A model generated the notes under the pieces. That model did no database searches. It saw nothing but the letters and a program-made list of their open reading frames with translations, and was not told the origin of the DNA. This document shows positions 1 to 64,000 of a stretch of 64,000 nucleotides of DNA, one piece after another. Positions within the stretch are counted from its first letter, which is position 1. Every line of letters starts with the position of its first letter. Where the stretch lies: assembly GCA_002633005.1 (NCBI GenBank), contig NMRA01000340.1, forward strand, positions 295,435 to 359,434. The letters run 5' to 3'. The DNA is from Phoronis australis. Its lineage: Eukaryota; Animalia; Phoronida. The translations under genes were made by a program, and so were the position numbers.

Positions 1-1639
1 CCCCCCCCCCCCCCCCCCGGCTACGGGCTTGTTTCCGGGTAGTTCACTGCAATATTCCCTCAATAAAACAAATAGTAAAATGTCACCGTGACGAATGGAA
101 TTGATTCGCGTATTCTGTTCACTTTATTAAAAAATGAATTATGTATTTTCGGCCACCACTCCAGACCAGGTGCTGTGCAGACTGACGGCCTTGGCTGCAG
201 AAATCCGCCAGGTAATGACTCTCTCATAATCCAGGAAATGTTTCGCAACTACCATGGTAAATTTTTGTTAGAGGCAGTGAGCACGTGTGAGAACTATATT
301 GTAGGCTGTCAGCGGTTTTTAAGTCTTCGGACTTGGCTGGTCTTAGTGACTTCTCAATGTGCGCGCCCTCTGTAGACAAACAACAAAACAAACAAGGAAG
401 TAAGCAGTGCTTGCGTGGAAGAAGAAACTCGCAAAAAGGCAACATCACAAGATATTGCCTCACATTATAAGGCAAGCACGTAATCACATTAAAGGAGGGT
501 CTTGCGCCTACACTAACGCAGACCAGGAGAATGTGAATTTTAATTCGCATTCTCCTGGTTTATAAACATCCGCGTTCATAGTTGGAGACGGTGGGACCCG
601 GCGGGCCCTGCACAGTGAATAGACAGCTGGACAATACTGCATGCTTGACATTAAACATGAATTTGTCATATTGACGCATTTTGGTCACACAATCGCCAAT
701 AAAGCTTCAATTCATTCACGCGCGCGCCCTTGCGATGAATTAACCACCGGCGGTCACTGACTGAGTCAGCGAAGCGGCCGGCCTCCGGCAGTCATTCGCG
801 GCTACCGCCAAGCCGGCAGGGCGACGGAGTTTCAGGCGATGATGAAACAGCACATTTTTTGCCTACCGTATGCGAGTCCAGGTTTTGAGATCCTCGTCTT
901 AAAGCCGGGATTTAAACTGCCACACAGCCGCCAAGCAATGCTAATCTGAAATGCCAGAACCACGAAACAAAAAGCCTGGTGTCGCATAATGTGTCCGACT
1001 CGCACTGTTCCCGGAAACTTAATTGACCTACTTGCAAAGATTTTATAGTATCTTTGCTACTTGTCTGAAGGATGGAGACTTTACAACCATACGTCACTGG
1101 AAATTCCCGCGGTAAGGAAACTTGCGGTCGTTCACAATCTTATCGCCATTACGAGCGAGCAAACTTCGGAACGCTTTACAGTCTGACAGCCGGCCAAGCT
1201 CGTTAGGATAGAGTGAAGGGCCTACTAAGACCATAGGCCTACCACAACTTACCACCTGCGGCCGGAGTCTGAACACTTACACGTACGCATTGTGTGCAAT
1301 GAGGCGGTCTGGCCTTTCAAAAACTACAAAAACGAACTAGAAACAATACTAAGACAAACACGCTTAAAACACAATCAAATTGTACAAACAGTCGAAGTTG
1401 AGGAGGTCTAAACTCCATGGGTCAAGGGAAGCTTTCTGCAGTCAGAGTGTAAAAATATTTCGATACTGAATTGCATACATGTACCGGATATCTAACTAGT
1501 GGAGAGTTGCATTTTTTACCATTTACTCTTTTCAAACAAAGCATAAATAGTTAACAATAATGTTGAGGCAATGACATTCTAATATAACATTATAAAAATG
1601 TTAACGATAGGGTGATACGCATACACACGTCAGTCACCC

Positions 1640-2940
1640 GGTGCAGACCCTCTCAGATTAATTTTAATTGTGCAATGCATGCATGTATCAGTGAATGGAT
1701 ACCTTAGCGAAAATAGACTCCCACGGTTTTCAGAATTCCTGGAGTTCATTTGGATTTTTTGCTTCAGAATATACTTCTCAGCAATAACATTTATTTTGAA
1801 ATAGTTAACAAAAATTTAAAGTTAAGGCATTCCTTTTAATTTTTGAAATGCATATGTAATATTTTGCCTATAATAGAAACCAATTGAGTACTTTGTTTTT
1901 ATTTTTAAACGGTGTTCCAGAGGGCATTGTCTTTTTTCCAAACGGAGTTAGGAGTCGCCCTTTTCTGACAACAGGCTCTCAATATCGTGCCATAAAGAGC
2001 GCGTGACACAACAGCCTACAAGTAAATGTTCGATTGTCCCACATTCGTTCTCACAGAAAGTACAAGAATCAAAATCAATATAATCATTGCATGGTGGAAG
2101 AATTCTGTGCAAAACTTTGTATTGAAACTGACATATTTTTGTATCGTTTACACTTAAAATAGTTATTTTTTTATAAAATTTCCTTCACATACGCTGTACA
2201 AGGTTCAAAAATATATCCTACATCTTCAAACTTCTTAGAAGTAGGCTTCCAAGATATCTTTTAATACATTATAAATATGTTTACAACCATGTTGATGAAC
2301 AAGTACGGCGGACAATGAAAATGATATAATTGGTCCGACAACTTTTTTCAATTTGTAATTCGGATAATTTTCTTAAAAGAAAGACCTTTACTGAACTGAC
2401 AAAAGAAAGGTATCGCAAAAAATCAAGTTTTACGTTTCTTCTGTAAATGTGAGCGTATGAAAGGAAAGCACCGCTGCTATCCAAAATATCATTCAAATAA
2501 AATATATTAAACAATACTGCATTCGTGCTTGTCCACATCATCATTCTGTTTTCAAGTTTAAGACACCCAAAGTTGTAAACATTCAGTCAAAATTTGTTGT
2601 TGACATTCAATTTGTACGCCAAGAACAATCTTTGTATTTTAAAGTTTCAGTCATTGCGATACCAAACTCCACCTCAACAAGCAGCGTCCATTTGGATTGA
2701 GAAGTAAACAGTCCCTTATCCACGAAAATTTAACAGCTACATTAAAATGTTTCAGGTCTATCATGTTCACACCTCCTTCATCGATGCTTTTTGTCAATAT
2801 GGTTCTCCTAACCTTGTCTAGCTTTTTATTCCAAATAAATTTGAAAAACAAATTATTAACTTTGTTTAAAAAGGTTGGAGATCCACTATGTAAAAAGATT
2901 ATAAATGAATGATTTTTGAAGTAACAAGTGTTTTTATAAC
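1640..2940 (-). mobile_element. Degenerate L1/Tx1-like LINE, 3' part of ORF2
   Basis: Minus-strand fragment FFKFIWNKKLDKVRRTILTKSIDEGGVNMIDLKHFNVAVKFSWI (2651-2851) matches the post-RT 'FIW...GGL...W' region of L1/Tx1 ORF2; many stops and frameshifts; boundaries approximate. Confidence 0.7.
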
Positions 2941-3959
2941 CGTTACTTAAATCGTAGCGGTGTCGATGGCCTCCTGCCGCGGTTATCCGGGAATAGGATA
3001 CCCTCTCCCTGGACTTTACGTGCTAAGTTATCATCAGAACTGAAATGAGTAAGGCGGGATGTTTTTTTGGGGGAAGAATAGGAATATGGGATTTTATTTC
3101 GAAACGTTTTTACAAAATATATTGACAACGTTCTTATCTAAGTTACCTCTAAATGTTCTTCATGTAGTGGTTTTCTTTGTCGCAAATATGTTGAAATTTT
3201 AGCTTGTTTCCGCAAGGAAGACATTCTGCAAAATTATGTCCCGTTAATGACTTCCAGCCTGCTGGCTTACTGTTTACAATACATGCCTGTTGAGAAATTA
3301 AACAATAATAACATCACATAAATATTGCCAAGACCAAGGACTCTGGGTTTCAAGCCATTGATAACCTGGGGCCTCTAAATCCTGTGTGTGCTTACGTTAT
3401 ATAAGCAATACCATTTTCTTTTGGTAATAGTTTTGCAACCATGTTCTCGGTAGACAAGCATTAGCCTGAAATATGCTGTGTAGATATATGGCGAAATAAA
3501 GCAGCGTTCCAGATGCTGAGATATTAATTTCGCCTCAGTGCAACTGATTTACATCTACACTTACTGTAAAGCTTCGAATAGAAGCCAGGGTCTCTAAAAG
3601 ACGCACTTCTCTAGAAGAAACCCGGGGGTAGATACGCTGAAACTAATAAACGCCGGGTCTCCAATAGAAGTTCCCTCTAAACGATACGGGCTTAGAGCAG
3701 ACAATTGAAAAAGATGAAGTTTTCCGGTTTTCTATCGTGCGATACAATGTTGGCCAGCCGCAGGACCGATATAAATGAACGCAGGGTCTCGAGGCCGGGC
3801 CTGGAGCACGTCTGAAAAATAACTTTCCGGATATTGACTAAACGTTTTGCGGTAAACTGATGCAACACATGAGGCCTCTCCAAAGCTGATGCCCACGCCT
3901 TTTATTTTATTTTGCCATACATTTTTGAATGCAGACTTTTTCGCCAACTTTTTTCTTAG

Positions 3960-6010
3960 AGGAGAATGCCATCCAAAAAAACAACCTATTTTATATCAAT
4001 TTAGATCGATTAGTTTTACTCGATAACGGCACGTTCGGTTGCGTTACCTGACACTTGACGGCAGACGGAGGTGTTTAAATTATTCAATGACGTCATTGGT
4101 TTCATACTCAGTCTGTTCAGCAGTTCATAACACGGGTTACTGGTGTCAGCATAACGCTTGAATTCATCGTTTAACACCAATAAATCACCAAACTTCGATG
4201 AAAAACTATTAAAAATACACCGAGTTCTTATAAAAACGTGTTGTTTTATTTCGCTGTTACGGAGTTGTTAGTGTTTAGACACACCGTAGCCTACAAAGTT
4301 CGGCAGGCCAATTTACCAAGGTCCGTAGAAGGAGTTTGGAGTTTTTCGGAGATAAATTCGGAGTATTCTTCCGTGAAATACAAACAGGAGAACCTATATC
4401 TGTGTTGTTTAGACTTGTGATTTTTTGAGTTCTAAACACACAAAACGCTTGACTGTTATCCCGGCCAGTGGCTCGGAACGGCGTTCAGGCCAGTCGCGGC
4501 CGGACTGAAGACACGACGAACATAAACCAGATAAAGTTGGAAACTAAACTTCCAGTCAAGAAAATACTATACTAGTGAGCCAAAGCAATGTGCACGTGAT
4601 TATGTTGATGAATTAGCCACGAAACTGCAAATCTACTTACTCGTCTGGGGCCGCGAATTCAGGTTTCCCGGCCTTGGGCCACACATAACAGAACCGTCAG
4701 GCCAGGGCAGAAGTTGTACATTGACAATCATTATTTGAATAATGTATATGTAAATAAAGATTCCCCTAATACTTGACCGTGGGATAGAAAGTCGTGTTGT
4801 TTCACAACAGTTTCTGTCAGCAAACACTGAATTAGCATGCGCTGACTCACACGGCCTCGGTGTCCGGTCAATTAGTTTTATTGCACCTAAAGCCGGTAAT
4901 GCAGTGATTTATTCATTGCTGGCTTCTCAAATCCGTTGCACTCACGAACACTCCAAAGGCATTACAAATTGCATCTATCGAGACAGACTTTGTTTCAGTT
5001 TTATGTAAGTATTGGTTAGGGTGAGAATAATTCGTTTTGAAACAGAACGCTCAGTACTAAACGTCAACATGGCAACTCGCAATTCCGACTTGGAGGAGTA
5101 CTCATCTGACGTAGACTTCACAGGTAGATCGTTAGGTTTCTCAGGATATCAGTTCGAACCAGAATACAGTGATCAATAAATACATGTATAAGAGAGGCGC
5201 CGTAAACGTGCACAGACAATGGAGCAGATGGATAGTTCCGAAAACCGTCTCATGGTGTCAGTGCGCTAACTACACCAACATGGAAACGACTGACACTTGA
5301 CTTGATTTCAACGAAATTCAACATGTGAAACGCCTTCTTGGAGAAGCAGAAATGTTTCTCACGGATCACCCTGATTTTGCACCGCATCTGAACAGAGGTG
5401 TGCTCACGACGTTTTTAGGGCTGGGAAAAAGAACTGGCGAAACCATCCTACACCCAGAGAACCGAACAGAAGCCTGACGAACGAGTAATCCATCAAACAG
5501 GTTATATAACATGCTCGCACCCGCATAAAATATAGGGGTGGGCCTGCCGAACGCAAACACACTAGGCACAGCATCTGACTTCAGCCTCGTACGCTTTTTC
5601 TGCCCTGGCATGAGCTGTTTGGCAAGCCGGGATTCGTCAGTGAAATCACTGTCCACGAAATACCGGCCATAGACACGGAGATGTTTCACGGCCTCGTACT
5701 TGGTATGAACGCCGTACTTTTCATTTTTCACTGCCGCGCGAACCACTTTCGAAGCATTTTGGGCTCTCGAGGAAATCAAAAGAACGATGTAGCCGCTTTC
5801 CTCGCAGCTTCATAGTTCGCACAAGCGGGAACGACACATCACACCATGGCGGCACTCACTCTGCAGATGAACCACTGCGGAGTTTCTCACCTTCCTCACA
5901 AGTTAACGCAACACGTATCGGCAAGGTAAGGTCGACCGTGCACGAGCCGATGTGACCACAGACCGATTAAGACGGTAAAAAAGACTAATTAAATCGGGTG
6001 GCATTGTCCG
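3960..6010 (-). mobile_element. Internally deleted Kolobok DNA transposon with THAP and KolX remnants
   Basis: Terminal inverted repeats aggagaatgcca...tggcattgtccg flanked by ttag/ttaa; decayed THAP domain on minus strand (MV*CVVPACAN...RTRLKSDAVPSVF, ~5550-5847); convergent plus-strand remnant from ATG 5069 with GYQFEPEY, SWCQCANYTNMET and LTDHPDF motifs; homologous to 52500-53955 in opposite orientation. Confidence 0.8.
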
Positions 6011-8352
6011 TTAATATGCTCATCTGGGTTTCTGGGTGTTAATGGTTGACAGCTTCATTGCAAAACCCGGAAACTAGAGAATATTTACCACATGACTTTT
6101 CGACCTCCATGTTATATCTCTGAGCCCTTCTTCAGTGCATAGCACTCTGACATTCTCCCGCCAGATGTCGTTGAAAGCGCCAGTATAGGATTGCAGTCTC
6201 AGATTTTGTACACTCCGTCGACTGTTCATTGGATGTTTTTGTATTATAACATGGACAGTATAATCATCCCTGGACGGCACTACTCGCACCCTGCTGAAAC
6301 ATGCTTACGTGGTAAAAAACAAAATTCAGAATATTTTTGTGAGCAGATTTTGTACATTTTGTAAACGCCTTCAAGGGGCAATTCACCGCTTTGCATCTGT
6401 CAAAGTTGAATTCTCAGTAGCCGATCGGGGGGTTTTAGAGAAACACATAACCACGGCCCCATCTTGAATTGTTACCGAATGTCACTGGCATTGTGTACAT
6501 ACGCCACTTTCGAATACGCAAGTTTAGAATTGGCCAACAGAAGCGTTTTTTGGAGTCGCTTTCAATTTCATACTGCCATTCATTAGCATTGCTACTAGTT
6601 TCGTAAAGAAATTAACAGATATGAACGAAAATGCAGAATGGAACACTGTCTCAATGTTTTTGAAAATCGTCTGCTGAAGAAGAGTTGTTTGTTTTAGTTC
6701 GGGCGTTGATTTCGTGACACACGGTGTTTCGCACGACAAACACCGATTTGCCTAAACTCGTATGATGCTATCGTTAATTGAAACTCGATAGAGCGCAACA
6801 TAATAAAAACTTTTCTGCTTTTGTCGTCCAAATATTTTGTTATCAATGTTGCTCTTCTCCCATTTTGAAACGATTCGTCCAATAGGACCAAAATTGGGGA
6901 AACCTGAGAAATCAATGTTCGCTTATCTTTAATGTTGCCAGTGTGAATCTTGGGATGACGACTACATCATTGTTCGACAATCGGACACGTGACAGACTGG
7001 CCATTGTTATGTGAATAGCTTATGTGCGGGGTTTCGGATGAATGTGTTCTTTCACTTCTGTCTGTCCCACAAATTAAACAGTCCCTTGCTCCTATTATTA
7101 AGCTACTGCTTAAAGTAACGTTTTGTCTCCATAAGGCTGATCTCGTTATTTTTGTGTATAAGGTTTTTAAGAAACGTGAACAGTGTGTCGCCGATAGCTG
7201 TCCTAGATTTATTGACGAGTTCTCGGAATTTAGCGATGACAATCGAAGGAATTTTTTCAGATGAAATATCCTTGTTCAAAAGCATCTAAAGTGTCAATTC
7301 ACAAAAAACTGCACTCAGTAGAAACCCCAATTATTTAGCAACAAGGATTTTTTATTCTGTCTGTCCTCTACAAAGCATGGATAAGCACCGTATAGGAAAA
7401 TCTGGGCATACAGCCAAATATCTATTGATTTTAAAGTAATAATTTGGCTGAGAGTAGAATGCATGTATAGAATTTGCTTTGTGACATGAATTTGCCATTA
7501 ATTGGATAACGTGATCAGGTCTTTCGATTGGAATTAGCCCCCAAGAGGTGCATACACATCAAAACAACGGTATGACCAACATGAACAAATTTCGCTGCTT
7601 TTGTTTTATGTAACTTTATTTTTTGTGAATTCATAAAAAACATCACAGTCCTATTTTTGATAGCCCACATACAAAACATAACAGTTTAAAAACAGTTTCA
7701 AGGAGTTCCAAAAGCAGTGCATAAAGTTTAGTATCGGAAAGTTTCATAAAAATCCAACCAGACATTTCAGAGATACGAATTTAGTCCAATTTGGGCATTT
7801 TTGACGGGTCCTGCATATCCATACAGGGGATATAAATCCGGCTGCTATCCCCAAAACAGCTTTTGTTTAAGACAACTTGTCGTTATGCAACTGGTCTGAA
7901 ATTGTTTCATATTTGTATCAGACGTTATTTCAGGGCTTCAGGGCTTAGTTGAATCCAGATTTTCCAAATTGGCAAGTCTCACCTTGTCATTCTGAACACG
8001 GTCTCAAGGAGTAAACAATCGCTAGCTTTGTAAACCAACACATCTTTCCTCATCTGAGTAAGGAACAAGTTGAGACCAATTTTTATAGCGGTTTAAATCA
8101 TAAACTTTCTTCTTCGACGGAACGCTGGCTTACAGCCGCTTAAAGTTTACCGAACCACTAACGCCACAAAAAAGTCACAGTCCATTCGTATTTACATTTA
8201 TTTTTTGCATCTGTCAGGAGTGGACTGACACTGTTCTTAGTATAGTTATTTCGTCTTATTGTCTTGTTTGTGTTCTAGCATATAGCATTTGATGTGCATG
8301 ACCACTGAGGTCAAAGTGGCAATAATGAAATTTGTTTACCAAAGAATAGTGT

Positions 8353-8463
8353 CGAACATTCTTGAAGATTCTAGCATGAAAGTGATTAATATTAATATGG
8401 AACATTCTAGAGCCTAGAATATGTTTGTAGAATGATTGGGTATATTCTGGAAAGTTCAAGAAT
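8353..8463 (+). promoter_or_regulatory. Cluster of heat-shock-element-like nGAAn inverted arrays
   Basis: GAAcaTTCttGAAgaTTC at 8354-8371 and TTCtgGAAagTTCaaGAA at 8445-8462 are perfect four-unit arrays, ~630-740 bp upstream of the ATG at 9094; partly retained in unit 2 (~14600-14745). Function is inferred only. Confidence 0.45.
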
Positions 8464-8939
8464 GTGTTTGAATTACTGAGACTATAGATACCAACGCACG
8501 TGTTAGTGACGGTTTGTTGAAATTCAGTTGAAGTTAAAGAGAATTACTAGACAATTACAGTTGAGTTGTCGAAAGTGTCTCAGAAATTCATCACAAGTCA
8601 AGGCTCCGCTGCACTGTCCGGATCATAAAACAGACATTACGTTTGACGTTGTGATTGAGTACGCTTGTGAACGTTCGGTCGAGACTAATAAAGTGATTAA
8701 CTCGAACCAGTCTTCAGTCTAGCGTCTCGCCGAATGCTATAAGCACCGGTCGGTAACCACCTGCACCCAGCCACACACGGGGAACAGCATACACGCTGCG
8801 AAGTAATAATTATGATTGCAGAGATTAGACGTTTATAGTTATAGTAGGTAATAATGTGAATTTCGTGGAAGAAAAAGAATATGCGAATGATTTTAATCTT
8901 GGTTTTGACGAAAATCATAAAAAATGTTGGGGCGTCACC

Positions 8940-9020
8940 TGCTGCCAATCTTTTCACAAGTGACGGCTCATTGGTTGGACTGATTTGTGGGAAGGCTTAT
9001 ATAAATATGTCTATAAATAC
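8940..9020 (+). promoter_or_regulatory. Core promoter of peptide gene: CCAAT boxes and TATA boxes
   Basis: gccaat (~8944), attgg (~8970), tatataaa (8998-9005) and tataaata (9012-9019), 75-150 bp upstream of ATG 9094. Confidence 0.6.
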
Positions 9021-9093
9021 TGAAGACGTTTCGGTGTACTAACGGATCGTTCTTGAAGTCCAACACAAAAGTTACACTACCTAGACAGGCACC

Positions 9094-11401
9094 ATGAAAA
9101 CTTTGGTAAGTATGTCAAAAACCTGTTTCATTCACGGTCTTGAAACAATTATTCACCTAAACTAAGATTTTTTATGAAATACTGAAAATGATTTGAAAAA
9201 ATGGAAATTCCAGATAGTTCATTTTCTGATAATTGTGAACTTTCGTTCTTTTTCAAAAATGCAATATACATCAATGCAGCAAATCATATCTTCATTTTTC
9301 ACAGCTAACTTAATCGCATTTCTTTAAAGTGATACAATCGGCGTTATGAATAAAAAAAAAACGCTCAAAGTTGAACAGAATTTTACACAAATTTATCCCA
9401 AAGAACAGTTCAACAGTTAATCGTAGCTTTTTTATTAAAAATGTTTCGAACTTACCGCAAATGCGTTTTCCGTTTCTTGATTTTAGCAAAAGATGAAAAG
9501 CCAGCGATTCCCGATTTCCAGTGCCGCATTACTCGCAAGCCCAGTTTCAGCATTTTTAGAAAGCGAGTTTTGTATGCTGCTGGCTAGCAAGAGATTCAAT
9601 CAGTTCATTAGTCGGAAGGTGAAATTATTACAAGTTTTTCAGAAGCAATCTTAATATGTCTGCGTACGCTTAAAATTAGCCAAAAACGAGCGCGAATGTT
9701 TACCTGTATTTGGAATGCTAACCTACTTGGCTCTCAACCTGACCATACCTGACACGAGCAGGTTCGGCATGTCTGACAATTAATCTTAGTCCGGCGCTCG
9801 ATGTCGTTTCCAAATGCCTATTCTAGAACTGTCACTCATGATCATCCATCGTGCTTTATTCTCTGCCTTCACCTACAGTCAGTAGATTAGCCAAATTCGC
9901 ACGACCCACCACCTGCGTCGGCAATTTTCACAGCGTCGGTTAACCTTGACTGGAAGCCTTCGTTATGAAGCTGTGACTTCTACTAAAACCACAGACACAA
10001 TACATTTTGTTGTTGTAACTCTGTGTAAAGCTAACTATCTCTAAGAAGTCAATCTTACTCAAAATAATGCATTTCGACAGTAGAACCGAGTGTGTCCTCA
10101 TAAACGCTTTGCTTATGCCACTTACTATGAAACTGACCTAAACTACGCGGCGAATCTTGAGTGGATTAGTTATGACTTGATGGATTCTTTTTCAACGTTT
10201 GATGAAATCATGCAACGTGAGAATTTTCAGGAAGATCGAAATCAACTAATTTTTATGGTATACCCTGAGAACACAAAATATTTTCCACTGAATGTTTTCT
10301 TTACCGAGGTGCGCTAGCAAAAATACATGGCCATTTTCGATGGGAATGTGGTGAAGCCATTAAATTGGAAATAAGGGTTAAATTAGGTATGGCAACGCAA
10401 AGAAAGAAACACAAACATGAATCCATGCATAAAATAGACTGCTGAGAGCACTATCATACCTTTATTCCATTATTTCATTTGACGTTTGAAAAAGTTACCT
10501 AAGGTTATTTTGCCTATAGCGTACAATTAAAAAAGACACTGTGTCGAGAAAAAGTGGGAACTCTATTGGAAAATTGAATCAGTTTGGGGTCAATTTGTTA
10601 ACGGTGCTTTAGAACAAGATCAAAAGTATCTACATTCCTGCATGCAACATGGCCATTAATTTCGAAAATCACCGAGAGGGTGCACGAAATCAAACCTTGG
10701 CAGTCCTTAGCTCATCTATTCTATGCGCTTATATTGTAATAAACAGAGCTGGACTGGATGCCACTGTAGTTCCCAAAACGTCGGCGAGCTATCATGACCA
10801 CGGCTCTGCATGTTATAAAGTTTAATCCCACTGAGCAATAGGCATACACTCTTTCACGTCAAAAAGGCACTGGGACCTTACGTCAAGACCGTTGACTTCA
10901 CCAATTAAGTACGCTTGAAATACTCTGCCATTTAATAGAACTTTAGGCTGCGATTGCACGGGATGTCAGTACGATTCCGCCTTCGGTTGAAATCTGAAAA
11001 CCTGTTTTCTCGCCGATAATGTCACTTTAAACATCGTTTTCCAGATTGTTTTGTGTGTCTTGGTTCTTGTGTTCCTTGTGCAACACGAGGCTGCCGTGGT
11101 GACGAGCGAATTACAGCCTGAAACCGACAGCAATGAGCTAGAACAAGATCTTAGCGAACTGACTGCCCGCAGTGAAAACGAGGCCGACGATGATAATGAC
11201 GAGGATGACGAAGACGACGAAGAACCAAACAGTGAACTCATGAAACGTTACGAAGAAGTGGCAGAAAAGGAAGCGGAAGAAAGCCCTGACAAGCGCTTTT
11301 TCTTTTGGCGTAAACCTCGCCGTCATCATCACCACCATAGGCACCACCACCACCACTACCACCACCGTAATCGCCGCCGTTGTCGCTTCGGAAAGAAGTA
11401 A
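9094..11401 (+). CDS. Secreted His/Arg-rich peptide precursor, 122 aa, 2 coding exons (9094-9105, 11045-11401); candidate antimicrobial/metal-binding peptide
   Basis: accATGAAAACTTTG|gtaagt joins in phase 0 to ttccag|ATTGTTTTG giving MKTLIVLCVLVLVFLVQHEAA (signal-like), an acidic propiece (DDDNDEDDEDDEE), KR sites, then FFFWRKPRRHHHHHRHHHHHYHHRNRRRCRF-GKK-stop; AATAAA at 11704; same exon structure in the duplicate. Confidence 0.88.
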
Positions 11402-11907
11402 TTTAGCTGTAATCGGACGTTGAAACGCTTTCTGTAAGGATTCCTGTGCCTACAATGTGGATTTACAAAAATCTATAATTGGCCAAAATGTTTATGTACA
11501 AGTATTTTCAGTTTTCGAGAGCTGCACATCAGTGAAAAAGCATAGAATGACTTTGAAGACATGTAAAATACATTTCAAATCCTCGTTGAACTTTCTTTTT
11601 GCTGACTGTATTTTAAATCAAATGTTAGGGCGCTTGAAACTCCAAAGAAACAGCCGGATTTGACGTCCAGATTTTATGATAGCGTAATTAAACAATGCCT
11701 TTGAATAAATCAGTAGCTTGCAAAAACTGTTGTATCTTTGTCAGGTTCGACAATATTCCTCCTCCACAGACCGCAAAGTCGTTCTCGTAAATACATTTTT
11801 TCTGTTCTCACGAAGCACGTGCTAAATTATTTTCAAGCACACGCAACACACACCTCCGTCCCGTCAGACATGACACGAAATGTGGTTGATGAAAAATGAA
11901 TTTAGAA

Positions 11908-13265
11908 ACTAGAAAGATTTTTGTCACGGCGTGACAATAACGGACTCTGCGCGTGCGTATTACTGGAATTATTATGGGAAGTTACTGACAGCAACCCGTT
12001 CCAATATCAAAAGTAACTCTTTAAAATTGTAGGAGAAATTACATATTAATTTTTTGATGACCTTTCCACTAATTGACTTCTTCCGATGCATTATGAGCCC
12101 CGATGATCGAGTAATTGTTAACTCGATTAAAAGTGTGGTTAATGCTATTAATCACAGATGTTTTACTTTAAGCATTTCAGAATACAAAATGAATGAAGTG
12201 GTCAATTTTTCAGAAGAAAAATGCACCTAATAACCCCATGGGTGAACCAAATGACCTGAAAATTTAGAATTAAACTCAATCGCACTTAGTAAACAGATAC
12301 GTAATTCTGAAGTCTCTAGCTCAAAATTTTAGTTTGCACTCAATGACCTTTGACCTATTTTTTCTGATTGGTTTGGCCTATTGCGAAGTTGGCGTGTTGA
12401 CTTACACCAGTGTACTGAAATTGAAAAGAATTCCTTGAAAAACGTAAGAGATATAACATTTTGAACGTTACATGACCTTTGCACTAATTGACCTTATCCG
12501 GTGCATTTTAAGCATCTTTAGGATAATTATTGCAAAGCTCATGGAAAATGTGTTTAACGCTGAGAATCGCAGTTGTCTAACGGTTGACACATCAGAAAAC
12601 TTGCTGATTGAAAAGGTCAAATTTTCAGAAGAAAAATGCACCTAATGACCCCATGTTTGCACTAAATGACCTGAAACTTTGGATTCCGATTTGATTTACC
12701 TGTGGTAATCTGACCTGTCAATTTGAAGTGTCTAGCTCAAAATTTTAGTTTGCACCTAATGACCTTTGACCTATTTCACCTGATTGGATGACCCGATTAC
12801 TTAGAAAAGTGATTTTTTAAATTGTCATGTTTACTTATATGACCTTTGCACCAAACGACCTCTTCCGGTGCAATATGGAATATGATTATATAACCAATTA
12901 AAATATATATACTGTCGAAAGTCATATGCTGAATTCGAAGACCGTACCTGCGCCCAATTCGGAGTTATTAAGCCTCAAAGTTGGTCGGAAGAAGAATAAG
13001 AAGAATAAGAAGAAGAAAAAAATTGAAGAAAACCCAGGAACAACAGTACGCTGCGCTTACATGCCCAGAGTAATAAGAAGAATAAAATTGAAGAAAACCC
13101 AGGAACAACAGTACTCTGCGCTTACATGCCCAGAGTAATAAGAAGAATAAAATTGAAGAAAACCCAGGAACAACAGTACTCCGCGCTTACACGCGCAGAG
13201 TAATACAATTAAAATTGAAGAAAACCCAGGAACAACAGTACTCTGCACTTACACGCGCAGAGTAA
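11908..13265 (-). mobile_element. Non-autonomous Helitron/Helentron-type (HINE/DINE-like) element
   Basis: Absent from the paralogous site in unit 2 (~24995). Left end CTAG (11909-11912) next to a perfect hairpin ttgtcacg-g-cgtgacaa (11921-11937); subterminal inverted repeat actctgcgcgtg (11944) / cacgcgcagagt (13252); internal ~400-bp tgacc-rich tandem units. Confidence 0.75.
13015..13265 (+). repeat. Four tandem ~62-65-bp units at the end of the Helentron-type element
   Basis: aaattgaagaaaacccaggaacaacagtac(t/g)c...gc(g/a)cttaca(t/c)gc(c/g)cagagtaa repeated four times, preceded by an aagaag microsatellite. Confidence 0.9.
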
Positions 13266-14278
13266 GAATGCGTTGTAAATTAAAAAAGTCCGCTGTTGCC
13301 GTGCGAAACGTGTTAGTTTGTCGTCAGAAATGTTAACACAGAAAGCGTCCCAACGAAATCACCCTTTAAGTTCATGAGTGACTCCAAATTCCATAGACTT
13401 CAGGCTCAGTTAAAACCGAGGATTAAAATTTGGAAAAGGTCATTTCACGAACACCATGTCAGTTTCGGTCTCAGGTTCTGGTGTCGGGGGGGGGGGATAA
13501 GAGCGCCTTGGCAAGAAGCCCCTCGGGTCCAAACACAAGGTCGAAACCCATACCAATTTTGCGCTTGCTATGTGCCCCTGTGTCGACGTATCCCAACGTC
13601 GCCCACAATTTCGCATTTGCTCCTGAATACCTCTGGTAACGCCAGTAATCTCCGTTCCACAATACATAGACCATGGTTTCTTTCATCCACCGTCATGAAT
13701 ATGTAGGCCTAATTACGTTGAGTAAACAAACCACTTCACGTTCGTTTCCCCCTAAATATCTAGTTAGCAACTCATTGGATAAGCGCATTACCAAGCCCAG
13801 TTTCTGTCGTTTACTCGTCCTTATAAGCGAAATCTGTTGTATTACCGCGTCTCCATAGAGCGCAATGTCACACAATTTGCGTTGTTTCTCTGCCTAGTTC
13901 TCTCGTCGTCAGGCCAATGTGCATACACTTAGCATGCCCAACTCACAACTGTGGAAACACAAGCCATAATGCTTTGATTGTATCAGTGGTAACCTACTTT
14001 GGCAGACTATATTTTCACGGTCGAAGCTTAGCGTGATAAAATGTGTAGTATGCTATAATATTTGCTAAACGTTGATTTATAGATTCACTTTATTTCTAAT
14101 TTGTTTAGATTTTTTGAGTAAAAGCATTATTTGGCAAAAATATAAGTCGGCTTTTCTTAAAAGGTCACGACCTCCGACCCCAGGCCTCTCTCAGTCTGAC
14201 ATAGACAGTAGTTACAAAGCCGAGGCGAGTCGAGAAAGGTGGATCGATTCATTGCAATGTTTCTCGTACAGTATATGG

Positions 14279-14444
14279 TATAGATTATTACATGTTCTCA
14301 GTCATTATCTCCCTTATCTAGAGCCCTCGTGGATTTTGAAGAATTATCACCCTCTGCGCTAACTCCCCTCGGGCGATAATTCTCCAAAATCCACTCGGGC
14401 TCTAGAATACGGGGGATAACGACTTCGCCATGTAATAATCTATA
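14279..14444. repeat. Fold-back palindromic element (MITE-like) at the duplication junction
   Basis: tatagattattacatg...catgtaataatctata with inner arms tctagagccc..gtggatttt / aaaatccac..gggctctaga; lies immediately before the start of duplication unit 2. Confidence 0.8.
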
Positions 14445-16929
14445 TTTGTCTTTTTGCATATGTCAGGAGTGGACTGACGCTGTTCTAAGTATAATTGTTT
14501 CGTTCTATTGTCCTGTTTGTGTTCTAGCATATAGCATTTGATTAGCATGACCCCTAAGGTAAAAGCAGCAATGATGTAATTTGTTTACCAAAGAATATTG
14601 TGGAGCATTCTTGAAGATTCTAGCATGAAAGTGATTAATGGAATATGGAACATTCTAGACCCTAGTATATATTTGTAGAATGATTGGGTATATTCTGGAA
14701 AGTTCTACAATATGTTTGAATTAGTGAAAAGTTCTAGAACATTGCATGAGACTATAGATACCCAAGCACGGGTTAATGACGATTAGTTGAAAATCAGTTG
14801 AAATGGAAGAGAATTACAAGACAGTTACAGTTGAGTTGTTGGAAGTGTCTCAGATGTTCATTACAAGTCCAGGCTCCGCTGCACTGTCTGGAGCACAAAA
14901 CAGACATTACGTCGGATGTTGTGACTGAGTCGTACGAGACTAATAAAATAGTTTACTCTTGCCAGTCTTCAGTGGATCGTCGCATCGAAAGCTATAAGCA
15001 CTGGTCAGTAACCACCTGCGCCCAGCCATACACGGGGAACAGCATACACGCTGCGAAGTGATAATTATGATTGCAAAGATTAGACGTTTGTAGTTATAGT
15101 AGGTAATAATGTGAATTTCGTGGAAGAAGAAGAACATGCGAATGATTTTAATCTTGGTTTTGACGAAAATCATAAAAAATGTTGACAACAGAGTGTACTG
15201 ACTATTCTTGATAATTGGGGCGTTACCTGGTGCCAATCTTTTCACAAGTGACTGCTCATTGGTTGGACTGATTTGTGAATGGACGGGTTTATTTAAAGAC
15301 GTCTATAATTACTAAAGACGTTTCCTTGAAGTCCAACAGAAAAGTTAGACTACCTGGACAGACAGCATGAGAACTTTGGTAAGTAAGTCAAAAAACTGTT
15401 TCATTCACGGACTTGAACAATTATTTACCTCAACAAAGATTTTCTAAGAAATACCGGAAAAGACTTGTAAAAAATGTGTTTGCGTATTCAGGAAATTCAA
15501 GATAGTTTTTTGGTAATTGTCAAGTTTCGTTTTTTTTTTTCAAAAATGCAATATACATCAATGCAGCAAATGATATCTTCATTTTTCCCAGATAAATTAA
15601 TCACATTTCTTTAAAGTGATACAATCGGCTTTATGAATAAAAAAACGTTCAAAGTTGAGCAGAATTTTACACAAATTTACCCCAAAGAACACTGCAACAG
15701 TTAATCGTAACTTTTTTATTAAAAATGTTTCGAACTTACCGCAAATGCGTTTTCCATTGCTTGATTTTAGTAAAAAAATGAAAAGCCAGTGATTCCCAAT
15801 TTCCAGTGCCGCATTACTCGCAAGATCACTTTAAGCATTTTTAGAAAGCGAGTTTTGTATATTGCTGACTTGTGAGAGATTCAGTCGGTTCATTAGTCGG
15901 AAGGTGAAATTGTTACAAGTTTTTCAGAAGCAATCTTAATATGTTTGCGTATGCTTAGCCTAGAACGAGCGCGAATGTTAACCTGTATTTGGAATGCTAA
16001 CCTACTTACCTCTCTACCCGACTCGAGCAGGTTCGGCATGTCTGGCAATTAATCTCAGTCCCGTGCTCGATTCCGTTTCCAAATGTCTATTCTTGAACTG
16101 TCACTCATCCATCGTGCTTTATTTCTCTTCCTTCACCTACACTCAGTAGACTACCCACTGGATTTTTTAACGCCAAATTAGCACTACACACCACCCACGT
16201 CGGCAATTTTTCACTGGGTCTAGCAACGAAACAGCTGGTGAGGTCGCCGCCTCGAGTTCAGGTAACCTTGACTGGAAGCCTTTGTTAAGAAGCTGTGACT
16301 AATATTGAAACCACAGACACACAATATATTTTATCGTTTCAGAACTCTGTTCAAAGCTAGCTAACTCTACGAAGTCATTCTTCCTCAAAATAGGTCATAA
16401 TTGCATTTCGACAGTAGAACCGAGTGTGTTCTCATAAACGCTTTATAGTCCGGTCTCTCAGCAGCCAAAAACCCCAAAACATTTACAACCCGGATTAAAG
16501 CACCAAAGTTGGCACACAGATGCTTTGAGACACATTGAATCTCATGGGGTCGGTTGCCCGAAATTTGAGGTCAAGGTCAAGATCAAACCAAGGTCAAAGT
16601 TCATGTGGGTAATTTTTTTTGAAATGGCTAGACACGAAATATCTGCTTCATTACTGTTTCAGGTAATAAGCAGGAGGCTTTATTTTGATTTAAAATTAAT
16701 GTTGATAACTTGTACAAACACGTTAAAAGTAAAAAAGTAATTTCCTGACACAAGATGGTAATTATTATAATAAATAGAGCATATAGTATTACATCTTCAA
16801 TGAACAATAAGTNGAGGAAATATTTTACCGCTGTGTATAAATGCCGTAGGACTACCTATGAGCCAAATTTGGTGAAAATCGGCTGACCCCCACCTTGCCG
16901 CTTATGGCTGGTGCTCTCGTGGACTAGTA

Positions 16930-17690
16930 CTTAATCTCAGTCCAGTGCTCGATTCCGTTTCCAAATGTCTATTCTTGAACTGTCACTCATCCATCGTGCT
17001 TTATTTCTCTTCCTTCACCTACACTCAGTAGACTACCCACTGGATTTTTTTAACGCCAAATTAGCACTACACACCACCCACGTCGGCAATTTTTCACAGG
17101 GTCTAGCAACGAAACAGCTGGTGAGGTCGCCGCCTCGAGCTCAGGTAACCTTGACTGGAAGCCTTTGTTAAGAAGCTGTGACTAATATTGAAACCACAGA
17201 CACACAGTATATTTTATCGTTTTAGAACTCTGTTCAAAGCTAACTAACTCTACGAAGTCATTCTTACTCAAAATAGGTCATAAATGCATTTCGACAGTAG
17301 AACCGAGTGTGTTCTCATAAACGGTCTCTTAGCAGCCAAAAACCCCAAAACATTTACACCCCGGATTAAAGCACCAAAGTTGGCACACAGATGCTTTGAG
17401 ACACATTGAATCTCATGGGGTCGGTTGCCCGAAATTTGAGGTCAAGGTCAAGGTCAAACCAAGGTCAAAGTTCATGTGGGTAATTTTTTTTGAAATGGCT
17501 TGACACGAAATATCTGCTTCATTACTGTTTCAGGTAATAAGCAGGAGGCTTTATTTTGATTTAAAATTAATGTTGATAACTTGTACAAACACGTTAAAAG
17601 TAAAAAAGTAATTTCCTGACACAAGATGGTAATTATTATAATAAATAGAGCATATAGTATTACATTTTCAATGAACAATAAGTCTATTTG
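16930..17690 (+). repeat. Near-identical second copy of 16050-16812 after a single-N join (allelic contig overlap or local duplication)
   Basis: ttaatctcagtcc...tgaacaataagt repeated with few substitutions; second copy lacks ~12 bp covering the Academ left terminus; N at 16813. Confidence 0.85.
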
Positions 17691-18546
17691 TTTTCTCTGG
17701 ATGAGAAAAAACTGTCAAGCTAGTATGAATATGCATTAAGTCAACTCTAGAATGTTTTACCTTTAACAGAAATTCATTTTTAAATTCTTTGTTAAACTAT
17801 TTATGGTTAGTTATACAACAATTGGTCTCCGTATTTATACATGTAGGAAGAAATTTTCAAAGAACAATTGCTGAAACTTCTATCATCATTTTTAATTTGA
17901 TCACAGCTAAAAGTAACTTTGTTAATTAATGTGTTATATTTCAGTTTGAACTTGACTGTGACATTAATTAAAACAATTAAAGTAATTTAGGTAATTTAAG
18001 GTTTTCCAGGAGGATGAAATAAAAAAACCAGGTTTTACTTGTTGTATCAAAATAACGTGAAATCCTTGTTGCACTATACTTTAAAACAGGTCCAGGCATA
18101 ATTAATTGTATTGAGGAACATGTTTTTTCATAACAAATGTCTATGTTTAAGTTTTGCTTCCATCTAATTGTTTGTGTTGACATATTGTGGAACAACTGAA
18201 GATGACCCCTACTCATCCAGACAACAGTACTCATGCAGGTGACCTCAGCTCTGAGACTAAATTGATTTAACTGAATGGCACATTCTAACCGTCACAACTG
18301 CAGTAGAGTTGAGACTGTGTTTGATGCTTACACCGAAGACACCTTGAAGGCCACCACAAGAGCTGATAGAGGTTCAGGTGATCTTGCCGAAGTTTCACCC
18401 TAAACACGTCTGTCTCTGAACTTTCAGAATTTCTTGCAAAACTTGAAGAATAAAGAGGAATTGTTCATGCTGTAAGGTTAAGATATCTTGGCAATCGCCT
18501 TATCCTCCAGTGCATGATATATATGTTACCGCTGTCAGTCTGTTCT

Positions 18547-18892
18547 CATAAGCGGATTTAAGGGGGCCCAGCCCCCCCTTGGCTGCCGGAAAAAATAAAA
18601 CAGAAAAAGCCCGAGTGAATTTTGAGTTTAGTAATTAACGTCGGTAACTAACATGCGGCTGAGGGGGGCTCAGACCCCATTGAAAGTGTCCGATTTAGAC
18701 CACCGGTGTACGATCATTTGTTCTTTTATTTTTTTTTCAGTCTTCCGATTGCGTTTTAGTCCAAGGTCCACATCCACAGAAATTCGGGCAGCTCTAGATG
18801 TCAGGCTGTGTGCTCCCATGCGCTCGTGCTTTGCGCGATTGCCCGGGACACATTGTTGGGCACCCCCTTATGATATCCTAGATACGTCACTG
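18547..18892. mobile_element. Small non-autonomous DNA element nested in Academ coding region
   Basis: CATAAGCGGATTTAAGGGGG...CCTAGATACGTCACTG imperfect inverted termini, flanked by 5-bp direct repeat gttct; interrupts the XPG-like reading frame. Confidence 0.6.
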
Positions 18893-20447
18893 GTTCTTTC
18901 CTCTGGTTCTGATATACCATCGTGCGATCATGAGGAGTCGGACATCCGTATGGGCTTGTACATTGCGGACGCTTTGATCAAAGGTAATCAGAGAATACTA
19001 GTTAATACAATGGAAACTGATGTTGTGGTCGTTCTTCTTGGTGATTTTCATCAGCTTTAAAGGCTTTGCAGCCTGCAATTCAATGACGGACAGTGGTTAA
19101 AGCTGGAAAGAACGCACGGGTCCAACTCTTCGTCACTAGCGTGTTTGACCAGCTTGGGTACGATTTGTTTGTAGCTCTACCAATGTTCCATGCCTTAAAA
19201 GGGTCGGACACAATGTCCCAGTTCTATGGAGAAGGGAAGAAAACAGCATGAAAGACATGGAAAGCTTACCCTGATGCTACTCGGGAATCCTCGTACCCCG
19301 CAATCAATTCCTTTCAGCAACTCAGCATCGACAGTCAGGAGTTTAAAACAAATGAGACATTTATATGTGTCGTTTATGATCGAAAAGCCAAAACCAGCCA
19401 AGTCAATACTTTACGAAAGAAACTTTTCCCCAGAAAAGTTCAGATCATGCCAAATTTATAGCTTACCCAGTCTCCTCTGATAAAACATGTTAACAAATGC
19501 TTGTATCAAGCTGGCAGTCGGATGCCCATCCATGAGAAACCAAGTCCAGAGGAGTTTGGATGGCAGAGAGACACGACCAACAATGGATACTGTGGTTGCA
19601 AGAGCGTACCGCTATTCGTCAAGAGATGTGGATGAAAAATTGCTTCCTTAGCATGCACAACACTTTCCAAATGCCAGGGAACATGAGCTAACATGGTTTG
19701 TTATGGACCAAAGGAACGGATGAAAGTGTTAATTTAATTCTGTGGGCTACACTGACAATTTGACATTAATCCGTTTTATTGTGTCGATAATATAAGCAGT
19801 TGACAATCGGTTTATATGTAGACAGGAGCTATAACAAGCATACTAACGACATTTATCAAAGCTGGCCCCTGAGTTTTTGGTAGTCTGTCACGTTCTATGC
19901 ATTATATTAGTCCCTTTATCATAACATAAAGCAAATTTTTATAATAATTGTACAAATTAATGATAAATCGAGTTCAGTTTGGTAAGAGAACCTATTTATT
20001 TTTGTATTATTAGTCTTGCACCAGATCAAAATAGATGCTTTTGTTAAAAGTGCAGTTGGTTAGTTAAATTTTGGCGGCCATGTTGGTTTTATGCAAATGA
20101 GGAGTTTTAATATTAGGAGGAAAATATATTGCAATGTCTTTTGTTAGATTTCTAGTTAAGAAAGTACCATTACCGAGCCTTAAAATGTGTGATCATCTCT
20201 TAAGCAATCATAGATTGTATTACCCCAATATTTTTAAAAAATATTCTGAAATTCCGCAAGTGTACTACAAAATTAATTTTTTCTATATGGAAGTCAAGAA
20301 TTCAACCCAAATGAAGATAAGGTTTTATTCGAAATAGTATCAAAATTTCTTTTTATTTTTAAATCTCTTTCAGTGAGTGGATAGAATTGTATAAATGTGT
20401 ATGAAAATGATTTATTTATTTTCGTAATCATGTCGCATTGCAATCTT

Positions 20448-22738
20448 TCTTTTTTCACTGTGATATATATTTATTGAAGGATACACAGAACATACAAAGA
20501 AATAATAACAAACCCAGAAACCGCGAACCATAATATCTGGGTTGTAAACAATTCATAAATGAAACTTATATACATAGAGGTATATACAATTAAGTAGTAT
20601 CTAAAATAAGTATTCCAATACTTAGACATGCTATTACAGATACATAAAAACAAAAATATGTACAGATTCATGTAGGGAAATCAGATGCAACAATATTGAT
20701 AAACGGTACATAAAAATTTACTAACGTTGCTTAGGAGGAATTCGTTGAGAACAAAGTCAAGGTTAGGACTACCATTCAGTAATAATGTAACTCTAGTAAG
20801 GATATTATTACAAGAATTGAGAGCGTTAACAATTGATTGGTTATCATTGAGTGCACAAAAGAGTGAGTCTCTCAGGGATTCGATGAGGGGACATTTGAAG
20901 AAAATATGAGGATAAGATTGACGGTCACCAAATTTACAGTTTGGAGAGACATTACTAAAGTTGTGCCTGAACTTGTTAGAGTTGAGGAAAAGGCCACATC
21001 TTGATCTGTACAATGCTATTTCGTTATCGCGGGTAAGGGAGATTTGAGTCAAGGGTGTTGAGTTATCAAAATTATGAAAAACAGTTCTAAAATTATTTTT
21101 TATACTCGTAAAAGAGTTGCTTTCCTTAACAGAGACTGGAAGAGAATTCCAGTTGTTGATGCACATCATGACTGTAGACCTTCTGAATGCCTGACTGAAC
21201 GACGGAGGAATTGCANNNNNNNNNNNNNNNNNNNNNNNNNNNNNNNNNNNNNNNNNNNNNNNNNNNNNNNNNNNNNNNNNNNNNNNNNNNNNNNNNNNNN
21301 NNNNNNNNNNNNNNNNNNNNNNNNNNNNNNNNNNNNNNNNNNNNNNNNNNNNNNNNNNNNNNNNNNNNNNNNNNNNNNNNNNNNNNNNNNNNNNNNNNNN
21401 NNNNNNNNNNNNNNNNNNNNNNNNNNNNNNNNNNNNNNNNNNNNNNNNNNNNNNNNNNNNNNNNNNNNNNNNNNNNNNNNNNNNNNNNNNNNNNNNNNNN
21501 NNNNNNNNNNNNNNNNNNNNNNNNNNNNNNNNNNNNNNNNNNNNNNNNNNNNNNNNNNNNNNNNNNNNNNNNNNNNNNNNNNNNNNNNNNNNNNNNNNNN
21601 NNNNNNNNNNNNNNNNNNNNNNNNNNNNNNNNNNNNNNNNNNNNNNNNNNNNNNNNNNNNNNNNNNNNNNNNNNNNNNNNNNNNNNNNNNNNNNNNNNNN
21701 NNNNNNNNNNNNNNNNNNNNNNNNNNNNNNNNNNNNNNNNNNNNNNNNNNNNNNNNNNNNNNNNNNNNNNNNNNNNNNNNNNNNNNNNNNNNNNNNNNNN
21801 NNNNNNNNNNNNNNNNNNNNNNNNNTTGGCAATCATTTTGATCATCTTGCTGGTTATTAAAGCTGTGCCATCATTCTTATTGGGGTCAATTTCATTGAGA
21901 TACTTCCGGACATCAGTTTGATTAGCCGGGATGTCAGACAGTTGATTGAGACAACGTTCACGAAGAAAGGGAAAGTTACTTACTTCAGTTGGTGTAATGT
22001 GGCTTTTGTTCGTGAAAAATTTGAGAAACAAATCACACTTGTCACTACTACGTGAGGCTAGGTTACCATTATAGTTGATGACAGGATAGGAGGATTGCTG
22101 TTGACTGCCGCGTATTTTATTGATGATGTTCCAGTATTCTTTGGAATTCTTGCTTGCGCTGTTAATTTGTTGAAAAAGCTTGTGTCGGTGATCAGCTTTG
22201 GCTTGATTTACTAAAGTTTCAACCAGACGTGACTGCTCCTTGTATCTGTTGTAGATTATAGTGTTGTTAGATCTTCTGAAAGAGCTGTAAAGTCTGTTTC
22301 TTGTGCGGATTGCCCGTTTAACATTACTGTTGAACCACGGTTTGCTGTTGTGTTTAATTATCTTTTCAGTTGATGGGATGTTGTTTTTTAAGATTTCATA
22401 GAGAGTACTAGTGAAGAGTGAAACAGTGTCATCAATGTCGCCAGTGTTCAATATGGAATCCCAGTCAGTGTTGGTGATATCCTGGCGCAGTTTATCGGTG
22501 TCGACCTGATTATATTTCCAGTTGGTTCGAGTGGTGTGTTGTTCATTAACCGGTTTTTTAAGTGTTCGAGTGGTTTCGATAGTGTGGTGATCAGAATTGC
22601 CAACAGGAGGTAGTACAGAACATGAGTCAATGATACTCAAATTGTTTGTTATACAGAGGTCAATACATGAATGAGAAACGTCGGTGATACGGGTTGGCTC
22701 ATTAATTAGTTGTATGCAGTCATTAGACAATAAAATAT
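20448..22738 (-). mobile_element. 5'-truncated LINE (CR1/L2-like ORF2) nested in Academ
   Basis: Long open ORF2 segment (QLINEPTRIT..SCIDL..NSDH endonuclease C-terminus; KPWFN linker) 21826-22730 and C-terminal part 20681-21215; AATAAA plus short A tail at the left end; 12-bp TSD cattgcaatctt at 20436-20447 and 22739-22750; RT core falls in the N gap. Confidence 0.9.
21216..21825. other. Assembly gap (N run)
   Basis: About 610 Ns. Confidence 0.99.
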
Positions 22739-25700
22739 CATTGCAATCTTAACAACAGTTTTTTAATTTATGTATTTGTGTAAAATAATTGTATGTAGAT
22801 TTCGTTGTACTTTTTTAACTCAGATATAATGCCTCTTGGCGCATTCTGGGTTATGTACATGTATATTCATTGTATCGAAGATTTCGTAATAAACATTATA
22901 AAAAATAGATTGTATTACTTGGCAACCACTTTGTTTTTCGAGAATTGACCTTGACCTCAAAATTTAGGCAACCGACTCCATGAGTACCAGTGTGCCAAAT
23001 TTGGGGCTTTAATCCGAGGTGTAAACGTTTTCGGGTTAAGGGCTTGGACCATTACTTATGCCACAAAATGCAACTGACCTCAACTACGCGGAGAATGTTT
23101 AGTGGATTATTTATGACTTGATGGATTCTTTTTCAACGTTTGATGAAATCATGCAATATGAGAATTTTCAGGAAGATCGAAATCAGCTAATTTTTATGAA
23201 ATTAGTCAAGCACTGTATCCCCTGAGAACACAGAATATTTTTCACGGAATGTTTTCTTTGCCGAGGTGCGCGAGCAAAAATACCCGTTTTCAATGGAAAT
23301 GCTATGCAGCCAAGAAATTGGAAATAAGGGTTAAATTAGGATATGACAACGCAAAGAAAGAAACACAAACATGAATCCATGCATAAAATAGACTGCTGTG
23401 AGCATTAGCATACCTTTACTTCATTTTATGTGTTAAACTTAACGTTTAAAAATGTTAGCTAAGGTTATGAATGGGCAATGTCGGCATTCCCGTGCTGCCA
23501 TTATGGCGTTTTGTCCATGCCCATCTTGCAGAGTCTTAGTTAGTTTCATCTATTTACGTCATAATAAATGACAATATTCGCAATCCTCCTCTTGTTTTAC
23601 TCTGCAACATAGCTCGTGGGGTACCCCGCGCAAAATAGATTACGATAAAAACAGTGTCGAGAAAATGTGGGAACTCTATTGGAAAATGGAATCCGTTTGT
23701 GGTCAATTTGTTAACGCTGCTTTAGAGTAAGATCAAAAGTACTTACATTCCTGCATGCGACATAGCCATTAATTTCGAAAATCACCGAGAGAGAGCACGA
23801 AATCATACCAAACAGTCCTTAGTTCATCTATTCTATGCACTTATGTTGTGATAAACAGAGCTGGACTGGATGCCACTGTTCTTCCCAAGACGTCGGTGAG
23901 CTGTCCTTACCACGGCTCTGTGAGGTTTTGTCCCACTCAACAATACGCCTACCCTCGTTCACGTAAAAAAGGGCAGTGGGACCTTAAGTCTTGACCGTTG
24001 ACTTCAATCTCCAGTTAAGTAGGCTTAAAATACTCTGCCATTTAACAGAACTTTAGGTTGCGATAGCAGAAGATGTTAGTGCGATTTGGCTGAACTCTGA
24101 AAATCTGTTTTCTCGTCGATAATGTCACTTTAAACATCTTTTCCAGATTTTTTGTGCGTCGTTTTTCTTGTGTTCCTTGTTCAACATGAGGCTGCCGTGA
24201 TGACCAACGAGCTACAGCCTGAAACCGACAGCAGTGAGCTAGAACAAGATCTTAGCGAACTGACTGCCCGCAGTGAAAACGAGGCCAACGATGATAATGA
24301 CGAGGATGACGAAGACGACGAAAAGCCAAACATTGAACTCATGAAACGTTACGAAGATGTGGCAGAAAAGGAAGCGAAAGAAAACCCTGATAAGCGCTTT
24401 TGGTTTTGGCACCGTAGACGTCGTATAATCCACCAGAGTTAACACCACCATCGTCGCCTTTCTCACTACGGAAAAAAGTAATTTAGGTGTAATCTGACGT
24501 TAAGACGCTGGCTGTAAGGATCCCTGTGATCTGCTGCCTACCATGCTGGTTTACAAAAACCTATAAATAGTCCAGACTTGTTATGTATTTGCAGTTATGT
24601 AGAGTTGCAAATCAGTGAAAAAGCAATGACTCTGAAGACATGTCAAAACATCAATTCCTTGTTGAACTTTTTTTTCTGACTGTAATTAAAGTCAAGTCTT
24701 AGGGCGTTTGAAACTCCAAAAAAACAGCTGGATTTGACTTCCAGATTTTATGATAGCGTAATTACACAATGCCTTTGAATAAACCAGTAGCTTGCAAAAC
24801 TGTTGTTTCTATTGTCAGGTGAGACAATATTCCTCCTTCACAGACCGCAAATACAGTTAAGTAGTCTTTTTTCGTGAATACACTTCTGTTCTCACGAAGC
24901 ACGTGCTACAGTATTTTCCAGCACACGCAACTTACACCTCTGTCCCGTCAGATATGACACGAAATGTGGTTGATGCAAAATGAATTGCAATTTAGAAAAA
25001 ATGCTTTATAAAATAAAAAGTCCACAGTTACCCTGCGAAACGTGTTTGTTTGTCGTCAGAAATGTTTTAACATTTAAGTGTTAAAACACAGAAAGCGTCA
25101 CAACAAAAACACCCTTTCATGAGTGACTCCACGTTCTATAAACTCCAGGCTCAGTTAAGACCGAAGAAGAAAATTTGGCCATTTCACGAACACCATGTCA
25201 GTGTCGGTCTCAGGCTTTGGCGTAAGCTCAAGCGGGGGTTGGACACAATGGCGCCCTGGCAAGAAGCCCCCTCTGGTCGAAATCCCAGGTCGAAACCCAT
25301 ACCAATTTTGCGCTTGGTAAATGCCCCCGAGTCGACTTATCCCAACGTCGCGAACAATTTCGCGTTTGCTCCGGAATTCCTCTGGTTACGCCACTAATCA
25401 CCGTTCCACAATACACCGCCGGTTTCATTCACCATCTTGAATACGTACTTGCGTTGAGAAAACAAACCCCTTCACGTACGTTTCCTCCTGTGCATGTATA
25501 TCTAGTTACCTACTCATGGGATAAACGCATTATCAAGCGCAGTTTCTGTCACTTTCTCGTCCTTAAAGCGAAATCTGCTGTATTATTGCCTCTCCATAGA
25601 GGGCAATTTGGCTTGTTTACTCTGCTTAGTTCTCACAGTGCCCTCGCTGGTTCCTTGCGTGCCGCTAGGTACCTACTGTACGCAGGGAACCAGAGAGTGT

Positions 25701-26743
25701 CAGTATCACACCAATGTGCATGCGCTTCGCATGCGCAACTCACAACTGTGGAAACATTATCCATAATGTTTTGATTCTGTCAAAATCATTATCAATATCA
25801 TATAACGCATCCTCTCATTGGCTTATTGCACAAAGTATGACATAAAAACTGGTTAATTAATGTAGGGCCCAATTGTATGAAACAGTCAGAAATGGGGTCT
25901 CAACAACGGCGATTCGGGAAGCCGGCAGTGGGCACTACCGCTGCCTAGCTCTGGTAGGTGTAACGTAAAGTTATTGAAATTTTGTTAAAATATACCGACA
26001 TGATCAAGCACCAAGTGACCACCTGATGCAATACAAAGCTCATGTACCTGGGACAAATGAAGAAATATAACGCATGACGTATGTTGAAACATGGGTAGCG
26101 ATTTGGCCGAGGCATGGCCAGAGGGTAAATTCACACGACCACACATTTTGGCATTTTCATCGTGTTTCTTTGCCTGGCGCTAGATTTCTTTCACCCGTAG
26201 GAATATACGTCATGAAACGTTCGTCGTATAAGTATCTAGGGGGAAGGAAAACAGCAGAGCAGAATCGGTCGATAATCTTTAATTTCTCAAGTTTCGAATT
26301 AGCATATCAAGATAAAAACAAGGTAAACACACTTTTAATACTCATCGAACTGTTTTGACAACTAAGGAACTGGAATTACAACGAATTTAGTTGTAAACAA
26401 GTCAACGCTCACACAAGCCATCTTGACTCAGTCAAAAGGCGGAGAGTGGGCAGACAATATTGATGATATTGCAGAAAAACGTCGTTTGCATCTATAATTC
26501 CTGGTTATCTCTTCCTACTATCATGAAGTTAGCACTATATTTTACAATCGCAGCCTAAAGCAGTGCTCATGCAGGGACGTATTCATGGTCAACACCTTTA
26601 TTTGGACTTTCTTTCTTTTAAAGGTGCATTTCTCTTTGTTAAGATAAAAAACTATAATCAAATTAGACTTTTGACACCCACGAAATTAGTCTCATAGTAT
26701 TACTTACCGTGATTAGATTCTCCTTCTGTTAACTACACGACGA

Positions 26744-26936
26744 TGTTGTGAAGCTGTGGAGTTGTCTCCCTCAAAAACTGAAGACAACATCAAGTGGGAA
26801 GCTTCCACGCGACTCGGCGTTCAAAAGAGAGCGTCTGCTCCCTTGACTTTGTGGTATTCAGACTGACAAGTCGTCAGTTTGCACTGTCGTAACCTTTGGC
26901 GAGTATTTGGCGTGCCCTTAACTTGAATATACTACA
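26744..26936 (+). repeat. 5' LTR
   Basis: tgttgtgaagctgtgg...gaatatactaca, followed by PBS-like sequence. Confidence 0.93.
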
Positions 26937-26959
26937 TTTTGGTGGGAACGATGGGATCT

Positions 26960-29900
26960 CCATGGTCACTGAACAATGCCTCAGAGATGTCGGTGCGTAT
27001 CGACGCCTCTCGTGACAACACGCTTGATGCACTGTTCTCACTCAGCCTTTCCATAACGTTCTCACTTTTCTGTTTTACTTGTCCGATCACCATTTCCAGT
27101 TCTCCGATGGCGGCCATTTTGTCCGCCAAAACTGACGCGTACGTGACCAGATTGTCCTTTTGTAGAGCCAGCAGTCTGTTCTTCTGCACTTCGCTGTTCG
27201 CCTGTTCGTTAACAAGCACAAACTGTAACTCTTCAATCTGACACTGGGCGTCCTCAAACTCCCTCACGTTCCTCTACATCGCCTGCTTCTGTCGGGTCAG
27301 GTACGCCAGCTGGCCTAGACACACAGCCTCCAGCGACAGCATCTCGGCATAGTTCTTCAACTTTGCCTGAACATCAGGCACATACTTCTCCGGAGACAAG
27401 TGCAACAATTTCAGGCAATCGTTCACTTGTATCAGTTCTTTTCGATGCCCTTCATGGCATCCGTTTTCTCGTCCATCCGCATACTACAGTCGAGTGACCT
27501 AATTATCGGACGTTTTGACACATTTTGCATTATATTTAATTGAAAATACTACGGATTGTTGTAAATTCTTTGCTGAAATAAAGATTTACCTTCACGTAAT
27601 TGTTCTGTTACTATATCTTGTCACTGAAAGCCACATTTATGTTCCGACTGATCTTCAAAAAACACAACAACCAAACCTTCGGAGAACCTAAATATCGGAC
27701 ACCATGTTTCTCCATACGCCACACCGCGGAAAACTGACTAACCATGTAATGGCCGCGGGCACCTTGTCACCAAATTTCAGCTCGAGTGTTTTGACATATA
27801 TGCTGCTAGAACCCAGGTCCATTCGCAACAAAATTATCCATAAAATGAAATCTGATGACGGCGCCAAGTCGTTTCGATGAATTAGTGCAGACGACTAAAG
27901 CACGTGCAAACTCACTGCAGTTTTTAGTATCACTTAGGCTTCTTGATATGACACCCGCACGTGCGCGGTCGGGGTTTGACTCGAGTTTAAAAACAAACGA
28001 AAAAATGGAACAGTGACATATTGTCAGTTCAATGAGATGGTGCCATTGTGGAAAANGTCAGTTCAATGAGATGGTGTCATTGTGGAAAAAGATTTTATTT
28101 TCAACTTTTATAACCGATTTATGCGATCGTCCATTTTAGGCCGACTTGGGGGTCTAAATTGCACCCTCTCTCGGTGAAATCAAAACGAGGCAACGCTGTA
28201 AAAAACAAGACGGTGCCGGACATTTAATGCATTACAACGGAACAAAAATTGGTGTCATTTAATTCTCAGATTATGCTTCAAGTAAGATTCTATGAAATGT
28301 CCGATATTTAGGTTCCGTCCGATAATTAGGTACACTATGTGTACTCACACCACTCCGTATACTGGCCATCACCGTGCGACACTGTGCTATCAATGCCTGC
28401 GAGCGATGTGGCGACTCCTTACCATGCCCACCATAATATGTTGGACTGTCTGACATCAAGCTGCTGATGTCTTCGTTCAGCGTAGTCAATTTGCCTTCTA
28501 TCAAATCTGACTGCTGCCTGAGGGCATTATAGGCTAACTCTATCTCCCTATACTCCAACTGCAACTTCTGCAGTCTCGCCTGTAACAGTTTGACTGCCTG
28601 GAAACACTTGTCATATTTACCCTTCAGAGCCCTATACTCCTCTGAAACTGACTCAAAACTAGCCACAGACATGTCCTGTGTACACTAAGTCTAAGATCGT
28701 GAAGTCACTGCTAACATCCTCATGCCCGTTACCCAGTTGATAGTCATGCAACAGAACCACCATTTCATCAGTCAATCTTGTACATTCTCCGTCACTCGTT
28801 TCCAATTGTTCTCTTTGCTGGAGAACGTTCTTCTTTAAACGCACATTCTCCCTCCTTAAGTCTGCCATTTCTAAACTAGTAATATGAGTTTGCATAACAC
28901 TGACTCGCTGTTGTAGCCCACTGTCAGCGTTTTTCCCATGATGCACACTCTCCAACTCAGCAGTAAGATCACTTGTTTCTTTCAATGAGTCAGACAGCTT
29001 GCCTTCAAGCTCTGCGATCGTCTCATTCTTCTCACGTAGGATATCTGCCATGTCAACATCTAGGAGTCCACAATATTCGATTGCTTTTGGTAGCGTTCAA
29101 TACGCTGCTCTAATGAACGTATTTTTTCATTCAACTGCTTTCTTTCCATTTCAAAACCACTTTGAACTTCTTTAATTTTCATTTTATGATGCCATTCACT
29201 GCAACGTAACTTTTCCATATTCTCTTTTAACAATTTCTCAATACTTTGCAATTTACTACACTTCTCCTAAAACTTAGAATTAAAACTTCGTAACTATGCC
29301 ACCTCTTTAGTTAAATTTCTTACAGTCTTCGTCTTTTCCTCCAAATCTTTGCGTGATTTCTCCACCGACTCAGCCCTTTCCTTGCACAACCTATCAGCTC
29401 TCTCGAGCTTATTTTTCATCCTCGTAATATCCTCATCTTTTATGATAATCTGTCTCTTGGCTTGTTTCAAGTCACCAGTCAACTTCTTCACATTTTCCCG
29501 TTCACCGTTCCAGTTCTTGGTCGTCTGTTCCATTGCTAACAGTTGCAGCTTACCCTGTAGTGCACCAATCTCCGTCTGCTGTCTGTTAATGATGCCATTT
29601 GAGTCTCTTACCTGTCGCTTTAGTGTCTGCACCTGCGCAATGTATCGTGTCGAATCGGTAGCAAAATCATCCAGAGATTCACGATGACTGAGCCGTCCCG
29701 CTTTCAGCTGAGTCTTCAGTCAGACATTATCGTCCTGGAGATGGCTCACTTGTTTATGATCCTTCTCCAGCTGAGCTTTCACCGTCTCCACTGGCTCCAC
29801 ACAATAGGCAGGCTCAGCTTCCGACAAGTCAACCACCACTGTCGCTTGGTACCTGTAAGTGTTTTCTGCACTCCTGACGGACGCCTCCAGAGGAGGTGAC

Positions 29901-31757
29901 TTGGGTCGTGGTGAGCCTGATCGTGACCTTGCCAGTAGTCTCTCGGTGGGTGACATCATAGCAGGCGACTTGTGGTGGCGAGATGCGCTGTGCTTTCGCT
30001 GGTACAGTCGAGAGCTTGACTCAATAGGAGGCACCACCTCTTTGTCAATGATGTCATCAACTTCTTTCGTATTGACTGACGAGTCTCTATACGCCTCACC
30101 TAACTCAACCTGGTCCAGGTGCCGCGGTTTGTACGACGCCGGCTGGGCGGTTCCACTGGAGCGGCGATGCAGCTCTCGGATACACTTCTCCACCTCCTTA
30201 ATGGCCTGCTTCTCTTCAGATGACATTGTCGATGGGATGTCAGCTCTCTCGTCATGAGTGGTGGGACGTGGCGACGCCTGCTTGTGCTGTTGCGACAGGG
30301 ATAATTGCTGAGAAGGGTAAGCGGCGCTTGGTGCAGGATGACTGACGGTCAAGTCGGACGAATCAGTTGAGGACGACCTCCGTCGGCTCACTGACCTGGC
30401 CTCGGTCATATCATCTTCGATGTGCTTCACCTGGTCTGTACTGCGGGCGGGGTAACGACCGCCCAACACCCGGGTGTCCGTTTTCAACGTGGGTGGAGTC
30501 CTAACCCGTTTCGACACATCCTGCTTCAAACGGTCTTCATCATCGACGTGTCGCGTGGTGACGCGATCCTCGTCGGAACGACTAGAAAAATCCTTACGAT
30601 ACTCAGCACTGACGGCAGCAGTGCCATCGTTGGAGTGGTGACTAGATGACTTGGCCATCTGTATACAGTTTTCAATGGCTTGGATCCAGTTCTTACGTAT
30701 ACCTTGTGTCATGTCTGAAAATATGAAGGTGCCGCTTCCAGTCTGAATTTCAAAGCCCTTAATGCGCAACACGTCAACAGGTGTCACCTTCTCTCCAGTA
30801 GACTAGTCAATCCTGCCATCGAGCATATCGTTCTCCTCAGCCATGGCGTCCTTGTAGTACCTAAGGCCAGAGCCACTCAGCACGAACCAGTGCTTGCAAC
30901 AATCCCTTTCTGACTCTCCTCGTTTCACAAGCCAGCCCTTCTTCACAATGTTGCCATCCTTTTTGCCATCTGTATCATTGATAAGTTTCAGAGCGCCAAG
31001 ACACTCCTTGTTGGAAAATCTATTCCGTGGTGATGTGTCATCGAGATTTTGTGGGGTTACAGCAACAGAGAAGCCATAGTTTCTAAAAGGACTCGGTGAT
31101 TTGGACTCACGGAAACTGCCATGTGGCCGATTGCGGAGTCAACTTACTGTTTGCCCTCGACGCTCCCTGGAAGTCTTCGCCGTCGTTCTGGGTCCTCTTC
31201 GGAACTGACATCATTCTCAATATGCTTCACCTTCGGGACGCTAGCAAACTCATTAATTGTAAGGCAGAACTTTATATGGTACGGGTTTCACGGGCGCTGG
31301 CCTGTCGGGGGTGGTGAGCGATCCGAACAAGTTCTTGGACTGCTTTCTTCCCATGTATAGACTATCATTGTTATCATATTCGTAGTTAGCAACATCTAAG
31401 TCGTTTCGGGATCGTTTGTGTTCGCTCAGTTTACCGCCATCTAGACCATTGTTTTGATCCTGCATGCTACTATTCCTACGCACACCATCTCGCCCCAGCA
31501 ATACGCCTGAGGCTTGTGCGAGCCAGGGTACTTAATCTCGTCGGGAGGTGGTAGCCGTGCTGGAGCCTCACTTTCAGAACCCGACTCTTCCTGGCTTTCT
31601 CCCTCCTCGGATTCGTTGTCCTCGTCGCAGAGCCTCTGGTTCACGTACGTCTCACTATGGCTGCGAGACAGTCCCAATAGCTGTAGGTCTCTCTTGAGTT
31701 TGTTTGCGCGCTCTTCCTCGTAACGTACAATTTCTATGGGCTGGACCAGCGTTGAAG
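26960..31757 (-). pseudogene. MPRIP: Intronless decayed copy of an MPRIP/TRIOBP/outspread-family gene (PH domain + long coiled coil), antisense inside the LTR element
   Basis: Minus strand ~30960-30660 reads KKGWLVKRGESERDCCKHWFVLSGSGLRYYKDAMAEENDMLDGRID*STGEKVTPVDVLRIKGFEIQTGSGTFIFSDMTQGIRKNWIQAI, recognisable as the family's PH domain, followed by Ser/Arg-rich and coiled-coil ORF fragments down to the PBS; multiple stops and frameshifts; no evident introns. Confidence 0.85.
27484..28341. mobile_element. Non-autonomous Tc1/mariner-like element inserted in the captured gene
   Basis: Inverted repeats acctaattatcggacg / cgtccgataattaggt near both ends, TA at both flanks; AT-rich interior interrupts the coiled-coil frame. 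Confidence 0.7.
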
Positions 31758-31920
31758 CATTATCGGTAGTATCTCCATGAGAACGTCACCGGAGCATGCG
31801 GAAGCCATCGCGCAGATCCCTTCGGACAGGCTCCTGATTGAGACAGACGCAACGCGTTTCCGGGGATAAAACCCACATGTCCAAAAAATCCCCATATGTT
31901 GGAATTGCGGAAAGCAACTA
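31756..31920 (+). pseudogene. TatD-family nuclease C-terminal remnant
   Basis: Plus-strand frame SIIGSISMRTSPEHAEAIAQIPSDRLLIETDATRFRG matches the TatD 'IPLDRLLLETDAP' motif. Confidence 0.65.
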
Positions 31921-32324
31921 TAATCCGGGAGGAGACTTTTTCGGGCTTAGCGGGGTTTAATAATTGGGGGTTGAGGGAAAATGGAATTTTGTTTTTGTTG
32001 TAATCATAGAATTTCCAAGTTTTTTGAAATATAAGTTATATAGTTTCACTATGTATGTGTTGTTTTATTTTGTGGCTCGGCAATTAACGTATACGATCGG
32101 GTATACGTTAAGGTAAGCGGGTATGAACACATATTTTCCGGGTATGGTTCATCATTGTTTTTTTTGCGGTTGTGGACTTATGTCCAGATAGTGCTCCACA
32201 TTGTTTCCGCGGTTTTTTTTTATAATCTCACTTCCGGGTGAGGATTGTATTCCCGTGGGGTGGGATGAAATTCAGAACCCTGGACGCCGAAGAACGCCTC
32301 TCCAAAAGATGTGGTGGGGAGGAA

Positions 32325-32517
32325 TGTTGAGAAGCTGTGGAGTTATCTCCCTCAAAAACTGACGGCAACATCTAATGGGAAGCTTCCACGCGACTCGGCG
32401 TTCGAACGAGCGCGTCTGATCCCTTGACTTTGTGGTATTCAGACTGACAAGTCCTCAATTTGCACTGTCGTAATCTTTGGCGAGTATTTGACGTGCCCTT
32501 ACCTTGAATATACTACA
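32325..32517 (+). repeat. 3' LTR
   Basis: tgttgagaagctgtgg...gaatatactaca, preceded by polypurine tract and followed by TSD acga. Confidence 0.93.
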
Positions 32518-34221
32518 ACGACTCAAAAATTTGCTATCGACATTATTGAGGTTGTCGAACCCTGAAATTGTGAATTTTACATGGCACATGCTGCACGCAT
32601 TTCCTGTGACTGGAGTTGGTAATTTAAAAATGAATCATGCTATAGTCAGGATTACTGCAAGACTTATTTGATGAGCCGAAAGGTCCAATTCAAATTCCGT
32701 CTTTTGACCCGCTAAACATGCCAAAATTGAACTTAAAAATCGTAATTTAAAAAATGGCTATGACAATGTTCTAAAATAAACTGATTGCTTTTCAAAAAGA
32801 AGTATTAACGGTATGAACAAGCAATTGGGAAAGCAAATCTATTCTGACAGCCTGGTTAACATTAAACCTGCCTCTTGGTTCATGTACTAAAATTCATTGT
32901 GTAGATAACATTCTACTTTCAATTTGCCTTGTTATGAACGGCAGCATGTCATGATTGTACTCCCGTGTCACCAATCTTGACAGAACACGTTCGCCTACAA
33001 ATGATAACATGATGTATTTTGTAATTTTACTTGTATGTTGTACCGTTTTCCCCAAACGCACGACTTTAAACTATAATAGGATATGAAATATACAACAGTT
33101 TTCTAACGTATAAAAACTTTCTTCACTTGAAATATACTGCGGAAGGTTTTACTGTAGCTTGCGATGTTTTTGTAAAATACGTCACGATAGTCATTGCACC
33201 ATAAAGAATGACGTAACAAATGACAGAACAAGATTGCTGTTTTGGTTACTGGAGGTGTGGCGCCTCACACAAATAGTTGGTACGATTACAGACAAAAAAG
33301 ATATCGGGAAGATGACGAATGAGAGACTCAAACTGTATACAGCACGGGAGCGAGCGAAAAAAGAATTGAAGAATTACGAGCAATTCGTTCTAAGAGGGCA
33401 TATTGCTTCAGTGGTTTTCGACAGCCCGGGTGAAGACGAGTATGATTCAGAAGACGACCGTTACCAGAGGGTATCCACATGAGACAAATTAACTCTGTCT
33501 GCACATTCTGAGGATGCCGAAAAACGGTTAAAACAAAACGAAAATTCAAGTAAAAACCGTGCACAGTGCTTGAGATCAAGTCGAGAGCTGCACGAGGATG
33601 AAACGGTGGCCAAGAGTGACAACTTGCCATTCCCTGGTTGGCCTAGTCTTGACAAAAACGGAAACAAAATAGAGCCGTGCATAACAGCAATACAAATTGG
33701 TCGAGTGGTCGTCAAGAGCCTAAAAGAAGTACCAACCCGGACGAAATAAACTTGAGAGAGGATTTTTACGAGGTTGCTTTCGTGATGCCGAAAAAGGGAT
33801 ATTACAAAACAGGGCAACATGTATGTGTAACAACCGAGAACGACATGGAGACATTATTCTGTTGAGAGGCAACGGTCACGAGGTCAAGACTAACGAGTCA
33901 CTTCTACCTGGATGTTCTGCTACTGCTGGCAAAAAAACGACCAAAACAAAAGCGACCTTTCCGAAAGAACCCTGTACATTTTTAGAATGTTAAAGAGCAA
34001 CATAGAGTCACCACACCGCGGACTGTGGATTGTTTGGGATGTCATGAATACGAGGGCATAGCCAAGGATGACGAGTTATCACCGCCGGCATGCTCTGGAA
34101 ATTCCAAAGGATGTAAAGGTGATAGCATTCCGAACTCCACGAAGAACCTCGGCTCGATTACAGGCGGTACTCTACACATGTTCCCGGAAGAAGTTACAGA
34201 AACTCGATTCGTGCCAGTACC

Positions 34222-34378
34222 TGGCGTGCGTTCAGTAGTCGCTAGGACCTACGCTAGGACCTAGCTAAAACCTAGTCTAAGTCACGTGTTCTCGTTTGAA
34301 ATGCACGGCAGTATTTTACGTAATCTCGTGAAGTCTTGCTTTTTAGCGAGGTCCTAGTGTTACTGAACGGGAGGCTGG
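34222..34378. mobile_element. Short MITE-like inverted-repeat element
   Basis: cgttcagtagtcgctaggacct ... aggtcctagtgttactgaacg inverted arms with internal gctaggacct tandem copies. Confidence 0.45.
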
Positions 34379-34388
34379 TGTACTAAAG

Positions 34389-35580
34389 TGATTTATATTT
34401 ATTGAAGAATACACAGAACATACAAAGAAATAATGACAAACCTAGAAATTGCGAAGCATTATAGCTGGGTTGTAGAGAATTCATAAATGAAACTAATATA
34501 CATAGAAGTATTTGAATTTAAGTAGTATCTAATATAAGTATTCCAATATTTAGATATGCTATTACGAACATATAAAAACAAGAACATGTACAGATTCATG
34601 TATGGAAATCAGAAGCAACAATATATATATACGGTACATAAAAATTGGTAACGTTGCTTAGGAATAATTCATTGAGAACAAGTTCAAGTTTAGGACTACC
34701 ATTCAATAATAATGTAACTTTAGTAGGGATAATATTACAAGAATTGAGAGCTTTAACAATTGATTGGTTTTCATTGAGTGCACGAAAGAGTGAGTCTCTC
34801 AGGTATTCGATGGGACCTTTGAAGAAAACATGAGGATAAGTATGATGGTCACTATATTTACAGTTTGGAGAGACATTACTAAAGTTTTGCTAAACTTGTC
34901 GGAGTTGAAGAAAAGACCGCATCTGGATCTGTACAATGCTTTTTCGTTATCGCAGGGAAAGGAGATCTGAGTCAAGGGTGTTGAGTTACCAAAATTATGA
35001 AAAACAGTTCTAAAATTATTTTTCATACTCGTAAAAGAGTTGCTTTCCTTAACAGAGACTGGAAGAGAATTCCAGTTGCTGATGCACATCATAACTGTAG
35101 ACCTTCTGAATGCCTGACTGAACGAGGGAGGGATTGCGTATGAGATAGAGGATCTCAAATCACTACGATGGCCTTGTCCAGTATATAGATCAAATATTTT
35201 TTAACAGAGGAGCTGTTGACACTGTTTATAAATGTGGTCATGTGAACATTGCGTTGAGTAGACAGCTTGGATCACTTGAGACTATTCAAAACCTTAACAC
35301 TATTGGATCCCCTGTAAGCTCCGGTTATGAGTAAGGCAGCTTGATACTGTAATTTCTCCGAATGCTGGATTGCACCAGTATTGGCAGGCTGACATATTAT
35401 ATCACAATAACAGATGCGTTGAAGTATAAAGGATTTGACCAGAACTTCTAAATGTGTAAAATTCAGATGACGAGAGACAAGCTTAAGTGGGTTAATTAGT
35501 TCCTGAATTTTTTGTTCGAGGTCCCGAACGTGAGGTGTGAATGAGAGCTTTTCATCTAAGCTCATAGTTATCCGCAAGTG
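34389..35580 (-). mobile_element. Second, more decayed 3' fragment of the same LINE family as 20448-22738
   Basis: 34389-35140 aligns closely with 20460-21215 (3' UTR and AIPPSFSQAFRRSTVMMC...); extends into post-RT region (LQYQAALLITGAYRGSN). Confidence 0.9.
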
Positions 35581-35935
35581 AAAACAAAAATGACTTGGAG
35601 TCGAGATATCATCGAGAAAAAGTTATAGTTCGTGAAAAGAAATGTTAGAGTTGCGTAGACATACTTGTGGATCATCATTTAGTTCTTATCTTCTTTAAGT
35701 TTTATAAATCAGTGATGCCAGTATACAAATTAAAATGTTGATTCAAACTTCCGTAACGTCTGTAAACACGAGTATGTAGACACGCATGATATTATGTTGA
35801 GTCTGTCGAAGAGGTACCAGTGTAGTTCATCTATTCAACTAAAAGTCACGTTGCATGCCGGTATTTGTGTGTGCGTCACTTTAACAAAGACGTGACGTGG
35901 TGACAGGAAGTCAGTACCATGTCGACTACCAGCAT

Positions 35936-38900
35936 ATGTCGTGCTGGTGTCGATGCTGCTGCCGGAATGATGAAGAGGGTGTTACCATAAGCACAGTTAC
36001 CACGACCACAGCCACAACCATCACTCTAGTTAAACCTTCTCCTAGCCAAGGTAAGGTGTCAAGAACGTTAATCCGTTTTTTATTGTAATATTTACAATGA
36101 GGGTAGTCCCATCAGTCAAAGTCTTACTGCTTTCCAGGCCACAGTAAAAACTTTATAACACGCAGTTCATAACAGTTCCATGGCACTTTGGAAGATGGTT
36201 TGCAATAGCCATATGCAATAAACTTAAGGGTTGATTGTAAAGAAGAAAGCGAACATAGGGTCCTGTTATATCAAACCCTCTCTCAGAACACCGGAATCCG
36301 TCTTAACATCTTGATGACGGCATGGGAGGAAACTCCTATTGGGCAACTTCTAATGGCTCACGACACTTGTTTTTTCGATTCTTGTCTACTTGGTGCTGAG
36401 CTATGTACTCTCAGTGGCGTTAAGTCATAGAACTCCATGAACGGAATGCTAACCTCAATCTTGCGCAGCTGAAGCTGCGTCGCGCATGTGTTGGTAGTTG
36501 TTTGCATTCGGTTCCTCCGGTGTTGTCTTTGCTATGGAGTATAGGGCTCAGGCTGGAAGTTTAGTTTAGTAAACGAATTAGTTGTAGTACTGCACTGTTA
36601 CCACCGGAAAAGCTCTTCCAAAATGCGATCAATATTTTTGGGACATTTTGCAATCTAAGGGCCAAAAGCATTGTAAAACTGAGGATCATGTGCTTGCATC
36701 CATGGCCACGGGTCGGTGTGTGGAAAGAATGACAATGGTAACTCCTTGACTAACGAGTTTATTCGTCTAATTTTGCCAAGATATCGCGAGATTACGTGAA
36801 CTGTATCTCAAATGTCTCGCTTGATACCATTGTGAAGGATGACTCAAAATAAAACAGAAAACTGTGAACATATGCTTATTTTGATAACAACAACATTCCT
36901 AGTTAGCGGACAATAAAAAACCAGCAAACTTTCAGTTCTTTATAAAACGGAAAACATTCGTTTTCCAAATAAGGAATAATTGAAGGCCATTTTAATTCCG
37001 ATAAGTGGCCTAAATCAAAACTTGTTTTTGAGATAAAGCACGGCTTTAAAACTGTTTTAATTGTAGACTTCAACACGACAGATTGTTGAATTTTACTGAG
37101 AGGAGAAATCTCTTGCTGCAAGTGAGGGGATGATGCATCAGCTTACTTGACAAGGGATGAAAGTTGGCGATTGCCTTTACAAATTACTGAGTAAAAATTA
37201 AGGAAAATTCGGTCGAAAACTAAAAAAGCTGCGGTACACGGATCTTCCAATGGAAAAAAAATGAGAAAAATAAGTAAGAAGGAGGTATTGAAATCGGCGA
37301 CTGGGATACATGTAGGTTGTGAGCGGAGAGGAGAAACAAGTAGAACCCGGGGAGACACTGAGGGAGACAAAAGGGTTATATTGGAGGCGACTGTAAGGGT
37401 TGCCATTAGTGGTGACAGGGGTAGGGGTGATTGGTGGCGACCATTGGAAGAATTTCTACTACGCCAATATCGGAGAAAACTATGACATATTCCCGCCCCC
37501 GTACAGCCAAGCGAGTATACGGCTATGCCTGGTAGGGCGCCCCCTCAGCTACTCACCTGGTAACTATGTATACAACAATACTGAAGAAACGTAGCTGGCG
37601 TGACCGTCGTGTTTCTGTGTTTCACGTTTGTATGAGCAAATTCATTCATATCGTTGTGTTTATCTGGAGTTAGTCATTGTGTGTTGTGTAAACAAATGAA
37701 CTGCAAAAGTAAGTCCATTTGGCCCCCAAGCACGTCACTTCCACCAACGTGACCGATGTTTGAGGAAAAAAGCAACATGAACTTATTTCCAATATTACCG
37801 GGTAATTCTTAATTCAGAAGACTTCACAGAAATTAACACCAGTCACCCATTTAACGCCGTTTTCAATTAATCGCCCCAGTTCTGTAAAGAGCTCAGAAGC
37901 AAACTAGGTTAATAACTGAAATTGCAACATATACTCCGACAATGATTATTTAACTACGGAGTTTTATAAGAGGAGTATTGTTTCTTTGTCACAGTGCGCT
38001 TCAAAGACACAGTGGATGTGCGCTCTTTGTATAAAATGAGAGGAGGACGTGTTCAAACTGACGACACTGGCGCGGTAAGTGACAAAACTATAATCAAGAA
38101 AAAACAATTAGCAAATAAATTGTGGTTTTAAAGAAAGCACCACAAATGATACACTTAAAACAACTTTGGACATATAAATACCCTAGTAATTTCAAATATA
38201 ACACAATCGTGTTTTCATTCTGAAATAAACTAAATAATAAAAACTGTGCCTTGTTTCATTAGTGTAACGACAATGCTGCGGGGGTTTCCCAGGGATTCCC
38301 GTGTCGTCCTAATATATCTATACACAAAACGTGGCGTAGATGAAGTAATTTCCCACGTTAGTTTTTCGTTGAGAGTACGGTGCACTGACGTCCTCATTGG
38401 TCTATTTTCAGATTCCTCTGAGTCGTGAGAGCTCCTCTGATGACACGCCGTCGTAGGTATTCAAATTTTCATTGATTTTACTATTCCACCTGTTGTTAAG
38501 CCTGCCTTGGCGTCTAATAAGGCATTCGGTGATTACCGATAAAGAACTCCTATCATCATCACCATCCCCGCAACTATCACTACTGCACAGGCAGACTTCG
38601 AATGCCGTAATGGGTGCAACCTCAAAGTTAGAAGGGAAATACCCGTGGAATCCATAAAAAGGACACACTTTTGGTAGAAGAGGGCCGGTGCCAATACCCT
38701 GTAAATCCGCCTATGCAATACCATTGCTCTAATAACCAATGTCTTCAACATTTTCACTTCCCACACCACCGTCGGCGCCGCCGCCACCACCGCCACCACC
38801 GCCACAAAACTGTTTAAATCAGCGGAGAAAACTGGTTCCGAAAATGCTGTGGTTCAGTATTACCAAATGTTGGACGGTAACTTGTGTTTAACACTAGCGG
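35936..38900 (+). pseudogene. Possible three-exon gene or relic: Cys-cluster N-terminus, Pro-rich tail (exons 35936-36050, 37995-38074, 38412-)
   Basis: Phase-compatible GT-AG exons give MSCWCRCCCRNDEEG...PSQ|VRFKDTVDVRSLYKMRGGRVQTDDTGA|IPLSRESSSDDTPS* (79 aa); the same frame continues through several stops to PTPPSAPPPPPPPP. No family recognised. Confidence 0.35.
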
Positions 38901-41900
38901 GAAACGGAACTTTACGAGACGTCGTAAGTTTTGACAGAAGTATCAGTTTCGACCCTGTGTTAAAACGAGAGAAAAAGTCCGTAGAATCTAGATTTATGCG
39001 TCGGAACATTTCGGGGCTACACTTTCCAAAGCTTACGTCGACACCAAACTGAAAAACTGTTATTGTAAACATATCATTCTCCTACATTTCAGGTGACCAT
39101 GGTGGAAAGAAAGAAAGAAAAAAACATCAGTTTTCGAATTTCTAAGAGTAAATTTATGTTGAATAATGTGTGCACTTAAACAAGCATTTGTTTAATTTTT
39201 TTCAAAACTTGAGATAGAAAAAAAATATTAGCATTCAATTTTACCTCTTTGATGGCCCTTTGGTCAGTTGGTCTGGTTTTATAAAAGGGAAAACAGCGGT
39301 CCTCAACCGGAAGCGGTGACGCTTTGAACAAGATTCTAAATCTTCAGAAAGCTATGTTCCTTCGCTTTTCAGTTCGGATAACTCCACTTTATGCTTAATG
39401 GCCGAGACGCCCGCAGATTTTCAATCCCATCTCCACACGTTACATTACACTTTCAAGGCATTCTGAGAAGTACTTTAATTAGAGTGTGACTTCACGCGGT
39501 AACACGAACTCTGCACAACGCGGTTACCTCTCGTTTATATTTCCACTTACGAGATCTTAACATACGAGTAGGATGCTGGGGCTGGGTAGAGGGCGAGTGC
39601 CCCCTCATGAAGCGAATGAGCGTCCAGGATNGGAGGCAGAGGCAGTCCAGAAAAAAATTACTCAAACGAAAATTTGACCACAAGTATCTATGCAAGAGTT
39701 ATCCGTTGGAGTCCTTTTTCAGGAATTTTGCGTTAGCCTTCCAGCTTTAACTACTTTTTTAATCGTTGATCGTCTGCGATCACACGAAAACGTGATTTTT
39801 TTTTCAGTATACATAGGCATCAGTACTTCGAAAAAGTACGACAAAACTGGCTATGCTCAAAGCTTTCAGAGACAAGGCAATATGGTTTTATAACTATGGA
39901 CATATCAGCACTTTTCCCAAGCACTTCCAAGAATATTTTTCGTAAGAAAAGCGGTATTAATTAAGTGAGGTTTTGAAGCGGCTCCTTAGGCAGCATACCA
40001 GGAACTAAGTAAATGCACCCTTTCAAAGTATACCCTTTAATGTAAATTAAGCTTTCCCTAAGCTTGACTACAATAAAATGGAACTTAATCTCGAGCTTTT
40101 TTTTACTCTCCGAAGGAGACTAAACTATAACCGAAATTTCCTACAGGTAGGTTAAGCTGTCGGTAAAAACAGAAAAAAAAACAGCGCGACCAAAATCAAA
40201 TCAAAGACCTACAAACGTGACAAATGTTATTACCGGCAAAGTGTAATCGCCTCGTCTGCTTTTCAGTGAATGTGAGATTCAAGCTTTTTGGGAGAGTGCG
40301 AGGAACCGACGAATATGTACTTTCTTCAGTAAGCACAGTTTAAAAGCAAAGTGGTAACTAAAAGGTATCTCAATGTTTCATGTGGTATATTGTAAAAGAG
40401 TATACAACAGAAAGTAAATAATAAAAATGTGAAAATACGACCATTGGCGTTAACGCAAGTTTATTAGAAAAGGGTCACTGGTAGCGGCTAGAGGTATTTC
40501 CGTGGCAACGAAAGCGCGCTCACAATTTGACCTATCGCCAGGATTTCGAGTGACGGCTTAACTGACCATTTAGAACGTAGAATTATTGACACACCTTCGT
40601 TTCCAAGCCGCCATTTTACAAACAACACGGTGCCGGGTAACACTTATTGTTTGTTAGTTGACATTACGCAAGGGGGCGGAGTTTGCGATAGGTCAATTTG
40701 CTACACCAGATCATGTTTTTACTCCTCTTTCTGTTTTTAACCACAAGACTTGAGCCAGAGCAGATTCGCATGTAAGTAAGTTTTTTTGGGAAAGTCATTC
40801 AACGACGTAAATACCATAATGAAATGTGCAAAAAGTGCAAAGATAACCTATTGGCGCAGGTTGTGGGTTGTGAGGGTTGTGGGTCGTGGGGTTCGAGGTG
40901 TGTGGGGTCGAGGGGTTTTTAGAACAATTTGCCTGTAACCTGTTGTCACAAATTTCCCATCCCTTCACCTCTCCCGGTTTCCAACTCTTCCCCTGGATGT
41001 AGTTTTGCGTTTGCAAGTGTATGTTACTGGGGGGGGGGTTCACGAGCCCCACCTATATACGCTTTCTAATGTGCCGAGTAAACGAAGGACCCATTTGCAA
41101 TAATCACCAATGAAAGTATAAACCATTTTTAATCTACATGTATTGCGTTTTGGAATAAACTATACGACCTGGTCGTGTCTTCGATCGAGGTATTTGTGTG
41201 AGGCAAACACAATTGTTATTCCATAATCTTTATTGTAGTAGCAAAAATCAAATAACGCCACAAATGAATTAAAGCAATGTATACAATGCATTGCAACACG
41301 GAAATCACAATAAAATCATGCAACAGATAAATTACTTCTGACAATCTAAATTCAGAGTCATTGATATTTATGTACATATGTGTAGTTTGCTGCCGGATTA
41401 TGGAGCTTATCAAACAGCGTGACACATGGTACGTGGTGTACAAAGAACAAGTATCAGTTTATTACAAACCAGTGGCACATACTGTGACTTTGGTGGGTGC
41501 AATCGATTAATGTAATTGATTGGAATTACTTAAGATAAAATAAATATTGACCAAAACATTATAATACAGCTAACTCCCAAAATATGGCGGCAATCAGTCA
41601 TGACAAGGGATAACCATACATGCTAGTTTATATTAGACAAAGGGACCTGCCTGTAAAAACTAATTATTTGGCTTATGTGTAATTTTCTACAAAATACATA
41701 GGCTACAAATACAACAGAATATTAACTACAATATACATGTAACACTATAAATGCGCAAGTTTTAATTCTGATATAGAACAAATGCAATCCCAGAAAAACT
41801 AACGTTACACCAAATGCAACTTTGAAGATTCTAGCACCAATCATTGACGCATGGGCTTACATGCTAGAATTCAAATCGCATAATAAAATCCACTCAAGCC

Positions 41901-43422
41901 TACATGTTCAATTAAAAACCAATGACCTATAAAAATGCTAACAGTATGGTCGATTTCTCATAAGAACAGCTACTGTACATGTATCTATTGACAAATGGAA
42001 AACGACGGGTTGCATAACACTATAGAAACAATGTGGAAGCTGAAACCATGGATTGTGAGGTTTTTATTAGAGAGGGGGCAAAGAGGTCGGAATTGGCGAA
42101 TGCGTGGAGGCACAGAACCAAGCTTCATGCAAATAAAGAAAAGTTTTCAGTCATTTCACATCACAAGCCCTACAGATGAACACATAAACTTGATTCTCTC
42201 TTGTATTTTTGACCCTTTCACTGCCAATAAAAACCAAGCTAGACTAAAAAAATAGGGGCAAAAATGCAAAATCGGCACCTTTCACCCCAAAACCACCGCT
42301 TCCGTGCCGATGCTCGACTAAAGCCAAAATTAGATTCCGAAAGCAACTTTCCTACCAATACCAAAAATGTGGTCCAAAAGTACTGTCAACCAACTATATT
42401 TTTGCAAATCTGGCTTGTTTGAGGGCTACCTGAAATCTCAGCCAATTTCTCAGTTGATACGCAGCAATGCACAGATTGCAACAGGGGGCCACCATCTTGA
42501 AGAAGAGTGCAGCTACAGCCGAGCAAGTGGCCTTTTTTAATCTCAGCATGTTCACAAATACAAACAAACCACATTCACTTAGCCTACATACAATACCTAA
42601 CTAAAAATACCCCCAAGCCTGGCCTACCCATAGATTTTAATATTTTGGCAGTGCAAATTTGCCACGGCCGCAGCCCAACTGTTCAGTGCCACCTGAAAGT
42701 AGAGAATGGCAGGAAAATGCTAATAGGCCATGGGCCGTAGCTCCAGTCGTTTCATCCTGTGACCATTTCAGGGGGGCAACTTGATTTTTTTTGTATGAAT
42801 AGATAATCAAGCAGTTGATACCTGAAAAGTTCCCACGTTTTAACTTGCATATTTTTTGTAGAAAAACAGTTTTTTGTAAGTCCAAATGTTACATTATTGA
42901 ACAAGAGGTAGCGCTAAATCCAAACAAAAGACTAACATAAGATGGCATCTTCAGTCAATCACAAGCTTAGAAATTAAGTAACTGCAAACCTAATCGAACA
43001 TGGCGGCTCCCTTAGGAGATGCTGTCAATGAATGCTGCATACACTTTCAAGCTGTAAGTTCATCGGATCTGTTGAGTATTTTGAGACTAACATGGGCAAA
43101 AACATTGACTGTGTGAAGGAATGACTTTCCATTAGAGATGAAGACACTAATGAGCACAATGTGTGTCACCAGTTGGCATTTGCATCAAGTAACTTCACGG
43201 ATTGGTGTGAGCAGTATCACAAATCATGTTATTATAATCTTACTGACGTTACGAAGATTGAAAGAGCGAAGAGGAAAGATTGTGAAACTACAAAGTATGC
43301 TGAGAACAGAACCCCCCGATTACGACCAAGATGATGGTGAGTGTTATTTTTTCTGGGAGTATGATAATTCGAGGCAAGGCACCGAGTCAGTGACAGTGTA
43401 GTCAGTGCCTCAATGGGAAGCA

Positions 43423-43660
43423 GGTCACTTCAAACCCAAGTCAACTCGTACCCAGGTCAAATTTCAAAAGTATTTCAAAACTATTTAATTTGGCAAAGCG
43501 GTGATTAAAATCAATCAATAATGCCCCATTTATGCAAAACGACTCAATATTACCTGCTATTTAGTGAATGAAAATGAAAATTTATTAGTTATGTTTTTAG
43601 CACGGGTACGAGTTGACTTGGGTGCGAGTTGGGTAAGGTACAGTACGAACTGACTGGAAA
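43423..43660. mobile_element. MITE with gtcaactcgtaccc subterminal inverted repeats
   Basis: caagtcaactcgtaccc (~43437) inverted at gggtacgagttgacttg (~43604). Confidence 0.55.
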
Positions 43661-44639
43661 GCCCTCATATGCATGACTGGTAAAAAGACTGTGTTCCCTG
43701 GACTCCGTGTCTGGCCTGCTTGTGTTCGCAACGAGCATCCAGGTAATTCATTAATAGGCCCGCGTGATGGCATTCAAATGCAGGTAGGATATATAACCCA
43801 ATAACAAGATGAAAATTTTCTTCTTTTCTCAGTAACCATAACTCTGGGCATGGTGTAAGATATCTATCAAAATTATACTTTTTGTAATGTCCAGGGGTGA
43901 GGGGAGAGGTAATATCCATACTCGAAGCTCAGCTCGAAAATTGACTACAATTCGAGTAAATTCACTTGAATTGTGCAGTGCGGATGATTAGGCTTTGAGT
44001 CGTAGTTAGGAGATTACACCCTGGGCCTAGGTGATTGCCCATTAATGTAATTTTTGACTACGGAATGCGCCTATATCTGGAGCACCACCTTTACATTTTC
44101 AAGCTACTTTTACTCACAAGTTTTGCTAAAAGGCGCATAGGTGCCTGATTTTCAGATGTAGGTGCAGCTTCACACATATGGTCGAAGAATAACGAAATGT
44201 ATAGCAAATATTTTGAGAACAGTCATTTTTATTAAGTTTCTACTCATTTAACATAATTTGTTGATGGTTTGCTTAAAAATTAATTTTGTGCAGTGTTGTT
44301 GGAACACTATCTTCAAAAGTTCCACTTTTATGTGTATTTTGAAATAACAAAATTTATTAGAGGGGGAAGTACAATTTAGAATACCTGCATGATTGTAAAG
44401 ACTTGTGTGCACATTTGAAATGGGTATGTTAATTTTCAAACAAAAATTTGTTTTCAAGACCATTTTGCATACAAACCCATGGGTATGTTTTTCACAGCCG
44501 GCTAGGTCTTGTATATGCACACCTTATTTTGAGTGTTTGCTATCTGTCTTTTGATCATTCTTTGTACTTCCATTCGGTTATTGTAATAAAGAATTGAGTA
44601 CATGTCAACATGTATCGTTTTGTAGGACAGGGTTACAAT

Positions 44640-44785
44640 CAGTGCTGTAGTGGTAAAATTAGAGATAAGTAGACGCCCAAGTCCACCATATCACCTTGAG
44701 CACTGAACGTAATTTACGGCGCTACGTTTAAATGCCAAAGGTGGTTGTCTGCGCCTACGTGCGCGTACGCCCCACCACAGCACTG
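44640..44785. mobile_element. hAT-type MITE nested in Academ
   Basis: TIR cagtgctgtagtgg / ccaccacagcactg; 8-bp TSD gttacaat / gctacaat. Confidence 0.8.
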
Positions 44786-46479
44786 GCTACAATATTTTTA
44801 TACTCTGACAACGGTTTTTATTTTTAATTTGCTTGGTTGTAGGTGGGTTGTTTTTGGATGCTGCTAAGGCATGATTTGACGTGGACCTTTTGATCAGATT
44901 ACAGGGAAGAGATCTGGTAGCACTCGAAATCAAATACCATCGTTCTTGCTACAAAAGCTGACAAAACAGAAATCTGACGATAGTGAAAACTGTGAAATTT
45001 TCACAGATGTATTTCAAGAGTTTTGCTTTGAAGTTGTGGAGCACCGAATAATCTCGCATGGAAGAAATGTTGCATTTGACTCGGTTAAAGTCACTCATCG
45101 AGGAAACTTTGTCCAAAAGAAGTTGTAATTTATGTGTTCGAACTGGAAGTCTGACATCGAAATTACAGAGAATTTACCCTATTCTACAATTCCTTCGTCC
45201 AAAACGGAATCAGAGTGAATTGTTTTTTAACAAAAATTTGTTCCTGTGTAAATTCTGGACTAAAATGCACTGAAGTGTGCAACTGCCAAAACTGTGAGAA
45301 TGTCAAAGTGAGTGATGAAATTGAGTCAGATGATGAGTAACGCTGTGATGGACTTGCATGCCAGCGGGAGGAACTTGGAAAGACATCTTCTCAAGAGATA
45401 GAAACCAGGCTAGTAACTGGATCAGTGAGCCTGGTGATTTGTGAAACATTTTTCTATTTTCATATTTACGTCTCTAGTAATGGCTTTTTATCTTGTTAAT
45501 TTCTCCGCTTTTTGTACTTCATCCAATTGCATTTGTTGTTATTGTATACGTTTGTCTACATTTTTTGACAAATTGTATGCTTTGGACTTGTAGCAATGAT
45601 TGTTTTTGTATGACAGATTAGTAAATGTATGATAAAATAAAGGTGAGACATAGTCAGTTTGATCATTATAGTTTTACCAACAGTAAAAACAGCATAAACA
45701 CTATGAATGATGGTTCCATATTTCGCCAACAGGTGACACCCATAAATTCATATTTCTTCCATAATTCTACATTTTAATTGAAAAATATAACAAAGTATAT
45801 GTTTATTATGACTTAATACAGCCTGTAGGAATATCATCTACAGTATCATCCTTTGTGGACACTTAATTTTCTTCTTTTCTAACTTTTTAATTCCATATAG
45901 AATTTGCTGAATCGGCACAATTTTAACATCAAATTTCACAAAAATGTGCAAGTTTAAATGCGGGAACTTTTTTGATTATTAAAGTACAATGATTTGTGAC
46001 ATCAAAAACACCTGAATTAAATTTCCCCTCTAAAGTGGTCACAGAAGTGGTTTTCTAGGTCTCCTGTGGCCTACGGCCCGTGGCCTATAAGGTCCATTGA
46101 CGTGTGTTCTGATAGGCAAACCCCAGTGAGAACTGTTCTGTGCCTCCTTAAACGAACTAATAGAGTAGTTGTGACAATCTGTTACAACACTGGACATACA
46201 GCGCTATCTATATTTGGCTAGGAAATACAGAATAGACATACAGCACGGAGAGCCCTCGTGGTGAAGTTGTGAGAATACCAGGAAGCAATGTGCACGAAGA
46301 CTCGGTTTTAGCCTACAGAAACACTCTTTATGATGTCCCACAAAGAATCCAAATCAAACAATGGCAAGGCAACAAAAGTAAGCACATTGGAATGCAGCAA
46401 GACCTAGATATTTTTTAACGGATATCAGCAATCATTCTGATTTCATAATCACTGGAAAACACTCAACAATTAATGAAAT

Positions 46480-47340
46480 TATAGGATCGAGGAAGGATGC
46501 ACCCAAACGTTGCCGTTATTTGTTGAAACTTCATTTTAGTAGCCAATGTATGAAACCCCTAGGCCTTCTACACTCCTGGCTTCACCGGCACATGATATAA
46601 ACAACTAAACAACTTTGTTGGCCATTTCTTTTGATAACGCGTCGTGCTTGCTCCAGAATGGCGAAGAACTAAGTACTGTAGCGTCATGTGCTTGCGAGCC
46701 TCCGACCCAGTTTTTCCCACAAATGGGGTTCAAGTCGGCAGACTGTGGAGGCCACTGCATGGGATTTTAAGTTGACTGCTGGTGTGTTGACAATTTGGCC
46801 CGATGAGGTCTTGCATTGTCATCCAACGCCTACTGCATCTGAATAATGTACAGACTGTCGTTCCTGTAGAGAAAAGATGTCATGTTACCATCAATATGCA
46901 CGTGATCAGTACGACCGCTACCAGAGACACCGACCTCGACCATGATACTCCCTTCAACAGAGGGGACATGTAGTTGAACCGTGCAGTCGGCGTAGCACTC
47001 ACCCCTTCTTCGCCAGACTTTTCCTCTGAGAATTTGCGAAGACATGCAGGTCAGGCAGCTTCTTTTCCGACCTGACAATTCGTTTCGTTTTAGTGCTGCT
47101 TTTCTTGCCCTGCTACTACTTTTGTGAAGTCTTCGACGTACGATTGACAGGAAATGTTCATATTCATGACGCGACGTAGATTTTCTCCAATTTGGCAGAT
47201 CACTGGAAACGGTTCTGTAGGCCAATAGCCACAATATCAGGAGCCCGTCCGGGCGTGGCTCTCGTGGAGGACCACATTCTATGTTTTTCTGCACATTTAC
47301 AGTATTGGTAAACATTGAAACAGATTGCAATACATGGAGT
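46480..47340 (-). mobile_element. Decayed Tc1-family transposase
   Basis: Minus-strand motifs IVRRRLH, VWRRRGECY, GSIMV..G, DDNARPHR and WPPQSADLNPI typical of Tc1 transposases; frameshifted; ends not defined. Confidence 0.8.
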
Positions 47341-47883
47341 GAAAAAAGTACGGCAAGTGCAAACATTTCCTATCAAGTGTTATGGTCTGCCTCTACGGTA
47401 CATGTATTTAGGTTACTAAAATTAGGCTAACTTATCAAAGGATGGAGGGATACCTTCAGAAGCAAGTCGTGATTTGGTTATAAGGTTGCAATCTTTATGG
47501 TGTAGCGCTTTGAGCTAAATTATATAGTTTTGAATAGAAATGTTGCCGTAAGGTCGGATGGGATTAGAGTTTGGGGATAGACTCTTAAAGGCGTTACCTA
47601 AACAATTGTTAGCCGAGAAGTTGTTGGTTGCATTGTCCGTCAATCATTATTCATAAAGGACAACATTTTAATATAAATTTATTGCAAAAACACACACACA
47701 AACCACCAGCGTTAATTAATGCAACATCCGAAGTTTTACACGGGGGACCCATTAGTGGTCGTGGCCAGGAAACTAAAATAAAACCGCGTACGTCAAAATG
47801 TGTCCATCAATCACGCATGTCATGTGCAAAGACGTAAAACGACTTCGTTTTGGACACATGTCTCGGCGAAAGTTCGGCTTACG

Positions 47884-50800
47884 ATGACAGTCTCAAATCT
47901 AAACGAAACAGAGAACTTTGTGATGGACAGTCGAATATCCACTTCTATCAACTGGGATGACGCCACGTGGATCCTGGCTAGTTCGTTCATCATCTTCACG
48001 ATGCAGTCGGGTATGGCACTTGGCGTACTTGTGCGTTAAGGGTAAAACAGGAGTTTCTTATGCATTTTGCTTCGGTTGTTGGATAATCCAGTAATCGATA
48101 CTTTCAACACATGTGGCGTACGCAATTCTGTTGCGCATAATTAATAAAAGAGCTCTTAAGTCTACTTTGCTATTTTGTTTCACATCGGCGCGATTTATTT
48201 GTATTATGTAATAATGCAATGTCTTGCAGGGTTTGGCCTGTTAGAATCGGGTTTGTCAGACACGAAGAACGAAGTCGACGTAATGGTGAAGAATGCAGTG
48301 GATGTTATATTTGGTGGACTGTCATTCTGGATCTTCGGATTTGGGCTCTGCTTCGGAAAATCTGAATTGTCCAATGCGTTTGTCGGTGTTGGCTACTTCT
48401 TTGTTCATGCAAAGGAGGATGAGATGGGATTCGTTTATTCCTGGTTCTTTTTCCAGCTAGCATTCGCCACGACTGCCACAACTATCGTGTCAGGTGCAAT
48501 GGTAGATAGAATGAAGCTTACCACTTATATCGTGTATTCGTTATTGAGCACACTGACGTATAGTTTTCCAGCGCATTGGTTATGGGCTGAAAACGGCATC
48601 TTGAATGTTCTTGGGGCTGTCGACGTTGCAGGGGCCGGACCAGTTCACTTGGTTGGAGGGGTATCAGGTTTGGTGGCCACACTGCTCCTTGGACCACGCA
48701 CTGGTCGCTTCGACACGAAAGATCCTCCGCCTTTGGGAAGCCCTACGAATGCCATTTTAGGCATGTTTATGCTATGGTATGTATTAATTATAGAGATTCG
48801 GAATTTAGAACATTTAAAACTTAGAATGCGTTTACACCTTAAAGGGCACTGTAGTCAAAGTAATGTTGCAGTTGATTGGTTCCAACATGCAAATAAAACA
48901 CATTTGCCCAACTTGTCCGCTAAACAAAAGCTCATTCATAATTATTGTCAAAAGACTGAGATCCTGACAGCTATCGCTGATTGGCTGATCTGCCAGTGAC
49001 GTGGCTGTTGGGGTATCGATCTGCTTTTCACATTCTTTGCTTATGCCATATTTGTGAAGAGTTTACATCGTATTTTATCATTGTATCAGTAGTACTTATT
49101 TTTTTACTGTTTGCCACAGTGCTGTAAAAGGTTCGCCATGCCTTTTTGTATGGCTCCTGGTTGTTCGAACTATTTGAAAAAGGTGTCTTCTAAGGGGAGG
49201 GTCATCGCATAGGCCTACCATCGCCGGGTTGCCCAAGCCTTAGCCCAAAGCTGTATACTAAATATACGCGTTTGCGCCGAGATGGTTAAAAATGAAGAAA
49301 TAAAATCTGACTCAAAATTAGTGTCATTAAAACTACTCTCATCCTTGAGTAGGCCTAAACTAACTTATTTAGCGATGTTGGAGAAGTAAGCGGTCATTAA
49401 TCGGCTGCTGTTAAAATTGTGGTGCGTTTTCCTGAGTCGGCTTTTGGCGATTACGTCACCTGACTTTTTCGCAATTTCCTTTCCCCGATTCTTTTATCAA
49501 CTGTTCTTCGCTGCCGGCACAAGGTTGCGTACATGTCACAACAAATTATCGGAACTTGTTTCATTTCGTTACAAGTTTTTAGTATTCTAATACCAGCCAA
49601 CCGAATTTCAGAACAAATCTTGCTGCTGCTAAGCTGTCATCATCTCCCCGAAAGCTGTCGCAAAATTTCAGGAAATGGCGCGTGTGCCGCGTCACGAGAG
49701 GGCTGTATTTGAAACGAACGACTATACTTGTTTGTCTCTGTCATCGCCTTTGAGGGTGCCGGACGTTAACTCCCATTGGAATTGAGAAATTAAACACCAG
49801 CCATAGATAAAATATTTTAATACAGTGTGTGCTTCCACTTGTCTTTTCACCCCAAAATCAAGTACAGTATATTTAAACCAATTCCAACATCGTTATGTCT
49901 TTTCAACTTTGATTCCAGGTGGGGATGGTTAGGATTTAACTGTGGGAGCACTTTTGGCATTTCTGGAGGCAAATGGAAGCTTGCCGCATGTGCCGCCGTC
50001 TCCACTCTGATGTCATCAATATCAGGCGGGGCGGTCGCCTTCATTCTGAGCTACGCCCGTAAAAGAAAGTATGACGTTGGCATTCTCATTACGGGACTGT
50101 TGGCTGCCCTTGTTAGTAGCACGGCATCATGCGCCATCACTCATCCGTGGGAAGCTGTAGTCATCGGGGCAATAGGGTCAGCACTGGCCATATTGAGCGA
50201 GCCAGTGGTGGCCAAACTTGGAATTGATGACCCTGTGGCCGTAATCCCCGTTCATTGTGTGGGTGGAATATGGAGTCTTCTATCAACTGGGCTGCTAATT
50301 GACAATGTAAGGGCAAAGTGAATGCTACTTAGACATCTGAACATCGTTTGTAGACTTAAATATTCAGTTCCTTTGCTTCAGTGATCGTAACTGGCGCCAA
50401 ATAATATTATCTATAGGTCATGAATAGAAATAAGAAACAAAATATATTACACATACTCCACTCACTTGACATAAATACCTACGTGCGCAGGCCTCGCATG
50501 TGGGCCCATTGCACTGATCACCTGGAAATATTTTTATGCTTTATTGATATATGGTTAAAACCGAGCTGAGGAGCTAGAAACCTGGCTCAAGGGTTTAGCA
50601 GTGTGACCCGGTGGGACATGAACCCACGACCTCGAGTAAAGAAAGCGGACACTTATCAACCAGGCCACACTGCCTCCTCCAAACTTCATGAACATTGGCC
50701 TTGAGTTTTTCAAATTTCCTTCTTTCCCATGGTGCATCACCCTATTTTATTTCTCAGCTGATGTGCTTTGCATAGCGGTGTTTTTTTCGATGTAGTTGGA

Positions 50801-53800
50801 ATATGACCTTTTTCTTCTCGTGAAAAGTTGCAAGAGCCAGAGGGCAAAGGGGGAATTGCAAAGAATTGTACGATGACAGCTAACTTACATCAAAATCCAA
50901 CTGCGGCTTGGTGATTTGGTAATTGACCCAATGATGTTGCACAAACAGCAAAATCAACGAAGATATAACACGGCAACATTTTACAAAAGTTGTAGGTGTT
51001 AAAAGTCACATTTCTTGTCGGATTTTCGAAATTCAAAAACCAAAGCAAGTACACTTTTCATGAACTATTCAAATATGCTATTTAGAAATTTCTAAAACGA
51101 AAATTCAAAAATATTATTGTCGCCCCCACAGTGTTTAGGATGGGTCTGATGATCTAGAGAACGACAGCATCAGCAGCTTGTAAAGATGTAATTAACTACA
51201 ACCGCATGGTGTCTTTGATCAATGCGGCAGATTTCGAGGTACGGATGACGACAGTAAGATTGTCATTACATAGGCGTCGGCAGAAGGGTGAGCAAACCCT
51301 ACTCCTGAAGCTGGTCGGCAACGCTCCCATTAAATACATGTAAGGACGTGGGGAGGGGAGGCTCCAAAAGGGGATGAAACCTTCGCGCCCTTGGCAAACG
51401 CCTAGGGAGGGGCAAGGAGTAGCAAGAAAAAACACAGGGAAAATGCAAAAGAGAGAATATTTTAGAAAGCATTTGTCAACTTCAAGTACTGAATTTACCC
51501 TTCGTTGTTATAATTTTTATAATGTTATCGATTTGCTGGGAGTAATTGTATCACTTTTTTGTTACTTTGCTTATTACAGTTTATCTAGTAACCCTTTGGA
51601 ATCCTGGCCAGTTAGGGATCAGTTTGAAAAATAGTAGTGATGATCTGCGCTCTCTTGAAAACGTTATCTCATTCATACAAACTTCCGAAAAGTGCAGAGA
51701 TTAATCTTTCATTTCAGATTTTGCAGAGCAATTGTCTATCTTTCCTTTGCACCAAACTTTGACTCAACCGGCATTATAACACACTGTGGCCATTTTTAGT
51801 ACATACCCTTATTGGGGACAAATAAAACAACACAAGATTAATATCTATTTTAGGTTGTATTGGAAATTTCAGGGTCATGGTTCTATGGTTCTACAATTAA
51901 TTCTTTGGTAGAAGGTACCAAATGGGTACTTAAATTACAAGAGGTAACATAAACATTTACGATACCTAATGTGTAATTGGATATCGGATACTAAGTGGTA
52001 CAGGTTTGTAAGTAATTCCAAATAGTACATAAAACCTGATGGGTATTGGCCGATTGCTTACCAACTGGGTCGAGCAAAACGGCAAATTTAATACCAAGTA
52101 CCAAATGGGTACAAACTGCCAAATGAGTACACCAAACAGCCAAATGAGCTGCAACAACCTGGCAAAGCAGGTTCCAGACAAGCTGAGTGAGCAGACTAGC
52201 CAGAATGATAATAGAAATATTATAAGGAACGCGGTGTGTACACTTGTACCTGAAAAGCAGGTTGCCTTTTTCGAATTAAAATTTGTTCAGCATCGCTAAA
52301 ATCTCTGGTAAACACTTTTTGTGATTCATATCGTCAGTCACATAACAATTATTGTTATGTGACTGACAATATCGACGAATGGTGGACATCTACCCTCCTA
52401 TATGCATACCTGATGTTCGCATTCTTCGTTTTTTGACCTCGCACTTTTAAAATGTAGAAAAATGTTACATAACTAATAACCTTCGTTAAACATCCTTAAA
52501 GGAGAATGCCACACGATATAATTACTCTTTTTTACCTTATTAATCGGTCCATACCAATATCACCTATTATACAGTCGATCTTACCTCGCCGAAAGGTGTC
52601 GCATTAACCTGTGAGGATGGTGAGTAAACGACACAGCGACGTCAATGGTTCTTCTGCAGAGTGAGTGCCGCCATGTTGTGGTGTATCGTTCACGCTTGTG
52701 CGAACTATGAAGCTGCAAGGAAAGCCGGTATATGTTTTTATGTTTCCTCGAGAGCCTGAATTATGCTTCGGAAGTGGCTAGCAGCAGTGAAGAATGAAAA
52801 GTACGCCGTTGATGTAGTATGAGGCCGTGAAACATCTCCGTGCTTGTGGCCAGCATGTCGTCGACAATAATTTCACTGACGAATACTGGCTTACCAAACA
52901 GCTCATGCCAGACCGGAAAAAAGACTGATGAGCACTCGTCTAAGTTGGGATTGCAAGTTGCTGTGTTGACGTTTATTATTGTGCGTTCTGTTTCAAAATG
53001 AATTATTCGTACCCTAATCGATGCTAATATAAAACTGAAACGAAGTGTCAAAGTCTGTCTCATTAGATACAGTTTGTAATGCTTTTGGAGTGTTTGTGAG
53101 TCCAAATATTTTGAGAAGCCAGCCATGAATAAATCACTGCGTTACCGCTTTTAGATGTTAATTGACCGGGCACCGAGGCCGTGTGAGCGCATGCTAATTC
53201 AGTGCGTTCTGACAGTAAGCTGTTGTAAAACAATAACTTGATTTTATATACAATGGTCTGATGCTAGAGGAACCTTTATTTAAATAAACATATATACGGC
53301 TAATTCACCAAAATAATCACGTGCACATTATTTCTTTGGCTCACTAGTGTAGTCTATTCGTGACTTGAAGTTTTGTTTCCAACATTGGCTGGTTTATGAT
53401 CGTGATGTCTTAACTCCGGCTGCCACGGGCTTGATCGCGTTGCCACTGCCGGGATAACAAGCGATTTGTTTGTTTAGAATAGAAGAAATCTCAAGTCTAA
53501 AATTACAACACACAGTTATGTTATTCGGTCCGCCTTTCACGGAAAAATAATTCAAATTTATTGCCGAAAAGACCCCAAACCCCCTCGACCTACCTTCGTA
53601 AATTGCCCTAACGAACTTAATTTGTAGGTTACGGTACGTTCAAATGCCAATAAATCCGTAAGACCGAAATGAAACAACACGTTTGTTCAAGAAATCGATA
53701 TGTTTTTGGGGGTTTACATCGAATATTGATGATTTATTGGTGTGAAACGATGAATTCAAGCGATAAGCTGATAGCAGTAAGCGTACGTGTTGTGGACTGC

Positions 53801-55333
53801 CCAGTGAAAAGACTGCGTTCTAACCTGTGACGTCATTGGTAACATTTAACATCTCCGTCTGCCGTCAGGTAAATGAACTGAAGTTGCAGTTATCGAATGG
53901 AACTACTCGATCTGAACTGATACAAAATAGGTTATTTTCTGGGTGGCGTTCTCCTTTAAGATCTACATTTCACTATCCTCAGCAGTTTTTCACGTTGACT
54001 GTTCACCATATAGTTGTAGAAATCAATGTCGAAGAAGTCATCAAAATAGAATCCAATGGGCTTACCCTAAAGCACCTCCGTAGACATAGGAATTACTTGT
54101 GTTATTTTCTGTACTTTGCCTACGTATTTAGGATACTATTCTTGGATTGACAAAGGGAAGAAGTGGACTTCTGAAAGGTGGAAGCTGGTATTTATTTGGA
54201 ATCCAGTCGCTCACCGCGGTAATCATCATAGTTTGGACATTAGTGACATCTGTAGTGCTACTTAAAGTAAGTCATTTATCCACATATCTTCATTACTATA
54301 ATTTGGCAGTAATCTTTCTCGTATTCATATTTTATTGAAAACACGACTTTGTTCTGTTTTTACTAGTTTAATTTCAGTTCCTCCAACTCTAAATAGAGAT
54401 CTTGTCCTTATGTCACAACATTGCATTAAAATTGTTTATTGCACTATTGTGATGTAAAGACAAGGTCTCTATTTAAAGAGTTGGAAAGAACTGAAATTAA
54501 ACTAGTAAAAACAGATCAAAGTCGTGTTTTTAATGAAATATCTTCAATATAGAATCAGTGTTGTAAATTTTATAAACTCACGCCGACATTACTGTAAACC
54601 CGCCTCTTGGAAACAAGATTAAAGAAGCGGACTGTCCTGTAACCTGACCTAGTAATTTTAGATCAAATTTAAATTGACAAGTATTTTCACAGAAGGTGTT
54701 TTCAGACCTGTAACAGCTTTGAAATCGTTACAATGACGTCAGGTCGTTATGGTCCAATAAGATTGTACATTACCAAATGTAAAACGTCCGTGAAGCTCAC
54801 ATGGTTCTGATTCTGCGGGAAAGAGAAACTGTTGGGACTTCTGTGAATGGCCGAGTTTGCAAATTAGATCAACTGTGTCTCGTAACTTCGACTTGTGGGT
54901 TTCCGAGTTTTGTTTGCGAGTTCTATTGTTCCTTTTATGTATAAAACGTGTTCATCACTCTTACATTTAGGGGCTCGACGTATTATTTGGACTCCGCCTG
55001 TCCATTAAAGAAGAACTACTCGGCTCAGACTTTGTGGAGCATGGAATTAAACATTTTGACGACAATCTTGAAGAACTTCTCATGAACTCGAACGCAAATG
55101 ACTTGTCAGACATTGATCCCGAAAGGAAGTTACACAGGATTTTGAGACGTATACCTTGGCGTAGATGCTTTGGTTTGCGACACGGCACAAAACGCCGCAA
55201 ACACCACTCAGTGCAACTTCGCCAGTGGACGTTAAACTCCCATGCTTTGTCTGATGCGGTAGACGACACAGTCTATGACCTGAGGCAACGGCAAAAAAGG
55301 TGTACAACGTCGTTGGAGGATAGGTGGATATAG
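47884..55333 (+). CDS. amt: Ammonium transporter (Amt/Mep family, invertebrate type), ~519 aa; exons 47884-48010, 48230-48776, 49919-50306, 54132-54266, 54971-55333
   Basis: Five GT-AG exons join in frame (1560 nt): WDDATWILASSFIIFTMQSGFGLLESG, FFQLAFATTATTIVSGAM, DVAGAGPVHLVGG, WWGWLGFNCGST, IDDPVAVIPVHCVGG, LRLSIKEELLGSDFVEHGI; both pore histidines present; AATAAA at ~55452. Start codon choice is tentative. Confidence 0.95.
48838..49790 (+). mobile_element. Possible Kolobok-like relic in Amt intron 2
   Basis: Begins ttaa-agggcactg; contains THAP-like start MPFCMAPGCSN at 49138; right terminus not clearly found. Confidence 0.35.
50560..50680 (-). mobile_element. tRNA-derived SINE fragment
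   Basis: Minus strand ggcagtgtggcctggttgataag (A-box-like) ... gggttcatgtccc (B-box-like) followed by cccttgagccagg; does not complete a tRNA cloverleaf. Confidence 0.6.
52500..53955 (+). mobile_element. Non-autonomous Kolobok element in Amt intron 3
   Basis: TTAA|aggagaatgccac...gtggcgttctcct|TTAA; decayed THAP start MLWCIVHACANYE at ~52673; same family as 3960-6010 with a larger internal deletion. Confidence 0.85.
54337..54532. repeat. ~195-bp fold-back palindrome in Amt intron 4
   Basis: aaaacacgactttg.tctgtttttactagtttaatttcagttc ... gaactgaaattaaactagtaaaaacaga.caaagtcgtgtttt. Confidence 0.9.
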
Positions 55334-58300
55334 AATTACTTAATCATGATACATGCTTTGAAGAGTTAGAGTTACGTGCACGTCTTTTCGAATGAAGTTT
55401 TTAAAGTCGGTGTTATAAATGCACATGTTACCGAAAAGGTGATCTAGAGCAAATAAAACTTCGTCACTTCCCATGTCTTTTCTTCACTTTATACGTCTAT
55501 AAGTATTTGTTAGGGAAATCGCCGAATAACCGGTTGTCCAAAGTCCGTGCTGCAGCTCGAAAATATATTTTTTCTCGAGTTTTGAAAGTGGAATAATAAT
55601 TAGAATGTCAGTTTCAACTTTACTTAATGCGGAACTTACTTAACAAATATTTGAAACTCGGATAAACTGTTGTTTGGTGTCATATCCATTGATGTTAAGT
55701 TTAGAGTTAAGTATATGTTTGAGGTCCAGTGTACCAGCACAGGATTTTCTAGTGATACCTTTGAGCGTTCACAATCTAGAACACTCATTAATATTAGACC
55801 TGAATTGACGAATGGTCTGAGCAAGAAAATGAAATAGGTTACAACGACAGAGACCTGCTTCGTCAAAGTGACTTAAGACTTTAAGAGGCTCGGGAGGCGA
55901 AATACAGACTAAATTGCGTTATTAAAGTAGTTCTCTGCCACTGAAGCACAATTCAACGTGTTCACCAGATATGTTTACGGTTTGCTTATAGAGATTCAGA
56001 ATTTCTGTCAATTGCCCGTCACTTCGTCAATTTTCTCGCAAAAGGCAAAGCACGTCTGCTTATTTGGTATGGCAAGACTGGCGTAATGCATGTAACCCTT
56101 GACATTTACTGTTAACAAAACAATGACCTCAAGCAGCAGCCCGATTAAGAGACAACTGGTGTTTAATATTAAATGCAAAGGTATCGTAGTATTCAAATAC
56201 ATGTATATTCTATAATGCACTTGAAATTATTTTTGGAAAATTTGTTGCTTCATTGGCTTGCCTCATAATGTGCTATCGACCTCAGACTCCGAGTGCGATC
56301 ACGCATGATTATGTACCGTCCATCTTGTCAGTCAGCTGTTGGCCGAATTCTGGTGAACGCGTGCGCGCATTCATCATAAGTGGGAAAAAGATAAGAAACT
56401 ATGTGGTGACTACAGCGTTTTTCATTCGCGCGTATTTCAAAAATGGTAGATTTTTCGCTGAAATTCTCTCACGGGGGAAAGTAAATAACTATGATGATAA
56501 TAGATCACGAACATCTTACCTCTGGTCTGCACGCCACCTATTGGTCACATCGTGTGACCTAACATTTACATATATATTCGTAATAATAATAATGACTTTA
56601 GTTCAACAAGAGGCCACCGGCCCACAGTTCGCAATAGTATATAAACTTTACACAAGCGTACACAGCCATTAGAGATTTAACATTTCGTTACCTGTCATCA
56701 ATTCCCTTTGTATATACATTGAAATGTTTTTTAAAGTGTTTGTTGTTCTCGAGTTAAAAAGACTCCCGATCTTGTGCGAACGTGGTATGAATCTATTTCT
56801 TAAATTTAACAGTTCTGGGCAACGTAGCATAAATTGCTCTTCTGTCTCAATCTCTCCTGTATTACAACTGTTACAAGTTCTTGCACTTCGAGGAACAACA
56901 TTTTTTCAGCAGTTTTCATTTTCTAACGTGTGAGTTTAACCTCCAATGTTCGCTAATGTAAAATAACTGCTGCTGCGTCATCTCCCCACATATTACGTGG
57001 TTTTCACAAGATAACCCAGACTTAACTGCTCTGTAAAATTAGCACTTATTTATATTTTCTAATGCCGACAACCAACTTTGAAAGTTTTATCTTTCAGCCT
57101 TTGCTTGAATTCTGACAAAAATATTGTTCATGACTGACTCCTTGGTTCAATCACGTGCCTGAAAGCAGCTGTAATCAGCAAAGTTTTAATACGGGTACAA
57201 CAATTAGTTTGACAGTGCAATTGCTTTTAATATATCATCAAAAATTTGTTCAAATAACGTCATCGTTATGTTATTATTATTATTACAACTTCTAGTAATA
57301 TTATACTTGTTTAAAACAAGTACATCCCAAACCGTTAAAATGCGCCCACGACTGCTACGCAAACGGTATGCCAAGATCCTGCGAGGTTTTTATGAAATAC
57401 TACACCGGACGCCCAGACAGAGACAACGACAACATGCAACCACAAGTGTATTTGTTGTCGCTTGAAATGGAGTTTCTTACAATGCATCGACGTCCTTGTT
57501 TTTCAATAGCTATCTACTAAGTAATATTATAATGCTCACGTTACTTCAATATGCTAGGTTAAAAATGCAATAGGTCTTTTACAAAGTGTTTTAATAAACA
57601 ATTCTCTCAAAACAGTTGTCATCAGCTTCAAAGGATAATAAATCTTGTTTTGATGATTTTGTACTAAACACGAACTTAATACTAATCGAAGATATCGATC
57701 AGCACCCGTTGGAAAACAAAAAATAACTAAAATATGAAGTATTGTAACAACAGTAAATTTGTTGTCGTTTGAAAATAGGCCGACAGTATTTCGTCAAAAG
57801 CAGCAATTGCAAGTTTACTAGTTTTATGTTTCCATAGCCTCTTGTTAGGCCAAGTAAAAAAATAAACATGTTTGAAGTCCATGGCTCATCAAGAAATTGG
57901 CGCAGGGGCACTTATGTTTTACTTGATAATGTCGCCGGAAGTGGTGTCACGATTATGTTAATTACACTCACACTGATCAACTCGGGCAGTGATAACTCGT
58001 TCCATGTCAATTGTCTGTCGTGTAAAAGTGACTCTCGTGTCTTGTAAGTGCGACATGTGTCCAGGCGCCAGGCAATTAAGTAAAAGTTCAAGCATATGTT
58101 CTGAACAATGAGAAGGCATTTTTTTCTTACCAACAGAGTTGAAGGACGTGAGAACTTGTGAGGTTAGTGATGCGTCCACTGGCAAACAAGGCCAACAACT
58201 GTAAAGTCTGTTATTGCAGTCTATATGACCTCGTCATCTCTTAGGGATTTCTTCCGTCGTCCATGCAATCGGTAAACAGCATAGCTGCCTCTCTCGTCCA

Positions 58301-59199
58301 GTCCCTTGATTCATTTCAAACTGCTAGATCGATTCCCGCAATAATCCGTAAAAAGGTCATTTTCCCGAATATACTTTTGTTAAACACGCGGCAAACAGTA
58401 ACGAACAACATGTCTATCACCTTCGGGCATTCCACCTGGATAGAATATGTATGTTACACGTAGCTTCTTAATGCATACAATAAGTTATAATCTGATCTTT
58501 GAAATCTAACATGTCCAAAGACTCTGAGGTAGTGTTCAAGAGAACCAAAGACAAGTTGCGAGGTGGGTCTTCTTTATATAGGGTATAGCTCCGAATTTTT
58601 CCCGAAAGTTAGCGAAACGAGGGGAAAACTGGCCCACATGCTGGATGCCATTAAGAATGGAAAATTAGCTCGTATGAATTACTAAAAACTGATATAAGAC
58701 GGGAAAGCATATGTTTGCGATAGCATACAATCTACTGTTGTGGAAGCCCAGACGTAGCCGAGTATTCTCTTGAGGCCAAAACAGTTGCTTTGAGTTTCGG
58801 TCTGGATCATGCTGTTGTGCCAAATTCAGTTACACAGAGTAAACATCTCGGATGTCAAGTTCCAGAACGCATTGTGCCAATTCCGTGTCTTTTACTCTTC
58901 AAATTAATGTAACTCCTCTCATTTTTTATTCGAAGCTGCTGAAACGTATTTCCTTTAAACAAATACAAAAGCAACTTAGCGCGAACTTTAATTTAACATT
59001 GGACAGCCACAAACAAATTGAACACTTGAGACGGATATTTACTGTCCCCCGCTGAGGATCGGGCTCAAAACTCGAAGTGCTGACGCTAGCCAAGGCTGAT
59101 CGTTCGCGACCGTAGTGAACAAGACTCGGGTCACTCGTCTATAGAGAAAACTTGGCACTGGATTCAGACAACTCCCGGGAAGAGAAAGAACAAGAATTA

Positions 59200-61180
59200 C
59201 CTATTAACATACGATTCAGTAAACGAAACCTGGGCAGAAAACCATAATAAATTTGTCTTCCCAGGACGTTCAAGTTTCGCAATTTGTGATAAAAATACCA
59301 AGAAATTTGGGAGACATGTGATCTTCGAGTTATGCTACTAATGAAGAAACAAATGGAATTTTGTTTTTGGGCCAAGAAGTTTTGAGGTTATCTAATGATT
59401 TTCACGAGTACAATCTGCTTGTAATGGATGATCTAAATGCCAGGATTGGAAAACTGGATGGTTATATTTTGGATAACGTTGTTTATTTGCTTTGATTCGG
59501 ATGGCTTTTGTTCAGAGAGAAAATCCAAATAAGAGATTCTTAACAGCTTTGGTGACTCAATAATTGAACAGTGCTGTGACTTGAATGTGCATGTGTTTAA
59601 TAGCAGGAGTCAAGGCAACCCTGCGGATGAATTCACTTGTTTTACTTTCAGTGGGTGCAGTCTAGGTGGCTGCATCGTCAGTTGCGACTTCTGAATTGTT
59701 TGGTAGCATTTGACATTTCATAGTTGACTCCTTTTATGAATCGGATCACATGCTTATTTGCGCATAGGGCGTGGATAAGTCGTTGCCCAGTTCGGACAAG
59801 GAGCCGTTGCGCAACTGTAGTTGAGTTTTATGTGAGAAGAAGGTAAAGAAGCATTCATTCGAGCTTACGAATGACCTTCCCAATTGTATTGATTAATTGA
59901 ATGGCTTAATGGCAGATTGCAAGATAGGTGATGCTATAAATTGCTTTTTCCATCTATATGGAGAGGCTGCAATGTCAATGACAGTTACATTTGGAAATCA
60001 TCAGACGAACACTGCTAAGGCAAACAGCCACCCTGGTGGGGAAATAGGTTTGCAGAAAGCGAAGGCCTAAAAATAATTGTTAATATAAACTTTCCCCCAA
60101 GTAATTCAAAGCAAGAACATTTGGCTGTAGATAAACAGAATTAAGATTATAAAAACATGTTTCTTCAGAGCGAAAAAAGCTTACGAGTCCGACATATTAA
60201 CAAATGTAACCCAACACAACCCTAAACAAATTTGGAATAATGTGAAGACTCACATGAAGAACTCCAAGCCGTCCACATCTATTAACCTTGATAGATGGTA
60301 AGATTACTTAAAGACACGCTACGATTGGTTCAGTGTTGAAATCTGCGTGATATGAACTGGGTACACACAATAAAACTTGTGACCAGTTTAATGCTAACGT
60401 ACCTGTTGATATAAAATGCAATGCTTACTCCAGATGACACTGATTTAGTGATGAAAGTATCCAGAATACTGATCGTTCAGAGTTTTGTCAACCTGTTCAA
60501 TAAAATTTTGGTTTCAGGCATATACACACAAGCTTGGTGCGACGCTGAACTAATTCCAATCCATAAGCAAATAAATATGAGTGATGAAAGTAATTATATG
60601 GGATTTTCCTTATTATCGGTAGCTGGTAAATTATCTACCAAAATATTAAATGTTTGACTGACTGCTTCGGCAAACAACAACGATGTATTTCACGAGGCCA
60701 AGACAGGGTTTCGAAAAAGTTATGGGACCCGAGACCAGATATTTAGCTTGTACTTCATGTGTCAGAAATACATTAGTATGTCAGGAGGTCCCTTTTATAT
60801 TGAATTTGTAGATTTTTCTAAAGCGTTAGATAAAATTCCTCATACATTATTATCTTTTAAACGCCTATTAAAATTGAACAAACGCGGACATGTGATTAAA
60901 ATCCTACAGTCAACGTTCGTCAAATTGCGTACTTGCATAAAAATCCCATGTCTATTGTTAAATAGTGACACTGCGATTTTCTTAAACCGCTCATATACGA
61001 GGAATATTTGTGACAGATGATTTATCAACGATTCACTCATTATTGTGTGCAGACGATATGGTGCTATATGCGAGTACTCCAGAATCTCTACTAAGATTGT
61101 TGAATTGTCTAAATAGCTATTGTAAGGCTTGGGGTATATCAGAATATCTTAAAAATAAATGTTATGTTTGATGAATGCTA
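59200..61180 (+). mobile_element. Heavily decayed LINE ORF2 (endonuclease + reverse transcriptase)
   Basis: Ordered motifs DLNARIG, ESDH, PPWW, WCDAELIPIHK..ESNY.GFSLLSVAGKL, TGFRKSYGTRDQIF, FVDFSKALDKIPH, ADDMVLYA across frameshifts. Confidence 0.85.
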
Positions 61181-62058
61181 ATCAACTGTGGCTAAAACAC
61201 AAAAAATAAATAAACCCCACTCACAATAAAAAAGTTAAACAAGGTGGCTGATCGTCATCGAAAGGCTCTCAGTGATTCATTTTTTGTTGTGAGTACAGTT
61301 TATATATTTTGTTAAAAAGCTATTGTGTTTAAAATTGGAGGTCCATTGCAAAACCATAGAAAATGTTTCTTTTTAGGATCAGGTAGAAGTGGTTTTCCAC
61401 TATAAGTATTTGGGTTACTCCCAGGATGTCTTGGATTAAAGTGACAACAAACCTTGCTAGATAAGGTAGTATTAAATCTATGGCTGCCATCGACAACCTT
61501 CATCGGCGATGCAGAATTTTTTATACCTGACGAGGAATCGGAGGCGCATGGTAGACGAAGAGTCCGGCGAGGTGTTTGGGGCACTAAGCCAAGAATGATA
61601 AGAATTTATTCATGTTAACGTGAAGTATGACTCGTTCCTGTCATGGTAAACTGTTGGGGCAATGGGTTACACTTGCCCTTCAAAGGCATCTTTGTTTACG
61701 ATTGCCAATGCCTGTAACTTTAGCACCTTTAGAGGTTATGAAGACGTTATCATCTTGTTTCTGTAGTAAGCCAAACATCTATTAAACAATAGATTTTAAC
61801 TTAGTAAAAAGTATATTTCTTGAAAATGGAAAGCCTGCAGAATTTGATTTTTGACTTTATATTAATCTGTTGTTAATTGCATCTCGGGGTCATGTCTTTT
61901 CATCGAAATTTAGCAAAAAAATAATAGGTACAGCCATTGCAAACCAGCGGTACCAATAAAATGAACATATTTTGTTTTGTTTCTAAATGATCACTTCATT
62001 TTCATTTTTTTTTCATTTTGATGCAGATTTTTTTCTTAAAAAACATAAAGAAGTATTA

Positions 62059-62290
62059 AACAGGTTACTATCTAAAATGATTTATTCTTATTAAAATAAT
62101 ATTGGCAAGAAATTGAATTTCAGGTCTCAAAGTGGGGCAGTCTATTTAATATAGGGTGCCTCGCTCATCGGCTGCGTTCCAGCGGAGCTCTCTATATTAA
62201 TATAGGTGCTTCACTTTTGAGGCCCTAAATTCAATTTTTTCCCTAGGTCATTTTAACAAGAATAAGTCATTTTAGATAATAAGCTGTTAA
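62059..62290. repeat. ~230-bp fold-back palindromic element
   Basis: tatctaaaatga.ttattctt.ttaaaat ... attttaacaagaataagtcattttagata with inner arms aaattgaattt / aaattcaattt and taatatag / ctatatta. Confidence 0.8.
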
Positions 62291-62589
62291 TTGTTGATGG
62301 CCCCTCATGCAAAAGTGGAAAATTTTAAAAACAATTGCAAATGACTCTCTAGAAAACAGTGCATAAGGCGTGCTATCTGAAAGTTTCGTATGAATCCGAT
62401 CAGCCATTTCTGACAGATGAGGTTCCAAAGTTGGTCAAATTTTGACATTTTTCGAGGGTCCTGTACATGAATTTAAATATCCGTAGGACATGTACGCTGC
62501 ACACGGCCTCGGTAGTCTTATGGACATGTACAAGTCTGCTAGAAACAACTCCCTCTTCATCAACAATGGCTTTGCATTTAATGATTTTT

Positions 62590-63140
62590 AAAAAGGAATG
62601 TTCTAAAACCCCCTCGAACCCCACACTCCACAACCCCCATGATCCACGACCCCCCTCGATCCACAACCCCCTCGACCCAGTCTACACACGCTCCACTCGA
62701 TCTGTGCATAGAACAAGTGCTGACTAGCAGGACCAACGAGTCGTGCCGTGAGCTCGGCAGGCCCTTCCCTGTTTTTTGCAATCAAAAGGGTCGATTCGCA
62801 AGTTTGAATGCCAAAAACAAATACAAAAACGCCACCAAATCAAAGCAAGCAACCGAATATACATATAAAACAGACACTAATAATGAAACTATGAAATTAT
62901 GTTCATTCACGTTTAACGTACTCTTTCTCTAAGTTTAGTAGCACGGGAGCATTTGGTAGACGCTCGTGGAACTATTTCCGCTCACAATCCATTATTTCAG
63001 GTCATGTTGTTACGCCACTTTCTGTTTCAACCACCAGACCTGAGCCAGAGCAGATTCGTGTGTGGGTAGTCTGATGGGACAGTCATTCAGCGACGTAATA
63101 ATTATGATTATGAAATGATTAAAAATCGCAAATTTACATC
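62590..63140. repeat. Dispersed repeat shared with 40690-40930
   Basis: tgagccagagcagattcg...gtcattca.cgacgtaa occurs at ~40751 and ~63041; the ttctaaaa.cccctcga.ccc..cacaaccc motif at 62600 is the reverse complement of 40860-40925. Confidence 0.55.
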
Positions 63141-64000
63141 TATTGCAAGCGCAAAGATACATCTAGTGCAACATGTCGTTGTTTGGGCATCATGTCTTGA
63201 TTGTTCACATAGACATGTTCTGTGTTGTTTCGATGAATTTGAAAATTGTCTACTTCACCTCGTGAATAGCTGACAGAGTTGCAAAGTGGCAGTTGTCCCA
63301 GGACACCCCTTCTAAGAGACGAATCTGTCTGGAAAGAGGCCCGTAATGGGAAAGAACATAACATAAGAACGTCACAGTTGGTGACCTTCCTTAACATGTG
63401 CGCACCTAGGGAGGGGGGGGGGCTCGAAGTGGGCAAAAGGTCCGCTTGAGAAAAAAGTCCGAGAAAAAGTCCACTAAAATGGCGCCAACGCACACTTCAT
63501 AGCTCTGAACGTGGTACCCCGTTTTTTTAGTCCTCCATTCGTTTTTTATTGGCAAAAGGTCAACATTGTCAAAAATTCGAGCCCCCTATGTTTTAGACTA
63601 GGTGCGCGTATGGCTTAACATAATAGAACGTACGATTTCACCTAAACAGGAAAAAGCTGCAGTTGAGGCCCCTTCCGTGAGCGGCCCTGCAGAAAAACGA
63701 ATGATACTAAAACAGAAAATGGATGGCTATGGATTCCACTGAGCTGCTGAATATGAAAAAAATATTTAATTCCAAACCAATTAATGATTAACGATTAGTG
63801 CTTTCATCAGGGCACCAGCGCTCCACCAGGTTTTCCCAATTTATATCAAGCAATTTCCAAAAATAACGAAAAAGAGAGCAACAGATGATTCTGTTGACCC
63901 TTTTTCGAGAGCTGACCTTGGAGAAATGGTGTCTTCTTGAATTTAAATGTGATGTTGAAAATCCTGTATAACATGTATATGTGTGATTAAGGGCACGTCT

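Follow-up and report, generated by a model that had tools for sequence, protein, structure and literature searches.

The window analysed here, meaning the whole 64-kb stretch of DNA, carries a two-exon peptide gene (copy 1) and a diverged tandem duplicate of it (copy 2), the features of which are collected in Table 1. The first coding exon of copy 1 consists of the four codons MKTL, read from the ATG at 9094, and the phase-0 donor GTAAGT begins directly behind it at 9106; the acceptor, TTTTCCAG, terminates at 11044, and exon 2 (11045-11401) is entered in phase 0, giving a spliced product of 122 aa. The stop-to-stop open reading frame at 10991-11401 contains no ATG ahead of the signal, and the 12-nt micro-exon is therefore required. 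Two candidates combining an ATG with a donor lie within 6000-11044, and an alternative first exon at ATG 10202 (MKSCN, donor GTGAGA) was rejected because no RNA reads connect to it.

In the spliced product a hydrophobic N-terminus (Kyte-Doolittle peak of 3.9 over nine residues) is followed by an acidic propiece, a KR site, a core and a GKK-stop, which is the order of parts that the original prediction had read from the sequence and that we recover. A filter for this layout (acidic segment, KR or RR, non-acidic segment, G(K/R)n, stop) retained a single ORF in the window, copy 1 itself, and none in 60 windows simulated with an order-5 Markov model as chance control. A simple rule for positions -3 and -1 of the signal was passed at residue 25 only. 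The single-sequence structure model of the precursor (mean pLDDT 65.7, pTM 0.25) predicts a helix in the signal region and two helices in the acidic propiece.

Table 1. Coordinates of the peptide gene copies, given as positions in the 64-kb window.
Feature	Position	Strand	Basis
TATA-like boxes	9012..9018, another at 8998	+	sequence; X3 sense depth also in 8900-8999
Copy 1 exon 1, MKTL	9094..9105	+	sequence and junction reads
Copy 1 intron, 1939 nt, GT..AG	9106..11044	+	15 X3 reads, 11 starts
Predicted signal peptide, remainder (residues 5-21)	11045..11095	+	hydropathy; predicted cleavage near HEAA
Acidic propiece, 65 aa, 29 D/E, charge about -23 to -24	11096..11290	+
Internal propiece dibasic KR (K71-R72)	11243-11248	+
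Predicted KR convertase site, residues 87-88	11291..11296	+	common to all three members
Predicted mature peptide, 31 aa, FFFW cap, His runs, Arg	11297..11389	+	sequence
G-K-K-stop, predicted CPE/PAM amidation signal	11390..11401	+	sequence; kept in relatives
3' UTR, poly(A) signals ATTAAA 11687 and AATAAA 11704	11402..11709	+	sequence and X3 depth
Copy 2 exon 1, MRTL, GTAAGT donor, conserved promoter	15367..15378	+	promoter alignment
Copy 2 exon 2, paralogous precursor	24147..24481	+	alignment and X1/X2 reads
Copy 2 core, FWFW cap, then GKK-stop	24398-24469	+	sequence

Transcription of copy 1

Expression was assessed in three raw-read RNA runs from 2026 (X1, X2 and X3) and one contig set (X4), all matched by species label, with about 18-19% of each raw-read run examined. 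The splice from the MKTL exon into exon 2, which had been proposed from the DNA, is confirmed by 15 stranded sense reads of X3, with 11 different starts, that cross the GT-AG junction 9105/11045. Seven further X3 reads bear exon 1 as loose ends, and a second read-level view of the same run recovers 26 reads in which exon 1 and the 5' UTR are joined to exon 2. Sense depth in X3 drops from 10.4 to 0.56 at 11700, beside the two poly(A) signals, and no sharp transcription start is listed in this depth near the TATA-like box at 9012. The level of copy 1 in X3 is roughly 14-16 FPKM, a rough estimate with reads cut within the His repeat. Junction support comes from one of the four RNA sets (one of the three raw-read runs), as X1 and X2 yielded no copy 1 junction reads and no X4 contig falls on copy 1, the latter carrying no weight as evidence. 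Copy 1 is a real, spliced and transcribed gene whose expression is consistent with its poly(A) signals. In a scan for NF-kB, MRE, CRE and AP1 motifs no strict kB motif was found upstream of the copies, and one MRE-like 7-mer lies before each of them (8762 and 15017); these motif counts are given no weight here.

X1 and X2 contain fairly even minus-strand RNA over introns and exons in the intervals 8900-11899 and 23700-24999, at roughly 1-10x on copy 1, and X3, in which copy 1 is on, contains almost none. This RNA could come from read-through or from the intron of a minus-strand transcript, and the mutual exclusion of sense and antisense signal across the three samples hints at antisense interference. 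A short, strongly transcribed repeat at 23600-23653 is represented by hundreds of partial reads from X1-X3 and by several X4 contigs.

A tandem copy and divergence of the core

The whole peptide gene unit is tandemly duplicated within the 64-kb window, in which copies were counted (8190-13985 against 14438-25782, approximately 77-83% BLASTN identity), and the intron of copy 2 holds a further duplication (16049-16812/16931-17683, 96.6%). As assembled, copy 2 exon 2 lacks one base right behind the acceptor, and an in-frame stop interrupts it at 24440-24442. The reads do not show this stop (4 of 4 in X1 and 9 of 9 in X2), and no copy-2-type insertion at the one-base shortfall is listed in the reads of these runs. 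Sense reads from X1 and X2 (6 and 4, respectively) enter copy 2 exon 2 from a cryptic donor at 24013, upstream of which there is an in-frame stop and no ATG. Given the one-base shortfall and this cryptic splice, copy 2 is probably a transcribed pseudogene.

Divergence between the two copies is unevenly distributed. The propieces are identical at 190 of 204 positions (93%), the introns at 528 of 581 and 424 of 483 (88-91%) and the 3' UTRs at 264 of 304, and the cores share 54 of 69 positions (78%) with 27 additional gap columns, the alignment being uncertain in the His repeat. Core identity is below that of the intron (p=0.009) and below that of the propiece (p=0.001), and toward its two ends, where the core aligns without gaps, six codon changes are non-synonymous and one is synonymous. 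The GKK-stop is unchanged at the protein level in copy 2 and the Cys codon has become Ser; the C-terminus reads LSHY in copy 2 as against R-x-R-F/Y in copy 1, and the charges of the copy 2 propiece and core (-19/+12) are mismatched.

A similar distribution is seen between the X3 reads and the assembly. Among the rows listed (40 of 69), the core differs by F90I, K94R, R96H and F119Y, all non-synonymous, and the 252 nt of signal and propiece differ at two sites, both in the propiece, one silent and one Y73N; the comparison of core with signal and propiece gives p=0.047, or p=0.010 with the masked repeat left out, over these same 40 of 69 rows. Since it is based on this portion of the rows, we regard the excess of core change in the X3 allele as suggestive. 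Judged from the comparison of the copies, the core evolves faster than the intron, a pattern typical of host-defence and toxin families.

The surroundings of the two copies contain several other genes and repeats. A 65-bp tandem repeat (13002-13265; 4.1 copies, 93% matches) lies between both peptide genes. Within the copy 2 intron, a LINE-like element on the minus strand (20460-22748) spans a 610-N gap; its endonuclease/reverse transcriptase match (E 0.0011) is below the cutoff, and a related copy at 34388-35137 is 89.7% identical. An outspread/MPRIP-like gene with a PH domain and coiled coils (26932-31531, minus strand) is directed toward the peptide cluster and matches Mytilus at 70% over 43%. 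Farther along, a five-exon gene at 47878-55141 (plus strand) encodes an Amt-type ammonium transporter with approximately 63% identity to many invertebrate proteins; in a quick tree built from 65 of 120 AMT proteins it forms a long, unplaced branch (1.69) with no close database relative. The host is an invertebrate animal, probably a marine one. The segments 3954-6014 and 52496-53961 form an inverted repeat pair (76-80% identity) that is probably the remnant of a DNA transposon; the minus-strand ORF at 5366-5809, which has what we take to be a THAP-like ending, has no Pfam match.

A distant relative and the search for a named family

A phmmer search against 1.84 billion representative proteins returned a single match to copy 1 (E 9e-6, 38% identity), the protein WP_411025552.1, designated P0123 below and annotated as 'hypothetical protein, Salmonella sp. 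s55004'. It consists of a signal, an acidic propiece of 64 aa (65 aa in copy 1) with an internal RR, then KR, WWW, poly-His and GRR. Its core of 22 aa has 13 His, one basic residue (Lys) and no Cys, and its C-terminus is HHYH; the propiece carries a charge of -14, and the core one of +12 at pH 5.5 and about +2 (+2.3) at pH 7.4. The internal dibasic sites (K71-R72 in copy 1, RR in P0123) and the ELE/DDND motifs align. Pairwise BLASTP between the two proteins gives E 0.41. The core alignment score was attained by 12 of 5000 shuffles (global) and the propiece score by 190 of 5000 in global and 587 of 5000 in local alignment, and signal similarity shows no excess over shuffles. Homology of copy 1 and P0123, as judged from these sequence comparisons, is likely but not certain.

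P0123 is a singleton and stands alone on a 396-bp contig, with no relative among the 600 candidate stretches listed from GTDB genomes and none found in plasmids. This suggests that the bacterial label is probably wrong and that P0123 is a mislabelled animal transcript; a search for literature on such Salmonella sp. labels found no paper.

In copy 1, copy 2 and P0123 alike, three or four aromatic residues come after the KR, the core has His runs and the sequence closes with G-(K/R)2; the Cys and the Arg-richness are not common to the three. It is probable from these shared traits that they represent a small family of aromatic-capped poly-His peptides built on a well-known precursor design. The original description of the peptide as His/Arg-rich thus extends to all three members in its His runs and not in its Arg content, which is absent from the P0123 core. 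The suggestion of a disulfide homodimer through the single Cys fails, as this residue is conserved in neither copy 2, where its codon specifies Ser, nor P0123.

None of the other searches linked copy 1 to a described family. A word-indexed protein search restricted to lengths 64-207 left none of its 47 candidates at E<=10, a search of 5.8 billion proteins gave no match, and the ESM Atlas yielded nothing for either exon 2 or residues 60-118. Only compositional matches below the cutoff were obtained from Pfam, and the 53 PDB sequences returned (best E 0.11) were mostly His-tag or acidic-tract matches. A metagenome scan with an alignment (A1) led to one locus (L001) among the 597 candidates listed, which was rejected as an acidic segment within a protease-like ORF of 855 aa. 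In the passages of a nemertean, brachiopod and phoronid neuropeptidome supplement that concern four motifs (PMC8557429), there is no matching precursor, and the sole KRFFFW match in those parts of the supplement is a receptor tail. No title found in the literature searches describes the family; APD/DRAMP, TSA transcriptomes, bioRxiv supplements and subscription papers lay beyond these searches and may contain a description. Passages of a 2025 review of marine invertebrate antimicrobial peptides mention histidine for clavanins and clavaspirin only (PMC12466427). In agreement with the original view, the copy 1 peptide appears to fall outside every family named in the databases covered here, including Pfam, PDB, the ESM Atlas and the word-indexed and phmmer collections.

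Properties of the predicted peptide

The core predicted to be released at the KR site comprises 31 aa with 12 His, 9 Arg, 1 Lys, 1 Cys and no Asp or Glu, exactly the acid-free composition, with its FFFW start, that had been read from the sequence; it has 4 Phe. For the amidated core, charges of +20 at pH 5.5 and +10 to +11 at pH 7.4-8.1 were computed. Propiece and core stand at -23/+20 at pH 5.5, and at pH 7.4 the +11 of the core is unmatched. The core contains basic sites of its own, namely RK (93-94), RR (96-97) and a furin-type RNRR (112-115), and the GRR of P0123 aligns close to this RNRR; the real product may therefore be shorter than 31 aa. The tandem paralogue, K71-R72 in the propiece and RNRR in the core are additions to what the original prediction had described.

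The hydrophobic fraction of the core is 0.19, its mean hydrophobicity is -0.76, its computed amphipathicity is low and its His residues occur in runs of five. The single-sequence model places no helix in the core, a region in which its confidence is low (pLDDT about 57-61). As far as such modelling allows, the core would make a poor amphipathic helix, making a mode of action like that of clavanins or histatins likelier than a helical pore.

Interpretation of the peptide and alternatives

With slightly better than even confidence, we interpret the product of copy 1 as a secreted, pH- and metal-modulated antimicrobial (host-defence) peptide, made from an arminin-like precursor and belonging to no named family. 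The signal would direct the precursor into the secretory pathway, where in acidic granules the charge of the core (about +20 with His protonated) would be balanced by that of the propiece (about -23), until cleavage at KR liberates the core and convertases, carboxypeptidase E and PAM yield the amidated peptide. Once released, the FFFW cap could anchor in anionic microbial membranes, and the His/Arg stretch would provide a pH-dependent charge and likely Zn/Cu binding, with an action resembling that of clavanins and histatins and not that of a classical amphipathic helix. In copy 1 as in P0123, propiece and core match in charge at granule pH, which suggests that they are stored as a neutralised complex, and neutralisation of cationic cores by anionic propieces is described in passages of PMC10608444; copy 2, at -19/+12, does not fit this match. 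Against an antimicrobial role stand the charge of the P0123 core at pH 7.4 (+2.3), which is weak for a peptide active on membranes at neutral pH, and the modest level in X3 as compared with arminins, which parts of PMC10945409 describe as among the most abundant transcripts. According to excerpts of PMC5198042, His richness alone does not guarantee pH-dependent killing, and clavanin C showed no effect of Zn in those of PMC10004757.

More tentatively, the three members could be viewed as a family of 'natural His-tags', in which an aromatic membrane anchor of three or four residues is combined with poly-His and with a propiece tuned to granule pH. Such a peptide might serve as a membrane-tethered Zn/Cu chelator or as a pH-switched killer, and His/Arg swaps might tune the switch between lineages; we consider this a possibility that is less probable than its alternatives taken together.

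The common trait of the three members is their His runs and not Arg or Cys, and the P0123 core, with His at 13 of 22 positions, is nearly neutral at pH 7.4. Both observations would also fit a metal-binding or structural secretion, serving in cuticle, jaw, tube, adhesive or mucus hardening or in the sequestration of metals, with poly-His as the working part and the propiece keeping it soluble until release; polychaete jaws and mussel byssus do contain His-rich, metal-hardened proteins. We hold this explanation to be unlikely, since a core that changes faster than the intron is better suited to an arms race, the product is very short and predicted to be amidated, and His and Arg replace one another freely (R96H in X3 and R/H differences between the copies), which indicates that charge rather than a fixed metal site is at stake. 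A toxin for defence or predation, either cytolytic or channel-active and delivered from skin, mucus or a venom gland, would be encoded in much the same way, as animal toxin genes likewise run from a signal through an acidic propiece and KR to a core with G(K/R)n. Passages of PMC5577615 mention the combination of conserved prepro-region and fast core both for toxins and for defence peptides, and expression in one of the three raw-read runs is as sample-specific as might be expected of a toxin. Copy 1, however, has no disulfide scaffold, Pfam match or meaningful PDB match (best E 0.11), and its modest expression and low amphipathicity also argue against a toxin, which we regard as distinctly unlikely.

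Least probable among the alternatives is a lineage-specific neuropeptide or hormone. A single-copy peptide with an amidation signal behind an acidic spacer and with modest expression would be in keeping with such a role, and the C-terminus of copy 1 recalls the R-x-R-F/Y-amide motif in which NPY/NPF peptides end; among the rows listed (40 of 69), F119Y retains an aromatic residue before the predicted amide. Neuropeptides usually keep their amidated end conserved, however, and this end reads LSHY in copy 2 and HHYH in P0123. NPY-type precursors, moreover, place the peptide directly after the signal. An NPY/NPF-like identity was rejected on account of the unconserved end, the intervening 65-aa propiece and the lack of a Pfam match, and the passages of the PMC8557429 supplement likewise offer no match to a neuropeptide precursor.

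If the antimicrobial interpretation holds, a candidate family with transcript support joins the His-rich defence peptides. The variants that occur naturally, in copy 1, copy 2, P0123 and the X3 allele, range from Arg-rich to almost pure His and would allow a direct test of how His and Arg content affect pH and metal dependence, and the copy 1 peptide is short and simple to synthesise. How such families escape notice is illustrated by the first coding exon of 12 nt, the lack of a match in the search of 5.8 billion proteins and the deposition of the one relative as a bacterial protein.

Comparison with known peptide systems

The copy 1 precursor has the same order of parts as those of the arminins of Hydra and the arminin-like AMP1-4 of Trichoplax. 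Arminin precursors are described in passages of PMC12013895 as consisting of a signal, a highly acidic N-region, a basic C-region and a C-terminal Gly, and parts of PMC6217004 give a 31-aa cationic C-terminal peptide from a precursor that ends in GKK. Hydra antimicrobial peptides appear in sections of PMC10945409 as bipartite, tandemly duplicated orphans, with arminins confined to Hydra. The peptide arminin 1a-C lacks His and adopts a helix in TFE according to excerpts of PMC6217004, whereas the copy 1 core, compared by eye, has 12 His. Copy 1 further differs from the arminins in its aromatic cap and His runs, and neither Pfam nor the word-indexed and phmmer searches gave an arminin match. Disulfide-linked dimeric peptides of the dicynthaurin, halocidin and centrocin type have a conserved Cys that is missing from the copy 1 family.

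Unlike clavanin precursors, which have a C-terminal extension past the Gly, the copy 1 gene stops at GKK. The two are alike in being His/Phe-rich and amidated, with amidation predicted in copy 1 (12 His, 4 Phe, GKK), whereas a clavanin is an amphipathic helix of 23 aa in which the His are spaced (i, i+4) and copy 1 has His in runs of five. Histatins are products of primate salivary genes and are not known to have a long acidic propiece or to be amidated, and they have no aromatic cap, whereas copy 1 has cap, propiece and GKK; no histatin match that would indicate homology to HTN1/HTN3 was found in Pfam or PDB. Clavanins and clavaspirin of Styela clava are described as His/Phe-rich, amidated and pH-dependent in passages of PMC10608444 and PMC5198042, with potentiation of clavanin A by low pH and Zn in parts of PMC10004757, and human salivary histatins as non-amphipathic, His-rich, cationic and Zn-binding in parts of PMC10004757 (see also PMC10012264 and PMC7559477).

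The myticalins and modiocalins of mussels are, in the relevant passages of PMC5577615, linear, Arg-rich peptides with pI >11 that are often amidated and have a hypervariable core, pseudogenes and variation between individuals. Copy 1 evolves in a similar manner, and its architecture is different. According to the same source, the myticalin core comes directly behind the signal with the anionic propiece at the C-terminal side, the first exon carries no coding sequence and the coding-region intron is in phase 1, whereas in copy 1 the propiece is N-terminal, exon 1 is coding and a phase-0 intron follows codon 4.

Follow-up and report, generated by a model that had tools for sequence, protein, structure and literature searches.

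The window (the whole stretch of DNA analysed, 64,000 nucleotides) carries a tandem duplication of a peptide-precursor gene. Copy 1 is intact and spliced, and by analogy with known systems its precursor probably releases a 31-residue His/Arg-rich host-defence peptide of arminin-like design, with metal- and pH-dependent action. Copy 2 is transcribed despite a frameshift, from a new upstream exon. Conserved prepro, variable peptide and tandem pseudogene form an already well-known design; the transcription of copy 2 from the new exon and the antisense RNA over copy 1 are new here.

Tandem duplication and copy number

As the first-pass annotation had proposed, the locus is a tandem paralog, with two duplicated units placed head to tail by blastn in blocks well beyond chance (E=0):

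8190-13985, plus strand: duplication unit 1, with intact copy 1 (blastn blocks 77-86% identical to 14438-25782)
14438-25782, plus strand: duplication unit 2, carrying the broken copy 2 and arranged head to tail after unit 1 (blastn)

The span given in that annotation covers copy 2 only, and the intact comparison gene lies outside it, at 9094-9105 and 11045-11401. Copy 2 is a tandem duplicate with inactivating lesions, one trait of birth-and-death multigene families. Membership in a larger family was not borne out: blastn found only two copies in the 64 kb, and protein and metagenome searches returned no further member. In addition, where the two copies share an identical stretch, contig depth (51.6) is close to the single-locus level, giving no sign of many near-identical propieces. 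Two His-rich frames (38542-38601 and 38746-38808) were rejected as paralogues, having neither signal nor propiece and sitting on a codon repeat. L001, the single locus in the metagenome scan, was also rejected: it is an acidic patch of a protease-like frame, 855 residues long and unrelated.

Structure and predicted product of copy 1

DNA contigs came from X1, and RNA runs, chosen by species label, were X7 and, from another study, X5 and X6. Copy 1 spans 9094-11401, with the second coding part at 11045-11401, and in X7 15 reads of spliced sense mRNA join 9104/5 to 11044/5 across a GT..AG intron. Its features are as follows:

8998-9017, plus strand: two TATA-like boxes, putative in function (sequence)
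9094-9105, plus strand: exon 1, coding part (start codon, 4 codons)
11045-11107, plus strand: exon 2, remainder of the predicted signal peptide (cleavage site placed by eye)
11108-11296, plus strand: acidic propiece, 63 residues, 29 of them Asp/Glu
11297-11389, plus strand: predicted mature peptide, 31 residues, FFFWRKPRRHHHHHRHHHHHYHHRNRRRCRF
11390-11401, plus strand: GKK and stop, predicted amidation signal (sequence)
11704-11709, plus strand: AATAAA (X7 sense RNA depth stops in the same bin)

The 122-residue precursor comprises a hydrophobic leader, the acidic propiece, KR, a His/Arg-rich peptide and GKK; secretion, cleavage at KR and amidation are predicted. The propiece has two KR sites, one forming its C-terminal end. 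The mature peptide contains 12 His, 10 Lys/Arg, six aromatic residues and one Cys but no Asp/Glu, and its helical moment (0.63, versus 0.62 in shuffles) carries no amphipathic-helix signal. R-x-R-F-amide / R-x-R-Y-amide is predicted for the C-termini of copy 1 and its X7 allele, the terminal motif of copy 2 being another one. Expression in X7 is modest, at about 15 RPKM by a rough estimate, and spliced copy-1 reads occur in this one of the three RNA runs and are absent from X5 and X6.

Divergence of propiece and mature region

The contrast between conserved propiece and divergent mature region, already remarked on from the sequence, is confirmed by the counts. Between the copies, 56/63 propiece residues (178/189 bases) are identical, against 9-11 of 23 aligned codons in the mature region, where copy 2 is shorter by 7 codons (best 8 of 1825 alignments). 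Propiece pN is 0.045 (7/155), below the non-coding divergence of 0.107 (195/1831; P=0.012), with a pS of 0.12, whereas mature pN reaches 0.29-0.36 (P<=1e-5 versus the propiece and <=2.4e-4 versus non-coding DNA). In these sequence comparisons the propiece is under constraint and the mature region is fast-evolving, and positive selection on the latter is suggested. The proposed dN/dS check, made as pN and pS between the two copies, agrees with this contrast but stops short of a dN/dS above 1 in the mature region, where pS is also high, at 0.20-0.36; His/Arg codon slippage or copy-2 decay could therefore explain part of the excess.

Variation within copy 1 points the same way. Among the variant places listed for X7 (10 of 15), its allele has at least four mature-region changes, all four of those listed non-synonymous, versus one non-synonymous and one synonymous in the prepro region (P=0.021). 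All four mature changes are point substitutions, and none lies in a His run.

A tentative possibility is that the contrast is mostly mutational, produced by His/Arg codon slippage together with gene conversion of the propiece, without selection for diversity; this addresses the cause of divergence and is compatible with any function. Two stretches of the propiece, 52 and 35 nt long, are identical between the copies, and at three of its 11 differences (24333, 24377 and 24391) the copy-2 letter is not seen in X1, X5 and X6, which carry the copy-1 letter instead. Mature pS is elevated as much as pN, and 11335-11373 is flagged as a repeat. On the other side, the propiece pS is about equal to non-coding divergence, which argues against wholesale conversion, and slippage fits poorly with allelic substitutions that lie outside the His runs and are, among those listed, all non-synonymous.

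Copy 2 is broken and transcribed

The second unit contains the following features:

15290-15309, plus strand: TATA-like boxes, altered (sequence)
15367-15378, plus strand: predicted exon 1, which keeps its start codon and GT donor (sequence)
16445-23051, no strand: 6.6-kb insertion in the intron, imperfect inverted ends
23469-23650, no strand: short interspersed element of high copy number, missing from copy 1 (blastn gap)
23670-24013, plus strand: new upstream exon, 5' end not fixed, spliced to 24147
24147-24481, plus strand: exon 2, its stop written as X (...KR FWFWHRRRRIIHQSXHHHRRLSHY GKK)
24148-24153, plus strand: frameshift lesion, a T-run lacking one base relative to copy 1 (contig and raw reads)
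24440-24442, plus strand: premature stop after 14 mature codons (X1 contig 24412-24556)

Both TATA-like boxes differ from those of copy 1, as had been reported. Within the insertion lie a LINE-like endonuclease/RT fragment (21830-22748, minus strand), a 610-N gap and, next to a single N, a duplication of 0.77 kb. Over the short element, summed contig depth rises to 93,650, against 25-90 alongside.

The 1-nt deletion just past the acceptor is real: the X1 DNA contig 23850-24264 has 0 other letters and 0 gaps, and the base is missing in 3 of 11 X5 reads and 2 of 6 X6 reads aligned to copy 1. Assembly error, which had been raised for both lesions, does not account for them: the frameshift occurs both in a contig and in the raw reads from two RNA runs, and the stop is present in its X1 contig with 0 other letters, although this contig has only 28 letters to the left of the stop, below the 31-letter bridging threshold. 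A second allele probably leaves the sequence at the stop, which is probably not fixed. The earlier description of the stop as TAA for TAC stands for its position only, since MAFFT and all 8 of the best codon alignments place it elsewhere, making the copy-1 counterpart alignment-dependent. With two independent lesions, an ancestral codon that depends on the alignment, and mature-region changes of which some may have arisen after function was lost, the suggestion that one repair would restore the ancestral second peptide is not supported.

The new exon is joined to exon 2 by 6 reads in X5 and 4 in X6 across a 133-nt GT..AG intron, its start at 23670 being the place where sense depth begins. In the propiece frame it has a stop at 23992 and no AUG thereafter. 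The lesions are as the first-pass annotation described, but 'gene death' is too simple a term for a copy that is transcribed from a new exon and whose stop is probably unfixed.

Sequence relatives

No named relative of the copy 1 precursor was found in protein, Pfam or PDB searches. The word-index protein search gave 47 candidates, none at E<=10; Pfam returned four composition-level matches, all far below cut-off; PDB returned five weak His/acid-composition matches (E 0.03-0.46); and an Atlas search, with no usable match, was uninformative. A three-sequence profile recovered, among 1706 candidates, only P0122, itself in the profile. Among the titles and abstract starts of non-subscription papers, no poly-His precursor of this type appeared.

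P0122 is the sole look-alike of the same design among 1.84 billion proteins (E 9e-6), a 111-residue protein on a 396-nt contig with the source label 'Salmonella sp.', a bacterial label that is doubtful for such a precursor. It shares with copy 1 a signal, a 63-residue acidic propiece, KR, an aromatic cap (WWW), a poly-His peptide and a G-R-R end, at 35-38% identity. Its propiece alignment does not exceed composition-keeping shuffles (702/5000), and the whole-protein figure of 21/5000 is one before allowing for selection from a huge library, leaving P0122 a candidate homologue at most.

The neighbouring ammonium transporter is 53-67% identical to proteins of many phyla, the nearest being invertebrate; in a quick tree (56 rows from 120 matches) the window forms a long unplaced branch.

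Function of the copy 1 peptide

The design of copy 1 recurs in several known systems, compared here through excerpts of the cited papers. Hydra arminins and placozoan look-alikes likewise have a signal, an acidic N-terminal region, a basic C-terminal peptide and a terminal Gly (PMC12013895), a layout also found in copy 1 with its signal judged by eye. In the excerpted account, arminins form clustered tandem paralogues, are confined to Hydra and are very highly expressed, among the most abundant transcripts (PMC10945409); the tissue of this high expression is a gut-type epithelium. The copy 1 peptide differs in being poly-His rather than an amphipathic helix and in its predicted cut at KR, and no arminin-named match emerged from Pfam, protein or PDB searches; the arminins were set apart by description.

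Dermaseptin, phylloseptin and medusin precursors of frog skin, a vertebrate family, share the signal, an acidic spacer with one or two KR and a Gly donor, and their paralogues combine, as in copy 1, a conserved prepro with a short mature peptide (PMC6920962). As excerpted, the frog spacer has 23-29 residues versus 63 in copy 1, and the frog mature peptides are amphipathic. Neither a homologous prepro (Pfam) nor an amphipathic helix (moment versus shuffles) was found in copy 1, the neighbouring gene is closest to invertebrate rather than amphibian proteins, and from the lack of a sequence match we infer convergence.

Clavanins of Styela clava are likewise His-rich, cationic peptides of a marine invertebrate, the copy 1 peptide having no acidic residues. 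The clavanin acidic extension is C-terminal, unlike the N-terminal acidic part of copy 1. Clavanins, as excerpted, have 23 residues, are helical in membranes and contain few His, against 12 His in runs and 10 Arg/Lys in copy 1; their activity rises at pH 5.5 and in the presence of Zn, and depends on pH and Zn/Cu (PMC8424629). Myticalins of Mytilus are, like the copy 1 peptide, linear, cationic and of biased composition, with Gly before a dibasic site, and the amidation mechanism described for them is the one predicted for the GKK of copy 1. The excerpt describes more than 200 precursors in tandem clusters with pseudogenic alleles, and an order of signal, mature peptide and acidic tail that is the reverse of copy 1 (PMC12294457).

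In the favoured defence role, the propiece with its 29 acids would neutralise the cationic peptide within the secretory pathway, a prohormone convertase would cut at KR, and carboxypeptidase and PAM would amidate the peptide at GKK. Microbial envelopes may be bound by the ten Arg/Lys together with the aromatic cap at the N-terminus, and the twelve His may contribute charge when the pH is acid and, in a clavanin-like manner, bind Zn or Cu. Secretion, processing, metal binding and target are predicted, whereas gene structure, splicing, lesions, divergence pattern and allelic changes were observed directly. Several observations run against a defence role: there is no sequence link to a named family, expression is modest beside that of arminins, the helix signal does not exceed shuffles, only two copies were found, and mature pS is high.

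A neuropeptide or peptide hormone precursor of NPY/NPF-like type is unlikely. Copy 1 is predicted to end in R-x-R-F-amide, and R-x-R-F/Y-amide is the NPY/NPF-type C-terminal motif; modest expression restricted to one sample would also suit such a role. Receptor ligands change slowly, whereas here the mature part changes fastest, both between copies and between alleles, and the motif is not kept at the end of copy 2. The peptide of NPY/NPF precursors, with its conserved PP-fold sequence, directly follows the signal; in copy 1 it comes last, and there is no Pfam match. A signal, a dibasic site and Gly-Lys-Lys are, in the excerpted source, standard for neuropeptide precursors (PMC6586643), and Hydra neuropeptides are described as also antimicrobial (PMC10945409), which indicates that the two roles can coincide.

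A secreted metal-binding peptide, acting in mucus, adhesive, tube, jaw or metal handling through His-Zn/Cu cross-linking, seems rather improbable. His makes up 12 of the 31 residues, and P0122 has 13 His in 22 with almost no Arg/Lys, so that what the two have in common is His rather than charge. His-rich proteins with a structural role tend to be long, repetitive and abundant, whereas copy 1 gives one short peptide that carries an amidation signal and is modestly expressed, and fast non-synonymous change suits conflict better. A venom or deterrent-mucus peptide against predators or prey is highly unlikely: venom peptides too have a conserved prepro and a variable mature part, and the long unplaced branch of the host leaves room for a venom system, but this peptide has one Cys and no disulfide scaffold or amphipathic helix, no toxin family match in Pfam or PDB searches, low expression and two copies only.

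Antisense RNA and implications

In the two RNA runs that have almost no sense mRNA, copy 1 is covered by antisense RNA:

11386-16009, minus strand: putative antisense intron (3 X6 reads as loose end, GT..AG on the minus strand)

On the GT..AG reading of these three reads, its donor (16009) would lie in the copy-2 intron and its acceptor (11386) within the mature-peptide codons of copy 1. It is conceivable, if improbable, that copy 1 belongs to an undescribed poly-His metallo-antimicrobial family common to at least two animals, with copy 2 serving as a switch for copy 1 via antisense RNA. The family layout would be acidic propiece, KR, aromatic cap, His runs and Gly-basic end. Such a switch would use a donor that exists only in copy 2's intron and splice into the mature-peptide codons of copy 1, with antisense RNA occurring precisely where there is almost no copy 1 mRNA.

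Collectively, the defence reading makes copy 1 one expressed, synthesisable 31-residue candidate, with His, Arg or Lys at 22 of its 31 residues, from a lineage without a close annotated relative. Together with the natural X7 variant, which differs from the copy 1 peptide at no fewer than four residues, it opens metal- and pH-dependent killing to a direct test. In addition, the locus captures a duplicate in mid-decay: its frameshift is shared, its stop is probably not fixed, it has gained a new first exon, and its intact twin is covered by antisense RNA.

A tandem pair of precursor genes

The window, which is interrupted by four gaps and has a G+C content of about 40%, comes from an animal. It contains a head-to-tail duplication of a unit of approximately 6 kb (8190-13985 versus 14438-25782, five blocks, 77-86% identity). 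The two gene copies are as follows:

9094-11401: copy 1, the intact gene used for comparison
15367-24481: copy 2, within the second duplication unit

The first coding exon of copy 1 comprises 4 codons and is separated by a GT..AG intron from a second exon, which runs to the stop. The 122-residue product begins with a hydrophobic leader; next come 63 propiece residues, 29 of them Asp/Glu, closing with KR, and a 31-residue predicted peptide, FFFWRKPRRHHHHHRHHHHHYHHRNRRRCRF, followed by GKK. A tandem array (13002-13265, 65-nt period, 4.1 copies) lies between the two genes and is missing from the second unit.

Four of eight listed runs were aligned: X1, DNA contigs possibly from the window's own sample, and X5, X6 and X7, raw stranded RNA of one other study, approximately 18-19% of each RNA run being sampled. 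The first mate lay on the minus strand in 25/25 reads over GT..AG joints, fixing the library direction. Copy 1 is expressed in X7 at roughly 15 RPKM, with 15 reads splicing exon 1 to exon 2 and sense depth running through the 3' UTR to the bin containing AATAAA. An 8-nt stretch missing from the window's copy 1 at 11446 is present in the copy 2 3' UTR, in reads of X5, X6 and X7 and in one X1 contig, indicating a derived deletion in the copy-1 allele of the window.

Divergence of propiece and mature peptide

Between the two units, 195 of 1831 ungapped non-coding sites are different (0.107). In the propiece, 11 of 189 bases differ, with non-synonymous (pN) and synonymous (pS) rates of 0.045 and 0.12, respectively; only the former is below the non-coding rate (P=0.012), a pattern that favours purifying selection over wholesale conversion. 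No special conservation is seen in the signal part, where 9 of 57 bases differ. For the mature part, 1825 one- and two-gap codon alignments were enumerated and the 8 best, chosen for fewest differences, were used; in these, 9-11 of 23 codons are identical and pN reaches 0.29-0.36 (P<=1e-5 versus the propiece, <=2.4e-4 versus non-coding DNA). By this comparison the mature region is clearly fast-evolving, in agreement with the conserved propiece and divergent mature part described in the first-pass annotation. In the dN/dS comparison proposed there, run on the two copies, a mature ratio above 1 was not demonstrated in the 8 best alignments, given a pS of 0.20-0.36 on approximately 12 sites. Decay of copy 2 after its breakage may have contributed to the mature divergence.

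The X7 allele of copy 1 differs from the window at no fewer than six coding places. Among the listed changes, drawn from 40 of 160 variant rows and including 10 of X7's 15 variant places, the prepro part has one synonymous and one non-synonymous change, whereas all four in the mature part (F90I, K94R, R96H and F119Y) are non-synonymous, corresponding to 1/203 prepro versus 4/77 mature sites (P=0.021). F119Y also alters the acceptor of an antisense joint (see below) and therefore need not reflect selection on the peptide.

Lesions and transcription of copy 2

Copy 2 retains the start codon and both splice sites but is one base short directly after the acceptor (24148-24153), and its mature region is interrupted after 14 codons by a stop (24440-24442). 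Two TATA-like boxes are altered, as previously reported, and the intron contains an insertion of 6.6 kb as well as a short high-copy element. The frameshift is genuine. An X1 contig across it (23850-24264) contains no other letters and no gaps, bearing in mind that contigs lose rare variants and an intact allele may exist elsewhere. The base is missing in 3/11 X5 and 2/6 X6 reads aligned to copy 1, where the remaining depth includes copy-1 reads, and alignment to copy 2 gives no insertion row at this position. The single-nucleotide deletion claimed for the T-run thus withstood the read-level check.

The stop lies within X1 contig 24412-24556 with no other letter, having 28 letters to its left, fewer than the 31 of the bridging rule. 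The preceding contig ends at 24441 with a 30-letter overlap typical of a graph branch, and contig depth changes from 26 before 24441 to 18.5 in the continuing contig, which fits two haplotypes together up to 24441 and one continuing. X5 and X6 RNA depth falls to zero on both strands from the bin after the stop region. This branch, the depth change and the RNA loss suggest that the stop is not fixed. From alignments to both copies, and with depth uneven in this G+C-rich stretch, we infer a second allele departing from the window's sequence at approximately 24441; the TAA noted earlier at 24440 is therefore present, with its fixation doubtful.

Within the region, a 0.77-kb direct duplication (16049-16812 versus 16931-17683, 96.6%) adjoins a single N at 16813 and may represent the tandem assembly of two haplotypes. 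A LINE-like element is represented twice by its 3' part (20460-21214 and 34388-35137, 90%), and the LINE-like copy in the copy 2 intron has an endonuclease/RT-like frame (21830-22748) broken by a 610-N gap.

Sense reads of X5 and X6 over the propiece carry copy-2 letters (11/11 X5, 14/14 X6 and 0/37 X7 at one diagnostic site), and a new upstream exon ending at 24013 is spliced to the old copy 2 acceptor (6 reads in X5, 4 in X6). In the propiece frame this exon has a stop at 23992 and then no AUG, placing the first in-frame AUG behind the hydrophobic leader, so that translation of this transcript from an AUG is not predicted to yield a secreted product. The proposed gene death is too simple a description of a duplicate that, despite its frameshift, is transcribed via a new exon and whose stop is probably not fixed. 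A short element at 23469-23650 reaches a summed contig depth of 93,650 and attracts many RNA reads that originate from other copies; new-exon sense transcription begins just behind it, and the element may supply a promoter.

Antisense RNA across the locus

In X5 and X6, both copies are covered by unspliced antisense RNA. Antisense versus sense depth in the copy 1 3' UTR is 3.4 versus 0.1 in X5, 8.0 versus 0.8 in X6 and 0 versus 13.8 in X7. Three X6 reads connect copy 1 mature-peptide codons with the copy 2 intron; the skipped stretch (11386-16009) is GT..AG on the minus strand, and the consensus donor of this joint occurs only in the copy 2 intron. The antisense picture comprises three joint reads and three runs of one study, and it is explained equally well by differences between tissues or by read-through transcription of a neighbouring gene on the minus strand. 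Exons of a PH-domain and coiled-coil protein, which we take to resemble the MPRIP/TRIOBP type, lie on the minus strand at 26935-31785 (PH E 8e-5, just under Pfam's cut-off); this gene is oriented towards the peptide locus and could be the source of such read-through.

Relatives and putative function

Pfam, protein and PDB searches found no named family match for the precursor, and an Atlas search gave no usable hit. The sole HMMER match among 1.84 billion representative proteins (E 9e-6) is P0122, an unnamed 111-residue protein with a signal, acidic propiece, KR, three Trp, a His-rich 22-mer and GRR. Its NCBI/UniRef label, Salmonella sp. (396-nt contig), is doubtful for a eukaryote-type precursor, and it is probably a mislabelled animal sequence. 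Shuffles preserving the composition of each segment reached the observed score in 21/5000 trials for the whole protein, 702/5000 for the propiece and 43/5000 for the mature part, counts to be read against its selection from a huge library. P0122 and copy 1 share a design, which falls short of proof of homology. The larger family previously envisaged was not borne out: the 64-kb window has no third copy, and an X1 contig depth of 51.6 where the two copies are identical does not point to numerous near-identical propieces. Short His/Arg-rich frames at 38542-38601 and 38746-38808 were treated as chance; they lie on a CCA/CCG codon repeat and have neither signal nor propiece.

Elsewhere, an ammonium transporter gene of three or more exons (48160-55330, plus strand; Pfam E 3.5e-53 and 2e-32) encodes a protein that shares 53-67% identity with its counterparts in molluscs, cnidarians, deuterostomes and others; it forms a long unplaced branch of the tree and lacks a close annotated relative. 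Two inverted copies of an interspersed element of 1.5-2 kb are present (3954-6014 and 52496-53961, 76-80%), the first containing a minus-strand frame (5369-5809), presumably THAP-like.

By analogy, copy 1 probably encodes a host-defence peptide. The predicted secreted precursor would have its cationic peptide masked by the acidic propiece, cut at KR and then amidated at GKK; binding to microbial envelopes would fall to the aromatic cap and the ten basic residues, and the twelve His would supply extra charge at acid pH as well as ligands for Zn or Cu. The literature describes this processing scheme for myticalins (PMC12294457) and arminins (PMC12013895), the same order of parts in frog skin precursors (PMC6920962), and His-dependent charging at acid pH with Zn or Cu binding in clavanins (PMC8424629). 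Against host defence count the lack of an amphipathic signal and an expression that is modest relative to arminins (PMC10945409). A neuropeptide or hormone is an unlikely reading of the same precursor, a structural metal binder slightly more so, and a venom or deterrent peptide is the least likely. Arminin and frog-skin precursors resemble copy 1 in layout, although by sequence it belongs to neither; in myticalins and clavanins the parts are arranged differently. The literature searched, within that library's limits, yielded no account of a poly-His precursor of this kind.

Collectively, the design is a known one and the birth-and-death pattern, with two copies, is ordinary; surprise could come only from the transcription of the duplicate and from the antisense splice.

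Follow-up and report, generated by a model that had tools for sequence, protein, structure and literature searches.

A TatD nuclease remnant in a non-autonomous LTR element of the phoronid Phoronis australis

Introduction

Juno and Vesta are LTR retrotransposons of bdelloid rotifers whose third open reading frames (ORF3s) encode a DEDDy exonuclease or a GDSL esterase, with function untested, as described in the main text of PMC5408684, where TatD is mentioned 0 times. LTR-mediated retrocopies form a second group of related structures, and the accessible text of PMC5131818 describes the replacement of internal ORFs in them at microsimilarities, while transduced genes lie mostly in the sense of the element according to the accessible text of PMC11963269. 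An 18-nt PBS and a polypurine tract (PPT) are motifs in the ICTV description of the Metaviridae (PMC7879559). Human TATDN1 and TATDN3, which belong to the TatD nucleases, act as 3'-5' exonucleases mainly on ssDNA and as AP endonucleases on dsDNA, and the N-terminal (G/A)xN or HxH motif is class-defining for these enzymes (PMC10085689, accessible text).

A search of the openly accessible literature found no TatD in LTR elements among the papers listed, and the ORF3s of Juno and Vesta are the nearest case described there; work in subscription journals, reports in Repbase or supplements on bioRxiv may bear on this. TatD is absent from the main text and supplementary files of a metazoan Ty3/gypsy survey (PMC13524379), as far as these are accessible, and PBS motifs sought in the accessible supplements were not found. 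In the accessible part of a giant-squid paper, TatD is mentioned where the legend of a Hox cluster labels TATDN2, which is irrelevant to LTR elements.

The window analysed here is a stretch of 64,000 nucleotides (64 kb) of Phoronis australis DNA (contig NMRA01000340.1). It contains a non-autonomous LTR element at 26744–32517, the interior of which is an antisense host gene with a PH domain and coiled coils, and which keeps the end of a TatD gene next to its 3' untranslated region (3' UTR). The reads and contigs compared with the window come from public runs of the same species: the DNA contigs X1 and X2 derive from a single sample, possibly the one from which the window itself comes, and X6 to X8 are RNA reads of a separate study, with 0 reads placed from X8, a count that carries no weight as a test.

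Structure of the LTR element

The features of the element are the following:

26740–26743: left target-site duplication ACGA, 4 bp, repeated at 32518–32521
26744–26936, plus strand: 5' LTR, 193 nt, TG...CA, with 15/193 differences from the 3' LTR (K2P 0.082)
26940–26957, plus strand: PBS-like 18-mer beginning with TGG, 3 nt past the LTR (motif as defined in PMC7879559)
26952–31764, minus strand: captured host gene with PH domain, long coiled coils and many stops (Pfam and read ends)
27485–28342: MITE-like insertion of very high copy number, 857 nt, with terminal inverted repeats (read joint skipping 857 nt)
31762–31764: 3' capture junction, about 3 nt fitting both sides (loose read ends)
31762–31851, plus strand: conserved core of the TatD remnant, 30 codons ending in ETDA (PDB, Pfam, Atlas and profile)
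31852–31950, plus strand: degenerate C-terminal tail of TatD, with stops at 31867 and 31921, then RRLFRA and a stop at 31948–31950
31951–32312, plus strand: T-rich 3' UTR (T 0.37), common to the sister copies (contig comparison and composition)
32313–32324, plus strand: polypurine tract (sequence)
32325–32517, plus strand: 3' LTR, 193 nt, TG...CA, paired with the 5' LTR

The presence of an LTR element, asserted in a preliminary description made from the sequence alone, is borne out by the paired LTRs, the 4-bp target duplication, the PBS-like site and the PPT. Neither gag nor pol ORFs are seen in the interior of the element, by the ORF list and Pfam; no Rfam match lies within the element and no tRNA gene within the 64-kb window. 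Paired LTRs, PBS and PPT are all present, as in Ty3/Gypsy elements, and are common to all LTR superfamilies, so that alone they are not diagnostic. The PBS-like 18-mer has a putative resemblance to a tRNA-Leu PBS, and it is on this resemblance that we take the parent family to be probably Gypsy-type.

The PH domain of the captured gene is matched by PF00169 (E = 2.2e-9, one stop being read through as X), and the architecture of the gene is presumably MPRIP/TRIOBP/outspread-like. A protein search for the captured gene gave no scoring match among 7946 candidates. DNA contigs about 8% diverged from this host gene also run for 535–557 nt without an intron. Related RNA (15 reads, X6) and related DNA hold extra sequence at 29874 and 29538, so the captured gene of the window carries deletions relative to its parent. 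The MITE-like insertion at 27485–28342 is absent from the related copies and from their RNA; its 857 nt are skipped by DNA and RNA joints, and its summed depth in X1 is about 27,000–39,000.

Several other features lie in the 64-kb window. Two duplicated short ORFs on the plus strand (10991–11401 and 24134–24442), within a repeat 13.1 kb apart, begin with a hydrophobic segment, carry an acidic stretch and a KR site, have a tail rich in His and Arg and look like secreted-peptide precursors; the first has no clear Pfam match. Exons of an ammonium transporter gene are found at 48160–50321 on the plus strand (PF00909, E = 8e-53 and 2e-32). The duplicated fragments at 21126–22748 (minus strand) and 34388–35622, one of which is broken by the assembly gap 21216–21825, we take by eye to be LINE-like. 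A long inverted repeat has its arms at 4053–5877 and 52643–53870, with a weak THAP-like ORF in the left arm (5366–5809, E = 0.1).

Identity of the TatD remnant

The plus-strand frame from 31756 translates as SIIGSISMRTSPEHAEAIAQIPSDRLLIETDATRFRG and reaches a stop at 31867–31869. The preliminary description had read a conserved C-terminal TatD motif on this strand and had named the Pfam TatD_DNase model as the check. The sole Pfam match of the frame is indeed TatD_DNase (PF01026, E = 1.1e-4, 22.2 bits), in which frame residues 1–32 align with positions 173–204 of a model of length 253. This score lies below the whole-protein cut-off of 27 bits because the remnant is a fragment only. In a PDB search at E<=10, 4 of 4 matches are TatD proteins (YcfH, a 3'-5' exonuclease from yeast, and two entries for TATDN1), with TATDN3 absent among them, and in the feature matches of the ESM Atlas all 30 of 30 are TatD clusters, with a top score of 0.91.

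A Pfam score below the curated cut-off leaves room for a random match within non-coding DNA. The 64-kb window amounts to 2136 six-frame segments, over which about 0.2 chance matches to some Pfam family are expected at 1.1e-4, and the Pfam match is therefore not decisive by itself. A profile of 18 TatD proteins, which partly depends on the fragment because some of its members came from fragment-seeded searches, gives the remnant segment 30.4 bits against 3.0 bits for the runner-up segment in the window, and its maximum on 40 locally shuffled windows is 7.0 bits. The TatD match, furthermore, begins at a junction defined by reads. The shuffle test and this junction, together with the uniform PDB and Atlas matches, lead us to reject the random match, to which we give next to no probability.

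The ETD motif of the remnant aligns with Glu220/Asp222 of TATDN1 in the PDB search alignment, and Asp222 of TATDN1 touches a metal ion (PMC10085689, accessible text). The TatD sequence at 31762–31950 is a remnant and not a working enzyme: positions 1–172 of PF01026 are replaced by the captured gene, and the N-terminal (G/A)xN/HxH motif and the full barrel are gone with them. With about 170 of 253 model positions missing, the N-terminal metal-binding motif included, it cannot be an enzyme.

By sequence the fragment stands apart from every reference compared, a set in which the host's own TATDN1-3 do not figure. It is identical to tick TATDN2-like proteins at 11–13 of 30 residues, to viral-contig and unnamed TatDs at 11–14 of 30, to human TATDN1 at 11 of 25 (one gap) and to one bacterial TatD, which was retrieved by the fragment's own pattern, at 16 of 30. 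The 30 codons favour no one subfamily, identity to all references being 11–16/30.

Searching a library of 1.84 billion proteins with the fragment gave two matches, of which P0001 is a tick TatD repeat and P0002 a repetitive non-TatD protein, set aside as a chance match; the protein search with the fragment gave 0 scoring among 2 candidates. A two-sequence profile matched 14 of 222 candidates, 13 of them tick TATDN2-like and one an unnamed TatD of bacterial look. In the metagenome locus scan 3 of 568 stretches matched, all bacterial and one of them a TatD; in the viral locus scan the single match among 31 stretches was a chance phage match and was discarded. TatD occurs in 8 of 41 viral stretches, and in the 5 of these with ORFs listed no retroelement gene is seen by eye. 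The 27-nt LTR pattern has 0 matches in the metagenome and viral contigs. The protein-library, viral and metagenome searches gave no retroelement TatD and no retroelement relative.

The capture junctions

The counts for the junction and for the sister copies refer to the matches listed over 31560–32320 (14 of 44 loose ends and 16 of 68 pieces). Records on the TatD side enter at 31762/31763 with other letters before this point, in at least three X1 contigs, at least two X2 contigs and at least three X6 reads, and these preceding letters are mutually similar by eye. From the host side, 6 X6 reads depart behind 31764, and among the matches listed a 355-nt X2 contig also stops fitting there. The two sets of loose ends place the junction at 31762–31764. 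Since TatD-derived DNA begins there, positions 31756–31761 are DNA of the captured gene. The earlier statement that the motif is truncated exactly at the capture junction thus stands for its 5' end; the span then given, 31756–31920, is really 31762–31950.

At the other end of the captured gene, 16 X7 reads exit the element before 26952, 6 bases inside the end of the PBS (26952–26957). The apparent microsimilarity at the junctions is about 6 nt at 26952–26957 and about 3 nt at 31762–31764, lengths which are taken from where reads stop fitting, and chance could produce an overlap such as the one of about 3 nt at the 3' junction.

Sister copies of the element

A contig of 420 nt (record 1 in X1, record 10 in X2) lacks the captured gene and ties TatD directly to the same 3' UTR. 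It starts with 27 letters, which are followed by TatD 31762–31865 with 12/104 differences, then by 117 letters that replace 69 of the window, and then by the 3' UTR 31935–32106 with 17/172 differences. Sister copies without the captured gene extend upstream of the junction in one DNA sample, at a divergence of 10–15%. At least four contigs have one common third-position difference at 31833. A more distant sister, X2 record 13, spans 31966–32293 (48 differences, 8 gaps) and continues into a purine tract resembling the PPT of the window. X2 record 9 crosses the junction with 8/131 differences and is a second chimeric copy. The linkage is made through overlapping records, as no contig among the matches listed reaches from TatD to the LTR. 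No gag, pol or integrase is seen joined to TatD in these records, the longest upstream extension reported being up to 255 letters.

The spacing from ETDA to the stop is 48 codons in the 420-nt sister against 32 in the window, whose tail is about 48 nt shorter and has two stops before RRLFRA. In 17 reference TatDs, the number of residues after the motif is 50–56 in 10 and either 18 or 62–133 in the others, and the 48 codons of the sister would fit a full-length TatD tail. To judge from length and motif, RRLFRA and the stop at 31948–31950 would be the natural end of the ORF. The RRLFRA tail has no Pfam alignment; weak Pfam matches to HscB_4_cys and Zn_Ribbon_1 are located between the stops in the degenerate part and were rejected.

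In sisters free of the capture TatD adjoins the same 3' UTR, so that its presence in the family predates this capture. TatD is the last ORF before the 3' UTR, the PPT and the 3' LTR and lies in the sense of the element. We hold with little doubt that it is cargo of this LTR family. The preliminary description had left the choice between an accessory gene of an unusual LTR lineage and a second captured fragment; the sisters at 10–15% uphold the family cargo and speak against a fragment taken together with this host gene.

The same records could be read in another way, in which a host TATDN gene, taken in the same or a nearby capture, supplied the remnant as its last exon and the T-rich region as its 3' UTR, and the apparent sisters are that host gene and its alleles. 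An upstream-extending contig has a depth of 20.6, which is inside the 14–32 range of X1 contigs identical to the window and speaks for such a gene. Three upstream-extending contigs in one sample, the contigs that share the difference at 31833 and several 3' UTR versions 10–15% apart are against it. Multiple upstream contigs and diverged 3' UTR versions mean that the sister versions outnumber two alleles. A host UTR, moreover, is not expected to end in the PPT of an element, and one version continues into a PPT-like tract. A host TATDN exon is for these reasons very improbable, and the cargo of an LTR family remains the preferred reading.

RNA of the element

The RNA sets place 1303 reads (X6) and 1259 reads (X7) on the element, of which 41 and 45 are at least 99% alike. 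As most reads are 90–99% alike, most of this RNA comes from related loci and not from the copy in the window. In the captured gene outside the MITE, the first mates are nearly all on the plus strand, as would be seen if the library were stranded and read RNA of the minus strand, the strandedness being not on record. Element-sense reads are confined to TatD, the 3' UTR, the LTR and the MITE, with none over the captured gene. Across TatD, 3' UTR and LTR their depth is about 2 or less (over TatD, in X6), and this hints faintly at a capture-free sister, which would yield such RNA.

Minus-strand reads that are 90–95% like the window cross the junction, the 3' UTR and the 5' LTR, and 13 reads each in X6 and X7 exit at 26744 into a different flank. 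These minus-strand reads and exits make it likely that a copy at another locus gives transcripts in the sense of the captured gene.

Origin of the TatD remnant and of the captured gene

With a probability of about 0.7, the gene whose 3' end survives as the TatD remnant stood last, in the place of env, in the parent family of this non-autonomous element, a family which, as said, is probably Gypsy-type. Autonomous members would likely carry TatD behind pol. A host transcript may have replaced the interior of such an element during reverse transcription, from the PBS end to two thirds into TatD. In this scheme, plus-strand strong-stop DNA would prime on a host mRNA and later return to the minus strand at TatD, where about 3 shared bases would likely have let the copying strand rejoin the element. 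The TatD tail would have been carried along with the adjoining 3' UTR, polypurine tract and LTR, which replication needs, and the chimeric element would then have been copied further in trans. We infer that the antisense cargo and the junction overlapping the last 6 PBS bases are both expected from a mis-primed plus-strand transfer.

An older capture offers a different origin, in which a TATDN transcript entered an LTR family without pol, most of this TatD was later lost to the antisense capture, and the autonomous partner never carried TatD. The LTR family demonstrably takes up host sequence and multiplies with it, repeated captures of such a kind are described in the accessible text of PMC5131818, and no linkage of pol to TatD is seen here. 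Against this stand the TatD and 3' UTR common to sisters at 10–15% divergence, one of which has a tail of TatD length, and the distance of the fragment from the host-type TatDs compared (human TATDN1 and the tick TATDN2-like proteins, at the identities given above). On balance we consider the older capture unlikely, and a last gene of the parent family is favoured.

Beyond the family, the remnant may be the fossil marker of an undescribed autonomous LTR lineage of animals, present in several invertebrate phyla, with a predicted active TatD exonuclease/AP endonuclease as third gene, whose targets would be the lineage's own products of reverse transcription or the nucleic acids of host silencing; we rate this proposal somewhat below an even bet. 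More tentative still is the function by analogy of the intact parental TatD, a putative metal-dependent 3'-5' exonuclease/AP endonuclease that might trim or clear faulty single-stranded products of reverse transcription.

If TatD is regular cargo, a repair-type nuclease would join the short list of LTR-element enzymes that occupy the place of the retroviral env, and among the multicopy genes annotated as 'TATDN' in invertebrates some would be transposon genes. The role of accessory nucleases for retrotransposons would become testable. As the remnant is dead, the locus itself has the value of an extra occurrence. For gene capture through a mis-primed second strand transfer, the antisense capture that begins at the PBS end offers a clean candidate.

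Comparison with known systems

The cellular TatD nucleases (TATDN1/2/3; E. coli TatD, YcfH and YjjV; PMC10085689, accessible text) share the ETD motif with the remnant, which differs from them in being reduced to 30 codons, in having lost the N-terminal motif and in occurring as several diverged copies that adjoin an LTR 3' end, against one host locus. The LTR-mediated retrocopies of Tan et al. 2016 (PMC5131818, accessible text) are similar to the element in that a partial host gene replaces the internal ORFs with short shared sequence at both junctions, in the retention of both LTRs and in further rounds as a non-autonomous element; here, unlike there, an antisense host gene goes together with a 5' junction that overlaps the PBS end. 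With Ty3/Gypsy elements (Metaviridae, PMC7879559) the element has in common paired LTRs, an 18-nt PBS-like site and a PPT, and differs in being without gag or pol to place it; that family has a place for a third gene downstream of pol, env being the sole one named. Juno and Vesta, as described in the main text of PMC5408684, have an intact ORF behind pol and a DEDDy fold, whereas the element of the window has a remnant of a TatD TIM barrel and pol is absent. What they share with it is an enzyme gene in the env position, which closes the internal region on its 3' side and recurs throughout the family; the rotifer enzyme compared here is a 3'-5' exonuclease.
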